A DNA stretch of 47,381 nucleotides, from positions 1 to 47,381 of the forward strand of contig JABDJX010000103.1 in assembly GCA_013003245.1 (NCBI GenBank). Direction: 5' to 3'. The position numbers were made by a program, and so were the translations under genes. Shown here piece by piece: positions 1 through 47,381 of this stretch. The notes under the pieces are model-generated. The model saw nothing but the letters and a program-made list of their open reading frames with translations, did no database searches and was not told the origin of the DNA. Position 1 is the stretch's first letter. The number at the start of each line of letters is the position of its first letter. The DNA is from Silicimonas sp. (lineage in GTDB: Bacteria > Pseudomonadota > Alphaproteobacteria > Rhodobacterales > Rhodobacteraceae).

Positions 1-1555
1 TCGGCGTGCCTTGCGACAGCATCAGCGTGGCGATCAGATTGCGCTTGCGGCGTTCGCGCTTGGCTTGAATTTCAGCGTCATCGGTCGGGCCTTCGACGCC
101 GCAATTGTCCGAGGCGTTGTGCGAATGACCGTCGCGGTTGCCCTCGCCGTTAGCCTGATTGTGCTTTTTCGAGTAGCTGACCGTGTCTTGCAGCGTGAAG
201 CCGTCATGCGCGGTCAGGAAATTGACCGACGAGGTTGCAGCGCGCCCGTCATGATCAAAGTATTGCGCCGAGCCGGAAAGCCGCGCGGCCATGGCAGCGA
301 CCTTTGACGCATCGCCGCGCCAGAACTGGCGGGCGTCGTCGCGGTACTTGTCGTTCCACTCGGCAAAGGGCGCAGGGTAGGCACCGAGTTGATAGCCGCC
401 CGGGCCGATATCCCACGGCTCGGCAATCAGCTTGAGGCGGTTCAGAACCGGGTCCTGTCGGATGGCGCGAAAGAACGGGCCATCGCGGTCAAATCCGCCG
501 CGTGCGCGCCCAAGCGTTGAGCACAGATCAAAGCGAAAGCCGTCGACGTGCATCACCTCGGCCCAGTAGCGCAGGCTGTCCATGACCAGCCGCAGGGCAA
601 AGGGGTTTTCCATATCGAGCGTGTTGCCGCAGCCGGTATCGTTGACGTAATAGCGCGGGTTGTCGGCAAGCCGGTAGTAGCTGGCGTTATCAAGGCCGCG
701 AAACGCCAGCGTTGGCCCCGTCTCTCCGCCTTCGGCTGTGTGGTTATAAACCACGTCGAGGATCACCTCGATCCCCGCACTGTGAAACCGGGCGACCATA
801 TGCTGAAACTCTGCAATATCAGTGCCTTGCATATAACGTGGCTCTGGTGCAAAAAACCCGTAGGACATGTAGCCCCAGTAGTTGCGCAAGCCCTTGTCGA
901 CCAAAAAGCGGTCGTCAATAAAAGCATGGATCGGCAGCAATTCGATCGCCGTGACACCCAATCGGTTCAGATGCTCCAAAATCGGATCAGACGCCATCGC
1001 CAGATAGGTGCCGGGCTGGTGGATATCGTTGCGCCCGGCGGTCAGACCTTTGACGTGCGCCTCATAAATGATCGTCTCGTCCAGCGGCGTGTTCGGAGAC
1101 CGTCGCGACCCCCAGCTGAACGCCGGATCGACCACAACCGAACGCGGCATGTAGGGCGCGCTGTCGCGTTTATCAAAGCTAAGGTCGGCGTCCTTGTGGC
1201 CGACCTTGTAGCTGTGCAGCGCATCATTCCAGACCGGATGGCCGGTCAGGCGTTTGGCATATGGGTCGATCAGGAGCTTGTAGGGGTTAAACCGGTGCCC
1301 TTCCTCGGGCTTGTAAGGGCCGTGCATCCGGTAGCCATATTGCTGACCGGGGCGCATACCGGGGATGTAGCCGTGCCAGATGTGGCCTTCGCGTTCGGGC
1401 AACGTGATGATCTCGGTCTCAACGCCACCCTCGTCAAACAGGCAAAGCGTTACCCGAGTAGCGTGCTCAGAAAAGACAGCAAAGTTGACGCCATCGCCAT
1501 CGAAATTCGCGCCCAAGGGGTACGCATGCCCCGCCCGTATCGGATGACCTGTCAT
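1..1555 (-). CDS. glgX: glycogen debranching enzyme GlgX (GH13); C-terminus runs off the left window edge
   Basis: Absent from the ORF track because it has no stop in the window. My reverse-strand translation from ATG 1555..1553 reads MTGHPIRAGHAYPLGANFDGDGVNFAVFSEHATRVTLCLFDE...QQYGYRMHGPY...NYWGYMSYGFFAPE...VILDVVYNHTAEG...VDGFRFDL...IAEPWDIG and stays open to base 1. It lies 4 nt downstream of glgA. Confidence 0.9.
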   Translation of the reverse strand, partial: MTGHPIRAGHAYPLGANFDGDGVNFAVFSEHATRVTLCLFDEGGVETEIITLPEREGHIWHGYIPGMRPGQQYGYRMHGPYKPEEGHRFNPYKLLIDPYAKRLTGHPVWNDALHSYKVGHKDADLSFDKRDSAPYMPRSVVVDPAFSWGSRRSPNTPLDETIIYEAHVKGLTAGRNDIHQPGTYLAMASDPILEHLNRLGVTAIELLPIHAFIDDRFLVDKGLRNYWGYMSYGFFAPEPRYMQGTDIAEFQHMVARFHSAGIEVILDVVYNHTAEGGETGPTLAFRGLDNASYYRLADNPRYYVNDTGCGNTLDMENPFALRLVMDSLRYWAEVMHVDGFRFDLCSTLGRARGGFDRDGPFFRAIRQDPVLNRLKLIAEPWDIGPGGYQLGAYPAPFAEWNDKYRDDARQFWRGDASKVAAMAARLSGSAQYFDHDGRAATSSVNFLTAHDGFTLQDTVSYSKKHNQANGEGNRDGHSHNASDNCGVEGPTDDAEIQAKRERRKRNLIATLMLSQGTP

Positions 1556-1559
1556 GCGC

Positions 1560-2984
1560 TCAGCCTGTCGCCAGATCAGCGTAAAGAGCGTGATAGGCCT
1601 GCGCGGAGGTCTCCCACCCCACGGGTTGCTTCATCGCGTTGCCTTGCAGTTTTGCCCAGAGTTTTGGCTGCACGTAGAAGTCGCACAGGCGGGCAAATGC
1701 GTTGGCTAGCGCGTTGGCGTCGATCGGGAAAAACTGCACACCCGTCGCGACCCCACGCGCAAGGGCAGCGGGCGAGGCGTTGATCACCGTATCCGCCAGC
1801 CCGCCTGTTAGCGCGACTAGGGGGATCGTGCCATAGCGCAGCCCGTAAAGCTGGGTCAGACCGCATGGCTCGAACCGCGACGGCACCAAGATCGCATCGC
1901 CTCCGGCCATCATGCGATGCGACAGGTCCTCATTGTATCCGATTTTGACTGCGACACGCGGCTCAGAAGCAGCAAGCTCCAACAGGGCAACCTCCAGCGC
2001 CGGATCACCAGACCCCAGCAATGCGAGTTGCCCGCCACGCTCCAACAGGGCGGGCAACGCGTCAAGCAGCAGATCGATGCCCTTTTGATGGGTCAGTCGC
2101 GAGACAAGCACGCAAAGCGGCCCGTCGCTTGGCTTCAATCCAAACTCTTTGAGCAGCGCCTTTTTGTTCGCCGCCTTTCCGCGCGGCGTTTTGTAAGGTT
2201 TGATTGCAGGATCAGCGGTCGGGCCCCAGACGGCTGTGTCAATGCCGTTGACGATGCCCGTCAGATCGACGGAACGCGCGCGCAAAACACCATCCATGCC
2301 CATACCAAAGGCTTCGGTTTTCAGCTCTTCGGCATAGGTCTGGCTGACGGTGTTGATTTTCGCCGCCCCCATCAGACCGGCCTTCAGCGCCGAAATCTGG
2401 CCCCAGAACTCGAAGTGATCGGAATTAAAGCGGGTGTGGTCCAACCGCAAAGTGCTGAGCCGCGCGGCATCCACATTGCCGTGAAAGGCGATGTTATGAA
2501 CAGTGAAAACGAACGGCACAGCGCAACCAAGTGTGTGGAGGTACTCGGGCACAAATCCGGCCTGCCAGTCATGACCATGCACGATCTGCGGAGTCCAGCC
2601 TCCTGCCCCTTCCCTAGCCACATGGGCCGCGGCATAACTGAGCGCCGCAAAGCGCTCGGCATTATCGACCCAGTCGCGCCCGTTGGCATCGATATAGGGG
2701 CCTCCGGGGCGGTCAAAAAGGTGCGGGACATCAAGGATCAGCAGATCCAGCCCCGCAACCTTGGCCGAAAGTAGCTTTGCGGGGCCGCCGAAAAGCGTTT
2801 CAAAGCTGCCAACTGTCTTTGTGCTTTTGGCTTGCGCGATCACGGATGGATAGCCCGGAATAAGCGTCTTCACCTCGTCGCCAAGTGCCGCCAGTGCGCC
2901 GGGCAAAGCGCCCACCACATCAGCCAGCCCACCGGTTTTCACCAGCGGCGCGCACTCAGAGGCGACAGAGAGGATTCTGGTCAT
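1560..2984 (-). CDS. glgA: glycogen synthase (ADP-glucose transglucosylase)
   Basis: 474-aa ORF. N-terminus [28 protein letters not shown] carries the KTGGL motif of bacterial glycogen synthases. It sits between glgC and glgX. Confidence 0.95.
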
Positions 2985-4255
2985 GAAGCCGCGTCTTTTT
3001 TATCCAGCATATCCTGCGTTATCAGCACCTTACCCCGCTCGGATACGCGGAACCACTTTCCGTCTTCCTCAAGGTCTTCGCCAACAATCAGTCCTTCGGG
3101 GATCACCACACCTTTGTCAATCACCACATTGCGCAACCGCGCTGACCGGTGGACGATCACATCAGGCAGAACCACGGCGTTGTCCAAAACGGCGTAGGAA
3201 TTGGTGTGCACATTGGTAAACAGCACCGAATTGCGCACCTCGGTGCCCGAGATGATACACCCGCCCGACACCATCGACGACATGGCCATGCCACGGCGCG
3301 AGCGTTCGTTGTGGATGAACTTCGCTGGCGGCACGCTTTCGGAATAGGTCCAGATCGGCCAGCTGCGATCCCATAGATCCAGATCAGGGGTGAAATCGGT
3401 CAGATCGATGTTTGCCTCCCAAAAGGCATCCACGGTTCCAACATCCTTCCAATAGGCGGGAGCCCCATCTGCGCGCACACAGCTTTCGTCAAACCGATGC
3501 GCAACAGCTTTGCCGTTCTTGACAATCTCGGGGATCAGGTCGCCGCCAAAGTCATGGCTGGAGTTGTCATCTAGCGCATCCGCCAAAAGCAACGCACGCA
3601 GAAAATCCCATTTGAAAACGTAAATGCCCATCGACGCCAGCGCCTTGGTCGGATCCTCGGGCGTGGCGGGCGGGTCGGCGGGCTTTTCCAGAAAGGATGT
3701 GATCGTGCCATTGGCATCCGTGGCCATCACACCAAAGGCCGTCGCCTCTTCGCGCGGCACGGTCAGACAGCCAACGGTGACGTCTGCATCGGTTTCCACA
3801 TGCTGGCGCAGCATGATCTCGTAATCCATCTTGTAGATGTGATCGCCAGCCAAAATCACAACATAATCAATGTTATAGCTATCGACGATATCGATGTTCT
3901 GGGTCACGGCGTCGGCGGTGCCAGCATACCAGGCCTCGGTGCCTGTGCGCTGTGAGGCCGGCAGGATATCGAGAAATTCATTGCGTTCTGCGCGGAAGAA
4001 GGTCCAGCCGCGCTGCAGGTGCCGGATCAGACTGTGCGCCTTATACTGCGTAGCAATCGCCATACGCCGAATGCCCGAATTCAGCGCATTGGAGAGAGCA
4101 AAGTCGATGATCCGCGTCTTACCACCAAAGTAGACAGCTGGTTTCACACGTCGGTCAGTCAGCTCTTTCAGGCGGCTCCCCCGGCCCCCTGCCAGAACAA
4201 AAACCATCGAGCGCTGTGTCAGTCTCTTTGTCTGCATGTCTTCCCTCCCCTTCAT
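2981..4255 (-). CDS. glgC: glucose-1-phosphate adenylyltransferase
   Basis: 424-aa ORF with [38 protein letters not shown]. 4-nt ATGA overlap with glgA. An alternative start is the internal Met 6 codons downstream (MQTKRL). Confidence 0.95.
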
Positions 4256-4262
4256 TATCGTC

Positions 4263-6440
4263 TCAGTCCTTTAAGCGCAAAACCACCACTGAAAGCGGCG
4301 GCAGTGTCAGCTTGATTGATGCTTGAAACCCGTCGGACGCCACGTTTTCCGCATCCAACCCTCCCAGATTGCCACGGTTCCCTCCGCCATAGAGCGCACT
4401 GTCGGTATTCAGCACTTCTTCCCAATGCCCCGTTTCGGGGACGCCGACGCGAAAACCGTTCCGCTCTACCGGTGTGAAGTTGCACATCACAAGCACAGGC
4501 GCATCTTCGTCTTCACCCAGTCGCAGGTACCCAAGCGTGGATTGCTCGGCGTCGCTGTTGATCCAGCGAAAGCCCTGCGGTTGACAATCATTGATGTGCA
4601 GCGCGGGTGTGGTGCGGTAAAGCGTGTTCAGATCGCGGATCAATGCCTGCATACCTGCGTGCTGCGGCTGCGAGGCGGCGTGCCAGTTCAGCTCGCCGTC
4701 GTGCGCCCACTCTTCGGGCTGGGCAAATTCGCACCCCATGAACAAAAGCTTCTTGCCCGGATGCGTCCACATAAACCCGTAATAGGCGCGCAGGTGGGCA
4801 AATTTCTCATCCCCCTCGCCCGGCATTTTCGACAACATCGAGCCTTTGCCGTGCACCACTTCGTCATGGCTGATCGGCAGGATGAAATTTTCCGAAAACG
4901 CATAATGAATGCCGAAGGTCAGATCATTCTGGTGGTACTTCCGGTAAACGGGATCGCGCTGGATGTAGCTGAGCGTGTCGTTCATCCAGCCCATATTCCA
5001 TTTATACCCAAAGCCAAGGCCGCCGGCGTGAACGGGTTGCGATACACCGGGAAAAGATGTGCTTTCTTCCGCCACGGTCATGATATCGGGGCTGGCAGCG
5101 TAGACAGAGACGTTCATTTCCTTGAGGAAATCGATCGCTTCATAGTTCTCGCGCCCACCGTCCTTATTGGGAACCCATTGGCCTTCGGGTCGAGAATAGT
5201 CGCGGTAAAGCATCGAGGCCACGGCATCGACGCGCAGCCCGTCAAGGTGATATTCTTCCATCCAGTAAAGCGCGTTCGAGACAAGGTAATTGCGCACCTC
5301 GGTCCGGCCATAGTTATAGATCAGCGTGTTCCAGTCCTGATGGAAACCCTCGCGCATGTCTTCGTGTTCATAAAGCGCCGTGCCATCAAACCGGGCAAGC
5401 CCATGCGGATCAGTCGGGAAATGCCCCGGCACCCAATCGAGCAGCACGCCCAGATCGGCGGCGTGTGCCGCTTCGATCAGATCGCGAAACTCGTGTGGCG
5501 GGCCAAAACGGATGGTGGGCGCGTAAAGGCCGACGGGTTGATAGCCCCAAGAACCATCGAAGGGGAATTCCGAGATTGGCAAAAGTTCGATATGAGTGAA
5601 ACCCATGTCTTTGACGTAACTGACCAGATCGCGCGCCAACTCTTTGTAAGACAGTGGCCTCCCGCCATCATCCCAGCGCCTGCGCCACGAGCCAAGGTGC
5701 ACTTCGTAGATCGAGATCGGTGCCGCGCGGTTTGAGCGCTCAGCGCGGTCGTCCATCCACTTGCCGTCTTTCCAGCCATATCCGACGATATCACGAACAA
5801 TCGACGCTTTCTCCGGCGGATGCTGCGAGCCAAAGCCAACGGGATCAGCCTTAAGTGCGACAGACCCGTCAGCGCCAATGATCTCGTATTTATAGTGCGC
5901 GCCCTCGCCCACATCAGGCAGGAAAATCTCCCAGGCGCCGGTATTCCCGACACACCGCATCGGGTGCCTGCGGCCATCCCACATGTTGAAATCGCCCACG
6001 ACCGAAACCCGCCGTGCGTTCGGGGCCCAAACGGCAAAATGCGTGCCATCCACTTTTTCATGTTTCTGAACATGCGCGCCCAGCGCACGCCAAAGCTGGC
6101 GATGCGTGCCTTCGCCAATCAGGTATTGATCAAAATCGGTCAGCACCGGCCCGAAGGCGTAAGCGTCATGCCCTTCCAGCACATGTCCGTCGCCGTAGGT
6201 CATTTTCAGCGTATAGGCTTTGCCTGGAACGGGGCCAGAGAACACATCGCCCGAGATGCGCGGCAACGGCGTTTCCTTGCCCGCCAAAACCGCCGAAACC
6301 TCTGCGGCGCCCGGCTGCACGGTCGAAATCCACCGCTTGGAACCGCTTTTTTGCGGACCCAACACGTCAAAAGGTGCGGTGTGCTCTCCACGGTTTAACG
6401 CCTGAATGTCAGCATCCGTTAACGGGCCATTTTGCGGCAA
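4263..6440 (-). CDS. glgB: 1,4-alpha-glucan branching enzyme
   Basis: 725-aa ORF with GH13 conserved regions ([38 protein letters not shown]). First gene of the glg operon. Confidence 0.95.
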
Positions 6441-6540
6441 AGCATTTCTCCCTTGTGAACAAGTACCTTAGGGAATGCGATCCGTGGTTGTCGAGCGCAA
6501 TCATAAAAAATGCGCGGCGTATTGGATGGTTATCGGCGGT

Positions 6541-7632
6541 TCACACTAAATCGACAGATTTGCCAGTGAGCGCCGACTTCTGCGCAGCCAGACCCATTTT
6601 GACCGCCCATGCCCCATCGACAAGCGCCACATCGGGCGTGCCGCCATTGCGCACGATTTCAAGAAAGCGCGCGTGCTGGTAAAAGGTCGACCCGTTGTGA
6701 TCGCCGGCTTCAAGAATGGTTGGGTCGACGGGGATTTCAACCTCTTGCGGGCCCTTTGGACTGCGCGGAGAGATGACTACCCGCGGCACCGGTGGTGCGC
6801 CTAGGTGCGTTGGCCAGAACCGACCCGGACCGGGCACGAAGGATTCAATTTTACCGGTGGGCCCGACGGCGCAAATCTCTTCCTGATACCGCGCTCCCTC
6901 GGCGTACATGCACAGCTCCAACATGGCCCGCGCGCCACTCGCAAACTCGGTGATGACAAAGGCACTGTCCCAGATGTCGGGCGTCTCTTCGCCATAACGT
7001 TCATCAAGGTGGTTCACCTCTTGGCCCGCACTGGCCATCACGCGCACCGGATCAGACTGCAGGATCAGCCGCATCAGATCGAAGAAGTGGCAACATTTCT
7101 CCACCAAAGTGCCACCCGTGTACCGGTTGAATCGGTTCCAATCGCCGACCTTGGGCAAGAACGGAAAGCGATGTTCGCGGATCGACAGCATCTTTACGCC
7201 GCCCGTGGCTGCCTGCACCTGCTCTACAAAGGTCTGAACAGGAGGCATGTAGCGATACTCCATCGCCACCCAGACGGGTGCGGGGTATTTTGCCGCCAGA
7301 TCAGCAACTTTGGCCGCCTGCGCCGGATCAGTATAGAGCGGTTTCTCGATCAAAAGCGGCAGGGGACGGATCGACGCTATCTCTTCGAATTGCGGGATGT
7401 GCATGTGGTTGGGCGAGACGATAAGCAGGCAATCGATCTCTTCCATCGCCAAAAGCTCGGGCACGGACCCGACAAGTTTCGCGTTCGGCGCAATCGCCTT
7501 TGCCGCCGCTGCCTGCAACTCGTTTGGCTCAAAAATCGCCGCCACGCGTGCGCCGGGCAAAAGGGCGATGTTGCGAAGGTGCTCTTGCCCCATCATGCCG
7601 CAGCCGATCACACCGTAATTCACTATGTCCAT
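6541..7632 (-). CDS. Gfo/Idh/MocA family NAD(P)-dependent oxidoreductase
   Basis: ORF track gives 6541..7734. I moved the start to ATG 7632 (MDIVNYGVIGCGMMGQEHL, a Rossmann GxGxxG) because the 34 upstream codons overlap the end of the GntR gene. This leaves an 11-nt gap to the GntR stop, so the two are probably co-transcribed. Confidence 0.85.
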   Translation of the reverse strand: MDIVNYGVIGCGMMGQEHLRNIALLPGARVAAIFEPNELQAAAAKAIAPNAKLVGSVPELLAMEEIDCLLIVSPNHMHIPQFEEIASIRPLPLLIEKPLYTDPAQAAKVADLAAKYPAPVWVAMEYRYMPPVQTFVEQVQAATGGVKMLSIREHRFPFLPKVGDWNRFNRYTGGTLVEKCCHFFDLMRLILQSDPVRVMASAGQEVNHLDERYGEETPDIWDSAFVITEFASGARAMLELCMYAEGARYQEEICAVGPTGKIESFVPGPGRFWPTHLGAPPVPRVVISPRSPKGPQEVEIPVDPTILEAGDHNGSTFYQHARFLEIVRNGGTPDVALVDGAWAVKMGLAAQKSALTGKSVDLV

Positions 7633-7643
7633 TGTCTTATCCG

Positions 7644-8360
7644 TCACTTGATACGCGCCACATACCGCGCGCGATTTGGGTTGAACCATGTGCGCGAGAA
7701 TTCGGCAATTTCGCCTTCGGCTGTTCGGCTCCACCGCTCGACAAAGCCGACACTCGCGCCCGCCTTGCAGCCGATGTCAGCGCCTGCCCAATCGGGCAAT
7801 TGTGCGACGCCGATGCGATCTTCGGCGCGCGAAATGAGCAGGCCCAAAGTCTTGCGATAATAGTAATAGAGGCTTTCGGAGAGGTCTTTCGCCGAAATTG
7901 CGCCTGCCCATTTGCCATCTAACCAGATTTCTTCCAGTGCAGCAGGCTCGCCCGAAAGCAGGCGTAACCGTCTGATCCTATGTGCTGTTTTCGACTGACC
8001 AAAAACTGGCAAGTCATCGGGCTTTTGCACTTTCTCAACATTCAGCACATTTGCCGTAGGCAGCCCTCCCCCTTCGAGCTTTTCCAGCCTGAAGAAGGAA
8101 TACACGCTGGCGGCATCGGGATTGTGGCGCACGTAGTTGCCCGACCCTTGAATGCGCACCAGCAAACCCTTGTCGACCAGATCGTTCAGCGCCTTGCGCA
8201 ATGTACCCACCGCAATGCCCATATCCGCTGCCATCTCGCGCTCGGGCGGCAGACGTTCGCCATCAATCAGCCGCCCCGAAGCGATCTCGCGGATCAGCAT
8301 CTCGGCGGTCTGCACATAAATGGGAAGAGCAGTGGAATCGGCGTCCATTCCGTTGTCCAA
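7644..8360 (-). CDS. GntR family transcriptional regulator, HutC subfamily (wHTH plus UTRA-like domain)
   Basis: 238-aa ORF. N-terminal wHTH LPPEREMAADMGIAVGTLRKALNDLVDKGLLVRIQGSGNYV. The C-terminal length and pattern fit a UTRA effector domain. Divergent from the LLM operon. Confidence 0.85.
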   Translation of the reverse strand: MDNGMDADSTALPIYVQTAEMLIREIASGRLIDGERLPPEREMAADMGIAVGTLRKALNDLVDKGLLVRIQGSGNYVRHNPDAASVYSFFRLEKLEGGGLPTANVLNVEKVQKPDDLPVFGQSKTAHRIRRLRLLSGEPAALEEIWLDGKWAGAISAKDLSESLYYYYRKTLGLLISRAEDRIGVAQLPDWAGADIGCKAGASVGFVERWSRTAEGEIAEFSRTWFNPNRARYVARIK

Positions 8361-8375
8361 AAAATTGATACACTA

Positions 8376-8389
8376 TTGATGCACATCAA
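8376..8389. promoter_or_regulatory. candidate operator: inverted repeat TTGATG-CA-CATCAA, preceded by direct ATTGAT repeats (8364-8369, 8375-8380)
   Basis: Read directly in the 78-bp divergent intergenic region between the GntR/HutC gene and the LLM monooxygenase gene. Confidence 0.35.
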
Positions 8390-8438
8390 AGACAATGCTA
8401 CGCAAGGTCAAAGTTCGTCCGCTGGGAAAGATTCGTTC

Positions 8439-9596
8439 ATGACAATTGTGCCCGTCACTTCTGCCGATCTAAGCGCTGCTGAAGTCAGCTGGTTTTCCGC
8501 CCTTTGCTCTGACGACTATCAGTTCCTTGGCGTGCCGGACGGCGATCTGCGTTCTAGCTGGGCGCATTGCCGGGACATTCTGCTTGAGGCCGAAAAGCAG
8601 GGCTTTCGCAACATCCTTGCGCCGTCCTCCTATCAGGTTGGCCAGGACACTCTGTCTTTCGTCGCTGGTTGCGCGCCGCTGACGTCCAAGATCAACATGC
8701 TGGCCGCCGTGCGCTGTGGTGAGATGCAGCCGATCATGCTGGCGCGTACGCTGGCAACGCTTGATCATATGCTTGAGGGCCGTCTGACGATCAACATCAT
8801 CTCGTCCGACTTCCCCGGCGAAAAGGCCGAGTCAAACTACCGCTATCAACGCTCGCGCGAAGTGGTCGAAATCCTTCGGCAAGCCTGGACGCAGGACGAG
8901 ATCAACTATGCAGGCGAAGTTTACAACTTCGAAAACATCCCCACCGGCCCGGCCAAACCCTATCAACAAAACGGCGGCCCGCTGATGTACTTTGGCGGCT
9001 ACTCTCCGGCCGCATTGGAGCTTTGTGGTCAGCATTGCGATGTTTACCTGATGTGGCCGGAGACCAAGGACCAACTGGCCCAGCGGATGAAGGACGTGCA
9101 TGCGGTGGCCGAAAAATACGACCGTACGCTGGATTACGGCCTGCGCGTGCACATGATCGTGCGCGATACCGAGGCTGAGGCGAAAGAATACGCCGATTAC
9201 ATCGTCTCAAAGCTTGATGACGAATACGGCCAGATCATCCGCGAGCGCGCCCACGACAGCGGCTCGCTTGGGGTCAGCCATCAGGCGCGCGCCCGCGAAC
9301 TGGCCGACAAATTTGGCTATGTCGAGCCGCACCTTTGGACGGGCGTTGGTCGCGCGCGCTCGGGTTGTGGGGCGGCGCTTGTTGGTTCGACCGATCAGGT
9401 CCTGAGCGAAATCGAAGCGTATAAAAAGATGGGCATCCGCGCCTTCATCTTCTCGGGCTATCCTCACATTGATGAATGCAAATCCTTCGGCCAACGCGTG
9501 CTGCCACAGTTGGAAACATGTTCATTGCCACAGGCTTACGGGCGTGTACCATCATCCACACCAGCCACCCCATTGGGCGTAGGAGTGCGTACATAA
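8439..9596 (+). CDS. LLM-class FMNH2-dependent monooxygenase, alkanesulfonate monooxygenase (SsuD)-like
   Basis: The track ORF 7980..9596 is over-extended into the GntR gene. The in-frame ATG at 8439 gives 385 aa starting MTIVPVTSAD. It reads colinear with E. coli SsuD as I recall it (RLTINIISS..., LMYFGGYSPAALEL, DVYLMWPE, GLRVHMIVRDTEAEA, LWTGVGRARSGCGAALVGS, FIFSGYPH). Confidence 0.85.
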   Translation: MTIVPVTSADLSAAEVSWFSALCSDDYQFLGVPDGDLRSSWAHCRDILLEAEKQGFRNILAPSSYQVGQDTLSFVAGCAPLTSKINMLAAVRCGEMQPIMLARTLATLDHMLEGRLTINIISSDFPGEKAESNYRYQRSREVVEILRQAWTQDEINYAGEVYNFENIPTGPAKPYQQNGGPLMYFGGYSPAALELCGQHCDVYLMWPETKDQLAQRMKDVHAVAEKYDRTLDYGLRVHMIVRDTEAEAKEYADYIVSKLDDEYGQIIRERAHDSGSLGVSHQARARELADKFGYVEPHLWTGVGRARSGCGAALVGSTDQVLSEIEAYKKMGIRAFIFSGYPHIDECKSFGQRVLPQLETCSLPQAYGRVPSSTPATPLGVGVRT

Positions 9597-10492
9597 TGAA
9601 CCGTGTTGAGTTACCCTGCGGCGTAGAGTTGAGCCGCATTGTCTATGGGATGTGGCGCATCGGGGACGATGCCGACACCTCGCCAGCGCATGTGCGCGCC
9701 AAGATCGATTCCTGCCTCGCGCAAGGCATCACCACGATTGATCAGGCTGACATTTACGGAGGCTACACGGCAGAGGCGATTTTGGGCGATTGTCTGAAAG
9801 AAAACAAGGGGCTGCGAGACAAACTTGAGATCGTCACCAAGTGCGATATCGTCGCCCCCACAGGGCGTTATGCCGATGCGCGCGTCAAGCACTATGACAC
9901 CTCCGCCGAACACATCGCACAGTCCATCGAGAACTCGCTGACGGATATGGGGATCGAGCACATCGACCTTCTGCTGATCCACCGTCCTGATCCGCTGATG
10001 AACCATCATGAGACTGGTGGCGCGTTGGATGCGGCGGTCAAATCCGGCAAGGTCCGCGCGGTTGGCGTGTCAAACTTCAAGCCGTGGGACTGGGATCTGT
10101 TGCAGTCGGCGATGGAGACACCGCTGGCCACCAACCAGATCGAGATCAGCTTGTCGGCGCATGAGGCTCTGACCAACGGCGATATCGCCTTCCACCAGCA
10201 ACACGGCATCTCACCCATGGCATGGTCACCGCTTGGGGGTGGCACTTTGATGGACGCAAAAGCGGTGGGCGACTTGCGGCAATTGATGTCGCGCGTGGCG
10301 ATGGAGACCGGAACTGATGAAGCCGCCGTTGCCGTGGCATGGCTGCTGGCGCACCCCTCCTCCATCATGCCCGTTATGGGCACCAACACGATCTCGCGGA
10401 TTGATACGCTGTCCGACGCCTTCAAAGTCAAAATGGACCGCCAGACATGGTTCGAGCTTTATACCGCAGCCCTTGGGCGCGAGGTTGCTTAA
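9596..10492 (+). CDS. aldo-keto reductase family oxidoreductase (YdhF-like)
   Basis: The in-frame ATG at 9596 overlaps the LLM stop (TAATG) and gives 298 aa: MNRVELPCGVELSRIVYGMWRIGDD...IDQADIYGGY...LLLIHRPD...GVSNF. Confidence 0.85.
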   Translation: MNRVELPCGVELSRIVYGMWRIGDDADTSPAHVRAKIDSCLAQGITTIDQADIYGGYTAEAILGDCLKENKGLRDKLEIVTKCDIVAPTGRYADARVKHYDTSAEHIAQSIENSLTDMGIEHIDLLLIHRPDPLMNHHETGGALDAAVKSGKVRAVGVSNFKPWDWDLLQSAMETPLATNQIEISLSAHEALTNGDIAFHQQHGISPMAWSPLGGGTLMDAKAVGDLRQLMSRVAMETGTDEAAVAVAWLLAHPSSIMPVMGTNTISRIDTLSDAFKVKMDRQTWFELYTAALGREVA

Positions 10493-10493
10493 G

Positions 10494-10997
10494 GTGGTGA
10501 CACCCACGACATTCCGCCCCGATGCGGGCGATGCCCGCGCGTTTCGCGATGCCCTTGGCACCTTTCCCACAGGTGTCACGATCGTGACCTGTCAAAGTGA
10601 AAAAGGCCCGCTTGGGATCACGGCGAACAGCTTTTCGTCAGTGTCGCTCGATCCTCCGCTTGTGCTTTGGTCCCCGGCCCGCGCATCACGTCGGTTTGCA
10701 GCCTTTGAGGCGGCCCAACACTTTGCGATCCACGTTCTGGCCGAGAATCAACAGCACTTCTGCACGACCTTCGCGTCAGAGGGCGGCAACTTTTCTGACC
10801 TGGACTGGCACACAAATGATGACGGCGTGCCGCTTATCAACGGATGCCTGACCCGGTTCGAGTGTGAACGTCACGCTATCCACGACGGCGGAGATCATGC
10901 AATCATTGTCGGGCGCGTAAGGGCGGCGACCGTAAAAGACGGGTCGTCTTTGGTGTTTTCGGGGGGGGCTTTCGGACGATTTCAAGAGTTAGGCTAA
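10494..10997 (+). CDS. NAD(P)H-dependent flavin reductase (HpaC/SsuE-functional type, Flavin_Reduct fold)
   Basis: GTG start 10494 (or 10497), 1 nt after the AKR stop, about 167 aa: FRDALGTFPTGVTIVTCQSEKGPLGITANSFSSVSLDPPLVLWS...GDHAIIVGRV. The upstream part of track ORF 10317.. overlaps the AKR gene. Confidence 0.8.
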   Translation: MVTPTTFRPDAGDARAFRDALGTFPTGVTIVTCQSEKGPLGITANSFSSVSLDPPLVLWSPARASRRFAAFEAAQHFAIHVLAENQQHFCTTFASEGGNFSDLDWHTNDDGVPLINGCLTRFECERHAIHDGGDHAIIVGRVRAATVKDGSSLVFSGGAFGRFQELG

Positions 10998-11060
10998 GTT
11001 CAAGCCAAAGAAAAAGGTCCTAAAAACAATAACGAGGGACCACAAGGGAGGAGAAGCGCC

Positions 11061-11654
11061 ATGCCGCTGCTACACGGTCTACTCAAGCCGTTCCAATCGT
11101 GGAACGACCTTGTTCTGCCGGTTGGTCGATGGATTTCAATCGTTGCAATTGCCCTGATGGTGGTCGCAATCCTGATCCAGGTTTTCTTTCGCTATGTCCT
11201 GAACGCTGCCCTGCCATGGCCGGATGAAGCCGCGCGCTTTATGATGCTGTGGCTGACCGGGTTGATGGCACCAATCGCGTTTCGCCGAGGGGGTTTCGTG
11301 GCCATCGACATGGTCGTCCAAGCCATGCCCGCGAAAATTGGACGGATCGTCTCGCTGTTCCTGCTCTTCGTTTCTGCGGGCGTTCTCGCCATGGCCGTCA
11401 GCATCGGATGGAACGAGGTCACGGGCTTTGGCGGCCGCTTTGCCACCGCAGCGCTCTACATCCCGACTGCGCTTGATTTCTCCGAATGGTACCGCGTGCC
11501 ACGCTCGTGGATGATGCTGTCGCTTCTGGTGGGGGTGATCCTGCTGCTTATCGTTAACATCGAGCTGATCCTGCGGTCTGTCATCACGATGATGGGAGGC
11601 GGCGACAGTCTCAAAGAATTGATGCCCCCCGAAGAAGAAATCATGGCGGAGTGA
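11061..11654 (+). CDS. dctQ: TRAP transporter small permease (DctQ family)
   Basis: 197 aa with four hydrophobic segments. GGGAGGAG Shine-Dalgarno upstream. Immediately followed by dctM. Confidence 0.85.
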   Translation: MPLLHGLLKPFQSWNDLVLPVGRWISIVAIALMVVAILIQVFFRYVLNAALPWPDEAARFMMLWLTGLMAPIAFRRGGFVAIDMVVQAMPAKIGRIVSLFLLFVSAGVLAMAVSIGWNEVTGFGGRFATAALYIPTALDFSEWYRVPRSWMMLSLLVGVILLLIVNIELILRSVITMMGGGDSLKELMPPEEEIMAE

Positions 11655-11660
11655 TATGAC

Positions 11661-13154
11661 ATGCTGATCTGGTTCCTCCCCGTCTTCCTTGTCTTCCTGA
11701 TGATCGGTCTGCCGGTCTTTTTCGGCCTGCTTGCCGCCCCCGGTATCCTGCTTTGGGCCGCCGGTCAGGAAAAAGACATCACCCTGCTTTATCGCAATGT
11801 TTACAACGGCATGGATAGCTTTCCTCTGATGGCGATCCCGTTCTTCATGCTGGCTGGCGAGATGATGAACAAGGGTGGTATTACTGAACGCCTTGTGGAG
11901 TTTTCCCAAGCTTTGATGGGTCATTTGCGTGGTGGTCTGGCACACGTGAACATTCTGTCATCCATGCTGTTTGCGGGCCTTTCGGGCTCTGCTGTGGCCG
12001 ATACTTCGGCCCTTGGCTCGATGCTGATCCCGGCGATGGAAAAGCAGGGGTATACCCGCCGCTTTGCCGCGGCCGTCACCGCCGCCAGCTCGGTCATTGG
12101 CCCGATCATTCCGCCTTCGGGGATCATGATCATCTACGCCTATGTCATGGGCGAAAGCGTGGCTGCCCTGTTCCTTGCTGGCATCGTGCCCGGCGTGATG
12201 GTGGGCCTTGGTCTGATGCTGGTCGTGCGGGTGATGGCCAACCGGTATGACCTGCCCAAAGCAGAACGCATTGTCAAAAAGGGCATGACGCTAACGCCGC
12301 GCGAATACTGGGTGTCGTTTGCTTTGTTGCGCCTGAACTTGGGCTGGTTATTTTACGCGATCTTCCGTGGCACCACGGGCATCGGCACCGGTGAGGACTC
12401 GAGCAGCACCATCACCTTGGTCACCTATCTGGTCAGCGTGGCTGCTGCACACTTCCTGCTGATGGGCCTGCGGCCAAAGGTCGAAGCCGATTTTCGCATG
12501 GTCACCAAGCGGGCGGTTGTTCCGCTTCAAACGCCAATCCTGATCCTGGGTGGTATCCTTTTGGGCGTCTTCACCCCAACCGAGGCTGCTGCCGTGGCAG
12601 TGTTTTACGCGGTCATTGTCGCCTTCTTCGTGCTGAAAACGATGACCCTGAAAGACCTGCCCGATGTGCTCAGCCGCTCTGCCATGACCTCCGCGGTTGT
12701 GCTTTTGCTGGTGGGTGCCGCGATGGCGTTCAAAACCGTGGTCTCGCTGTCCTATGCGCCGCAAATCCTGGCTGATTACATCTTGTCGCTCAGTGAAAAC
12801 CCGCTGGTCCTTCTGTTCCTGATCAACATCCTGCTTTTCATCGTTGGCATGTTCCTTGATGCCGGCCCGGCGATCATCATCCTTGGCCCCATTCTTGGCC
12901 CGATCTTTGTTGAAATGGGTGTACATCCTGTGCATTTCGCCATCATCATGTCGGTCAACCTGACTGTCGGGCTTGCGACACCGCCGATGGGTCTTGTCTT
13001 ATTCGTGGCCTCCTCGGTGGCCAATGAAAAGGTCGAGACCATCGCCAAAGCAATCCTGCCATTCCTCGCTGTCGAGATTTTCGTGATCTTCCTGATCACC
13101 TATGTCCCGGCCATATCCATGACGATCCCCCGTTTGACGGGATTCGTTAACTGA
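11661..13154 (+). CDS. dctM: TRAP transporter large permease (DctM family), unusually long
   Basis: 497 aa with DctM hallmarks (MAIPFFMLAGEMM, LFAGLSGSAVADTSALGSMLIP, GVFTPTEAAAV). It carries about 65-70 extra residues relative to the three other DctM proteins in this window. Confidence 0.9.
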   Translation: MLIWFLPVFLVFLMIGLPVFFGLLAAPGILLWAAGQEKDITLLYRNVYNGMDSFPLMAIPFFMLAGEMMNKGGITERLVEFSQALMGHLRGGLAHVNILSSMLFAGLSGSAVADTSALGSMLIPAMEKQGYTRRFAAAVTAASSVIGPIIPPSGIMIIYAYVMGESVAALFLAGIVPGVMVGLGLMLVVRVMANRYDLPKAERIVKKGMTLTPREYWVSFALLRLNLGWLFYAIFRGTTGIGTGEDSSSTITLVTYLVSVAAAHFLLMGLRPKVEADFRMVTKRAVVPLQTPILILGGILLGVFTPTEAAAVAVFYAVIVAFFVLKTMTLKDLPDVLSRSAMTSAVVLLLVGAAMAFKTVVSLSYAPQILADYILSLSENPLVLLFLINILLFIVGMFLDAGPAIIILGPILGPIFVEMGVHPVHFAIIMSVNLTVGLATPPMGLVLFVASSVANEKVETIAKAILPFLAVEIFVIFLITYVPAISMTIPRLTGFVN

Positions 13155-13181
13155 CCAAAAGCAACCAATAGGGAGAGACAA

Positions 13182-14246
13182 ATGCTCAAAGGTCTTACAA
13201 CAGCGGCGCTGGCCGCAACCATGCTCGCAGGCACTGCGTTCATGGCGTCGGCACAGGATTTCACCATCCGCGCCACAGCCAACTCGAACGAGAATGACGA
13301 GGACTATGACGGTCTGGTCGTTTTCAAGAACTTCGTTGAACAAGCCTCAAACGGCGCCATCGGAGTTGAAATGTTCATCGGCACGCAGCTTTGCTCGAAC
13401 GGCGCTGAGTGTCTGCAGGGTGTGGCTGATGGCAACATCGACGTCTACATCTCAACTTCAGGCGGGGCCTCGGGCATCTTCCCCTTCGTTCAGGTGCTTG
13501 ACCTGCCTTACTTGATGGCAGACGACCGTGTGGCCGAAGCTGCGCTGTCAGGCGGCACCGAGTTTATGAGCACCATGAAAGACATGACGCTTGAAATGTC
13601 AGGTGGCATGATCCGCCTGATGACCGTGGGCAACACCGGCGGCTGGAGAAACTTTGCCAACACCAAGCGTCGCGTGGCAGCCCCTGCCGACATGGAAGGC
13701 CTGAAAATCCGCACCGTTGTCGCTGACCTGCCGCAAGAGCTTGTGAAAGCGCTTGGTGCGTCTCCTACGCCAATCCCATGGCCCGAGCTTTTCACATCGT
13801 TCCAGACCGGCGTGGTCGAAGGATCAAAGAACGGCATCACCGACATCATGGGCATGAAGTTTCCCGATGCCGGTTTGCAGTATGTCACGCTTGACGGCCA
13901 CGCCTACATGGGCGCGCTGTGGTTCATGAACAACGAAAAGTTCCAGTCCATGCCGGATGACCTGAAGCGCGTTGTCGTCGATGGCTTTTACCAGCTTCAG
14001 CAGGCCACCTTTGCCTCGCCGAAGCGCAAGTCGATCCAGGCGTATCAGGACTTTGCTGCCGGTGGAGGTGACCTTTATGTCCCGACACCCGAAGAAAAGC
14101 AGGCATTCAAAGACGCTGCCGCTCCGGTTTATGACTGGTTCAAGGGCAACGTTGACGGTGGTGAGGCGATCTTTAACGCTCTGACTGCCTCGGTGGCTGC
14201 TGCGGAAGAAGAAATCAACGCAGCACGTGCGGCTGATCTTCAATAA
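13182..14246 (+). CDS. dctP: TRAP transporter substrate-binding protein (DctP family)
   Basis: 354 aa. Signal peptide MLKGLTTAALAATMLAGTAFMASAQ. DctP-like core. Last gene of the operon, followed by a terminator. Confidence 0.9.
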   Translation: MLKGLTTAALAATMLAGTAFMASAQDFTIRATANSNENDEDYDGLVVFKNFVEQASNGAIGVEMFIGTQLCSNGAECLQGVADGNIDVYISTSGGASGIFPFVQVLDLPYLMADDRVAEAALSGGTEFMSTMKDMTLEMSGGMIRLMTVGNTGGWRNFANTKRRVAAPADMEGLKIRTVVADLPQELVKALGASPTPIPWPELFTSFQTGVVEGSKNGITDIMGMKFPDAGLQYVTLDGHAYMGALWFMNNEKFQSMPDDLKRVVVDGFYQLQQATFASPKRKSIQAYQDFAAGGGDLYVPTPEEKQAFKDAAAPVYDWFKGNVDGGEAIFNALTASVAAAEEEINAARAADLQ

Positions 14247-14264
14247 TTACACGCTCCGGCGACC

Positions 14265-14297
14265 AATTGGAGGGGCATCGCCCCTCCAATTTTTTTG
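14265..14297 (+). terminator. rho-independent terminator
   Basis: AATTGGAGGGG-CATCG-CCCCTCCAATT, an 11-bp perfect stem, followed by a T7 run. It starts 19 nt after the dctP stop, in a convergent intergenic region. Confidence 0.75.
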
Positions 14298-14442
14298 TGC
14301 AAAAGGCTATATGTAGGCAGTCCGCTGGCAGCAGGCACTTCGGTCAACCTCTTATCACAAGCGGCAAATTCAGGACGAAGCGAGAAAGTTCACACGAAAA
14401 TTATGCTCATGCCAGATACTGGCAGGGCCCTTGCCAACCGCA

Positions 14443-15726
14443 TCAGCCCCCAACCAGGCGTGGCAACGTCAGTGACACCGCTGGAACAAAGGTGATCAGC
14501 ATCAGGGCCACAAAGATCGCAAGGTAAAAAGGCCAAATCGTCCGTACTGCTTTTTCCATCGGGAGTTTCCCAACCGCGCACCCCACAAACAAGCAGGACC
14601 CCACTGGCGGTGTGCACAGCCCCAGTCCCAGATTAACCAAAAGAATCATTCCGAATTGCAGGGGATCGATGCCCAGAGAATTGGCGACCGGAAGGAAGAT
14701 CGGAGTGCAGATCAGGATCAAGGCAGCCATGTCCATGATCATGCCAAGGATCAGCAAGGCTGCGTTGATCATCAGCAGGATCAGGATCGGATTTTCCGTC
14801 AGTCCAGTGAGCAGATCGACGGTTTTGTTGGGCACCCGGTAGAACGTCAGCATATAGGCGAACGCCCCTGCGCAGGCGATCAGGATCATGACCATCGCTG
14901 TGGTTCTCACTGCGGAAGAGACCGCAATCAAGAACTTGTCCCATGTAATCGAGCGATAAACAAAGAGCGTCACGAGAAAGGCATAGATGGCCCCGAATGC
15001 ACCGGACTCCGTGACTGTGAACACACCCGACAGCACACCACCCACAATGATTACTGCGGTTAAAAGACCGGGAATGGCACCAAAAAAAGCGATGGCAAGG
15101 GCTGTCCAACCGGGGAATTGCTCGCCCTGATAGCCGCGTTTGACGGCCACAAGATAGGCCGCCACCGCAAGGCAAACGCACATCAAAATGCCCGGCACGA
15201 CACCGGCCAGAAATAACTTTGAGATCGAAATGCCGCCGCCGGCTGCGATGGCAAAAATGATCATGTTATGACTAGGGGGGATGATGATGCCCGCAATCGA
15301 CGAGGTGACAGTGACGTTCACCGCATAGTCCGCGTCATACCCCTTTTCCTTCATCACCGGCACAAGGATCGACCCCAATGCCGAGATGTCTGCAATGGCA
15401 GAACCCGAGATGCCGCCAAACAGCATTGAGGAAAAGACATTCACAATACCAAGCCCGCCGCGCACTGCGCCAACCGCTGCCGACGCAAAGCGTACCAGCC
15501 GCATGGCAATGCCGCCGTGAAACATCAACTCGCCCGCGAAGATAAAGAACGGGATCGCCATCAGGGCAAAGACGTTGATGCCAGATACAATGCGCTGAAA
15601 CCCGATCAGCAGCGGCAGTCCTTCGAACCAGAAGGCTGCGATGGCCGAGATGCCAAGCGCGAAAGCAACCGGTGTGCCAATGGCCACGCACAGCGCAAAA
15701 ATCCCAAGTAGAACTAAAATCCCCAC
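14443..15726 (-). CDS. dctM: TRAP transporter large permease (DctM family)
   Basis: 427 aa: MAIPFFIFAGELM, LFGGISGSAIADISALGSILVP, GVFTVTESGAFG. Confidence 0.9.
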   Translation of the reverse strand: MGILVLLGIFALCVAIGTPVAFALGISAIAAFWFEGLPLLIGFQRIVSGINVFALMAIPFFIFAGELMFHGGIAMRLVRFASAAVGAVRGGLGIVNVFSSMLFGGISGSAIADISALGSILVPVMKEKGYDADYAVNVTVTSSIAGIIIPPSHNMIIFAIAAGGGISISKLFLAGVVPGILMCVCLAVAAYLVAVKRGYQGEQFPGWTALAIAFFGAIPGLLTAVIIVGGVLSGVFTVTESGAFGAIYAFLVTLFVYRSITWDKFLIAVSSAVRTTAMVMILIACAGAFAYMLTFYRVPNKTVDLLTGLTENPILILLMINAALLILGMIMDMAALILICTPIFLPVANSLGIDPLQFGMILLVNLGLGLCTPPVGSCLFVGCAVGKLPMEKAVRTIWPFYLAIFVALMLITFVPAVSLTLPRLVGG

Positions 15727-15736
15727 GAAGCCGCCC

Positions 15737-16270
15737 CTATTCTAAACTGTCGCTGCGGTCATCGACGCCCAGTAGCAAGCGGATCAAATGGCCAATGGAA
15801 AAAATCAGGATCAGGCCGCCGCCGATGGTCAATGGCAGCGAGCGCAGCCCTTCGGGTAGTTGAATAAGCGGGATCAGCGATCCCCATTTGAAAATGGTCA
15901 GCTTCGCGCCGTACCACAGCATCAACCCACCAAAGACCGCCATTGCCACATCGGTGACGAACACCAAGACCGTACGAATGCGCCGGTTCACGCCATTACG
16001 CAGGATCACCACAGACAGATGCGTGTTTTCGTGAACACCCACCGCAGCCCCCAGAAAAGCAATCACCATCACCAGCAGCAAGGCTGCCTGCTCGACCCAG
16101 GTCGGCGTCGCGTTCAGGACATAGCGGCCAAAAACCAGCCAGCCGAAAATCACCGTCATCACCACAAGGGCGATCCCGGTCACAACCCGGCACGCAAAAG
16201 CGATGCTATCAAGCGTCGCGTTCATACGTTGGACAGCTTGGGAAACGGGCGTGGCTTGAGGCATTGTCAT
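15737..16270 (-). CDS. dctQ: TRAP transporter small permease (DctQ family)
   Basis: 177-aa hydrophobic protein between dctP and dctM. Confidence 0.85.
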   Translation of the reverse strand: MTMPQATPVSQAVQRMNATLDSIAFACRVVTGIALVVMTVIFGWLVFGRYVLNATPTWVEQAALLLVMVIAFLGAAVGVHENTHLSVVILRNGVNRRIRTVLVFVTDVAMAVFGGLMLWYGAKLTIFKWGSLIPLIQLPEGLRSLPLTIGGGLILIFSIGHLIRLLLGVDDRSDSLE

Positions 16271-16282
16271 TCTCCGAACCTA

Positions 16283-16317
16283 AATCGCCCGGCTCTGCAG
16301 ATGGCTGAGCCGGGCGA
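16283..16317 (-). other. intercistronic stem-loop between dctP and dctQ
   Basis: ATCGCCCGGCTC (16283-16294) and GAGCCGGGCGAT (16306-16317) form a perfect 12-bp stem with an 11-nt loop. It lies 25 nt downstream of the dctP stop on the transcript and is followed by only a weak T tract. Confidence 0.5.
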
Positions 16318-16341
16318 TCTTAGCTTAAATCAAATCGCGCA

Positions 16342-17322
16342 TTAGTCAGTTGCTTGAATAAGCTCGACCAGTGGACGCAAAGCCGGATTGGTTTCAAAGT
16401 AGGCCTCATAAACCGGTGCCATTGCCGACTGGAACGGCGCTTTGTCTGCCACTTCGTTGACCACGACGCCTGCGTCTTCGACGGCCTTACGGCTTGTCGC
16501 CTCACGTGCTGTCCAAAGCTCACGTTGCAACAAAGCAGATTCCTGTGCGGCCTCGGTAACGGCGGCCTGCATCTCGGGCGACAGGGCATTGTAGGTGTCG
16601 GTGTTGATGCAGATACACTCTGGAATGATCAGGTGCTGAGACAGCGAATAGTATCCCGCTACCTCAAAGTGGCCAGTGGATTCATAAGATGGCCAGTTAT
16701 TCTCGGCTCCGTCCACAACTCCGGTTTTAAGCGCCTGATACACTTCTGCAAAAGCCATCGGTGACGGGTTGCCACCAAGTTCTGCAATCATGCCGGTGAA
16801 AAGATCGTTGTTCATGACGCGCACTTTCATGCCTTCCACATCGGCAGGCGTGTTGATCGCCTTATCGCCGTTATAAAAGGACCGCGCCCCCGCGTCGTAC
16901 CACGCCAAAGGATAAAGGCCTTTCGCCGCCATTCCTGCCGCAATCGCGGCACCGCCTTCGCCATCCAGGACGCGGAACATGTGAGGCACGTCCTTGAAGA
17001 TGAATGGCAAAGACACGACATTCGCTTCAGCAGCGATCGGACCGATGGGGCCAAGGTTAAAGTTGCCGATCTCCAAGCCGCCAAGACGCACTTGCTCTAC
17101 TGCGTCGGGCTGGCTGCCCAGCGTGCCGCCGTGAAACATCTGCAGTGTAATCTCACCACCGGTTTTTTCCGCCAGTAGTTCGGCGAATTTGTCCATGGCA
17201 ACAGTGTTTGGATACCCGTCAACGTGGATATTCCAGCCGCGCCAATCAGCGGCGGTCGCCGCGGTCCCCAGAATCGCCAACGCGGCAGCCCCGACGAGTG
17301 ATTTTGTGAATGTATGGAACAT
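16342..17322 (-). CDS. dctP: TRAP transporter substrate-binding protein (DctP family)
   Basis: 326 aa. Signal peptide MFHTFTKSLVGAAALAILGTAATAA. DctP-type core. Confidence 0.9.
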   Translation of the reverse strand: MFHTFTKSLVGAAALAILGTAATAADWRGWNIHVDGYPNTVAMDKFAELLAEKTGGEITLQMFHGGTLGSQPDAVEQVRLGGLEIGNFNLGPIGPIAAEANVVSLPFIFKDVPHMFRVLDGEGGAAIAAGMAAKGLYPLAWYDAGARSFYNGDKAINTPADVEGMKVRVMNNDLFTGMIAELGGNPSPMAFAEVYQALKTGVVDGAENNWPSYESTGHFEVAGYYSLSQHLIIPECICINTDTYNALSPEMQAAVTEAAQESALLQRELWTAREATSRKAVEDAGVVVNEVADKAPFQSAMAPVYEAYFETNPALRPLVELIQATD

Positions 17323-17440
17323 GAAGTCCTCCCTTAGGTTTTGTTTCTCTCTTCTGAACGAGGTGTTGCGTCTTAACTTGGCTTAGCCTCTCCATCGCTG
17401 TTTACGGCGATACAGTTTCGTTCGATTGGCTCTAAAGAAG

Positions 17441-17454
17441 ACTAGTATACTAGT
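17441..17454. promoter_or_regulatory. perfect 14-bp palindrome ACTAGTATACTAGT; candidate GntR/FadR-type operator upstream of dctP
   Basis: Read directly, about 120 bp upstream of the dctP start. An identical copy is at 18357-18370. Confidence 0.6.
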
Positions 17455-17522
17455 TGTGTCAACCCAGTGAATCTAAGACGGATCGTTTAAAGCGCTCGGT
17501 TTCCAAGTTACGGTCAAAAAAA

Positions 17523-18215
17523 TCAAACGCCTTCAGGTTCAAAAAAATTTGCGTTGGTGACGGCAATTCTCTCGATTGTGTCGTCCAGCCGCGCAAGGTG
17601 CAGCCTGCCAACTTCAACCGCTTTTTTGGGATCATGATTGGTCACGGCTTGGGCAATTGCACGATGGTCCTCTAAAAGATCTGGCATGCGGTTTTCCTTG
17701 GACAGGCTCAGGACGCATAGTCGATCAACTTTCGATTTTTCCATCATGATCACATCAAAGGCAAAATCAGCCTGAGCGATCTGACACAGAGTTTCGTGGA
17801 AGTCATAGTCCAGCGCACCAAACGCCTCTACGTCCGCGTTCTTTATGGCCTGCTCCTGCGCCGCGAGGGCGGTCGTAAGCAAATCTGCGCCTTGGGTGTC
17901 ACAAAGATCGGCGGCCCGGCGCAATACTTCCATTTCGATCGCTGTGCGGACAAATCGTGCTTTCACAATCTGGCGCGTTGAGAACCGTTTCACGACCGTG
18001 GCCCGCTGGGGGCGGATCAGTAAAAGATCAAGATGCGACAAGCGACTAAAAGCATCGCGCACCGGTTGACGAGACACGCCAAATTGGGCCGCAACCTCGG
18101 CTTCTGAAATCTTATCTCCGGGCTTTAGGCGCAAAGAAAGTATGTCATCGCGCAAGTTATCAAAGATATCGTCAACGGTAGTCCGCCGCGCGCCAAGTTG
18201 CGTTGCCTGCGCCAT
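17523..18215 (-). CDS. GntR family transcriptional regulator, FadR subfamily (FCD effector domain)
   Basis: 230 aa. wHTH KISEAEVAAQFGVSRQPVRDAFSRLSHLDLLLIRPQRATVV, followed by an all-helical C-terminal domain with His residues typical of FCD. Confidence 0.85.
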   Translation of the reverse strand: MAQATQLGARRTTVDDIFDNLRDDILSLRLKPGDKISEAEVAAQFGVSRQPVRDAFSRLSHLDLLLIRPQRATVVKRFSTRQIVKARFVRTAIEMEVLRRAADLCDTQGADLLTTALAAQEQAIKNADVEAFGALDYDFHETLCQIAQADFAFDVIMMEKSKVDRLCVLSLSKENRMPDLLEDHRAIAQAVTNHDPKKAVEVGRLHLARLDDTIERIAVTNANFFEPEGV

Positions 18216-18337
18216 TACACCCTCTCCAAACTTCGGTTTCCAATGCTTCTAAGCGAAGTATCTGAATAAAAAAACCTTTGCACAATGACACCTATAAGGG
18301 TCTGCCCGAAAACCCGATCCGGCATGGTCCGGATTAC

Positions 18338-18351
18338 TCTGGTATACTAGA
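18338..18351. promoter_or_regulatory. imperfect copy (TCTGGTATACTAGA) of the GTATAC-core palindrome
   Basis: Read directly in the divergent GntR/SDR intergenic region, 6 bp from the perfect copy. Confidence 0.45.
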
Positions 18352-18356
18352 GCTTC

Positions 18357-18370
18357 ACTAGTATACTAGT
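18357..18370. promoter_or_regulatory. second perfect copy of ACTAGTATACTAGT
   Basis: Read directly. It lies between the GntR start (18215, minus) and the SDR start (18453, plus). Confidence 0.6.
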
Positions 18371-18452
18371 ATATAAATAGCGGGAATCACCGATAAGAAC
18401 AAGTTGCGCGCGCTGGGCGACAGTCGACTACATAAAAAAGGACAGGACAGAC

Positions 18453-19196
18453 ATGAAACTTCAAGGGCAAACCGCCATCGTAACGGGCGCCGGTCGTGAC
18501 ATTGGGCTGGCGGCAGCACTCAAGTTGGCGTCCGAGGGGGCGAATGTTGCCATCAACTATTTTTCAAGCAGCGCTGGCGCAGATGAAGCCGTTTCGCAAA
18601 TAACCGCGCGGGGCGGGCGTGCAATCGCAATGCAGGGCGATTTGACCAAAAAGGACGACGTCGATGCACTGGTGTCCAAGACATTGACCGAATTTGGTGG
18701 CATCCACATTCTGGTCAACAATGCAGGCGGGCTGATCGCACGGGTCAAAGTCGCCGAGATGTCGGATGCGCATTGGCACGCTGTGATGGACCTGAACCTT
18801 ACCAGCACTTTTCTGATGATCAGGGCGTGTCTGGCCCACATGGAAACCGGCGCAATCGTCAATCTGGCAAGCCAGGCAGGCAGAGACGGAGGCGGGATGG
18901 GTGCAGTTGCCTATGCCACGTCAAAAGGGGCAGTCATGACCATGACGCGCGCCTTGGCCAAAGAGCTGGGTCCTGACATCCGTGTGAATGCCTTGTGTCC
19001 GGGAATGATCGACACGGATTTTCACAACATTCACACGCCTGATGCTGCACGGCGCGGGCTTGAGGCAACGGCACCGGCGCGGCGTCAGGGCACACCGGAA
19101 GATACCGCAAATCTGATCCTCTTTTTGGCAAGCGCCGACTCTGAATTCATCACCGGCACAAATATCGACATCAACGGCGGTATGCTTTTTTCGTAA
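18453..19196 (+). CDS. SDR family oxidoreductase (FabG-like)
   Basis: 247 aa: TGAGRDIG cofactor motif, NNAG, and the S...YxxxK triad region (YATSKGAV). Confidence 0.85.
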   Translation: MKLQGQTAIVTGAGRDIGLAAALKLASEGANVAINYFSSSAGADEAVSQITARGGRAIAMQGDLTKKDDVDALVSKTLTEFGGIHILVNNAGGLIARVKVAEMSDAHWHAVMDLNLTSTFLMIRACLAHMETGAIVNLASQAGRDGGGMGAVAYATSKGAVMTMTRALAKELGPDIRVNALCPGMIDTDFHNIHTPDAARRGLEATAPARRQGTPEDTANLILFLASADSEFITGTNIDINGGMLFS

Positions 19197-19227
19197 GGCG
19201 CTGGCAAGAATTGGTGGCCGACAGACG

Positions 19228-20202
19228 CTAGAGTGTCAAAATAGTCGATCCGGTGGTCTTGCGGCCCTCAAGCGCAGAGTGAGCTTTTGCAACGTCCTCA
19301 AGGCGGAACCGCTGTCCAATCGCAATTTCCAATGCCCCAGACGAGACCTTGTCAAACAAATGCTGCGCCATTTCCTGACATCTTGCATGATCGGCCAGAA
19401 ACGTGAAAAGCGTCGCGCGCGTGAGTTTCAGCGACCCCTTTCCTGCAAGCGTCAGAAGATCAACTGGTGGAACCGGACCAGACGCGTTGCCAAACGAGAT
19501 CATGAAACCGAGTGGTCTGAGACAATCGAGTGAGCCTGCAAATGTATCTTTGCCAACACCATCCATCACCACATTCACGCCCTTGCCGCCCGTCAGATCT
19601 TTGACCTTCTCGACAAAATCAACATCGCTGTAATTGATGCACTCGGTCGCGCCATGTGCCCGCGCCATTTCGCATTTTTCGTCAGAACCAGCCGTTCCAA
19701 TCAGATTGATCCCTTCTGATTTTGCCCACTGACATGCAATCAGCCCGACGCCCCCCGCAGCGGCGTGGAACAGCACCGTGTCGCCTTTGCCTATGGGCGT
19801 GATGCGATGGAACAGATATTCGACGGTCATGCCCTGCAACATCATGGCCGCAGCTGTCTCAAATGCGATGTCATCAGGCAATCGGCAGACTTGGGCGGCG
19901 GGCATGACGCGTTCTTCCGAATAGGCACCCGGCGGCGTGGCTGCATAGGCCACACGGTCTCCTTGGGCCAGATGGGTCACACCCTCCCCCACTGAAACAA
20001 CAACGCCCGAAGCCTCCATGCCAAGTGCATGTGGCAATTCTAACGGGTAGAGCCCCATTCTTTGATAGACATCGATAAAATTCAAACCGCAGGCGCGATG
20101 CTCAATTCGAACCTCACCATGTCCGGGTTCGCCAACAGGCCGATCAACGATTGTAAGCTGTTCAGCGCCTCCCGCAGCCTCGATAATAACTGTACGTGCC
20201 AT
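19228..20202 (-). CDS. qor: NADPH:quinone oxidoreductase (zeta-crystallin/MDR family)
   Basis: 324 aa. MDR fold without Zn-ligand cysteines. AAGGVGLIACQWAK nucleotide motif. Confidence 0.8.
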   Translation of the reverse strand: MARTVIIEAAGGAEQLTIVDRPVGEPGHGEVRIEHRACGLNFIDVYQRMGLYPLELPHALGMEASGVVVSVGEGVTHLAQGDRVAYAATPPGAYSEERVMPAAQVCRLPDDIAFETAAAMMLQGMTVEYLFHRITPIGKGDTVLFHAAAGGVGLIACQWAKSEGINLIGTAGSDEKCEMARAHGATECINYSDVDFVEKVKDLTGGKGVNVVMDGVGKDTFAGSLDCLRPLGFMISFGNASGPVPPVDLLTLAGKGSLKLTRATLFTFLADHARCQEMAQHLFDKVSSGALEIAIGQRFRLEDVAKAHSALEGRKTTGSTILTL

Positions 20203-20291
20203 TCTGTCGTTCCCCTATTTTCTAACTTAAATATTAGCGCTCGAATGACAGATGTCGAACTTGCACCCATTCCAATCCACCCTACGATGTC

Positions 20292-20918
20292 ATGAGCACA
20301 AACCAAAGGGACCCTCACCAAATGAGCAATACGGAAATCCGAAAAATTCAGACCCAAGGCGTGCATCACATCACCATCGTCGGCGCAGATCGCCAGACGT
20401 CTATCGATTTCTGGGAAGGTGTACTGGGCATGCCGTTCATTTTTGATCAGCCCAATTTAGACAACCCGGACGAAGGGCATATCTACTTTGATCCCGGCGA
20501 CGGACGATTGATCACGATATTTACCAATGAGGCGCGCAAACCGGATGCCACCCGCACCTCGACAGATCAGGGTGCGGTCCATCATCTGGCCTTCAATGTC
20601 AGCCAAGCGTCGTTCTGGCAGATTGAAAAGCGTCTGGATGCCCGTGGCATCAAACATTCTGGTCCCAAGGACCGCGGGTTCATGGACTCTATCTATTTCG
20701 AGGATCCAATGGGCTTGCTGATCGAATTGGCCTCTTATCGGTTCGAGCCACCCGAAGGACACCGCCATGCAGATGTTATGATTGAAGCGCACCGTCTTCG
20801 CGTTACCCGCAACGAGCATCATATTGACCGAGAGCATCTGGCAGATGCGATCGAGCTTCTTGTCGCACGCACCCAGCAATCCCTTTCGGCAGATCGCGAT
20901 CCAAAAGACCCTTATTAG
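20292..20918 (+). CDS. VOC/glyoxalase-family ring-cleaving dioxygenase-like protein (MhqO-like)
   Basis: 208 aa: GVHHITIVGADRQTSIDFWEGVLGM and HHLAF...YFEDPMGLLIEL, which are paired beta-alpha-beta-beta-beta module signatures. An alternative start is ATG 20322. Confidence 0.75.
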   Translation: MSTNQRDPHQMSNTEIRKIQTQGVHHITIVGADRQTSIDFWEGVLGMPFIFDQPNLDNPDEGHIYFDPGDGRLITIFTNEARKPDATRTSTDQGAVHHLAFNVSQASFWQIEKRLDARGIKHSGPKDRGFMDSIYFEDPMGLLIELASYRFEPPEGHRHADVMIEAHRLRVTRNEHHIDREHLADAIELLVARTQQSLSADRDPKDPY

Positions 20919-20948
20919 ACCCCGCAACTGATGGCGCTTCGTTTTCGG

Positions 20949-22265
20949 CTAAATGCGCGCAAGCCATGTTGCAATGGACGGCACCATTATGATGATGATT
21001 AGCGCGACAATCATCGCGATGACGAACGGAAAGGCACCGCGAAAGATCATCCCGACCCGCAAATCGGGATCATCCATCGCTGACTTAATTGTGTAGACCG
21101 ACAAGCCAAAGGGCGGCGTCAGCAAGCCAATCTCGACCGCGACAACAGTCAGGACACCGAACCAGATCAAGTCAAATTCGGCTGCATTGGCGACCGGAAG
21201 TGCAATCGGCAACATGATCAGCATGATCGAGATTGAATCGATCAAACATCCCATGAGAATAATCAGCAACAAGTAGATGACCAGAAACCCATATGGGCCA
21301 ATCGGGCTGGACAAGAAGAACTCTGCCAATTCACGCGGAACCCCTGAAAGGGCCAGCATCCGGCTAAAAAACGTTGCGGCCATGATCAGCAACAGCACCG
21401 AAACGGTGATTTGACCCGTCTCGACAAGCAACTTCCAAAGTGTGGACCTGTCCAGCGATTTGCGCAGGATCGCGATCACCAATGCGCCAAAGGCACCTGC
21501 AGCACCTGCTTCTGTCGGGTTAAAAAAACCACCGTAAAGTCCACCAAGGACAAGGAGCATTAAGGATATGATTGGGATCGCCTTGCGCACGATAGCCCAC
21601 ATGGTCAGATCGTCATCAAATGCAACGGTGTCACCTGTTGCTTCGAACACGAAATCAGATCGCGTTTTTGCCAAAAGAACGATGGTGATCGTGAAAAGCA
21701 GCGATAACAGAAGGCCAGGACCAACCCCGGCAAGAAACATGCGACCCACTGATTCCTCGGCCAAGACAGCATAGACGATCATCAACAATGACGGCGGAAT
21801 GAGCATCCCCAAAACCGATGATCCTGCAACCACGCCTGTGGCAAATTTCTTCGTGTATCCGTGTCGCGTCATTTCAGGCACCGCGACGCGGCTGAACACC
21901 GTGGCAGAGGCAATGGATATACCCGTTATCGACGCAAAGACCGCATTGGCAAACACCGTGGCAATACCCAGACCTGCCGTCAGACGCTTCAACATACGCT
22001 CGAAAACGTCGAAGGTGTCCTTGCCGACGCCCGACAAAGCCACCAAAAGCCCCATAAGAACAAAAAGCGGAACAACCGCGAAAAGGTACTCCTGAAGCGA
22101 GTCATTGGCGACGGCCCCAATCATGCGCGTGGCCACGGCTTCGTTGCGGATCATGGCGACTCCGGCGAACGAGACCACAAGCATACTGATCGCAATCGGA
22201 AGCCCAATATAGATCAGAAAAATGAGCCCCCCGATCCCAAATATGCCAATCTCAAGCGGGCTCAT
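20949..22265 (-). CDS. dctM: TRAP transporter large permease (DctM family)
   Basis: 438 aa with DctM motifs (VVPLFVLMGLL, GFFNPTEAGAAG). 4-nt overlap with dctQ. Confidence 0.9.
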   Translation of the reverse strand: MSPLEIGIFGIGGLIFLIYIGLPIAISMLVVSFAGVAMIRNEAVATRMIGAVANDSLQEYLFAVVPLFVLMGLLVALSGVGKDTFDVFERMLKRLTAGLGIATVFANAVFASITGISIASATVFSRVAVPEMTRHGYTKKFATGVVAGSSVLGMLIPPSLLMIVYAVLAEESVGRMFLAGVGPGLLLSLLFTITIVLLAKTRSDFVFEATGDTVAFDDDLTMWAIVRKAIPIISLMLLVLGGLYGGFFNPTEAGAAGAFGALVIAILRKSLDRSTLWKLLVETGQITVSVLLLIMAATFFSRMLALSGVPRELAEFFLSSPIGPYGFLVIYLLLIILMGCLIDSISIMLIMLPIALPVANAAEFDLIWFGVLTVVAVEIGLLTPPFGLSVYTIKSAMDDPDLRVGMIFRGAFPFVIAMIVALIIIIMVPSIATWLARI

Positions 22266-22831
22266 GGTGTTTCGGTCTCGGTATTGTTGCCGCGCAAGAC
22301 TGCAATCGCGCGCACCACAAATTCAACCGCAGCGACGAAAACTCCAATCAGAATGAGCACCTGAAAGGGCCAGGTTTGCAGTGTAGCAATCCCGGGAACA
22401 CCAATGAATTCACCGGAGCCATAGTCCTTTTCAAGGATGCGCACGGTTGACCAGGCGATCAGCGCAATCATCCATGCGCCAACCAGATTGAAAAGCGCCT
22501 TCACAAGGCGTCCGATCATTGGAAACCGCCTTTGCAGTGGCGGCAAGAATATTTCAGTTTTTGCCAGGCGATCTGCGCGTATGGTCGCGGCCAATTGCAG
22601 ATACACGATGATAACCAGCATCAGGGCACCCAGTTCCGAAATCAGCGGAAGCGATGAGCCCAGCAAATTGCGAAAGACAATGTCGGCGCAGATGATCAGC
22701 ATCAAAACTCCGATCAAAACTGTGCCGATGGCGGCAAGTCCATCTACAAGCTTTGACCAAAAACGATCAAAGACGTCGAAGACGCGCCCAGCTTTCGACT
22801 GGGCGCGCTGGCTTTCATGCGAAGACTGCAC
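22262..22831 (-). CDS. dctQ: TRAP transporter small permease (DctQ family)
   Basis: 189 aa with four hydrophobic segments, between dctP and dctM. Confidence 0.8.
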   Translation of the reverse strand: MQSSHESQRAQSKAGRVFDVFDRFWSKLVDGLAAIGTVLIGVLMLIICADIVFRNLLGSSLPLISELGALMLVIIVYLQLAATIRADRLAKTEIFLPPLQRRFPMIGRLVKALFNLVGAWMIALIAWSTVRILEKDYGSGEFIGVPGIATLQTWPFQVLILIGVFVAAVEFVVRAIAVLRGNNTETETP

Positions 22832-22840
22832 CTCGCAGCC

Positions 22841-23914
22841 TTACTTGTCCCAATCGCGCGCCGGGGTCTCTCCACGGCTTCGCAAGGCTTCCATATATGC
22901 GGCGATGAATTCAGTGGCGGGGATGCCACGTGCGTCCAACGGTGCCGCCCAGTCGCCAGCAAGATCGGGCATCTTGTTGACCCATTTGACCAGCTCGCCC
23001 TCGGGCATTGGAACGATCGTTACAGGAGTATCCTGAGAGGCTCCAAGCTCTACCATTTTGTTGAGTGCAAACTCATGCCGCTCGACCAAGTCCTGACCAT
23101 GCGAAGTGGTATAATACTTGCCGGCCTCGACCATTGCGTTTTGAACCTCTTCGGGCAGACCTTCCCAACTGTCACGGTTGATGGCGACCGCACCCGAAAA
23201 GGCGCCACCCGCGTCGAAGCGGTTGATGTAAGGGGCGACCTCATAAAGCTTAATCGGCAGCGCGCCCAGCGCCAGTGTCAATGCGCCGTCAGACACGCCC
23301 GTCTGCACATCGGTGTAAAACGTAGTCAGCGCGCCGTCGACAGCATTGGCCCCCGTGCCGCGCAACCAGTTGCCCAGCACACCCGGCGCAGACAGTTTCA
23401 TACCTTCTATGTCGTCAACACCTGTGAGGGGTTCCTTGGTATACAGATCGTAAAGGTCGGTTCCCGTCAGCCCCAAAACCTTCAGATTGTGCTGTTCCCA
23501 CTCATCACGGAACGCATCGTTTGTTTCGATCAGTTCTTCCATAACCTCCAACTGAAGTGCAGGATTAGAAGTCGAGAACGGTGCGTTGGACGAGGCCTGG
23601 CTGAGAGGAAGCTTGGCAGCCTCCAAAAACGAGAATACCCAACCAATATCTGTAATGCCCTCTTCCACCGAACTTAGCGTAGCGTTTGCCTTGTAGAGCG
23701 TGCCTCCAAAGGCCTCGTTCCACTCAATCTGGTAGTTCCCGTTCTCGGCCAGGATCTCATCGGTGCGCGCCATGAAATGGGTCTTGATCATACCGACCCA
23801 AGGCACAACGGTCGGGTGGCTTGAGGCAACAGTCAGATTGATGGTCTCTTGTGACGATGCGGCCATTGGCATCACCATCGCCCCAGCGGCGATAAGCCCA
23901 AATAAAGTCTTCAT
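22841..23914 (-). CDS. dctP: TRAP transporter substrate-binding protein (DctP family)
   Basis: 357 aa. Signal peptide MKTLFGLIAAGAMVMPMAASSQ. Periplasmic binding-protein pattern. Confidence 0.85.
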   Translation of the reverse strand: MKTLFGLIAAGAMVMPMAASSQETINLTVASSHPTVVPWVGMIKTHFMARTDEILAENGNYQIEWNEAFGGTLYKANATLSSVEEGITDIGWVFSFLEAAKLPLSQASSNAPFSTSNPALQLEVMEELIETNDAFRDEWEQHNLKVLGLTGTDLYDLYTKEPLTGVDDIEGMKLSAPGVLGNWLRGTGANAVDGALTTFYTDVQTGVSDGALTLALGALPIKLYEVAPYINRFDAGGAFSGAVAINRDSWEGLPEEVQNAMVEAGKYYTTSHGQDLVERHEFALNKMVELGASQDTPVTIVPMPEGELVKWVNKMPDLAGDWAAPLDARGIPATEFIAAYMEALRSRGETPARDWDK

Positions 23915-23933
23915 CGGTTTCCTCCCTCGGTGT

Positions 23934-24338
23934 TCAAATCAGCGAAAATTTTTGGGTCGAGTAGTCAAGGCGCACAGTCACAGTGCCCTCGTTGATCAGC
24001 CATGGGCGTACATGGAAACTTCGCGCGCCTCGTGCATGCATGGGATCACTTTCTGCAATTGCGATGGCTTCGTCACGTGATGCGGCGCGGACAACAACCA
24101 TCCCCTCGCCCGCCCATTCCTGCTCGTCATCCGTCCACATGGGGCCAGCGGCAAACATGATGCCATCTTTTTCAAGCTGAACCTGAAACGCAAGGTGGTC
24201 TTCCAGATTCGCAAATACCGCCCCCATCCCGTCAGTTGGTTTGGTGAAGATCGCATAAAGTTGCTTTTGCAGCATCGCGCTACTTGCTTCCAACACTGCT
24301 CCTTTCGGAACTGCTTTCGGGTTATCGTTTTCACTCAT
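23934..24338 (-). CDS. YciI-like (dimeric alpha/beta barrel) protein
   Basis: 134 aa. The C-terminal part (MFAAGPMWTDD...MVVVRAASRDEAIAIAESDPMHARG...VRPW) has the YCII pattern. It carries an N-terminal extension of about 30 aa. Confidence 0.65.
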   Translation of the reverse strand: MSENDNPKAVPKGAVLEASSAMLQKQLYAIFTKPTDGMGAVFANLEDHLAFQVQLEKDGIMFAAGPMWTDDEQEWAGEGMVVVRAASRDEAIAIAESDPMHARGARSFHVRPWLINEGTVTVRLDYSTQKFSLI

Positions 24339-24365
24339 CTGCCACCCTCCCTGGATGCCTTTGGA

Positions 24366-25511
24366 TTAGCTTGCTTTTTGTAATGCCAATTCTGCCCGGA
24401 TTTCGTCGCCGTGTTCATCCAGTGTCGGCGGCGCTTGCACGTCTCGTTCAGACTTGCCATCGAAATTGTAGGGTGCACGCACTGTTGTAAACTGCCCCAT
24501 CTCCGGATGCTGTGACGTGACAGCGATTTGCAAATGCTTGGCTTGCGGGTCTTCCAGCGCTTCATCCGCGTCGTAAGCAGGCGAATGCGGCACTCCTGCA
24601 GCTTCCAAGCGGTCGCACCATGCCTCGCGTGTGTCGCCCAGGAAAACCGGCGTGAAGATATCGATCAGGTCGTCCTGATGCTTGATCCGCTCTAACCGTT
24701 CGGAAAACCGCACATCTTGGTTCAGGTCGGTCTGGCCGGTCGCTTCCAGGAACCCCTCCCAGAATTTCGTTGGCGACGACAGGTGGATCGCAATCCACTT
24801 TCCGTCGCTGCAGGCGAATGTATAGCTCTGCGACACGACTGGGCGCGACAAGGGGCCCATAATCTCGCCCACAGAATAGTGATGCGTGAAGCTATCAAGA
24901 TTAAAGTGGCTCATCGCTTCAAGCATTGAAATATCAAGACGATGCCCCTGCCCCGTTTTGCTGCGCTCCAACAGAGCAGCCATGATGCCCATCGCGGCAT
25001 ACTGTCCGGTAACCGCATCGGCGATTGCAGGACCAATCACGCGCGGGTTTGTCGGCGGGGTCAGCAACCGCAGATACCCGCTCGCGGCTTGCGCCACGGT
25101 GTCATAGGCGGGACGGTCGCGATAGGGTCCGCTTTGCCCGAACCCTGAAATCGCACAATAGATCAGCTTGGGATTAATCGCGCGCAAATCATCTTCGCCT
25201 GCTCCCAGTTTCTCGGCAACGCCGGGGCGAAAATTTTGAATAAACACATCGGCGCCAGCGACCAAATCATGCAACACCGCGCGATCGTTATCCTTCTTGG
25301 TATCCAAAGCAATAGACCGCTTGTTGCGATTATATGTCTGATAATGAGGCGAATAGAGCCCGCCTTTAAAAGCACGAAATGGATCGCCAGTTCCGGGACG
25401 CTCGACCTTGATCACATCGGCGCCAAGATCAGCCAAATGCATGCCAGCCGCTGGGCCTGTAATATACGTCCCTAGCTCTATTACTCTGATATCTTTTAGA
25501 ATCTTGACCAT
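24366..25511 (-). CDS. family III (CaiB/BaiF/Frc type) CoA-transferase
   Basis: 381 aa: IRVIELGTYITGPAAGMHLADLGADVIKVERPGTGDPFR and PAYDTVAQAASG, which contains the position of the catalytic Asp. Confidence 0.85.
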   Translation of the reverse strand: MVKILKDIRVIELGTYITGPAAGMHLADLGADVIKVERPGTGDPFRAFKGGLYSPHYQTYNRNKRSIALDTKKDNDRAVLHDLVAGADVFIQNFRPGVAEKLGAGEDDLRAINPKLIYCAISGFGQSGPYRDRPAYDTVAQAASGYLRLLTPPTNPRVIGPAIADAVTGQYAAMGIMAALLERSKTGQGHRLDISMLEAMSHFNLDSFTHHYSVGEIMGPLSRPVVSQSYTFACSDGKWIAIHLSSPTKFWEGFLEATGQTDLNQDVRFSERLERIKHQDDLIDIFTPVFLGDTREAWCDRLEAAGVPHSPAYDADEALEDPQAKHLQIAVTSQHPEMGQFTTVRAPYNFDGKSERDVQAPPTLDEHGDEIRAELALQKAS

Positions 25512-25540
25512 TGTGGCTCCTCTATTTCTTCAGCTGGGGC

Positions 25541-26338
25541 CTAATCACGCTTGGATGTTTTGCCGTCATACGAAATCGCAATGTCCGCTTTATGGGACAT
25601 GATAAACCCGATAGAGCGCATCGATTCTTCGTAAAGATGTGCCGCCAGACCAGCGGTGCGCGCCAGTAGAGGAACGGCTTTGAGGGCCTCAAGCGGCCAG
25701 CCGGCATCCAAAATGACGGCTGGGATAGCGCCAGAGACGTTTATGGGGAGCGGGCGATTGATAATCCCGGGCGCGTGCTTGGCCAAAGCGCGAAGCGTCT
25801 CGATATACGGTCCGCTGATGTCCAACTCGTCAGCGATTTCAAGAAGCTTATCGGCACGTGGGTCGCCGGCACTATGCTGCGGATGCCCAAGACCTGGCAC
25901 CTTTTCGCGGCGCTCTTTAAGACTATGCAAAGATGCGATTGCTGCGGTTTCGATGTCGGTTCCATCGGCCTCCGCTTTTGCCATGACTTCCGCCAGAAAC
26001 CTGCCCGCAGTTTCCGAGCTGCCTGCAACCACACTGCCCATTCCCAAAAGACCCGCCGCCATGGCGCCCTGCCATGCATCCGGTCCGGCTGCCAGTGTCA
26101 TGCGCGCGGCCTGAACGCTTGGCACCAAACCATGCTCTGCAATCGCGACTAGGCAGGCATCCAACATTTTGCGCTGTGCGGGGCTTGGGTGCTCGCCAAT
26201 GACCAGCAACCAGAAATAGTCGGTAAATGCGATTCCACCGATCAACTCGTCACAAAGATTGTGCCCGCGAACCGTTATGGAATCGGCATCCGACGTTGCG
26301 ATTGCAGTAAAGGCCTGGTCCTGTTTGCCAATCCGCAT
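25541..26338 (-). CDS. short citrate-synthase-fold protein (citryl-CoA lyase-like)
   Basis: Start moved to ATG 26338 (MRIGKQDQ), giving 265 aa. It aligns by eye to the C-terminal half of citrate synthase (IAEHG, PGLGHPQHSAGDPRA, ARTAGLAAHLYEE). Confidence 0.7.
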   Translation of the reverse strand: MRIGKQDQAFTAIATSDADSITVRGHNLCDELIGGIAFTDYFWLLVIGEHPSPAQRKMLDACLVAIAEHGLVPSVQAARMTLAAGPDAWQGAMAAGLLGMGSVVAGSSETAGRFLAEVMAKAEADGTDIETAAIASLHSLKERREKVPGLGHPQHSAGDPRADKLLEIADELDISGPYIETLRALAKHAPGIINRPLPINVSGAIPAVILDAGWPLEALKAVPLLARTAGLAAHLYEESMRSIGFIMSHKADIAISYDGKTSKRD

Positions 26339-26478
26339 ATCAATCCCCTTTTTCGCATACCGAAATACTTTTCTCTTGCCGAACGATATGACGCGGCGTA
26401 ACCTTCCGTCAAGTTGCATGTGCATCGCCGGGGCTTCCCAACCTGACCCCCGAAGCGAACAAGGGACAGTAGCTGCGA

Positions 26479-27312
26479 ATGGAAGCGTCAGTTATGAACT
26501 CAAATCCGGGCTTAAACGATGGCGACAGACCGGCAGAGTTTGTGGAGGCTTTGGCAAAAGGCCTTGGAATACTACAGTCGTTTGATGCCGCGAACCCTGA
26601 ACGCACACTCAGCGAAGTCGCCCGCGTTGTGGGTCTGTCTCCGGCTGCGGCAAGGCGCAGTCTGATTACGTTAACCGCGCTTGGCTATGTCGGGCAAAGA
26701 AACAAACGTTTTCACCTGCGCCCCAAAGTAATGACTCTGGGATCGGCGTTTTATTATTCTGCGCGTATAGACGAAGTGTTGCAGCCGTTCCTGCGCGACT
26801 TGGTCGACAAATTTGGCGACGCCTCGTCGGTGGGCACTTTGGATGGGCAGGACGTCATCTACATCGCCCACAGTTCTGTGCAACGCGCTCGGCGCGCCGC
26901 GGCAGTGGTTGGGGCGCGCTATCCGGCATACGCCACGTCTTTGGGGCGCGTACTGCTGGCTGGATTGAGCGAGGAAAGACTTGAAGCCTACTTTGATGGC
27001 TTTGAACCGGTTGCACTGACATCCAAAACACTGACCGACCCCAAGATCATCCGCACAGAAATTGCCGCCGTTCGTGATGCTGGGTATGCCACAACGGTTG
27101 ATCAACTTGACTATGGAATAACAGCCCTGGCCGTTCCAATCAGGGGGATCGATGGCAGAACGGTAGCTGCATTAAATACATCTGGCTACACCGGGATGGT
27201 TAATCCAGAAGAACTGATCGACGCAAGGCTGCCCGAGTTGCGCATAATTTCCTCGGGCATAAGCAATGCGTTAACCCGATTCCCGATGCTTGAATCGATC
27301 ATCGGACCATAA
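26479..27312 (+). CDS. IclR family transcriptional regulator (PcaR/PobR-like)
   Basis: 277 aa: FVEALAKGLGILQSF...LSEVARVVGLSPAAARRSLITLTALGYV, followed by an IclR effector domain. An alternative start is ATG 26494. Confidence 0.85.
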   Translation: MEASVMNSNPGLNDGDRPAEFVEALAKGLGILQSFDAANPERTLSEVARVVGLSPAAARRSLITLTALGYVGQRNKRFHLRPKVMTLGSAFYYSARIDEVLQPFLRDLVDKFGDASSVGTLDGQDVIYIAHSSVQRARRAAAVVGARYPAYATSLGRVLLAGLSEERLEAYFDGFEPVALTSKTLTDPKIIRTEIAAVRDAGYATTVDQLDYGITALAVPIRGIDGRTVAALNTSGYTGMVNPEELIDARLPELRIISSGISNALTRFPMLESIIGP

Positions 27313-27348
27313 TTAAAGAAAAGAAGTCCTTCAGGAGGAGACCCGAAA

Positions 27349-28842
27349 ATGTGCAGACTGTGCGATCCGCAAAAGCCTCAAGTGCCCTGCCCGATAAACA
27401 TGAGTGCGCAGGCCGGCGCCGATGCCAAGACCTTGGCGCTGACCGGAACAGCAGAAGCTCAAAAGGCCGCCGCCGCAAGTCTGCCCAAGGGGCTGGGAAC
27501 GCCTGGTCGCCAAGTCCTGATCAAAGGCGGCGCTGTCTTGTCGATGGATGACAAAGTTGGGAATTTCGCGGTTGGCGATGTGCTGATTGATGGCGGCAAA
27601 ATCGCAGCGGTTGGCAGCGATATTGACGCGCCGGACGCCGAAGTGATCAATGCAGCGGGCAAGATTGTCATGCCGGGCTTTGTTGACACGCATCACCACC
27701 AGTTTGAGACCGCCCTGCGCAGTCAGTTGTCCAATGCAATTTTGATTAATGACGGTCGACCCTCCAGTGTCTCCAACTACTACGAGACGATGCTGCAAGG
27801 ATTCTCGATGGTGTATCGGCCTGAAGACGTTTACATCAATGAACTTTTCGGAGGCATCTCTCAGTTGGACGCAGGCGTGACAACAGTTATGGACGTCAGC
27901 CAAATCCACCACTCGCCAGAACATTCGGACGCGGCCATCGAAGGACTTCGCGACGCCGGACGGAGGGGCGTATTCGGCTATTTCGAAGGCTGGGGCGACC
28001 ACGCGAAATACCCTGCGGATGCGGCCCGAATCAAAGATCAATACTTCGCCTCGGATGATCAGCTGACAACTATGGTCATGGGCGGAGAGATTTATCTGCC
28101 CGGCTACGAGGAAGCCTGGAAAGTCGGGCGCGAACTGGGCCTGCCGATTGCCTTGCACGTCGTCGGCACCTTTGGCATGCAGGAAACCTTTGACCAGTTA
28201 GCCACATCGGGCATGTTCGGAGATGACAATATCTTTATCCACATGACCGGCATGTCGGAAGAGGCTTGGAAGCACGCCGCAGATGCAGGATCACACGTCT
28301 CGTTGTCAGTGCCGATCGAAATGCACATGCGCCACGGCACGCCACCCATCCAAAAGGCGCTTGATTTGGGCATGTCTACGTCGCTTTCAACAGACGTTGA
28401 GTGCACGATGACTGCCGATTTCTTCACCCAGATGCGTGCGATGGTCAGCCTGCAGCGCATGGTTGCAAATGAAAAGGCGCTTTCCGGCGAAGAATACCCC
28501 GAGTTGATGGAATGTATCCAAGCCATCGGCCACGCCACGATGGGTGGCGCCAAGGGTCTGCGGCTGGACCACAAGATTGGCTCACTCACCCCGGGAAAGG
28601 ACGCTGACATTATCTTGCTGGACGCCGAGGCAATGAACGTGGCACCGCTTAACAACGTGCCGGGCGCCGTTGTCACTTTGATGGAGCGGAGCAATGTCGA
28701 TACTGTCATGGTCGCAGGGGAGATCAAGAAATGGAAAGGTCAATTGCTTGGCTTTGACATTGCACGTTTGCGCAGCGAATTGGAAAACAGCCGCAACTTC
28801 ATATTTGAAGCCGCAAAAATCGATCGCGACCTGTTCGCCTGA
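27349..28842 (+). CDS. amidohydrolase superfamily metallo-hydrolase (Amidohydro_1 type), substrate unknown
   Basis: 497 aa. AGGAGGA Shine-Dalgarno 9 nt upstream. HxH motif in PGFVDTHHHQFE. Later HV/HM motifs and a C-terminal GSLTPGKDADIILLD motif. Confidence 0.8.
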   Translation: MCRLCDPQKPQVPCPINMSAQAGADAKTLALTGTAEAQKAAAASLPKGLGTPGRQVLIKGGAVLSMDDKVGNFAVGDVLIDGGKIAAVGSDIDAPDAEVINAAGKIVMPGFVDTHHHQFETALRSQLSNAILINDGRPSSVSNYYETMLQGFSMVYRPEDVYINELFGGISQLDAGVTTVMDVSQIHHSPEHSDAAIEGLRDAGRRGVFGYFEGWGDHAKYPADAARIKDQYFASDDQLTTMVMGGEIYLPGYEEAWKVGRELGLPIALHVVGTFGMQETFDQLATSGMFGDDNIFIHMTGMSEEAWKHAADAGSHVSLSVPIEMHMRHGTPPIQKALDLGMSTSLSTDVECTMTADFFTQMRAMVSLQRMVANEKALSGEEYPELMECIQAIGHATMGGAKGLRLDHKIGSLTPGKDADIILLDAEAMNVAPLNNVPGAVVTLMERSNVDTVMVAGEIKKWKGQLLGFDIARLRSELENSRNFIFEAAKIDRDLFA

Positions 28843-28866
28843 AAAGTATCTCGAAAGGAGTGAGCC

Positions 28867-29727
28867 ATGGCCCAACTTGTTGCTACCCTCGCCTCAACCC
28901 ACCATCCATTCTACCTTAAGGCAACTACAATGCCGCCCGAGCAGCAGATGCCGCAAGCGCCGGAATGGAAACGCAAGATTGAGGCCTATCGCGAGACGCT
29001 GGAGCGGACCAAGCCGGATATCCTTGTAATGATCGGCTCGGACCACTTTCATCAGATATTTCTGGACAACTGCCCGCAATTTCTGATCGGTAAGGCTCCG
29101 CGGTATGATGCGACATTCTACAATGAAGAGCGTGAATTCGGGCTGCCCAAATATGTGCTTGAAGGTCACGAAGACATGTCAAACTTCATGCACCAGAATT
29201 TGCTGGATCAGGACTTTGACTTTGCCTTTTCCAACGAGTTGAAAATCGACCACTCGATCATTTGCCCGATTATAACAGTGCGTCCAGATAACGACCTACC
29301 GGTCGTGCCGATCTACACCAACATCTTCGCCCCGCCCCTGCCTTCGCCGCTTCGTTTTTACAATTTGGGTCGCGCAATCCGCAAAGCCATCGACGCATAT
29401 CCATCGGACAAGCGCATCGCCGCAATTGGCACCGGGCATTTGTCGCTTGAGCTTGGCGGACCGCGGCAATTCATGGAAACAGGGCCAGATCCCGAGTTCG
29501 ACCACCAAGCCATCGAATGGCTCCGTAACGGAGACATTGACGCCATTTTGGACAATGTCGATCACGACTCCATGGCCAAAAGCGGCAACGCAACACACGG
29601 CTTTTTGAACTTTATCCTGATGCTTGGCGTGGCAGGACCCGAGGGCGCTGACTACGTTGACAACCTTGATCTGTTCCACACCATGGAAGCCTATTTCACA
29701 TGGTACCCCAAGGAGGTAGCGGCATGA
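28867..29727 (+). CDS. class III (LigB-type) extradiol dioxygenase catalytic subunit
   Basis: 286 aa: ASTHHP..., MIGSDHFH, KIDHS, AIGTGHLS, which form the LigB-family His-rich pattern. Confidence 0.85.
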   Translation: MAQLVATLASTHHPFYLKATTMPPEQQMPQAPEWKRKIEAYRETLERTKPDILVMIGSDHFHQIFLDNCPQFLIGKAPRYDATFYNEEREFGLPKYVLEGHEDMSNFMHQNLLDQDFDFAFSNELKIDHSIICPIITVRPDNDLPVVPIYTNIFAPPLPSPLRFYNLGRAIRKAIDAYPSDKRIAAIGTGHLSLELGGPRQFMETGPDPEFDHQAIEWLRNGDIDAILDNVDHDSMAKSGNATHGFLNFILMLGVAGPEGADYVDNLDLFHTMEAYFTWYPKEVAA

Positions 29728-30089
29728 GCAAGTACTACGTCAACAAGTTCCTTTTCACCGTTGATCGTGACCCGGAATACCTCAAACGCTATACCGAAGA
29801 CCCGCGCAATTTTGTTGCCACTTGGGAGCAATCGATTGGTCCGCGTCTGAACGCTGCCGAAATGTCATCGGTTCACGGCTTTACGGATGCCGAACGAGAA
29901 GCATTGATAAACCACGACTATGTTGCACTGTTTGAGATGGGCGCGCATTTCTTTTTGAACCTGACGATCTTCATCGGCATTTACGATGAACCCTATATGA
30001 AAGAAGGGGGCCCGCTCGCGTTCCAAAAGGAATTTGCAGCAAAACTGCAGCATTGGAAGGGCAAAGACTATCCATCCGTCGCAACCTGA
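29724..30089 (+). CDS. LigA-domain small subunit of the LigB-type dioxygenase
   Basis: The ATG at 29724 overlaps the LigB stop (ATGA) and gives 121 aa: MSKYYVNKFLFTVDRDPEYLKRYTEDPRNF...TDAEREALINHDY..FEMGAHFF. This resembles the LigA/C-terminal domain of DesB/GalA. Confidence 0.75.
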   Translation: MSKYYVNKFLFTVDRDPEYLKRYTEDPRNFVATWEQSIGPRLNAAEMSSVHGFTDAEREALINHDYVALFEMGAHFFLNLTIFIGIYDEPYMKEGGPLAFQKEFAAKLQHWKGKDYPSVAT

Positions 30090-30136
30090 CCACTGCAAAA
30101 CAACCTCGCTCCTGCTGCTGAAAGGTACCCCATCTA

Positions 30137-31159
30137 ATGCTTTTTCCAACGTCTCTAGTCGGCAGTTATTGCCAACCTGACTGGCTGATCAACCGCGCTA
30201 AACTGGCAGGACAATACCCGCCGCGCACGCGCGCCAAAGAACTCTGGCGCATTGCACCCGAGTTCCTGAAAGAAGCCCAAGACGACGCCACGCGGATCGC
30301 GATCAGAGAGCAAGAAGAAGCGGGCTTGGATATCATTACAGATGGCGAAATCCGTCGCGAAAGCTACTCCAATCGGTTTGCAACAGCGCTGGACGGGTTG
30401 GATTTGAACAATCACGGCATGGTCAAAACGCGATCGGGCTCAATGGTGCCCGTACCACGCATTACAGGCAAAATCAGTCGCAAGGCAGCTGTCGAGGTCG
30501 AAGGCGTCAAATTCTTGAAGGCCCATACTGATCGTATGGTAAAAGTAACGCTTCCCGGTCCGTTTACGATGAGCCAGCAAGCCGTGAACGAACACTATCC
30601 CAACCTTGCCGAGGCAGCGATGGATTATGCCGCTGCGATCCGAGAAGAGATCGCTGAATTATTCGAGGCCGGCGCGGATGTGGTGCAATTGGACGAACCC
30701 TGGATGCAGGCACGCCCCGAGATTGCCGAGGACTATGGTCTGGACGCGCTTAACGCGGCTTTGGAAGGGGCGGCAGGCACCACGGCTGTGCACATCTGCT
30801 TTGGCTACGCCGCCATGACCAAAGATCGACCTGAAGGCTATTCCTTCCTTCCGCAATTCAAGGATTGTCATTGCAATCAGGTTAGCATCGAAACCGCGCA
30901 GTCAAATCTTGATACCTCCGTGCTTGAGCACTTGCGCTCCAAAAAGATCATTTTGGGCGTGCTGGACCTTAAAGACCCCAACGTCGAAAGCGCTGAGTTG
31001 GTGGCGTCTCGCATCCGGCGCGCTCTGCCGCACGTGGACGCCGAAAACGTGATTGTGGCTCCCGATTGCGGCTTGAAATACCTCCCACGAGATGTCGCCT
31101 TCGGAAAGATGAAGGCAATGGCTGATGGTGCCGCGATAGTACGATCTGAGATGTCTTAG
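30137..31159 (+). CDS. core-MetE-like protein (cobalamin-independent methionine synthase C-terminal barrel only)
   Basis: 340 aa. Colinear with the MetE C-terminal domain, with all four Zn-ligand positions present: VHICFGY (H,C), VSIETAQS (E), VAPDCGLKY (C). Also DIITDGEIRRESY and VQLDEPW. Confidence 0.8.
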   Translation: MLFPTSLVGSYCQPDWLINRAKLAGQYPPRTRAKELWRIAPEFLKEAQDDATRIAIREQEEAGLDIITDGEIRRESYSNRFATALDGLDLNNHGMVKTRSGSMVPVPRITGKISRKAAVEVEGVKFLKAHTDRMVKVTLPGPFTMSQQAVNEHYPNLAEAAMDYAAAIREEIAELFEAGADVVQLDEPWMQARPEIAEDYGLDALNAALEGAAGTTAVHICFGYAAMTKDRPEGYSFLPQFKDCHCNQVSIETAQSNLDTSVLEHLRSKKIILGVLDLKDPNVESAELVASRIRRALPHVDAENVIVAPDCGLKYLPRDVAFGKMKAMADGAAIVRSEMS

Positions 31160-31202
31160 AGTACGCGTTCAGACGGATGAAGCCTCTCAGTAGCTTAGAC
31201 CG

Positions 31203-31213
31203 CTGTATACAAT
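31203..31213. promoter_or_regulatory. candidate GntR/FadR-type operator CTGTATACAAT (TGTATACA core palindrome)
   Basis: Read directly. Its exact inverted partner lies 61 bp downstream. Confidence 0.5.
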
Positions 31214-31263
31214 ATGTGTCAAATATCGGATCATGGCAGCGAAATGCCTTGATTGATTCCGAA

Positions 31264-31274
31264 ATTGTATACAG
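31264..31274. promoter_or_regulatory. second operator copy ATTGTATACAG
   Basis: Exact reverse complement of 31203-31213. It lies upstream of the GGGAG-N7-GTG start that I favour for the GntR gene. Confidence 0.5.
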
Positions 31275-31312
31275 TCTATCGAAATGCATTGCCAACATCT
31301 GGGAGACTAAAC

Positions 31313-32044
31313 GTGAAATCCACCGACCTAAGTCAACTTGAGCGCGCCCTTTTGGGCCTGCGCTCTTTGGTTTTGGGAGGTACGTTTTCCAAGGGTCAGC
31401 GCCTGTCTGAAGTGGCGGTTGCCAAGCAACTCGGCACATCGCGCACGCCCTTGCGGCAAGCGATGGACCGACTGGTAAGCGAAGGCTTGCTGGAACGGAT
31501 CGCAACCGGTGGGTGCCGGGTCGCAACGTTTACAACAAACGACATAGCAGACGCGATCGAAATCAGAGGCGTGATTGAAGGAACGGCCGCACGCGTGGCC
31601 GCCGAGCGTGGCGTTGACGTGGTCCTTCTTGACCGCGCCAATGCCACGCTTGATCAGATTGATCTGGCCATCAATGTCCCAAACGGCCAAACCTTTAATC
31701 AATACGTACAGCAGAATGCACGCTTTCACGATCTGCTTGCCGATTTCCCGGCAAGTCCGCTGATCAAACGGGAAATCGAGCGCATGAGCCTGTTGCCTCT
31801 TGCGTCGCCTTCGTCTTTTCTAAGCGATCAAGCGCTGATCCCTGATTTTCAGGAGTCTTTACGTCACGCTCAACGCCAGCACCGCGCGATCATGGAAGCG
31901 ATAACAAATCGCGAAGGCGCACGCGCCGAAGCGTTGACCCGCGAACACGCGCGTCTTGCACTCGTCAATTTCAACTACCTGACAGAACACCGACCAGAAT
32001 TGGCCAAAGTGGTTCCGGGCCTCGCTTTGGTTGCATCGAAATAG
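31313..32044 (+). CDS. GntR family transcriptional regulator, FadR subfamily (FCD domain)
   Basis: The track ORF starts at TTG 31253. I prefer GTG 31313, which is preceded by GGGAG at 31301-31305. wHTH: RLSEVAVAKQLGTSRTPLRQAMDRLVSEGLLERI. Confidence 0.8.
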   Translation: MKSTDLSQLERALLGLRSLVLGGTFSKGQRLSEVAVAKQLGTSRTPLRQAMDRLVSEGLLERIATGGCRVATFTTNDIADAIEIRGVIEGTAARVAAERGVDVVLLDRANATLDQIDLAINVPNGQTFNQYVQQNARFHDLLADFPASPLIKREIERMSLLPLASPSSFLSDQALIPDFQESLRHAQRQHRAIMEAITNREGARAEALTREHARLALVNFNYLTEHRPELAKVVPGLALVASK

Positions 32045-32061
32045 AACTTGGGGGGATAAAA

Positions 32062-33456
32062 ATGACAAATCTTAGCACCGTTATGGCACAGCACAGCAAT
32101 CCGGTAGAGATGCTGCGCAACTCGAAAATTGGGATGTACGTCTATCCCGTTGTCACGCCAGAATTCAGTAACTGGCGGGATGAGCAGCGCGCGTGGCGCG
32201 AAACAGCGGTATTGTTCGACCAAACGCACCATATGGACGAATTGATCGTAGAAGGCCCGCAGGCGACCGAGTTTCTCTCGCATCACGGCATCAACTCGTT
32301 CGCGAATTTTGATCTTAACCGAGCAAAGCACTTTGTGCCGGTTACCCCAAACGGGCATGTCATAGGCGATCACATCATCTTTCGAGAGCGCGAGGATAAG
32401 TACATTCTGGTCGGGCGCGCACCAACCTCGAACTGGATGATGTTCTGTGCGGCACACGGAAACTGGAATGTGCGCCTGCGCTATGATCCGCGCTCGCCCA
32501 GCAGGCCCGAAGGTGAGCGCGTAATGCGTGAACACTATCGTTTTCAGATACAAGGCCCCGATGCGCCTGCGATTTTTGAAAAAATGAACGGTGGACCTGT
32601 TCCAGACATCAAGTTCTTCCACGTTGATCAGATAAATATCGGCTCCAAAAAGGTAACGGCGCTGCGCCATGGCATGTCCGGCGCGCCGGGCCTGGAAGTT
32701 TGGGGTCCGTATAAGGACAAGGACTATATACACTCTACCATCCTTCAGGCGGCGCGGGATGCAGGCGTTGATTTGGTACAGTGCGGCAGCCGTGCCTATT
32801 CGACCAACACGCTGGAATCCGGCTGGATACCGTCTCCCCTGCCGGGCATTTATACGGGCGACGGGATGCTTGCCGACTATCGCGATTGGTTAGGCGCTGA
32901 CATGTACGAGGCCGCAGGCGCGATTGGTGGATCGTTTGTGTCGGACAATATCGAAGACTACTACGTCAACCCCTTTGAGTTGGGCTACGACTTTTACATC
33001 GGCTGGAAGAAAGACGATTTCGTCGGCAAAGCTGCACTTGAAAAGATGAAGGGCGGCACAAACCGGAAAAAGGTTACATTTGAGTGGAACCGCGAGGACG
33101 TCTTGAAAGTCATCGCATCATCATTCGAGCAAGGCACGCCTTACAAATGGATCGACTTCCCCCAGCCAAACTATGCATCTTCGTCGGCAGATATGGTGAT
33201 GCGTGACGATAAAATGGTTGGGATGAGCATGTTCAACGGATACAGCTTTAACGAACGCTGTGTTCTTAGCCTTGGCGTGGTGGCTCAGGGCGTGCAAGTT
33301 GGCGATATTCTCAGCCTTAAATGGGGCGAACCGGAACGCACCGGCAAAACCTCTACAGAGGCTCATAAACAGACGGACATCCGCGTCCGCGTGGCCGAAA
33401 CACCTTATGCGAAGGACGCACGCGAAAACTATGCAGACAGCTGGCGGACAAGGTAA
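32062..33456 (+). CDS. tetrahydrofolate-dependent aromatic O-demethylase, LigM/DesA family (GcvT fold)
   Basis: 464 aa with long colinear matches to Sphingobium SYK-6 LigM as I recall it: VEMLRNSKIGMYVYPVVTPEFSNWRDEQRAWRETAVLFDQTHHM, GSRAYSTNTLESGWIPSPLPGIYTGD, AGAIGGSFVSDNIEDYYVNPFELGY. Confidence 0.85.
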   Translation: MTNLSTVMAQHSNPVEMLRNSKIGMYVYPVVTPEFSNWRDEQRAWRETAVLFDQTHHMDELIVEGPQATEFLSHHGINSFANFDLNRAKHFVPVTPNGHVIGDHIIFREREDKYILVGRAPTSNWMMFCAAHGNWNVRLRYDPRSPSRPEGERVMREHYRFQIQGPDAPAIFEKMNGGPVPDIKFFHVDQINIGSKKVTALRHGMSGAPGLEVWGPYKDKDYIHSTILQAARDAGVDLVQCGSRAYSTNTLESGWIPSPLPGIYTGDGMLADYRDWLGADMYEAAGAIGGSFVSDNIEDYYVNPFELGYDFYIGWKKDDFVGKAALEKMKGGTNRKKVTFEWNREDVLKVIASSFEQGTPYKWIDFPQPNYASSSADMVMRDDKMVGMSMFNGYSFNERCVLSLGVVAQGVQVGDILSLKWGEPERTGKTSTEAHKQTDIRVRVAETPYAKDARENYADSWRTR

Positions 33457-33538
33457 ACACCGTCAATAACATAGGGCGGGCGATCCGACAGGCGCCGCGC
33501 CTAACAACCAAAAGTGTCGATTACTGGGAGGAAAAGAC

Positions 33539-34519
33539 ATGAAATTCAAAACACTACTGGCCGCATCGGTCATTGCTGCGACCGCCGGCATCTCCGCTGC
33601 GGCGCAAGAACTTAGCTTTGCAAACTTTACCCCGCCATTTCACACGGTGAACGCGTCTGTCATCGAAAAAATGAATGCGGATATCTCGGCCGCGACCAAT
33701 GGCGAGGTTACAGTGCGCGGCTATCATGGCGGTGAACTGGGCGCCGGACCGGTTGAGCAATATGTGCGCGTTGTCCAAGGCGTAGCTGACATTGCTTGGG
33801 GCTTGCCCGGATATACGTCGTCACAGTTTGAACAGACGATGATTGTCGAACTGCCCGGCACCTTGACCAATGAAGACGCGGGCTATGCCGCGATGTGGGC
33901 CGCGTATGACGAACACCTTGCAGGCGAATTTCCAGGCACCGTTCCGGTGGCGATGTGGACCTCAGAGCCCAACGTGTTCATCATGAAAGGCCATGTGATC
34001 CGCACGCCTGCTGATCTTGCTGGTCTTAAGGTGCGCGTTGCAGGGGCCACAGCCGCTGAGGTTGCCAGCGCACTTGGCGCAACACCTGTGCAAATGCCGA
34101 TCAACCAGGTTTACAACGCACTTCAGACCGGCCTGATAGACGGCGTCATCACCGGGTCATCGACATTGAATGACTTTAAACTGGACGAAGTCGCCGATAG
34201 CTACACCTTTGGTGCAAACCTGGGTCGGCTGTCGTTTTATGCTGTCATGAACGAAGGCGTCTACAACGGGCTAAGTGACGAGGCCAAGGCGGCATTGGAC
34301 AGCTCTTCGAACACGGCAATTTCCAAAAGTGCAGAAGACGCCTGGAATGCGACATCAGACGCAGGCGTAGCAACCGCCCGCGCTTTGGACGAAAACACAT
34401 TTATCGACCTGACCGAAGAAGAAGCAGCCGCTTTCGCCGAGGCAATCTCGGCTGTTACCGGGGCCTATGTAGATAACGTCGGCGGTGCCGCCACGCTGGC
34501 AGCGATGCAAGGCAACTAG
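33539..34519 (+). CDS. dctP: TRAP transporter substrate-binding protein (DctP family)
   Basis: 326 aa. Signal peptide MKFKTLLAASVIAATAGISAAAQ. Confidence 0.9.
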   Translation: MKFKTLLAASVIAATAGISAAAQELSFANFTPPFHTVNASVIEKMNADISAATNGEVTVRGYHGGELGAGPVEQYVRVVQGVADIAWGLPGYTSSQFEQTMIVELPGTLTNEDAGYAAMWAAYDEHLAGEFPGTVPVAMWTSEPNVFIMKGHVIRTPADLAGLKVRVAGATAAEVASALGATPVQMPINQVYNALQTGLIDGVITGSSTLNDFKLDEVADSYTFGANLGRLSFYAVMNEGVYNGLSDEAKAALDSSSNTAISKSAEDAWNATSDAGVATARALDENTFIDLTEEEAAAFAEAISAVTGAYVDNVGGAATLAAMQGN

Positions 34520-34525
34520 GCCAAC

Positions 34526-35038
34526 ATGCTTGCGCAGTTGCGCATTTGGGCGGACAGGCTCATCGGTCTGTCCGCAAACATCGGCGCCCTCGGCCTTTTG
34601 GTCGAGGTCGTTGTCATTTTGATCGATGTCGTGGGACGCGCCTTTGGCAGCCCGCTTTTTGGTAGCCAGGACATCATCACCATGGGAATGACGGTGCTGG
34701 TCTTCGGTGCCATGGCGATGTGCGATCGCAACGGCGGCCATATCGCAGTTGATCTGCTGGAACGGCGGTACCCGAGTTGGCTCAATCGCTGGATTGATAT
34801 CTGTGCCGCAGTACTGGGTGCGGTGATTTTTGCTTTCATTGCATGGGCGATCATCGACAGCGCGAAACTGAGTGTGATGCTGAATCTGTCTACCAACCTG
34901 CTGCGCCTGCCCAAAGCGTGGTTTCAGTGGGGTTTGGCCGGGTTCTCTGTACTCACCGCACTGGGGATGCTTTTGCGGGCCGCCGAACTTTTCTTGTCCG
35001 GCCGAGATGTTCGCGCAGAAAGGGCATCACCGGTATGA
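34526..35038 (+). CDS. dctQ: TRAP transporter small permease (DctQ family)
   Basis: 170-aa hydrophobic protein with an ATGA overlap with dctM. Confidence 0.85.
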   Translation: MLAQLRIWADRLIGLSANIGALGLLVEVVVILIDVVGRAFGSPLFGSQDIITMGMTVLVFGAMAMCDRNGGHIAVDLLERRYPSWLNRWIDICAAVLGAVIFAFIAWAIIDSAKLSVMLNLSTNLLRLPKAWFQWGLAGFSVLTALGMLLRAAELFLSGRDVRAERASPV

Positions 35039-36339
35039 GCGCGGAACAAATGGGCCTTGTCGGCATCGTGGCTTTGCTGGTCCTTCTCATCCTGCGGGTT
35101 CCCGTGGCATTTGCCATGTTCCTCGTTGGTTTCATTGGCATCTGGAGCGTTCGTGGCTGGGACGCCGCCATGGGGCTGCTAAGTTCAGAGACGTTCACCC
35201 TCGCGTCCTCGCCCGAGTTGGTTGTCATTCCCCTCTTTATCCTGATGGGAAACGTTGCCACGTCTACCGGCATGAGCCGCAAGCTCTATAACGCCGCGTA
35301 TGCAATAATAGGCCACATACGCGGTGGTCTGGCATCTGCAACGGTTGTCGGTTGCGGTGGATTTGCGGCTTTGTCAGGCTCCTCGGTCGCGTCAGCCCTG
35401 ACCATGGGCAAAGTGTCCCTGTCGGAAATGGATCGGTACAAATACGATCCACGCTTGTCGACGGGCGTTGTGGCGGCGGGGGGAACGCTTGGCATTCTCA
35501 TTCCGCCGTCCACCGGTTTTGTTATCTTTGCAATCCTGACCGAGCAATCCATCGGGCGCTTGTTTCTTGCAGGTGTTCTGCCGGGGCTATTGTTGCTGGC
35601 GATGTTTATGCTGACTGTAACCCTGATTTGCTACATCCGGCCGGAAGCCGGACCACGCGGCCCGCGCACGTCATGGCGCGAAAAGCGTGCGGCTTTGGGG
35701 GGCGCATTTCCGATCCTTGCTGTGATCATCGTCACCATCGGGGGCATATACGGCGGGCTGTTCTCGCCCGTTGAAGCGGCGGGCGTCGGCGCTGGTCTTG
35801 TGATCCTTTACGGGGTCTTCACGCGCAGGCTTGGCCTGGCAGAGTTCTGGCAATCCGCACGCAGTTCTGTTGTCACAACGGCCACGGTGATGCTGATCCT
35901 GATCGGTGCCCATATGATCAACCCGTTTCTGGCACTAAGCCACCTGCCAAGCTATGTCGGCGGAGGCCTCGTGGCTCTTGATCTTCCGGTTCTGGGGATC
36001 CTCGCCTTAATGTTGCTCGTTTATCTTGTACTGGGCTGCTTTCTTGAAGGTTTTGCGATGTTGGTTCTGACGTTGCCAATCTTCTTCCCGGTCGTGCTGC
36101 AATTGGGCATCGACCCCATTTGGTTCGGTGTCTTGGTTGTTCTGACGTTAGAGATGGGCCTGATCTCGCCGCCCGTCGGCATAAACGTCTTTATCGTGAA
36201 ATCCGTTGCACCCAACGTGTCACTTGGTGAGATTTTTCGCGGTGTGGCACCGTTTTGGGGCGCGATGCTCGTTACACTCTTGATCCTGATTGCGTTCCCG
36301 CAAATCTCACTGCTCCTCCCCAACACAATGTTCAACTAG
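35035..36339 (+). CDS. dctM: TRAP transporter large permease (DctM family)
   Basis: Start moved from 34843 to ATG 35035 (MSAEQMGLVGIVALL), giving 434 aa. Motifs VIPLFILMGNV and GLFSPVEAAGVG. Confidence 0.9.
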   Translation: MSAEQMGLVGIVALLVLLILRVPVAFAMFLVGFIGIWSVRGWDAAMGLLSSETFTLASSPELVVIPLFILMGNVATSTGMSRKLYNAAYAIIGHIRGGLASATVVGCGGFAALSGSSVASALTMGKVSLSEMDRYKYDPRLSTGVVAAGGTLGILIPPSTGFVIFAILTEQSIGRLFLAGVLPGLLLLAMFMLTVTLICYIRPEAGPRGPRTSWREKRAALGGAFPILAVIIVTIGGIYGGLFSPVEAAGVGAGLVILYGVFTRRLGLAEFWQSARSSVVTTATVMLILIGAHMINPFLALSHLPSYVGGGLVALDLPVLGILALMLLVYLVLGCFLEGFAMLVLTLPIFFPVVLQLGIDPIWFGVLVVLTLEMGLISPPVGINVFIVKSVAPNVSLGEIFRGVAPFWGAMLVTLLILIAFPQISLLLPNTMFN

Positions 36340-36350
36340 GAGATCTGTCC

Positions 36351-37085
36351 ATGGCTGACAAGAAATCCGCTCTCGTCATCTCGGCTCATTCTGCCGATTT
36401 CGTCTGGCGTTGCGGGGGAGCAATCGCCCTGCACCAAAAACTGGGATTTGAGGTCACCGTCGTGTGCCTGTCATACGGCGAGCGCGGCGAAAGTGCCAAA
36501 CTGTGGAAACAGGAAGGCATGACGCTGGAGAAGGTCAAAACGGCGAGACGCATAGAGGCTGAAAACGCAGCCAAAGCGCTGGACGTCCACGACATTCAGT
36601 TCTTCGACCTTGGCGACTATCCGTTAGAGCTTTCACGTGAGGAAAAATTCCGGCTGGTGGATGTGATCCGTGCTGTGCAACCGGATTTCATGCTCAGCCA
36701 TTCAAAATATGACCCGTACAACACCGATCATTCGTATACGACACAAGTGACTTTAGAAGCCCGCATGATCGCACAGGCTTGGGGGCACAACCCCGGTGAG
36801 CAAGTGCTGGGCGCACCTCAATTGTACCTGTTTGAGCCGCATCAAACCGAGCGCATGGAGTGGAAACCCGACACCTTCCTCGACATCACGGACGTATGGG
36901 ACAAAAAGCGTGCCGCCATCGAGTGCATGCAGGGCCAGGAACACCTTTGGGAGTTTTACACCCGTGTGGCACAACAACGGGCCAACCACTTCAAGCGCAA
37001 TTCGGGCGGACAATCGGGTGGGCGCAATTGCCAGTACGCCGAAGGGTTTCAATCCGTCTTCCCACGCACGGTGGACCAGCTATGA
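36351..37085 (+). CDS. galB: PIG-L/LmbE-family protein, probable 4-oxalomesaconate hydratase (GalB-like)
   Basis: ATG 36351, preceded by AGGAG. 244 aa: SALVISAHSADFVWRCGG (PIG-L AHxDD-type motif region). Context with GalC- and GalD-like genes. Confidence 0.7.
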   Translation: MADKKSALVISAHSADFVWRCGGAIALHQKLGFEVTVVCLSYGERGESAKLWKQEGMTLEKVKTARRIEAENAAKALDVHDIQFFDLGDYPLELSREEKFRLVDVIRAVQPDFMLSHSKYDPYNTDHSYTTQVTLEARMIAQAWGHNPGEQVLGAPQLYLFEPHQTERMEWKPDTFLDITDVWDKKRAAIECMQGQEHLWEFYTRVAQQRANHFKRNSGGQSGGRNCQYAEGFQSVFPRTVDQL

Positions 37086-38023
37086 GTGATATCGCACACC
37101 TTGGGCACGTCGAACTTTATACCGATCAGTTCGATGCAAGTGTCGATTTTTTCACGCGTGTTTACGGGCTGACACTTAGCGAGCAGATAGGCGACAGTGC
37201 TTATTTGCGCGCCTTTGACGACTATGAATTCCACACCCTGAAACTGACCAAATATCACACCACCGGGGTTGGCCACATCGCATATCGCGCGGCCTCAGAG
37301 GAGGCCTTGATGCACCGTGTCGCGCTGATTGAGCAAAGTGGATACGAGACAAATGGTTGGGTCGATGACGACCCCGGGCATGGACGGGCCTTTCGGTTCA
37401 AAGACCCGTTCAACCATACGTTTGAGATTTACTGGGACACCAAGCGCTATCAGGCACCGCCAGATGAAAAGCCTGCCCTGAAGAACCTTGCGCAACGTTA
37501 TCACGGGCGCGGTGCATGTCCGCGCCGATTGGATCACGTGAACCTTCTTGCCACAGACGTGGCCGAGTTTCGGCGGTTTATGGAAATATGCCTTGGCAGC
37601 CGAGTGACGGAAATGATCCAGCTTGATAACGGGCGCATCGGCGGGTGCTGGTTTACCGTTAACAACAAAACCTACGATCTGGCCTGCACCGAAGAGCACG
37701 GCAAGGCCGACGGTCGTTTCCACCATCTGACCTATGCCACAGATCAGCGCGAAGATATCTTGCGTGCAGCAGACATCTTCCTTGAAAACGGAGTCCACAT
37801 CGAAACCGGCCCGCATAAACATGCGATCCAAGGCACGTTCTTTCTCTATGTCTGGGAACCGGCAGGCAATCGGGTTGAACTGGCCAATGCAGGCGCAAGG
37901 CTGATCCTTGCCCCGGATTGGGAGCCGGTCGTTTGGACCGAAACAGAGCGGAAAAAGGGGCAAGCCTGGGGTTTGAAAACCATCGATACGTTTCATACCC
38001 ACGGCACGCCGCCTGTCGAATAA
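37082..38023 (+). CDS. type I (VOC, two-domain) extradiol dioxygenase, catechol 2,3-dioxygenase-like
   Basis: The ATG at 37082 overlaps the galB stop (ATGA) and gives 313 aa. The metal ligand pattern matches XylE positions: RRLDHVNLL (His), FHHLTYA (His), [13 protein letters not shown] (Glu). Also [14 protein letters not shown]. Confidence 0.85.
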
Positions 38024-38033
38024 GGAGACGAAC

Positions 38034-38705
38034 ATGAACGTTGTCGTGCAAAACATCCCACGCGCGGATCCAGCCATCATAAAGGATCTGGGCGCTGCAG
38101 GTGTGGCAACCGTTCACGAAGCGCAAGCGCGGACAGGATTGCTTGCCAGCTACATCCGGCCGATTTATCGCGGCGCGTCCATTGCCGGGTCGGCTGTTAC
38201 AATCCTTGCACCTCCGGGCGACAATTGGATGCTGCACGTCGCGATTGAACAGCTCCAGCCAGGCGACATTCTTGTTCTTGGAACCACCGAGCCATCGGAT
38301 GCAGGCTATTTCGGAGATCTACTTGCCACATCAGCGAAGGCCCGCGGCTGTCGTGGGCTGATCATTGATGCCGGCGTGCGTGACGTGCGCGATCTGGAAG
38401 CCATCGGGTTTCCGGTCTGGTCCAAGGCGATTTGCGCGCAAGGCACGATCAAGGAAACGCTTGGCTCCGTCAACGTGCCGATTATCTGTGCGGGCGCGGC
38501 GATAAACCCCGGCGACGTTATTGTAGCGGATGACGACGGGGTCTGCGTGGTCGCACATGGTGAAGCTGAAACGGTCAACAAAGCCGCGCAAGCCCGTATC
38601 GCCAACGAAGAAGAAAAACGTGCCCGGTTTGAACAAGGTGAGTTGGGGCTGGATATGTACGACATGCGCGACCGGCTTGAAAAAGCAGGGCTTATTTATG
38701 TCTGA
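38034..38705 (+). CDS. galC: RraA-fold 4-carboxy-4-hydroxy-2-oxoadipate (CHA/HMG) aldolase/oxaloacetate decarboxylase (GalC/LigK-like)
   Basis: 223 aa. AAGGAG Shine-Dalgarno. VATVHEAQ...[11 protein letters not shown]...[27 protein letters not shown]...FPVWSK. Confidence 0.85.
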
Positions 38706-39753
38706 CGGCATTGCGTGCATGTGGATGCGTGGTGGGACGTCTAAGGGCGGCTACTTTCTGGCCTCAGACCTTCCCAAGGATGTCGCCGAGCGCGATGCGG
38801 TTCTTTTGTCGATCATGGGAAGCCCGGACGCGCGGCAAATTGACGGCATGGGCGGGGCGGATCCGCTAACGTCAAAGGTTGCCATTGTAAGCCCATCCAT
38901 GCGGGATGGTGTTGATGTGGACTATCTGTTCTTACAGGTCGCCGTCGATCAACCGCTGGTTTCTGACGGGCAAAACTGCGGGAATATCCTTGCCGGAGTG
39001 GCACCTTTTGCGATTGAACGCGGGCTTGTGGCGGTCAATCAGCCTGAAACAATTGTTCGCATATTCATGCGCAACACCGGCCAGACTGCGCAGGCACGCG
39101 TTGCAACGCCACGCGGCTTTGTCGCGTATGCCGGAGATGCCCAGATCGACGGCGTACCAGGAACAGCCGCCGCGGTGCCAATCGCATTTGAGGACACTGC
39201 CGGGTCAAGCTGTGGGGCACTTTTTCCAACCGGGCATCCAACCGACCAGATCCTGGGCACAGATGTGACGCTGATTGACAACGGAATGCCCTGCGTCTTG
39301 CTGCGCGCGGGTGACCTTGGTCTAACCGGGACCGAGGACCCTGCCACGCTGGAAAGCAATCAGAGCCTGCGCGATCAGCTAGAGGCCATTCGATTAGAGG
39401 CTGGCCCAATGATGAATTTGGGCGATGTCGCGCAAAAGACAGTTCCGAAAATGACGCTGATTGCAGCGCCGCAAAGGGGTGGCTCTATCACGACACGCAC
39501 CTTTATTCCGCATCGTTGTCACAAAGCGATTGGTGTTCTGGGCGCTGTAAGTGTCGCCACGGCGTGTCTAACACCCGGAACGGTCACTCAGGATTTTGCG
39601 CATTTTGAGGGATCATCAAGACCTGTTTTGTCCATTGAGCATCCGACAGGTCAAATGACAATCATTGCGCACATCGACAACGGCAGTGTCACTCGCACCG
39701 AAGTCCTGCGTACGGCACGCAAATTGATGGATGGCCTAGTGTTCAAGGCATAG
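38698..39753 (+). CDS. galD: PrpF-family isomerase, probable 4-oxalomesaconate tautomerase (GalD-like)
   Basis: ATG 38698, overlapping the galC 3' end, giving 351 aa: [15 protein letters not shown]...[18 protein letters not shown]...[15 protein letters not shown]. Confidence 0.85.
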
Positions 39754-39767
39754 CGATAGCATCTGGC

Positions 39768-41429
39768 TCACTGCGCGGCTTGCGCACAATAGCAGGAGGC
39801 ACCGATGATACCGTCAGCACGCGCTTCTGCGATCGCCAATTTCTGAGCAATCAATCGGCCCTCAAGACCTCGTCCCTCTCCGCGAGCATTCAAGCAATCG
39901 TTCAGGCCGCGCAGGCTCCACACATTGTCTGGATGGATTTGCGCCCGGCTCAGTGTGCCGCCAAGTCCAAGGTCTTCCCGATAAACCGCCTCTGCGTCAT
40001 CCACATGGCCCTGCTCTAGAAGCAATGCCCCCAGCGCGTGACGTGTCGGCTGCATCCAGCCCCAGGGTTCGTCGTAAGGAAGCGCGTCCTCCAGAGCCAC
40101 CGCATCACGCAGACTTTTATACGCGCGATCGTAGTTGCCCTTCCGGTATTCAATCTCCCCTTCCAGCATCGCCTCCGCCACGGCCAGCTGTTCCAGACAT
40201 AACACATTGTGCAGGCGGCGATCCTCTGGCATCGCATCTCGCGCAGCAAGGAACAGCCTTTGCTCGACTTCAGCCTCTGGCACGTCGCCAAGTGCTGCAT
40301 GGGCCACACCTTTGGCGTAGTGCAGTGTCGCCGTCAGATTGGCCCAAAGCGCCGGGTCGTCTGGCAGCGGCTCGGCGATAAGTTCGCGCCACTTTCCAAA
40401 ACGGATCATCACGTGAACCCAAAGTGCAAAATAGCTTTCAAAGAAAGTCGCGAATGGCGGCGATTCAACCAAGAGCAACTCTTTTGGTGTCACGTCTACA
40501 AGCTCGCGCGCCATACGCATGGCCGGCTCATATTGGCCAAGGAACATCGCCCCGTAGGCCGCAAAATGGTAATTGTGGATGCGGTAGCCGGTGTAAAGCG
40601 TGTAGACACCTGCGTCCTCCAAGGCTTTACGGTCAACCTGCGTGGCCTTCCAGTTCCAATGATAAACATCACGGTAATACCCACACTGAACATCGATATG
40701 GGTTGGCATGTGCATGAGATGCCCTGCATCCGGCACCAGTTCGCGCAGCGCGTCGCCAGCCTTCAATGCCTTTTCCGGTGTTGGCGACATTTCCATTAAG
40801 TGCACGTAAAGGTGAAGTATGCCCGGATGAGACCACGCGTCCTCGTGACGGTCAAGCATCGTCTCCAAAACTTCTTGAGCTTCGAGCGTTCCAGCGTCCT
40901 TTGCGGCAAGGCCGGTCGTCTGATCCCACATATTCCAAGGGGTTCGATTCATGATTGCTTCGACAAAAATACAGGCAACATCAAGATCGCCGGGAAAAGC
41001 CTCAAAAACCCCACGCATCGCGTTGGCATAGTCGTCGTTCCATCCGCGCATGACATCGAAGTCTTCCGGCGCGCTCTGAGGAAACCGGGAAGGCAGCGCC
41101 TCAATTATCGCGCGTTCAAATGGTGTTACTTTCTCGATCAGCGCAATTGCAGCTTGTGTTGCCGAATAACAGGTTTTGGCAGTGTCTGAACGCATGTTCG
41201 CATCGCGCCGCTCCCAAGGCATGTTGTAGTTCGGGCCTGCGGCATAGGCGACACCCCAATGGGCCATTGCGCATTCCGGATCGGCCTCTATTGCACGGCG
41301 AAAGCAAGCCACGGCCTCATCATGATAATATGCATTGGTCCAGACTAGCCCGCGATTGAACCAAAGCTGCGCGTTCGGTGAAGATGTGGAAATGCGCCGT
41401 TCATAAACGTCGATGTCATAATAATCCAT
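39768..41429 (-). CDS. TPR-repeat protein of unknown function
   Basis: Start moved to ATG 41429 (MDYYDIDVYERR), giving 553 aa. Helical-repeat character throughout (FNRGLVWTNAYYHDEAVACFRRAIEADPECAMAHWG...). Convergent with galD, with a 14-nt gap. Confidence 0.65.
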   Translation of the reverse strand: MDYYDIDVYERRISTSSPNAQLWFNRGLVWTNAYYHDEAVACFRRAIEADPECAMAHWGVAYAAGPNYNMPWERRDANMRSDTAKTCYSATQAAIALIEKVTPFERAIIEALPSRFPQSAPEDFDVMRGWNDDYANAMRGVFEAFPGDLDVACIFVEAIMNRTPWNMWDQTTGLAAKDAGTLEAQEVLETMLDRHEDAWSHPGILHLYVHLMEMSPTPEKALKAGDALRELVPDAGHLMHMPTHIDVQCGYYRDVYHWNWKATQVDRKALEDAGVYTLYTGYRIHNYHFAAYGAMFLGQYEPAMRMARELVDVTPKELLLVESPPFATFFESYFALWVHVMIRFGKWRELIAEPLPDDPALWANLTATLHYAKGVAHAALGDVPEAEVEQRLFLAARDAMPEDRRLHNVLCLEQLAVAEAMLEGEIEYRKGNYDRAYKSLRDAVALEDALPYDEPWGWMQPTRHALGALLLEQGHVDDAEAVYREDLGLGGTLSRAQIHPDNVWSLRGLNDCLNARGEGRGLEGRLIAQKLAIAEARADGIIGASCYCAQAAQ

Positions 41430-41649
41430 GTGGCCCCCAAAAGCTGCTGACCACACTTTACGCCCAATCGGGATCGGGACAAAGTAGGCCGAGCAATTGA
41501 CCAATTTTTGCGGCGCTTGGAGGTAGCTCTGAATTGCCTCTTCGGGCACGGCAGTTGATGGCCCAGAGTATTGCCACTGACATCGATGATGACGATACAC
41601 TGCGGGGGCGACTGTCGGACGAACCGTGCTCTAGTCCGCGACATCAGGC

Positions 41650-42651
41650 TTAACTGGTTCCGCCTGCCACAAGTTTCACACGGATGTTTTCACGTCTCTC
41701 CTGTGATCTGCCGTCAAAGATGTCGACCAGGATTTCAGCGGCAACTTCGCCGATCCGTTTGGCATCCACATCGACGGTGGTGATACGAGGCTCCGAGATT
41801 GCGGCGACTTCGAAATTGCCGAAACCGGTGATCGCCAGTTGACCCGGGACGTCGATGCCAAGTCGACGGCATTCGTTCAGCACCCCAAAAGCCACGGGGT
41901 CAGACACGCATACCAACGCGTCATAGTCCAAGAGCGCTTTCCCCATCGACGCCGCCAATGCCGCTCCATGACGCATCGAGACCGGTGCTGGTCCCGCGTC
42001 CAGAATAGCCACCGGCGGCAAACCCAGACGTGCAGCAGTGGCAATCGCGCCAGACCGCCTGTCAGCGCCACGCAGATCGCTGCCTTCGGAGGCACCCACA
42101 AAGGCCAGCTTCCGGCGCCCGTTTTCCGCCAGATGTTCAACGATGATTTCCATCGCCTTTGCGTTGGAAAACCCAACCACCTTGTCGAAGGGGTCAGGTG
42201 GCAAGTCCCATATTTCGATAACCGGCAAGCCACGTGACCTAATCAGATCGCGCGTGACATCGCTGTGATACCCTCCGGTCAGCACGAGGGCTTCGGGATT
42301 TCGCGCAAGCAATTGCCGGACAAGGTCTTCTTCGCGTTCGATCCGATAGTTCGTGGCGCCCAGCAATATCTGGATGCCGCGATCTGCAAGCCCATTTGAA
42401 AGCGCGCAATAGGTTTCGGCGAAATTGGCGTTGTTGATAGAAGGCAAAGTCACCGCGACAAAGCCACTTTTCCGGGTTCGGAAAGCCTGCGCCGTGGTAT
42501 CGTAAATATAACCGAGGTCATCCGCGATCTTTTGGATACGCGCCCGTGTCTTCGCGTTGACAGTTTCGTCGTTCCGAAGTGCACGCGAGACCGTCATGGG
42601 CGACACGCCCACGGCCTTGGCCACATCGCGCATGGTAACGCGCTCTGTCAT
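41650..42651 (-). CDS. LacI family transcriptional regulator (GntR/IdnR-type)
   Basis: 333 aa. N-terminal HTH VTMRDVAKAVGVSPMTVSRALRN plus a periplasmic-binding-protein-like sugar-binding domain. Confidence 0.9.
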   Translation of the reverse strand: MTERVTMRDVAKAVGVSPMTVSRALRNDETVNAKTRARIQKIADDLGYIYDTTAQAFRTRKSGFVAVTLPSINNANFAETYCALSNGLADRGIQILLGATNYRIEREEDLVRQLLARNPEALVLTGGYHSDVTRDLIRSRGLPVIEIWDLPPDPFDKVVGFSNAKAMEIIVEHLAENGRRKLAFVGASEGSDLRGADRRSGAIATAARLGLPPVAILDAGPAPVSMRHGAALAASMGKALLDYDALVCVSDPVAFGVLNECRRLGIDVPGQLAITGFGNFEVAAISEPRITTVDVDAKRIGEVAAEILVDIFDGRSQERRENIRVKLVAGGTS

Positions 42652-42657
42652 ATCGGA

Positions 42658-42789
42658 CTAGCCAAGAAATACATGTCGTTCGGTCATATGGTGATGGATA
42701 CAGCCTTCAAAACGTGCGCAGACAATTTCACCCGTCACAATCGCAACGCCCATGGCGCCAGCGCCTACAAGTGCGATGCGCTCACCCAC
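42658..42789 (-). pseudogene. 43-codon remnant of a Rossmann-fold dehydrogenase N-terminus
   Basis: My translation from GTG 42789 (TAGTG overlap with the idnO stop) is VGERIALVGAGAMGVAIVTGEIVCARFEGCIHHHMTERHVFLG-stop. The GxGxxG dinucleotide-fold start is followed by premature termination. Confidence 0.3.
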
Positions 42790-43550
42790 TACAGCGATGC
42801 CGTGATGCCACCATCGACATAGAGCGTATGACCATTTACAAAGCTTGACGCATCCGACGACAGGAAGATGCAAGCGCCCACCAATTCCTCGACATTGCCC
42901 CACCGTCCGGCAGGCGTGCGCTTTTCCAGCCACGCAGAGAACTCGGCGTCCGCAACCAGGGCGGCATTCAGCGGCGTGTCGAAATAGCCTGGCGCAATCG
43001 CATTGCACTGCAACCCATGTTTGGCCCAGTCGGTTGCCATGCCCTTGGTCAAATTGCCCACAGCCCCTTTTGTTGCCGTATAAGGCGCGATGCCCGGTCG
43101 GGCGAGTGCTGTCTGAACCGACGCGATGTTGATGATCTTTCCCGCCCCTCGCCCGATCATATGCCGCGCAACGGCCTGGCCGACATGAAAAACGCTGGCG
43201 ACATTCGTCTGCAATAGCTTCTCGAAAGCATCAGCTGGAAAGTTTTCAAGCTCGGTCCGATGCTGCATTCCGGCGTTGTTGACCAGAATGTCTATGGCCC
43301 CAACCTCGGCCTCGAACCCGTCGATCGCGCTGCGCACCGCCTCGTGATCTGTCGCGTCAAAGGCCAGTGTGTGAACCGTCGCGCCGGTTTTCCTGAGCGT
43401 GTCAGCCGCAGCGTTTAGCTTTGCCACATCTCTTCCGTTCAATACAATCTCGGCCCCGGCCTCGGCCAGACCTGTGGCCAAGGCAAAGCCGATACCTTGC
43501 GAAGAGCCGGTGATCAGCGCACGTTTCGAATTCAGCGAGAAGAGTTCCAT
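42789..43550 (-). CDS. idnO: gluconate 5-dehydrogenase / 5-keto-D-gluconate 5-reductase (SDR)
   Basis: 253 aa: LITGSSQGIGFALA, NNAGMQ, YTATKGAV, and a DTPLN...GRWG pattern typical of Gno/IdnO. Divergent from idnD. Confidence 0.8.
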   Translation of the reverse strand: MELFSLNSKRALITGSSQGIGFALATGLAEAGAEIVLNGRDVAKLNAAADTLRKTGATVHTLAFDATDHEAVRSAIDGFEAEVGAIDILVNNAGMQHRTELENFPADAFEKLLQTNVASVFHVGQAVARHMIGRGAGKIINIASVQTALARPGIAPYTATKGAVGNLTKGMATDWAKHGLQCNAIAPGYFDTPLNAALVADAEFSAWLEKRTPAGRWGNVEELVGACIFLSSDASSFVNGHTLYVDGGITASL

Positions 43551-43591
43551 TTTTTACCTTTGCCCTGAGAGTGCCGTTGACGGCGCTGTAG

Positions 43592-43619
43592 TGTTACGGA
43601 TAACATGTTACCGATAACA
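43592..43619. promoter_or_regulatory. two abutting LacI-type operators TGTTACGGATAACA and TGTTACCGATAACA
   Basis: Read directly in the idnO/idnD divergent region. TGTTA-N4-TAACA half-site symmetry, like enterobacterial GntR/IdnR operators. Confidence 0.55.
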
Positions 43620-43715
43620 ACAAGAGTCAACTGTCGAACCCTGCCTTTGAAATCGGACGCCGGTTTGAAGCCGATGATCGGTGCGATGCTAACCCCGGCG
43701 CTTTAAGGAAACATA

Positions 43716-44753
43716 ATGAGAACCATCACCGCCCACGCCGCCAAGGACCTGCGCATCGAAGAGCACGATGACCCTTTGCCCGGGCCGGGACAAGTGCTGA
43801 TACACCTCGAACGTGGAGGCATCTGCGGCTCGGATCTGCACTACTTCAACCATGGTGGCTTTGGCACCGTACGCCTGAAGGAGCCGATGATCCTTGGGCA
43901 CGAAGTCGCGGGCAGTGTCGCCGGCGTCGGCGACGGCGTTACAGGTCTGATCGAAGGCCAGTTGGTGGCTGTGTCCCCGTCGCGCCCTTGCGGGTCCTGT
44001 CGCTATTGTGTGGAAGGCAGCCAAAACCATTGCCTCAATATGCGGTTTTATGGGTCGGCCATGCCTTTCCCCCATATTCAGGGCGCCTTTCGCGAACGTT
44101 TGGTTGCTGATGCCGTGCAATGCGTGCCTGCGGACGGATTAACCAACGCCGAAGCGGCGATGGCAGAACCGCTGTCCGTCGTCCTGCACGCTGCAAAACA
44201 GGCCGGAGACCTGATGGGCAAGCGCGTGCTTGTTACCGGCTGTGGCCCGATCGGCCTTTTGGCTGTGACAGTCGCACGCACGGGCGGCGCACTCGAAATC
44301 ACTGCCACAGATGTTACCACCTTCACACTCGCAAAGGCTTCGGAAGTTGGCGCCGACCGCACGATCAATGTTGCCGATCAACCCGACGGGCTTGCGGGAT
44401 ATACGGCCGATAAGGGCCATTTCGATGTGCTTTTCGAGTGCAGCGGCATCGCTGCAGCACTTGCCGCTGCAATACCGGCGATGCGACCGAAAGGAACGAT
44501 CATCCAACTCGGCCTGGGGGGAGACATGACGCTTCCCGTTCAGATGATGACAGCGAAAGAACTATCGCTGAAGGGCTCATTCCGGTTCCACGAGGAGTTT
44601 GCAATTGCGGTCCAACTCATGAAGGCCAGACGCATAGACGTCGCGCCACTGGTTACACAGATTGTGCCGATGGCAGACGCGGTAAAAGCGTTTGAGACCG
44701 CGTCTGACCGCGGAACTGCGATCAAGGTGCATCTGGACTTTTCATCCCCCTGA
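43716..44753 (+). CDS. idnD: L-idonate 5-dehydrogenase (Zn-dependent MDR)
   Basis: 345 aa. Colinear with E. coli IdnD as I recall it: RGGICGSDLHYF, PMILGHEV, PCGSCRYC, MRFYGSAMPFPHIQGAF, SLKGSFRFHEEF. Confidence 0.85.
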   Translation: MRTITAHAAKDLRIEEHDDPLPGPGQVLIHLERGGICGSDLHYFNHGGFGTVRLKEPMILGHEVAGSVAGVGDGVTGLIEGQLVAVSPSRPCGSCRYCVEGSQNHCLNMRFYGSAMPFPHIQGAFRERLVADAVQCVPADGLTNAEAAMAEPLSVVLHAAKQAGDLMGKRVLVTGCGPIGLLAVTVARTGGALEITATDVTTFTLAKASEVGADRTINVADQPDGLAGYTADKGHFDVLFECSGIAAALAAAIPAMRPKGTIIQLGLGGDMTLPVQMMTAKELSLKGSFRFHEEFAIAVQLMKARRIDVAPLVTQIVPMADAVKAFETASDRGTAIKVHLDFSSP

Positions 44754-44828
44754 ATCCTGTCACATGATCAAAGCGCTTTGTGATGGCGCATTAAGCCCGG
44801 ACCAACCAATCCTAGCTTGGCGATTTCG

Positions 44829-44853
44829 CTTAAGTGCGCGGGATCGAACCACA
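44829..44853 (-). other. tRNA-like 3' fragment (T-arm plus acceptor-strand-like sequence), possible att remnant
   Basis: The minus strand reads TGTGG-TTCGATC-CCGCG-CACTTAA-G, a canonical GGTTCGATCC T-loop. No matching 5' acceptor strand, D arm, anticodon arm or CCA could be found by eye. Confidence 0.3.
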
Positions 44854-45108
44854 GGAAAGTTGGATATACAGTGCGCCCCAGTGCTTGACTACAATCAAGC
44901 AGGAACGATGGGAATGGCGCAGTGCCAACTTGACCAAACGTCGCAAACTGGACAACACAACATCATGACATTCTGAATTTCGAAGAGAGTGGCAGCCCGT
45001 AGGTCTGCCTAACTAGCTTCTCAAGACGTCTTGCACCATCTCAAATAGTATTGAAAACACTGTATAAATGGGCAGTTCGCGTTTCAAGCTCTTGCAATTG
45101 GTCTCAAT

Positions 45109-45146
45109 CCTTCCCAACATCAATGTTGGGAAAAATGTTGGGAAGG
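45109..45146. repeat. three copies of the ATGTTGGGAA motif (one inverted, two direct) abutting the integrase start
   Basis: CCTTCCCAACAT (45109-45120), ATGTTGGGAA (45123-45132) and ATGTTGGGAAGG (45135-45146). The last copy contains the integrase Shine-Dalgarno GGAAGG. Confidence 0.6.
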
Positions 45147-45150
45147 CCGT

Positions 45151-46329
45151 ATGCCGAAGCTCACAGTCAAGAAAGTTGAGAGCCTGAGAAAGCCCGGATT
45201 TTACGGCGATGGTGAGGGACTTTATCTCAAGGTTGCATCAGCCGGATCGAAGTCATGGATTTTGCGAACCGTTGTTCAGGGACGTAGACGAGATTTGGGT
45301 CTCGGCTCGGCTTTCCTTGTGCCGCTTGCCGACGCCCGAACAAAGGCACGCGAGTTCCGCCGCATTGCGCGCGAAGGTGGTGATCCTGACACAATACGGA
45401 AACAGGAAACCCTTCGCTTTGAAGACGCCGCTCGGCGTGTCCATTCGAGCCTCTCGGAGACCTGGTGCAATGACAAACACTCAAGGGCTTGGCTCTCTTC
45501 CTTGGAACGTTATGTCTTTCCGAGATTCGGCAAGCGCCAGTTGCACACGATTGGAACGGCAGACATTCTCTCAGTCTTGGCTCCGATTTGGACCGAGAAG
45601 CACGAAACCGCGAAACGGTTGAAGCAGCGCCTTTCGACGATATTCGACTGGGCGAAAGGCGCTGGGCACTATCCGCACGAGAACCCTGTCAACGGCGTCA
45701 AGAAGGCGCTTCCAACGGTCAAGCAGCGACCGCAGCATATGGCGGCAATGGATTGGCGCGATCTGCCCGGGTTCATGGAAGACTTGTCTCGACGTGAAAG
45801 CATTTCGGCCCGGACACTCGAATTCCTGATATTGACTGCAAGTCGATCGGGTGAGGCACGCGGCGCTCGCTGGGAAGAGTTCGATCTAGATGCGCGTGAG
45901 TGGGTCGTCCCTGGTGAACGTATGAAGCGCGGCTTGCCCCACCGTGTGCCGCTCTCTGACTCCGCCATGGCGGTTCTGAGGCGTGTTAGGCAGATGGACC
46001 CTGTTTGGGTCTTCCCAAGCTCCTCTCGCGGCGCTCAGGGCGAAACAAGGCCGCAATCCGTCATGGTATTTAAATCCCTACTCAAGCGGATGGGCCGAGA
46101 AGGGTTCACAGTGCATGGGTTCCGATCCACTTTTCGCGACTGGTGCAGCGAAAGCGTTCGAGCGGAACGCGAGGTAGCCGAAGCGGCACTATCTCACGCC
46201 ACAGGCAACGAAGTCGAAAGGGCCTATGCACGAAGCGACTTGTTCGAACGGAGGCGCAGTTTGATGGGTTTGTGGGCGCAATATTCGTCCGGTCTTGTCG
46301 GAAGTGTTGTCCACATTGCAAGAGCCTGA
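45151..46329 (+). CDS. int: tyrosine-type site-specific integrase, P4-like (N-terminal arm-binding DUF4102-type domain)
   Basis: 392 aa: GLYLKVASAGSKSWILR N-terminus; catalytic signature TASRSGEARGARW (Arg), HGFRSTFRDW (HxxR), ERAYARSD (Tyr). Confidence 0.9.
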   Translation: MPKLTVKKVESLRKPGFYGDGEGLYLKVASAGSKSWILRTVVQGRRRDLGLGSAFLVPLADARTKAREFRRIAREGGDPDTIRKQETLRFEDAARRVHSSLSETWCNDKHSRAWLSSLERYVFPRFGKRQLHTIGTADILSVLAPIWTEKHETAKRLKQRLSTIFDWAKGAGHYPHENPVNGVKKALPTVKQRPQHMAAMDWRDLPGFMEDLSRRESISARTLEFLILTASRSGEARGARWEEFDLDAREWVVPGERMKRGLPHRVPLSDSAMAVLRRVRQMDPVWVFPSSSRGAQGETRPQSVMVFKSLLKRMGREGFTVHGFRSTFRDWCSESVRAEREVAEAALSHATGNEVERAYARSDLFERRRSLMGLWAQYSSGLVGSVVHIARA

Positions 46330-46339
46330 CGATCAAACC

Positions 46340-46987
46340 ATGCATTTCGATCCGGAAAAGTTCAAGGCACTCAGCGAAATCATTGAACGGAATCTTCCTG
46401 AAACGAATGTTGATGCTCCGCCGGAATGGTCCGGAGGGTTCGAAGGATTGATAGAGCGCCGTTCTGATGTCCTTGCTTCCACCATCTATACTGCCAGCGA
46501 ACTTGGACCAGATTTGCTGGGTGCTAGCGAATGCCGGATAGAGGCATCAGAGCTTTCGAAAGCGCTAAAATCGTCGCGAGTTGGACTGTCCAAATTATCG
46601 TCGTCGGACCGTCAAAAGCTACTGATCGCAATTGATCCTGGGCGAGACCAGACGGATTGCTTTGGGCGCATCGATGAACTGATTTCTGAGTTGCATGACC
46701 TGGAGCGCGCCGCCCAATCCGAGCAGTTCCAACGAATGAAGGGGCCAAAAACAAACCGAAACTGGGGATGGCGCGCCGCACAAGTAGCCTTTGCAGCGAA
46801 CTCCGTTTGGCAAAATGCTAGACCCAGCGATCCAGTTCGTAAGTCAGTAAATCATGATGCTCCTTCAAAGAGATTTGGTGAGTTCTTGACGGAAGTTCTT
46901 AACTGGGCAGGTGAAAAATCATCTGCGTCAGTTGCTCTTCGATCATTTGATAACTGGCGGAATTCACAGAAATCGCCATTTTCGTGA
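46340..46987 (+). CDS. hypothetical protein (island cargo)
   Basis: Open frame of 215 aa from ATG 46340. Track ORF 46295.. overlaps the integrase 3' end. No motif I recognise. Lower GC than the core genes. Confidence 0.5.
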   Translation: MHFDPEKFKALSEIIERNLPETNVDAPPEWSGGFEGLIERRSDVLASTIYTASELGPDLLGASECRIEASELSKALKSSRVGLSKLSSSDRQKLLIAIDPGRDQTDCFGRIDELISELHDLERAAQSEQFQRMKGPKTNRNWGWRAAQVAFAANSVWQNARPSDPVRKSVNHDAPSKRFGEFLTEVLNWAGEKSSASVALRSFDNWRNSQKSPFS

Positions 46988-47058
46988 TTTGCTGTTTATG
47001 ACTGCGTCCTTGAACTGAGGTATCTCACCTCGCAGCAAACAATCGCGAGGTGTCTTAG

Positions 47059-47256
47059 ATGACTTCTGAATTGCAAGATGTGCTTATCCGCGACGGCGAT
47101 GCGGCTGACCTGCTTGGCTGCTCAAAGGCGACGTTTTGGCGTCGTGTAGCGGATGGCACGATCCCGAAACCGGTGAAGATCGGCGGCATGAGCCGTTGGC
47201 CGCGTTCCGAGATTGTTGCCGTGATCGAGGCGGCAAAAGCCAAGCGGTTTGTCTAA
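47059..47256 (+). CDS. alpA: AlpA-family phage/island transcriptional regulator or excisionase (MerR-like HTH)
   Basis: 65 aa: LIRDGDAADLLGCSKATFWRRVADGTIPKPVKIGGMSRWPRSEI, matching the AlpA/Xis HTH pattern. Confidence 0.8.
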   Translation: MTSELQDVLIRDGDAADLLGCSKATFWRRVADGTIPKPVKIGGMSRWPRSEIVAVIEAAKAKRFV

Positions 47257-47260
47257 GAGA

Positions 47261-47381
47261 TGGCAAGTTATCGCGCCTTTGGGATGATTAGCACCCGGAT
47301 TTGGCAGAGCGACAATTTTTGTTCAGTCGACTCGCTTGATGCGAGACTTTCATATTTTTGGATGCACACAAGCTACAAGAC
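47261..47381 (+). CDS. 5' end of an unknown island ORF, truncated by the window edge
   Basis: An ATG 4 nt after the alpA stop. My translation MASYRAFGMISTRIWQSDNFCSVDSLDARLSYFWMHTSYK is open to the end of the window. Confidence 0.3.

Follow-up and report, generated by a model that had tools for sequence, protein, structure and literature searches.

A citrate-synthase-fold protein and a family III CoA-transferase in a conserved gene cluster with ring-cleavage dioxygenases

What reaction might join a short citrate-synthase-fold (CS-fold) protein to a family III CoA-transferase in an operon that also encodes a TRAP importer? The window analysed here, a 47,381-nucleotide stretch of DNA from Silicimonas sp., carries such an operon, for which a sequence-only reading had tentatively proposed that a hydroxy di- or tricarboxylate, such as citrate or an analogue, is imported by TRAP, activated by CoA transfer without ATP and split by retro-Claisen cleavage, comparable to CitDEF. 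It had also stated that no characterised pathway of this composition is known, and we likewise found no publication describing one; the gene cluster is widely conserved and still without characterisation in the literature.

The operon and its divergent regulator

An ORF check of the window recovered all six co-directional minus-strand genes at the positions claimed for them (Table 1), with gaps of 29, 27, 19 and 9 nt from the CS-fold gene onwards and a 4-nt overlap of DctQ and DctM, and each of the six proteins scores above its Pfam gathering score. The IclR gene is divergent from this operon, as had been described; its product reaches 242.8 bits against TIGR02431, under the cutoff of 284.75. 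An alternative CS-fold start (ATG 26425) would yield 294 aa; we favour the start at 26338, because its MRIGKQ is kept in 80/80 homologues, GGGGA precedes it and it lies downstream of a conserved promoter-like block. This block, seen when the window was aligned with 36 LigAB-type loci, holds the conserved GTTCGGCAAGAG (26373-26384), a palindrome TTTCG-N5-CGAAA (26351-26365) and, in a consensus scan, a sigma-70-like site with a -35 element TTGACG at 26412-26407 and a -10 element ending at 26383. We infer that it works as promoter and IclR operator.

Table 1. Features of the cluster and its surroundings in the window
Feature	Coordinates	Strand	Details
NADPH:quinone-reductase-type MDR protein	19228-20202	-	NCBIfam NF008024 354.7 bits (cutoff 348)
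VOC (glyoxalase/dioxygenase-fold) protein	20292-20918	+	208 aa; Pfam Glyoxalase
DctM	20949-22265	-	438 aa; Pfam DctM 277.6 bits
DctQ	22262-22831	-	189 aa; Pfam DctQ 44.5 bits
DctP	22841-23914	-	357 aa; Pfam DctP 92.6 bits
YciI-family protein, accessory gene	23934-24338	-	134 aa; Pfam YCII 46 bits
Family III (CaiB/Frc-type) CoA-transferase	24366-25511	-	381 aa; Pfam CoA_transf_3 365 bits, full length
Short CS-fold protein, Asp-less and His-less branch	25541-26338	-	265 aa; Pfam Citrate_synt 82.9 bits, E 3e-23
Promoter-like site and candidate IclR operator of the CS-fold operon	26351-26412	-	block conserved in alignment
IclR-family regulator, PcaR/PcaU/PobR-like	26479-27312	+	HTH_IclR and IclR_C domains
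Amidohydro_1 metal hydrolase, deaminase/chlorohydrolase type	27349-28842	+	497 aa; Pfam Amidohydro_1
LigB-type (class III extradiol) ring-cleavage dioxygenase, large subunit	28867-29727	+	Pfam LigB 99 bits
Small LigA-like subunit	29724-30089	+	121 aa; Pfam LigA match weak, E 0.0016
Core-MetE-like zinc (beta/alpha)8 protein (Meth_synt_2)	30137-31159	+	340 aa; Pfam Meth_synt_2 143 bits

Fold and active site of the CS-fold protein and its partner

Annotation pipelines name the CS-fold protein 'citryl-CoA lyase'. It scores 306.9 bits against NCBIfam NF004868 (cutoff 193), its best PDB match is the citryl-CoA lyase (CCL) of H. thermophilus (6hxp, E 3.6e-28), and it resembles both CCL and the C-terminal lyase module of ATP-citrate lyase in its short fold and length. 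The residues that enolise acetyl-CoA in citrate-synthase-fold enzymes are His274 and Asp375; here they are replaced by Val104 and Ser202, a change shared by 80/80 orthologues. Among 82 diverse relatives, only about 5 retain both. Unlike His274 and Asp375, the oxaloacetate-site residues His238, His320, Arg329 and Arg401 have kept their equivalents, and an invariant Arg241, as read from the sequence, probably matches Arg421. The protein thus fails the catalytic-residue test for a canonical citryl-CoA lyase, and the lyase function that had been proposed is not supported. With His274 and Asp375 missing, it is not expected to split citryl-CoA or a near analogue by the canonical retro-Claisen mechanism; it probably performs another reaction, and the Arg and His residues that remain speak for a dicarboxylate, rather than a ring, as its ligand. 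The partners differ as well: CCL works with an ATP-dependent citryl-CoA synthetase in the reductive TCA cycle, whereas the protein here is paired with a family III CoA-transferase, in the setting of aromatic catabolism in heterotrophs.

In the CoA-transferase the Asp of the 'AD..TG' motif is invariant among orthologues, and its closest solved relatives, SUGCT (9br6, E 9.5e-55), formyl-CoA transferase and YfdE, act on dicarboxylates; NCBIfam likewise shows similarity to oxalate and formyl-CoA transferases. It belongs to the family of succinyl-CoA:mesaconate and succinyl-CoA:citramalate CoA-transferases, and with CitDEF and the itaconate and citramalate CoA-transferase/lyase pairs the operon would share the logic of an ATP-independent thioester followed by conversion of the acyl thioester. 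The itaconate and citramalate lyases, however, have the CitE/HpcH fold, whereas the protein here has a citrate-synthase fold lacking the Claisen-type residues and is tied to ring cleavage.

A conserved unit larger than six genes

We compared 80 loci, each from another species (species-representative genomes), searching for neighbours by tblastn. The CS-fold/CoA-transferase/YciI trio, whose conservation had been put forward as a check, is conserved: the CoA-transferase gene adjoins the CS-fold gene in 77/80 loci and a YciI gene is nearby in 55/80. IclR is found in 77/80, and DctP, DctQ and DctM occur downstream of the CoA-transferase/YciI genes in 67, 67 and 66 of the 80. These neighbours keep fixed distances and the same strand, an arrangement far beyond chance. 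An amidohydrolase gene and an FMN_red gene, the latter for a quinone-type flavin reductase, are present in 59 and 56 loci, and in 75/80 the conserved unit includes a ring-cleavage dioxygenase. With this enzyme and the deaminase-type amidohydrolase, the functional unit is larger than six genes, which make up one of two divergent operons under IclR control. A stand-alone operon of six genes for a hydroxy-tricarboxylate does not fit these data, since the genes travel with an amidohydrolase, a dioxygenase of the LigAB or hydroxyquinol type and a quinone-type reductase, and often also with a core-MetE-like protein.

The dioxygenase comes in two forms. LigB with its small subunit (38-39 loci) and an intradiol enzyme (37 loci) never occur together and jointly account for the 75 loci; the window has the LigAB architecture, and the hydroxyquinol-1,2-dioxygenase type is found only in sister genomes. 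LigB, 85-96 % identical across 38 loci, has gallate dioxygenase DesB as its best PDB match (3wku, E 1e-20) and falls under every NCBIfam cutoff for gallate or protocatechuate dioxygenases. Its small subunit starts at ATG 29724 behind an AAGGAGG site, overlaps the LigB stop by 4 nt and accompanies LigB in all 36 LigB-carrying loci with enough DNA. The intradiol enzyme is closer to hydroxyquinol 1,2-dioxygenases (E 2e-62 to 4e-53) than to catechol 1,2-dioxygenases (about 1e-37). The amidohydrolase (NCBIfam PRK08204 'hypothetical protein', 414 bits, cutoff 391; best PDB relatives an 8-oxoguanine deaminase/AtzB entry and AtzA) is found in 33/36 and 26/31 loci of the two architectures and is absent in Burkholderiales.

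The core-MetE-like gene follows the dioxygenase type, occurring in 21/30 intradiol-architecture loci versus 2/35 LigAB loci, and orthologues 62-66 % identical are present in Ramlibacter, Woeseiaceae and L091 clusters. Its product matches 3rpd (E 3.4e-57) and resembles core-MetE and folate-independent methionine synthases in having Meth_synt_2 as its single domain, in which His-x-Cys and Asp-Cys-Gly motifs can be read; it differs in sitting in a catabolic cluster and co-varying with the intradiol dioxygenase. The core-MetE homologue of Phaeobacter inhibens is reported not to sustain methionine prototrophy (PMC12478193).

Other neighbours are less constant. An FMN_red gene comes after DctM in those 56 other loci; no FMN_red homologue was found within the window, where the MDR reductase, with homologues near the cluster in 3 other loci, may stand in for it as a member of the unit. 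The VOC protein may also belong, since 4 intradiol-type loci have homologues of 75-78 % identity close to the cluster and the Woeseiaceae and L091 clusters contain VOC genes. YciI is encoded in 34/36 LigAB-type and 19/35 intradiol-type loci, and its His48 and Asp98, invariant in 55 orthologues, align with the His/Asp of HI0828. YciI and TRAP are dispensable accessories, both absent from the Burkholderiales version: there the core runs LysR <> dioxygenase / CS-fold / CoA-transferase / FMN_red / ABC / MetE-like, with overlapping genes, and in Ramlibacter and Caenimonas a Peripla_BP_6 ABC system takes the place of TRAP.

The suggested link to the adjacent aromatic/gallate genes held in one respect and not in another. 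The window holds a classical set of LigM, GalB-like, LigK and GalD genes 2-10 kb from the cluster; LigK, GalD and GalB-like genes are cluster-linked in 0/75 other loci, making their presence peculiar to the window. The ring-fission connection, only a side remark before, becomes the main point, because the dioxygenase belongs to the conserved unit.

Citrate cleavage by the operon is unlikely, and we give the full importer-to-lyase citrate route, independent of aromatic catabolism, a very small chance. The CCL match, the retained oxaloacetate-site residues, the conserved CS-fold/CoA-transferase pair and the resemblance of the transferase to succinate-hydroxymethylglutarate CoA-transferase would all suit it, but they are countered by the lost catalytic residues, the tie of the pair to ring-cleavage dioxygenases in Burkholderiales as well, the exchange of TRAP for an ABC system or TonB receptor in related clusters, and the finding that the loci have no recurrent gene for citryl-CoA synthetase, aconitase or another citrate-related function.

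A candidate route through ring fission

We propose, with a probability of roughly 0.45, that the unit encodes an orphan route for breaking down a benzenoid, polyhydroxylated or methoxylated, of the hydroxyquinol, pyrogallol or gallate type. Part of this route would run at the quinone level, and its ring-fission oxo-dicarboxylate would be processed by the CoA-transferase and CS-fold protein. The aromatic compound would be imported, trimmed and kept reduced, and the dioxygenase would open its ring to give the oxo-dicarboxylate. The transferase, of the succinyl-CoA-type family III, would turn this into a CoA thioester. The CS-fold protein, whose retained oxaloacetate site would bind the oxo-diacid end, could then form central metabolites from the thioester, with C-C hydrolysis or lysis, decarboxylation and isomerisation as candidate reactions. 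Since LigAB substitutes for the intradiol and MetE-like pair, an equivalence that we infer from co-occurrence, a methoxy-catechol or vicinal triol is the probable ring substrate, from which both routes would lead to a common ring-fission product. Roles for the amidohydrolase and YciI in such a route are guesses.

Synteny, the alternative dioxygenases with their closest matches, the uneven distribution of MetE-like between the two architectures, the Burkholderiales core, the missing iron-dependent alcohol dehydrogenase (Fe-ADH), the dicarboxylate-type CoA-transferase, the oxaloacetate-site residues kept in the CS-fold protein and fusions of CS-fold domains, one to dienelactone hydrolase (DLH) and one to an acyl-CoA synthetase, count for the aromatic route. 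Against it, TRAP systems usually carry carboxylates, hydroxyquinol-type rings bear none and no decarboxylase was identified; expulsion of an acetyl-CoA enolate would lack its usual catalysts, His274 and Asp375; and some related clusters have either no CoA-activating gene or a PaaK-type ligase.

The last of these variants bears on whether CoA activation comes before ring cleavage. In two gammaproteobacterial, Woeseiaceae-type clusters the PaaK-type ligase replaces the CoA-transferase, and as such ligases usually act on aromatic acids, this favours activation ahead of ring cleavage. The imported compound would then be an aromatic acid whose hydroquinone-type ring bears a short carboxylated side chain; it would be CoA-activated, the CS-fold and tautomerase-like YciI proteins would split off the side chain to leave a (hydroxy)quinone, a flavin reductase would yield the triol and the dioxygenase would cleave it. 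The flavin reductase gene directly after that of the CoA-transferase in Burkholderiales and 7 alphaproteobacterial loci agrees with this order, as do a minimal nitroreductase / CS-fold / YCII / TRAP / IclR module with no adjoining dioxygenase and the suitability of TRAP for an acid, and the two dioxygenase types would be easier to accept downstream of such a step. We nevertheless regard it as doubtful: the oxaloacetate-site residues suggest a dicarboxylate, the transferase is nearer to aliphatic dicarboxylate enzymes (E 1e-54) than to benzylsuccinate CoA-transferase, an aromatic-acid enzyme (E 4e-34), the enolate-stabilising His274 and Asp375 are absent, the DLH/CS-fold fusion points towards ring-fission products, and we know of no candidate natural substrate.

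The CS-fold protein may instead act on a free acid, as suggested by the close relative L089 (CS-fold 60 %, YciI 57 % identical), whose operon has no CoA-transferase, and by several distant Ser-type CS-fold genes with no CoA-activating neighbour. A further reading is that it performs no C-C catalysis, serving as a ligand-binding or specificity subunit of the transferase, or as a tautomerase or decarboxylase of an oxaloacetate-like acid whose product (e.g. malonate, oxalate or acetoacetate) the transferase takes. Loss of the enolising residues alone would be explained, as would the CS-fold genes that have no CoA-activating neighbour, some of which adjoin an oxaloacetate-decarboxylase/pyruvate-carboxylase-type carboxyltransferase, and the similarity of the transferase to oxalate and formyl-CoA enzymes. 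Yet 72-89 % identity across genera, extending to polar residues round the old active site, the fusion of a CS-fold domain to an acyl-CoA synthetase in P0227, and the near-constant, in Burkholderiales overlapping, pairing with the transferase gene make this further reading improbable.

Returning to the ring-fission route, its nearest known counterparts differ in the lower pathway. With gallate, 3-O-methylgallate and protocatechuate 4,5-cleavage systems (LigAB, DesB, DesZ, GalA) the window shares a two-subunit LigAB-type dioxygenase and, as proposed here, a methoxy-catechol or vicinal triol as substrate, but these go with LigI/J/K or GalB/C/D, and in place of a hydratase and an aldolase the unit has the CS-fold protein and CoA-transferase. 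Hydroxyquinol clusters combine hydroxyquinol 1,2-dioxygenase, maleylacetate reductase and a quinone reductase, and the tft cluster encodes TftG, a YCII-family dehydrochlorinase, to which YciI showed no detectable relation in sequence comparison. The sister loci share a hydroxyquinol-1,2-dioxygenase-type enzyme, an NADPH-dependent FMN/quinone reductase and a YCII protein with a His/Asp dyad, but there the CS-fold and CoA-transferase genes adjoin the dioxygenase, and the window uses the LigAB type. No maleylacetate-reductase-type (Fe-ADH) gene, and no further recurrent family beyond those named, was found in any locus examined, Burkholderiales included. Known hydroxyquinol routes proceed through maleylacetate reductase, 3-oxoadipate CoA-transferase and thiolase; if our proposal is true, the CS-fold protein and CoA-transferase would replace these steps.

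Extent and conservation of the gene cluster

Six minus-strand ORFs encoding a citrate-synthase-fold (CS-fold) protein, a family III CoA-transferase, a YciI-like protein and the TRAP components DctP, DctQ and DctM were found where the sequence-only reading had placed them; they are separated by 29, 27, 19 and 9 nt, and DctQ and DctM overlap by 4 nt. Each protein scored above the gathering score of its Pfam family (Citrate_synt, CoA_transf_3, YCII, DctP, DctQ and DctM), as did the divergent IclR-family regulator encoded opposite them. The TRAP system is therefore complete by Pfam cutoffs, and DctM also matched TIGR00786 (dctM; 320 vs cutoff 268). The CS-fold protein carries the NCBIfam subfamily name "citryl-CoA lyase" (NF004868, 306.9 bits), and the NCBIfam scan returned no specific equivalog for the remaining proteins of the set or for the regulator, which belongs to the IclR family in general and scored 242.8 bits against TIGR02431 (PcaR/PcaU/PobR subfamily; cutoff 284.75). 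The closest solved relative of DctP in the PDB comparison (E 2.4e-13 only) was uninformative as to its ligand.

Scanning a single genome for each species identified 80 loci in Rhodobacterales and Hyphomicrobiales/Rhizobiales, across which the CS-fold protein is 72-87 % identical. Neighbours were counted by searching these loci with the window's proteins in tblastn; greedy ORF clustering had generated antisense artefact families (clusters 10, 11, 13, 14, 16 and 20), which were excluded after tblastn checks. The neighbourhood is conserved, with the CoA-transferase directly beside the CS-fold gene in 77 loci and YciI present in 55 (see table). An amidohydrolase and a LigB-type dioxygenase with a small LigA-like partner recur beyond the regulator, and in 37 loci that lack the LigB type an intradiol dioxygenase is located between the IclR and CS-fold genes. 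The best solved relatives of the latter enzyme are hydroxyquinol 1,2-dioxygenases (E 2e-62 to 4e-53), with catechol 1,2-dioxygenases far behind (about 1e-37); it is absent from the window and present in these 37 sister loci and in two Burkholderiales loci examined. The two dioxygenases are mutually exclusive and jointly cover 75 of the 80 loci. Because the amidohydrolase and one or other dioxygenase are conserved in this way, the functional unit is about twice the size of the six-gene set and is an aromatic ring-cleavage cluster. Its identity is 70-95 % across Roseobacter-group bacteria and Rhizobiales, and the core also occurs in Burkholderiales and Gammaproteobacteria.

Among the additional proteins, the LigB protein scored 99 bits against Pfam LigB and fell below the cutoff of all NCBIfam models (e.g. 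gallate dioxygenase, 104.8 vs 412). The amidohydrolase belongs to the deaminase/chlorohydrolase branch (PRK08204), its nearest structures being 8-oxoguanine deaminase/AtzB and AtzA. In the window (27349-27510) and in Marivita (locus L022, 8184-8030, minus strand), it is extended at the N-terminus by about 50 residues upstream of the usual start, which begin MCRLC and contain further Cys. No FMN_red gene is found in the window, where DctM is followed by a VOC protein and an NADPH:quinone-reductase-type protein with homologues near the cluster in a few other loci. In Breoghania sp. L-A4 (locus L082, 5165-5875), an RraA/LigK-like gene, too divergent from the window's LigK for the tblastn screen, directly adjoins the LigA-like subunit gene and could be a lineage-specific aldolase addition.

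A start of the CS-fold gene at 26425 is possible, and the MRIGKQ start at 26338 is the one kept in all homologues; it is preceded by a GGGGA site and a conserved promoter-like block. Alignment of the intergenic regions of the window and 36 LigAB-type loci revealed within this block TTGACG (26412-26407), a -10-like element ending at 26383, GTTCGGCAAGAG at 26373-26384 and the palindrome TTTCG-N5-CGAAA at 26351-26365. A search for repeats in the divergent promoter region gave none at default stringency, and the operator candidate derives from the cross-species alignment. We infer that the block comprises a promoter and a candidate IclR operator.

A separate classical lower pathway for gallate/3-O-methylgallate occupies 32062-39753 of the window. 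The sequence-only reading had considered a connection of the operon to these neighbours; a link to LigK, GalD and the GalB-like gene, and so to the hydratase, aldolase and tautomerase of that pathway (LigJ/GalB, LigK/GalC, LigU/GalD), is unconserved (0 of the 75 other loci). Elsewhere in the window are two further TRAP-linked clusters (7980-17322) and glycogen synthesis genes (1560-6440), the latter unrelated to the six-gene set. An integrase-domain protein is encoded near the right end; the window contains no tRNA gene, and hence no island boundary can be defined there.

Features of the window and their recurrence among the 80 loci
Feature	Position in window	Loci with homologue	Remark
Starch/glycogen synthase	1560-2984
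Nucleotidyl transferase with GlmU-like C-terminal domain	2981-4255		Probably glucose-1-phosphate adenylyltransferase
Branching enzyme	4263-6440
Luciferase-like monooxygenase	7980-9596		First TRAP-linked cluster
Aldo/keto reductase	9476-10492		First TRAP-linked cluster
Flavin reductase	10317-10997		First TRAP-linked cluster
DctQ	11061-11654		First TRAP-linked cluster
DctM	11661-13154		First TRAP-linked cluster
DctP	13182-14246		First TRAP-linked cluster
DctM, DctQ, DctP	14443-17322		Second TRAP-linked cluster, opposite strand
GntR regulator	17523-18215		Second TRAP-linked cluster
SDR	18453-19196		Second TRAP-linked cluster
FMN_red		56/80	Just after DctM; absent from the window
DctP / DctQ / DctM of the six-gene set		67 / 67 / 66 of 80	tblastn
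YciI		55/80	tblastn
CoA-transferase		77/80	tblastn; directly downstream of CS-fold
CS-fold protein	25541-26338 (-)
IclR	26479-27312 (+)	77/80	tblastn
Amidohydrolase	27349-28842	59/80	tblastn
LigB-type dioxygenase	28867-29727	38/80	tblastn; 85-96 % identical
Small LigA-like ORF	29724-30089	39/80	tblastn
Core-MetE-like	30137-31159
LigM-type O-demethylase	32062-33456		627 bits vs cutoff 580
TRAP system	33539-36339
LmbE/GalB-like protein (hydratase)	36255-37085
Catechol-2,3-dioxygenase-like VOC enzyme (extradiol)	36860-38023
LigK CHA aldolase	38034-38705
4-Oxalomesaconate tautomerase	38530-39753
Integrase-domain protein	45151-46329

Active site of the citrate-synthase-fold protein

The CS-fold protein has the short citrate-synthase fold (Pfam Citrate_synt, 82.9 bits), and its closest solved relative is the H. 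thermophilus lyase 6hxp (E 3.6e-28, residues 21-247). In citrate synthase and ATP-citrate lyase, acetyl-CoA is enolised by His274 and Asp375 (pig citrate synthase numbering); His274, within GPLHGGA or GSAHGGA, stabilises the acetyl-CoA enolate, and Asp375, within NVD, acts as general base/acid on the methyl group of acetyl-CoA. Neither residue is present in the window protein. GSAHGGA of the lyase aligns with GSVVAGS, so that Val104 takes the place of His274, an assignment on which phmmer alignments to 6hxp and to the citrate synthase 2c6x agree with MAFFT alignments, while NVDG aligns with NVSG, a motif found in 80/80 orthologues. The equivalents of the oxaloacetate site are kept, namely His238 (His69), His320 (His152), Arg329 (Arg161) and Arg401 (Arg227), which are invariant in the 80 orthologues and present in 74-81 of 82 diverse representatives; the invariant Arg241 probably corresponds to Arg421. 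Since the residues that enolise acetyl-CoA are replaced, the protein appears to have lost its Claisen machinery while retaining the oxaloacetate site and, judged by sequence, is not a canonical citryl-CoA lyase.

The sequence-only reading had proposed an ATP-independent, citrate-like route of TRAP import, CoA transfer and retro-Claisen cleavage. Its gene set is confirmed, and its interpretation survives only in part, as the lyase step is contradicted by the active site; a citrate or tricarboxylate lyase was accordingly dropped as the main model after this check, and we consider a citrate-type model for the cluster unlikely. A succinyl-CoA-synthetase-like citryl-CoA synthetase partner was absent from the annotated contexts and recurrent families of the loci.

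Thousands of proteins are annotated as "citryl-CoA lyase" or "citrate synthase": one search scored over 5,700 hits, and exhaustive searching for relatives yielded 2,900 representative clusters. Among the 82 full-length close representatives, about 5 have both His274 and Asp375 and 12 have the Asp; the others carry Phe, Val, Leu, Ile or Tyr at position 274 and Thr, Ala or Ser at 375. Most of the short CS-fold proteins that pipelines give these names (library representatives P0121-P0270) thus lack His274 and/or Asp375. Because most of the closest family members are without the catalytic pair, the label "citryl-CoA lyase" or "citrate synthase" is probably wrong for a very large family, and it can mislead pathway prediction, for example by false calls of a reductive TCA cycle marker. 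Two library members are candidate fusions (true fusions or gene-calling merges), P0219 joining a dienelactone hydrolase to a CS-fold domain and P0227 a Ser-type CS-fold protein to an AMP-forming acyl-CoA synthetase.

A proposed route for polyphenols or quinones

The two dioxygenase architectures differ in their accompanying genes. The core-MetE-like gene is present in 21/30 intradiol loci vs 2/35 LigAB loci, and a fumarylacetoacetate-hydrolase-family gene in 11/30 vs 0/31. FMN_red is likewise more frequent in intradiol loci (30/32, against 22/33 with LigAB), while YciI favours the LigAB type (34/36, against 19/35 with the intradiol enzyme) and the amidohydrolase is common to both (33/36 LigAB and 26/31 intradiol loci). 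From this co-variation we infer that LigAB by itself covers what the intradiol enzyme and the MetE-like protein achieve together, which is most easily explained by a methoxy-catechol or vicinal triol as ring substrate. Extradiol enzymes can cleave beside a carbon bearing a methoxy or hydroxy group, as do DesZ with 3-O-methylgallate and DesB with gallate. An intradiol enzyme would need the free triol, and both routes would then lead to the same diacid with a 2-oxo-acid end.

We propose, with a probability of roughly 80 %, that the cluster encodes an orphan route for breaking down a (methoxy)polyphenol or quinone of the hydroxyquinol, pyrogallol or gallate type. More tentatively, and with rather less than even confidence, we suggest that within this route the CoA-transferase and the CS-fold protein act on the ring-fission oxo-dicarboxylate, because the pair occupies the usual place of maleylacetate reductase and neither such a reductase nor any other lower-pathway gene recurs, because the transferase looks dicarboxylate-specific, because the CS-fold protein keeps a 2-oxo-dicarboxylate site, and because a candidate dienelactone-hydrolase/CS-fold fusion (P0219) exists. 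An Fe-ADH gene for maleylacetate reductase is absent from the Pfam-annotated contexts, and the 80 loci hold no further recurrent family.

In family III CoA-transferases (CaiB/Frc/BaiF), a catalytic Asp forms an acyl-anhydride intermediate. The cluster's enzyme is full length (CoA_transf_3, 365.4 bits, profile positions 1-365 of 366), and Asp165 in its "PA.AD..TG" motif, invariant in 78 orthologues, is a candidate for this catalytic residue (Asp169 in Frc). The closest matches of the transferase are dicarboxylate enzymes (SUGCT, E 9.5e-55, YfdE and formyl-CoA transferase); among NCBIfam models, each of which stays below cutoff, the succinate-glutarate and succinyl-CoA:mesaconate ones come near. 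The YciI protein (Pfam YCII, 46.1 bits vs cutoff 24) has invariant His48 and Asp98, which align with the His and Asp of HI0828, the only entry reached in a PDB profile search (E 0.0017); no TftG entry was reached, and orthology to TftG has no sequence support from this search.

The CS-fold protein could, for instance, decarboxylate or isomerise its substrate, or split a C-C bond by hydrolysis or lysis in which a pyruvate-type enolate leaves. An extended scheme, which we regard as unlikely as a whole, would make the cluster a hitherto overlooked lower pathway that follows ring fission of the hydroxyquinol/pyrogallol type and is spread widely among marine and soil Proteobacteria; in it, a dyad-less CS-fold protein performs new chemistry and other enzymes trim the substrate upstream. 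The substrate of the CS-fold protein would be the oxo-dicarboxylate from ring fission in its CoA-esterified form, which C-C hydrolysis or lysis would convert, for example, to pyruvate and malonyl-CoA or to acetyl-CoA and a C4 diacid; neither maleylacetate reductase nor beta-ketoadipate thiolase would then be needed. The upstream steps would start from methoxy- or amino-(hydro)quinones of lignin or algal origin, trimmed at the quinone by the deaminase-type amidohydrolase, with the core-MetE-like zinc enzyme serving as O-demethylase. Schemes that may serve as examples only are the conversion of 2,6-dimethoxybenzoquinone via methoxy-hydroxyquinol to 1,2,3,5-tetrahydroxybenzene, maleylacetyl-CoA hydrolysis, and CoA-dependent cleavage of 4-carboxy-4-hydroxy-2-oxoadipate.

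Relatives in other lineages and significance

CS-fold relatives occur in other settings. A branch in Ramlibacter and Caenimonas, 51 % identical to the window's protein, belongs to an operon of overlapping genes opposite a LysR gene (intradiol dioxygenase, CS-fold, CoA-transferase, FMN_red, an ABC importer with Peripla_BP_6, and MetE-like) without TRAP, YciI or amidohydrolase; its MetE-like protein and CoA-transferase are 64 % and 61 % identical to the window's. In Woeseiaceae-type clusters, CS-fold and IclR genes stand opposite an operon encoding a TonB receptor, VOC, flavodoxin/FMN_red, a PaaK-type CoA ligase and a MetE-like protein 62-66 % identical to the window's, and one such cluster encodes a GCV_T protein that shares 45 % identity with LigM of the window. 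A closer relative (CS-fold 60 %, YciI 57 %) has the arrangement nitroreductase, CS-fold, YCII, DctP, DctQM and IclR without a CoA-transferase. The PaaK-type ligase and this dioxygenase-free module speak for the main rival to our placement of the pair, namely that CoA activation and the CS-fold step precede ring cleavage and release a quinone for the flavin reductase. It is also possible that the CS-fold protein has a non-Claisen or non-catalytic role on the free acid, in line with several relatives that have no CoA-activating neighbour.

Some Ser-type CS-fold members adjoin an RPE65/lignostilbene-dioxygenase-type oxygenase, and others an oxaloacetate-decarboxylase-type carboxyltransferase with biotin carboxylase parts and dienelactone hydrolase. 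In two loci of the latter kind (L086, 7512-15585; L084, 7369-9798) the neighbour is an HMGL-like/PYC_OADA carboxyltransferase, L086 having in addition DctPQM, SDR, biotin carrier and biotin carboxylase genes and, nearby, a dienelactone hydrolase; this arrangement appears to be a further module, likewise uncharacterised, centred on a CS-fold protein of the same type. Overall, the recurrent partners are a CoA-activating enzyme, a quinone-type flavin reductase, the MetE-like barrel, VOC or ring-cleavage dioxygenases, and IclR. The MetE-like protein remains 62-66 % identical across Alpha-, Beta- and Gammaproteobacteria (window; loci L081, 17084-18118, L085, 2885-3919, and L091, 2446-3483) and is more conserved than the CS-fold protein of the same clusters (40-51 %); L085 has a second, divergent copy (25 % identical).

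Returning to the proposed polyphenol or quinone route, the system departs from known aromatic ring-cleavage pathways in its CS-fold/CoA-transferase module, which is still uncharacterised, and is accompanied by widespread misannotation; our literature search gave no description of the cluster. A 2025 paper (PMC12478193) notes that zinc-site residues are retained in the core-MetE homologues of aerobic marine bacteria, whose function has been called questionable, and that the P. inhibens homologue does not support methionine prototrophy. A catabolic role of the cluster's MetE-like paralogue fits these statements.

Because the cluster is conserved at such identity across the Roseobacter group and Rhizobiales, and its core extends to Burkholderiales and Gammaproteobacteria, its substrate is probably a natural aromatic compound that is common in the sea and in soils, in a setting of the lignin, tannin or quinone type. 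Once the cluster is solved, aromatic carbon turnover would gain a branch that is now missing, the citrate-synthase fold a new activity, and the core-MetE homologues of aerobic marine bacteria (PMC12478193) a role that can be tested; the lower-pathway scheme, if true, would give these enigmatic proteins a function.

Follow-up and report, generated by a model that had tools for sequence, protein, structure and literature searches.

The 13-kb stretch analysed here is not one pathway unit. It consists of two separately conserved modules, A and B, which happen to adjoin in this genome. The window (the whole stretch of DNA analysed, 47,381 nucleotides from Silicimonas sp.) had been given an initial annotation in which positions 26479–39753 form a single catabolic pathway. 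All 14 genes named there were found intact and co-directional on the + strand, and this inventory is confirmed. In contrast, the left boundary at 26479 cuts a divergent module in half, since module A begins at 20949. Furthermore, the IclR, amidohydrolase, LigB-LigA and core-MetE genes belong to this separate module: none of them was found in 61 loci of the module B dioxygenase, each with at least 5 kb of flank on both sides. We regard it as likely that about 22 kb of DNA here is accessory and specific to this species, with two independently conserved catabolic modules lying side by side in it.

Layout of the accessory region

Modules A and B are on the same strand at their junction and are separated by 153 nt. 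Read-through transcription from A into B may occur, given the co-direction and the short gap. Consensus scans of the junction detected neither a promoter nor a terminator; their total hits did not exceed the number expected by chance. A single congener was searched: it lacks the segment corresponding to about 19.0–41.7 kb of the window and contains neither module. It matches the sequence on either side of the 22-kb region at 70–81% identity.

The adjacency of A and B was seen only in this genome; in other genomes of the family, the modules are far apart or on different contigs. This uniqueness, together with an assembly of 302 contigs and an estimated contamination of 5.2%, would also fit a chimeric contig that fuses two genomes at about 31.2 kb. 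We consider such an artefact very improbable: the GC content stays within 0.53–0.56 through the junction, the congener matches both flanks, and the junction is an ordinary intergenic region carrying the conserved operator boxes of module B.

Module A

The genes of module A are as follows.

20949–23914, − strand: TRAP transporter (dctM 20949–22265, dctQ 22262–22831, dctP 22841–23914; Pfam DctM, DctQ, DctP)
23934–24338, − strand: YciI-like protein (PF03795), kept in place in loci L085, L111, L114 and L121
24366–25511, − strand: family III CoA-transferase (PF02515, E 4e-109; under all NCBIfam equivalog cut-offs)
25541–26338, − strand: citryl-CoA-lyase-like protein of the citrate-synthase fold (NF004868, 306 against a cut-off of 193; longest ORF to 26425)
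26479–27312, + strand: IclR regulator (PF01614, PF09339), divergent from the lyase operon
27349–28842, + strand: amidohydrolase (Amidohydro_1, PF01979) of the deaminase/chlorohydrolase branch (NF006056, 414 against 391)
28867–29727, + strand: LigBx, an atypical LigB-type dioxygenase subunit (PF02900; best PDB match DesB, 1e-20)
29724–30089, + strand: LigAx, a LigA-like small subunit overlapping LigBx by ATGA
30137–31159, + strand: cMetE, a core-MetE-like zinc enzyme (PF01717)

Further copies of the module, lacking gal genes, were found in Martelella, Sinorhizobium, Aminobacter, Rhodococcus and 38 metagenome loci. The segment 20949–30089 is reproduced gene for gene in Martelella pMM593 and a TARA scaffold, and TRAP orthologues occupy the equivalent position in these two and in genomes of the family. 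In Sinorhizobium, Aminobacter and Rhodococcus, the lyase, CoA-transferase, LigB and LigA genes are accompanied by an orthologue of the amidohydrolase or cMetE. Four genomes of the family carry IclR, the amidohydrolase, (a dihaem cytochrome c) and cMetE opposite the lyase, CoA-transferase, YciI and TRAP genes. The divergent IclR/lyase layout was also observed in loci L085, L110, L111, L114 and L121. The IclR protein scored 242.8 bits against the PcaR/PcaU subfamily model, short of the cut-off of 284.75.

In the 38 metagenome LigBx loci, LigAx always follows LigBx, and the neighbours include the CoA-transferase (29 loci), the citryl-CoA-lyase-like gene (28) and the amidohydrolase (24). Since the CoA-transferase and the lyase stand beside LigB-LigA in most adequately flanked loci, LigB-LigA appears to have its own lower pathway. 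Apart from one GalD-like match at 55%, no gal gene was found beside module A genes in these 38 loci.

LigBx is the sole LigB-family gene in this genome. At the position of the catalytic-base histidine of DesB (His192), it has Leu194, and this leucine is invariant in 111 homologues. LigAx had no match in Pfam or PDB sequence searches. Its AlphaFold model (pLDDT 89) superposes on the C-terminal LigA-like domain of DesB (residues 316–398) with Z 8.4 and an rmsd of 2.8 Å over 83 residues. The best PDB matches of the amidohydrolase, 8-oxoguanine deaminase and atrazine chlorohydrolase, reach only 1e-19.

The zinc-site motifs of cMetE (H219-x-C221, E252 and C311) are intact, and it shares the single MetE catalytic barrel and the His-x-Cys, Glu, Cys zinc site with core-MetE/MesD-type short methionine synthases (PMC7005905; PDB 3rpd; NF006589). 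Its score against NF006589 is 245, below the cut-off of 392. Methionine formation by such homologues in aerobic marine bacteria has been questioned (PMC12478193). cMetE is 34–36% identical to a plasmid-borne group named 'methionine synthase', and its orthologues at 60–78% are located in aromatic catabolic clusters. Orthologues lie within module A in four genomes of the family, Aminobacter pUSP2 and 8 metagenome loci, and cMetE is absent from 18 of the 25 LigM carriers. The core-MetE gene is physically tied to module A and not to LigM.

A single pathway in the sense of the initial annotation would combine these genes with module B. LigBx-LigAx would convert 3-O-methylgallate to the CHMOD methyl ester, the amidohydrolase would de-esterify it to 4-oxalomesaconate for GalD, GalB and GalC, and the core-MetE would dispose of methyl-THF from LigM or perform a second O-demethylation. 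The module B dioxygenase would act on gallate in parallel, giving a branched route as in Sphingobium or with MgaAB/MgaC in Pseudomonas sp. NGC7. The genes do adjoin on one strand, gallate dioxygenases are the best characterised relatives of LigBx, LigAx resembles the DesB C-terminal domain, and there is a precedent for a split GalA-like dioxygenase that works with a CHMOD hydrolase to supply GalDBC (PMC12314914). Moreover, the two modules share genomes of the family more often than expected by chance: all 7 cMetE carriers and 7 of the 10 lyase carriers also have the module B dioxygenase and LigM. Thus, a metabolic link between A and B is possible. We nevertheless judge the integrated pathway unlikely. 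Against it stand the near absence of gal genes from LigBx loci, the absence of module A genes from the 61 dioxygenase loci, the separation of A and B in other genomes of the family, the CoA-transferase and lyase beside LigB-LigA, the missing canonical histidine of LigBx, the LigM carriers without cMetE, and the assignment of the amidohydrolase to a deaminase branch rather than to a known esterase family.

Under the two-module explanation, module A (20.9–31.16 kb) would be a divergent gene pair under IclR. LigB-LigA, the deaminase-type amidohydrolase and the MetE-like zinc enzyme would process an aromatic carboxylate, and the resulting ring-fission acid would be activated by the family III CoA-transferase and then cleaved by the citryl-CoA-lyase-like enzyme. 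We infer that the module A genes in the window represent the end of an uncharacterised, CoA-dependent aromatic pathway. The enzymes which the initial annotation had counted as a second ring-cleavage enzyme and two accessory enzymes of one pathway, namely LigB-LigA, the amidohydrolase and the core-MetE, are assigned to this module.

Module B and its ring-cleavage enzyme

The features of module B (31.2–39.75 kb) are as follows.

31203–31213 and 31264–31274, no strand: pair of inverted TGTATACA boxes, probable GntR operators and module B promoter region
31313–32044, + strand: GntR/FCD regulator (PF00392, PF07729; longest ORF from TTG 31253)
32062–33456, + strand: LigM-type THF-dependent vanillate/3-O-methylgallate O-demethylase (NF047885, 627 against 580)
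33539–36339, + strand: TRAP transporter (dctP 33539–34519, dctQ 34526–35038, dctM 35035–36339; Pfam)
36351–37085, + strand: GalB, 4-oxalomesaconate hydratase of the PIG-L fold (PDB 5cgz, E 1e-97; start corrected to ATG 36351)
37082–38023, + strand: VOC type I two-domain extradiol dioxygenase (Diox1), a candidate gallate dioxygenase; its start codon (ATG 37082) overlaps the galB stop
38034–38705, + strand: GalC/LigK aldolase of the RraA fold (TIGR02798, 374.5 against 304.5)
38698–39753, + strand: GalD, 4-oxalomesaconate tautomerase of the PrpF family (NF033377, 528.8 against 440; start corrected to ATG 38698, overlapping the galC stop)

The identities of LigM, GalB, GalC and GalD are established at the sequence level, through curated models or, for GalB, a solved orthologue. 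The LigM protein scored 552 against the DesA model, under its cut-off of 800, and no LigM paralogue was found in this genome. A TGTATACA box lies 5′ of the GntR gene in all 11 related loci, six of which have two boxes about 62–73 bp apart.

A gal gene lies near the dioxygenase in 48 of the 61 loci, and galB, galC and galD are all within 10 kb in 40; such loci span Rhodobacterales, Rhizobiales and Pantoea/Erwinia. GntR and LigM accompany the dioxygenase in 15 loci, and 8 have TRAP genes in the interval from LigM to the dioxygenase (including L001/L002, L053, L055, L070 and L074/L075). Two Yoonia MAGs have the identical order GntR-LigM-dctPQM-galB-dioxygenase-galC-galD with module A absent upstream, and a block on Agrobacterium pAt contains galB, the dioxygenase, galC, galD and a tannase gene. 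In a survey of 200 genera of the family, 21 of the 25 LigM-carrying genomes also had the dioxygenase. The proposed route for methoxylated gallate-type compounds is supported for 31.2–39.75 kb, a conserved block made up of LigM, TRAP, GalB, GalC, GalD and the ring-cleavage enzyme embedded among them; its extension to the whole 13 kb as one pathway is not supported.

The dioxygenase carries the LDH, HH and EP-GNR ligand motifs, and its closest solved structure is PDB 9wgj (E 2e-99; about 55% identity by eye over 310 residues), which is titled only 'catechol 1,2-dioxygenase'. Orthologues at 77–88% identity occur in more than 580 species under the RefSeq name 'VOC family protein'; no assayed orthologue was found in the literature. 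Because its score against the catechol 2,3-dioxygenase model TIGR03211 (292.6) is near, though below, the cut-off of 320.2, because it also scores near HpaD, and because 13 of the 61 loci, for example on a Chimaeribacter plasmid, lack a gal gene at a distance of up to 10 kb, the enzyme might cleave another catechol (protocatechuate, pyrogallol or a homoprotocatechuate-like compound), leaving gallate to LigBx-LigAx in this genome. This reading is improbable. The gene is translationally coupled within galB-galC-galD, all three gal genes lie near it in 40 of the 61 loci, one locus has an adjoining tannase gene, and the products of protocatechuate cleavage need LigC and LigI, neither of which was found. 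In addition, four of five related carrier genomes, one of them closed, have no PF02900 gene for the task. Thus, the VOC dioxygenase probably stands in for GalA/DesB as a candidate gallate dioxygenase, and its fold is unexpected for gallate ring opening.

Proposed route and comparison with known systems

Module B would be one operon under GntR control. The TRAP system would import a methoxylated or trihydroxylated benzoate; both this ligand and the substrate of the dioxygenase are what we infer. In the LigM step, 3-O-methylgallate would lose its methyl group to tetrahydrofolate and become gallate, and the VOC-fold type I dioxygenase would cleave gallate directly to 4-oxalomesaconate. GalD would tautomerise this product, GalB hydrate it and GalC split it into pyruvate and oxaloacetate. 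By the known chemistry of these pathways, a cleavage product needing only GalD, GalB and GalC must be 4-oxalomesaconate, made directly from gallate. Since these three enzymes are available and searches found no LigI or LigJ equivalog, 4-oxalomesaconate is the predicted ring-cleavage product.

The logic from gallate through 4-oxalomesaconate, hydration and aldol cleavage to pyruvate and oxaloacetate is shared with the gal system of Pseudomonas putida KT2440 (GalA, GalD, GalB, GalC, GalT, GalP, GalR), and GalB, GalC and GalD are clear orthologues. However, the Silicimonas operon has the VOC-fold enzyme in place of the fused LigB-LigA GalA, a TRAP system where KT2440 has an MFS transporter and a porin, a GntR instead of a LysR regulator, and LigM as part of the operon. 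The two-domain VOC fold and the His/His/Glu iron site are common to type I extradiol dioxygenases (catechol 2,3-dioxygenase, homoprotocatechuate 2,3-dioxygenase, 9wgj), whereas the context here is a gallate lower pathway and not a catechol meta pathway. TRAP uptake, noted initially as a departure from MFS or porin systems, is not new, since TarPQM is documented to take up lignin-derived aromatic acids (PMC3610893).

Sphingobium sp. SYK-6 (DesA, LigM, DesB, DesZ, LigAB, LigU, LigJ, LigK) has the THF-dependent LigM, LigK-type and LigU/GalD-type enzymes in common with this genome, which has no DesA and no orthologue of DesB, DesZ, LigAB or LigI; its hydratase is the PIG-L protein GalB rather than an amidohydrolase like LigJ. 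Pseudomonas sp. NGC7 uses a linear 3-O-methylgallate pathway of MgaAB, MgaC, MgaD and GalDBC (PMC12314914). It resembles the present case in a split GalA-like dioxygenase sharing the genome with galD, galB and galC, and in a GntR-type regulator of the upper genes. In contrast, the Silicimonas genome has no alpha/beta-hydrolase MgaC or SnoaL MgaD, LigM takes the place of VanAB in demethylation, and LigBx-LigAx, which lacks the canonical catalytic histidine, elsewhere accompanies the CoA-transferase and lyase instead of gal genes.

Vanillate is also demethylated by LigM, and pcaHG is present in this genome; thus, vanillate use could be part of the role of the operon. Module B is the likely route from 3-O-methylgallate or gallate to pyruvate and oxaloacetate, and probably a complete operon.

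Gene order and conservation of module B

Fourteen intact co-directional genes were identified at positions 26479–39753 by ORF listing and profile scans, and their families agreed with those first named in the initial annotation, which had read them as a single 13-kb unit for one pathway. The region is described here as two modules.

20.9–31.16 kb: module A, with TRAP, YciI, CoA-transferase and lyase genes, divergent from IclR, amidohydrolase, LigBx (an atypical LigB-type subunit), LigAx (a LigA-like small subunit) and cMetE (a core-MetE-like Zn enzyme)
31.2–39.75 kb: module B, with GntR, LigM, dctPQM, galB, VOC dioxygenase, galC and galD
36351: start of galB, preceded by AGGAG
37082–38023 (+): VOC dioxygenase, a two-domain type I extradiol enzyme; its ATG at 37082 overlaps the galB stop
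38698: start of galD, which overlaps the galC stop

Relatives of the VOC dioxygenase were sought by scanning a single genome from each species. Proteins with 77–88% identity were found in more than 580 species, including Rhodobacterales, Rhizobiales, Pantoea and Erwinia (Enterobacterales), and others. The window proteins were mapped onto the best 80 dioxygenase loci, and the counts were taken from the 61 loci flanked by 5 kb or more on each side.

Table. Genes within 10 kb of the VOC dioxygenase
At least one gal gene: 48/61 loci
galB, galC and galD all present: 40/61 loci
GntR and LigM: 15/61 loci
LigM and TRAP genes: 8/61 loci
LigBx, LigAx, cMetE, amidohydrolase or IclR: 0/61 loci

The last row argues against the single 13-kb unit. 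Of the one-pathway reading, the part that stood is module B, as a gal-type route with LigM; module A was found to be a separate conserved pathway and not part of the same unit. Two Yoonia MAGs carry the same order of GntR, LigM, dctPQM, galB, dioxygenase, galC and galD, and their upstream DNA differs. An Agrobacterium pAt plasmid (walnut) carries galB, a 'VOC family protein', galC, galD and tannase.

Two inverted TGTATACA boxes were found in the 153-nt region ahead of the GntR gene. In each of the 11 related loci examined, a box precedes the GntR gene, and six of these loci have two boxes about 62–73 bp apart. In the promoter and terminator scans, the totals were not above the shuffled expectation, and nothing was detected at the junction of modules A and B.

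The VOC dioxygenase as a candidate gallate ring-opener

The lower pathway genes of module B were assigned by profile and structure matches. GalB is a PIG-L-fold orthologue of the P. putida 4-oxalomesaconate hydratase (PDB 5cgz, E 1.2e-97, residues 7–245). GalC, a CHA aldolase of RraA fold, and GalD, a 4-oxalomesaconate tautomerase of PrpF fold, exceed their curated cut-offs (TIGR02798, 374.5 > 304.5; NF033377, 528.8 > 440). LigM passes its NCBIfam equivalog cut-off (NF047885, 627 > 580) and has the GCV_T folate-binding domain (PF01571, 7e-37); against the DesA model, it falls below the equivalog cut-off (NF047633, 551.7 < 800). A second LigM/DesA-like gene was not found in the window's genome. 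A second PrpF-family gene, on contig C97 of genome G000 (L118:766–1869), also passes the 4-oxalomesaconate tautomerase cut-off (451 > 440); it is 43% identical to GalD and adjoins a D-2-hydroxyacid dehydrogenase gene, with no gal gene near.

The VOC dioxygenase possesses two PF00903 domains and a Diox-like_N domain, and its His/His/Glu metal-site motifs align with those of PDB 9wgj and 3lm4. The former, titled 'catechol 1,2-dioxygenase', is about 55% identical to it by eye. Its score is just below the cut-off of the catechol 2,3-dioxygenase equivalog (TIGR03211, 292.6 < 320.2), and RefSeq names the family 'VOC family protein' or 'catechol 2,3-dioxygenase'.

Gallate cleavage yields 4-oxalomesaconate directly; after 4,5-cleavage of protocatechuate, LigC and LigI are needed to arrive at this compound. 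Since the operon has only GalD, GalB and GalC for the later steps, it fits gallate by this pathway chemistry. No LigI or LigJ equivalog was found in the window's genome, and pcaHG is present elsewhere in it. Two Amidohydro_2 genes were considered as LigI/LigJ and rejected; one is fuconolactonase-like and the other has no assignment.

As for GalA, the fused LigB-LigA gallate dioxygenase (NF009904), LigBx scored only 104.8 against a cut-off of 412, and LigBx is the sole PF02900 (LigB-family) gene in the window's genome, which is 95% complete. A PF02900 gene is also absent from four of five related genomes carrying LigM and the VOC dioxygenase, and one of these four is closed. In a survey of 200 genera of the window's own family, the VOC dioxygenase was present in 31, LigM in 25 and both in 21. 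Judging from this gene context, the VOC enzyme is probably a gallate dioxygenase that converts gallate to 4-oxalomesaconate. To our knowledge, all characterised bacterial gallate ring-openers are LigB-type. Our literature search found no VOC or type I gallate dioxygenase, and no assay or paper on the family of the VOC enzyme.

In its lower half, module B belongs to the P. putida gal pathway family; its components for ring cleavage, uptake and regulation do not. GalT (MFS), GalP (porin) and GalR (LysR) are not in the cluster; Pfam scans of all cluster genes detected only GntR and IclR regulators. The earlier proposal of TRAP genes in place of an MFS transporter or porin was confirmed in these scans, in which DctPQM was the only transporter among the cluster genes. 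TRAP uptake of lignin monomers is already known (PMC3610893). The Sphingobium syringate system has LigM in common with module B, whereas DesA, DesB, DesZ, LigI and LigJ are missing here. In the Pseudomonas NGC7 pathway, split GalA-like dioxygenases are able to feed GalDBC (PMC12314914). The NGC7 Mga system uses the alpha/beta-hydrolase MgaC and the SnoaL-like MgaD (families as given in PMC12314914), whereas the window cluster has no such domains. By sequence comparison, module B is a variant of a known pathway with a non-homologous ring-cleavage enzyme, for which the VOC dioxygenase is the candidate by context.

Module A and its enzymes

LigBx is 76–92% identical among Roseibium, Martelella, Rhizobium, Neorhizobium, Aminobacter, Arthrobacter and Rhodococcus, and the closest proteins in ENA are 92% identical. 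Among 300 genera of the window's own family, only one weak match was detected. Martelella pMM593 reproduces the layout of window positions 20949–30089 exactly, with one arm of dctMQP, YciI, CoA-transferase and citryl-CoA lyase genes and a divergent arm of IclR, amidohydrolase, LigB and LigA genes. Annotated plasmids of Sinorhizobium, Aminobacter and Rhodococcus carry lyase, CoA-transferase, LigB and LigA together with amidohydrolase or other hydrolases. The neighbours of LigBx were also counted in a metagenome sample of 38 loci, each of at least 7 kb.

Table. Genes found with LigBx in metagenome loci
LigAx: 38/38
CoA-transferase: 29/38
Lyase: 28/38
Amidohydrolase: 24/38
IclR: 24/38
cMetE directly after LigAx: 8/38
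gal genes: essentially none in 38; one 55% GalD-like match

The residues of LigBx were compared with those of DesB, whose roles, including that of the catalytic base His192, have been described (PMC3962378). In the phmmer alignment, DesB His192 (LigB His195, in the G-x-L-S-H motif) aligns with Leu194 of LigBx, which is invariant in 111 homologues. The nearby His191 and Glu195 are likewise invariant in the 111 homologues, and DesB Glu239 aligns with Gly. The two metal-binding His residues and the catalytic-acid His (DesB His124) are invariant (H12/H13, D59-H60, D128-H129). From the alignment, LigBx may lack the canonical catalytic-base His; alternatively, this His may be shifted by three residues.

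The LigAx sequence had no match in Pfam, NCBIfam or PDB, and its link to DesB comes from fold comparison alone. Its AlphaFold model (31 homologues, pLDDT 89) aligns with DesB residues 316–398, the LigA-like domain (Z 8.0–8.4, rmsd 2.8 Å, 83 residues). The top seven fold matches are all DesB, a result of moderate weight as the domain is helical.

cMetE is below the methionine synthase equivalog cut-offs (NF006589, 244.9 < 392; NF003317, 233.4 < 406), and the His-x-Cys, Glu and Cys ligands for Zn are present (H219, C221, E252 and C311). Short homologues of MetE from aerobic marine bacteria are doubtful as methionine synthases (PMC12478193; PMC7005905). An Aminobacter orthologue (66%) adjoins lyase, CoA-transferase, LigB and LigA. 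Within the window's family, four genera have cMetE as the last gene of an operon of IclR, amidohydrolase, (dihaem cytochrome c) and cMetE, opposite lyase, CoA-transferase, YciI and TRAP. We also considered cMetE as the THF-recycling partner of LigM. This was rejected as the main reading, because the conserved neighbours are those of module A and 18 of the 25 LigM carriers lack cMetE. Gene neighbourhood assigns cMetE to module A.

In a fifth genus of the family (G029, L112:8861–9940), the gene immediately upstream of a cMetE orthologue (73%) encodes an intradiol dioxygenase of catechol/hydroxyquinol type. This neighbour suggests that the MetE-like enzyme prepares substrates for differing ring-cleavage enzymes. 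In two relatives without LigBx-LigAx (G194, L110:9119–9973; G060, L111:9090–9910), a dihaem cytochrome c gene lies between the amidohydrolase and cMetE genes. Thus, the core of module A is not always accompanied by a ring-cleavage dioxygenase. The amidohydrolase ORF of the window has a Cys-rich N-terminal extension (27349–27500) of about 45 residues ahead of the usual beta-sandwich start.

For module A, an uncharacterised pathway distinct from module B, the presence of a TRAP or ABC importer points to an aromatic carboxylate as a possible substrate, and the citryl-CoA-lyase-like enzyme suggests a citrate-like hydroxy-tricarboxylate as the ring-fission product. No ligand could be assigned to either DctP protein from its PDB matches, which are distant (1e-32 and 1e-13). 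In a search for substrate clues around module A at four loci (L192, L152, L112 and L115), only unrelated genes were seen, and the literature search returned nothing on clusters of lyase, CoA-transferase and LigAB, nor on PDB 7nr2/7nra. A small aromatic cluster on contig C277 of genome G000 (L117:1179–9219) contains a chlorocatechol/hydroxyquinol-like intradiol dioxygenase, TRAP, a GST-like protein and GntR; its DctP is 34% identical to that of module A.

Relation of the two modules and the accessory region

Modules A and B adjoin only in the window; in other genomes of the family, they are on separate contigs or far apart. The closest relatives of module A (TARA scaffold, LigBx 93% identity) have neither cMetE nor module B after LigAx, and those of module B are without module A. 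In a search confined to five replicons with module A, the VOC dioxygenase was not found on any of them.

Both modules, together with the surrounding 19030–41745 (about 22.7 kb), are absent from G212, the sole congener searched. Both flanks match G212 contig C6 at 70–81% identity, at distant places. Since G212 matches the flanks and lacks this DNA, the whole stretch is accessory, and it looks like a catabolic island. Besides modules A and B, it encodes an MDR dehydrogenase, a one-domain VOC protein and a TPR-repeat protein of 610 aa. The TPR gene (39768–41600, −) and galD converge, their stops 14 nt apart; no orthologue of the TPR gene was seen next to gal genes among the best 80 dioxygenase loci. 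Upstream, at 13182–17322 and 17523–18215, the window has two further DctP genes, one with DctQM (14443–17322), and another GntR/FCD regulator. In total, the window contains three complete TRAP systems and an orphan DctP.

Within the family, LigM and the VOC dioxygenase are also present in 7 of 10 lyase carriers (Fisher P 1e-4) and in all seven cMetE carriers (Fisher P 5e-8), although related genomes are not independent in either comparison. This co-occurrence may reflect a shared plant or algal phenolic niche, or a metabolic link. It keeps alive the reading that the modules form one integrated pathway, to which we give a low probability. A more specific and rather unlikely proposal is that module A degrades a methoxylated or polyhydroxylated aromatic acid (lignin/tannin) by a new meta-cleavage pathway that depends on CoA, and that in the window's genome this pathway cooperates with the neighbouring LigM/VOC-dioxygenase operon. 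In this proposal, the MetE-like zinc enzyme would need neither folate nor B12 to remove an aryl methyl group, and LigB-LigA would open the ring without the canonical catalytic His. The citrate-like ring-fission acid would be activated as its CoA thioester, which the citrate-synthase-fold lyase would cleave. Such cooperation, if true, would explain why cMetE occurs only in genomes with LigM and the VOC dioxygenase.

With the cluster divided in two, attention turns to module A, a widespread pathway with two enzymes that appear unusual: a LigB in which the canonical base is missing, and a MetE-like protein with a catabolic role. In module B, a highly conserved VOC-fold enzyme holds the slot of the gallate ring-opener, often in genomes without a LigB-type gene. 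Tannins and syringyl lignin are sources of gallate and methylgallate. If the gallate activity of the VOC enzyme is true, a large block of annotation would be corrected, and a compact seven-enzyme route for lignin/tannin valorisation would be available. It would also show TRAP uptake of terrestrial or algal phenolics in the marine Roseobacter group.
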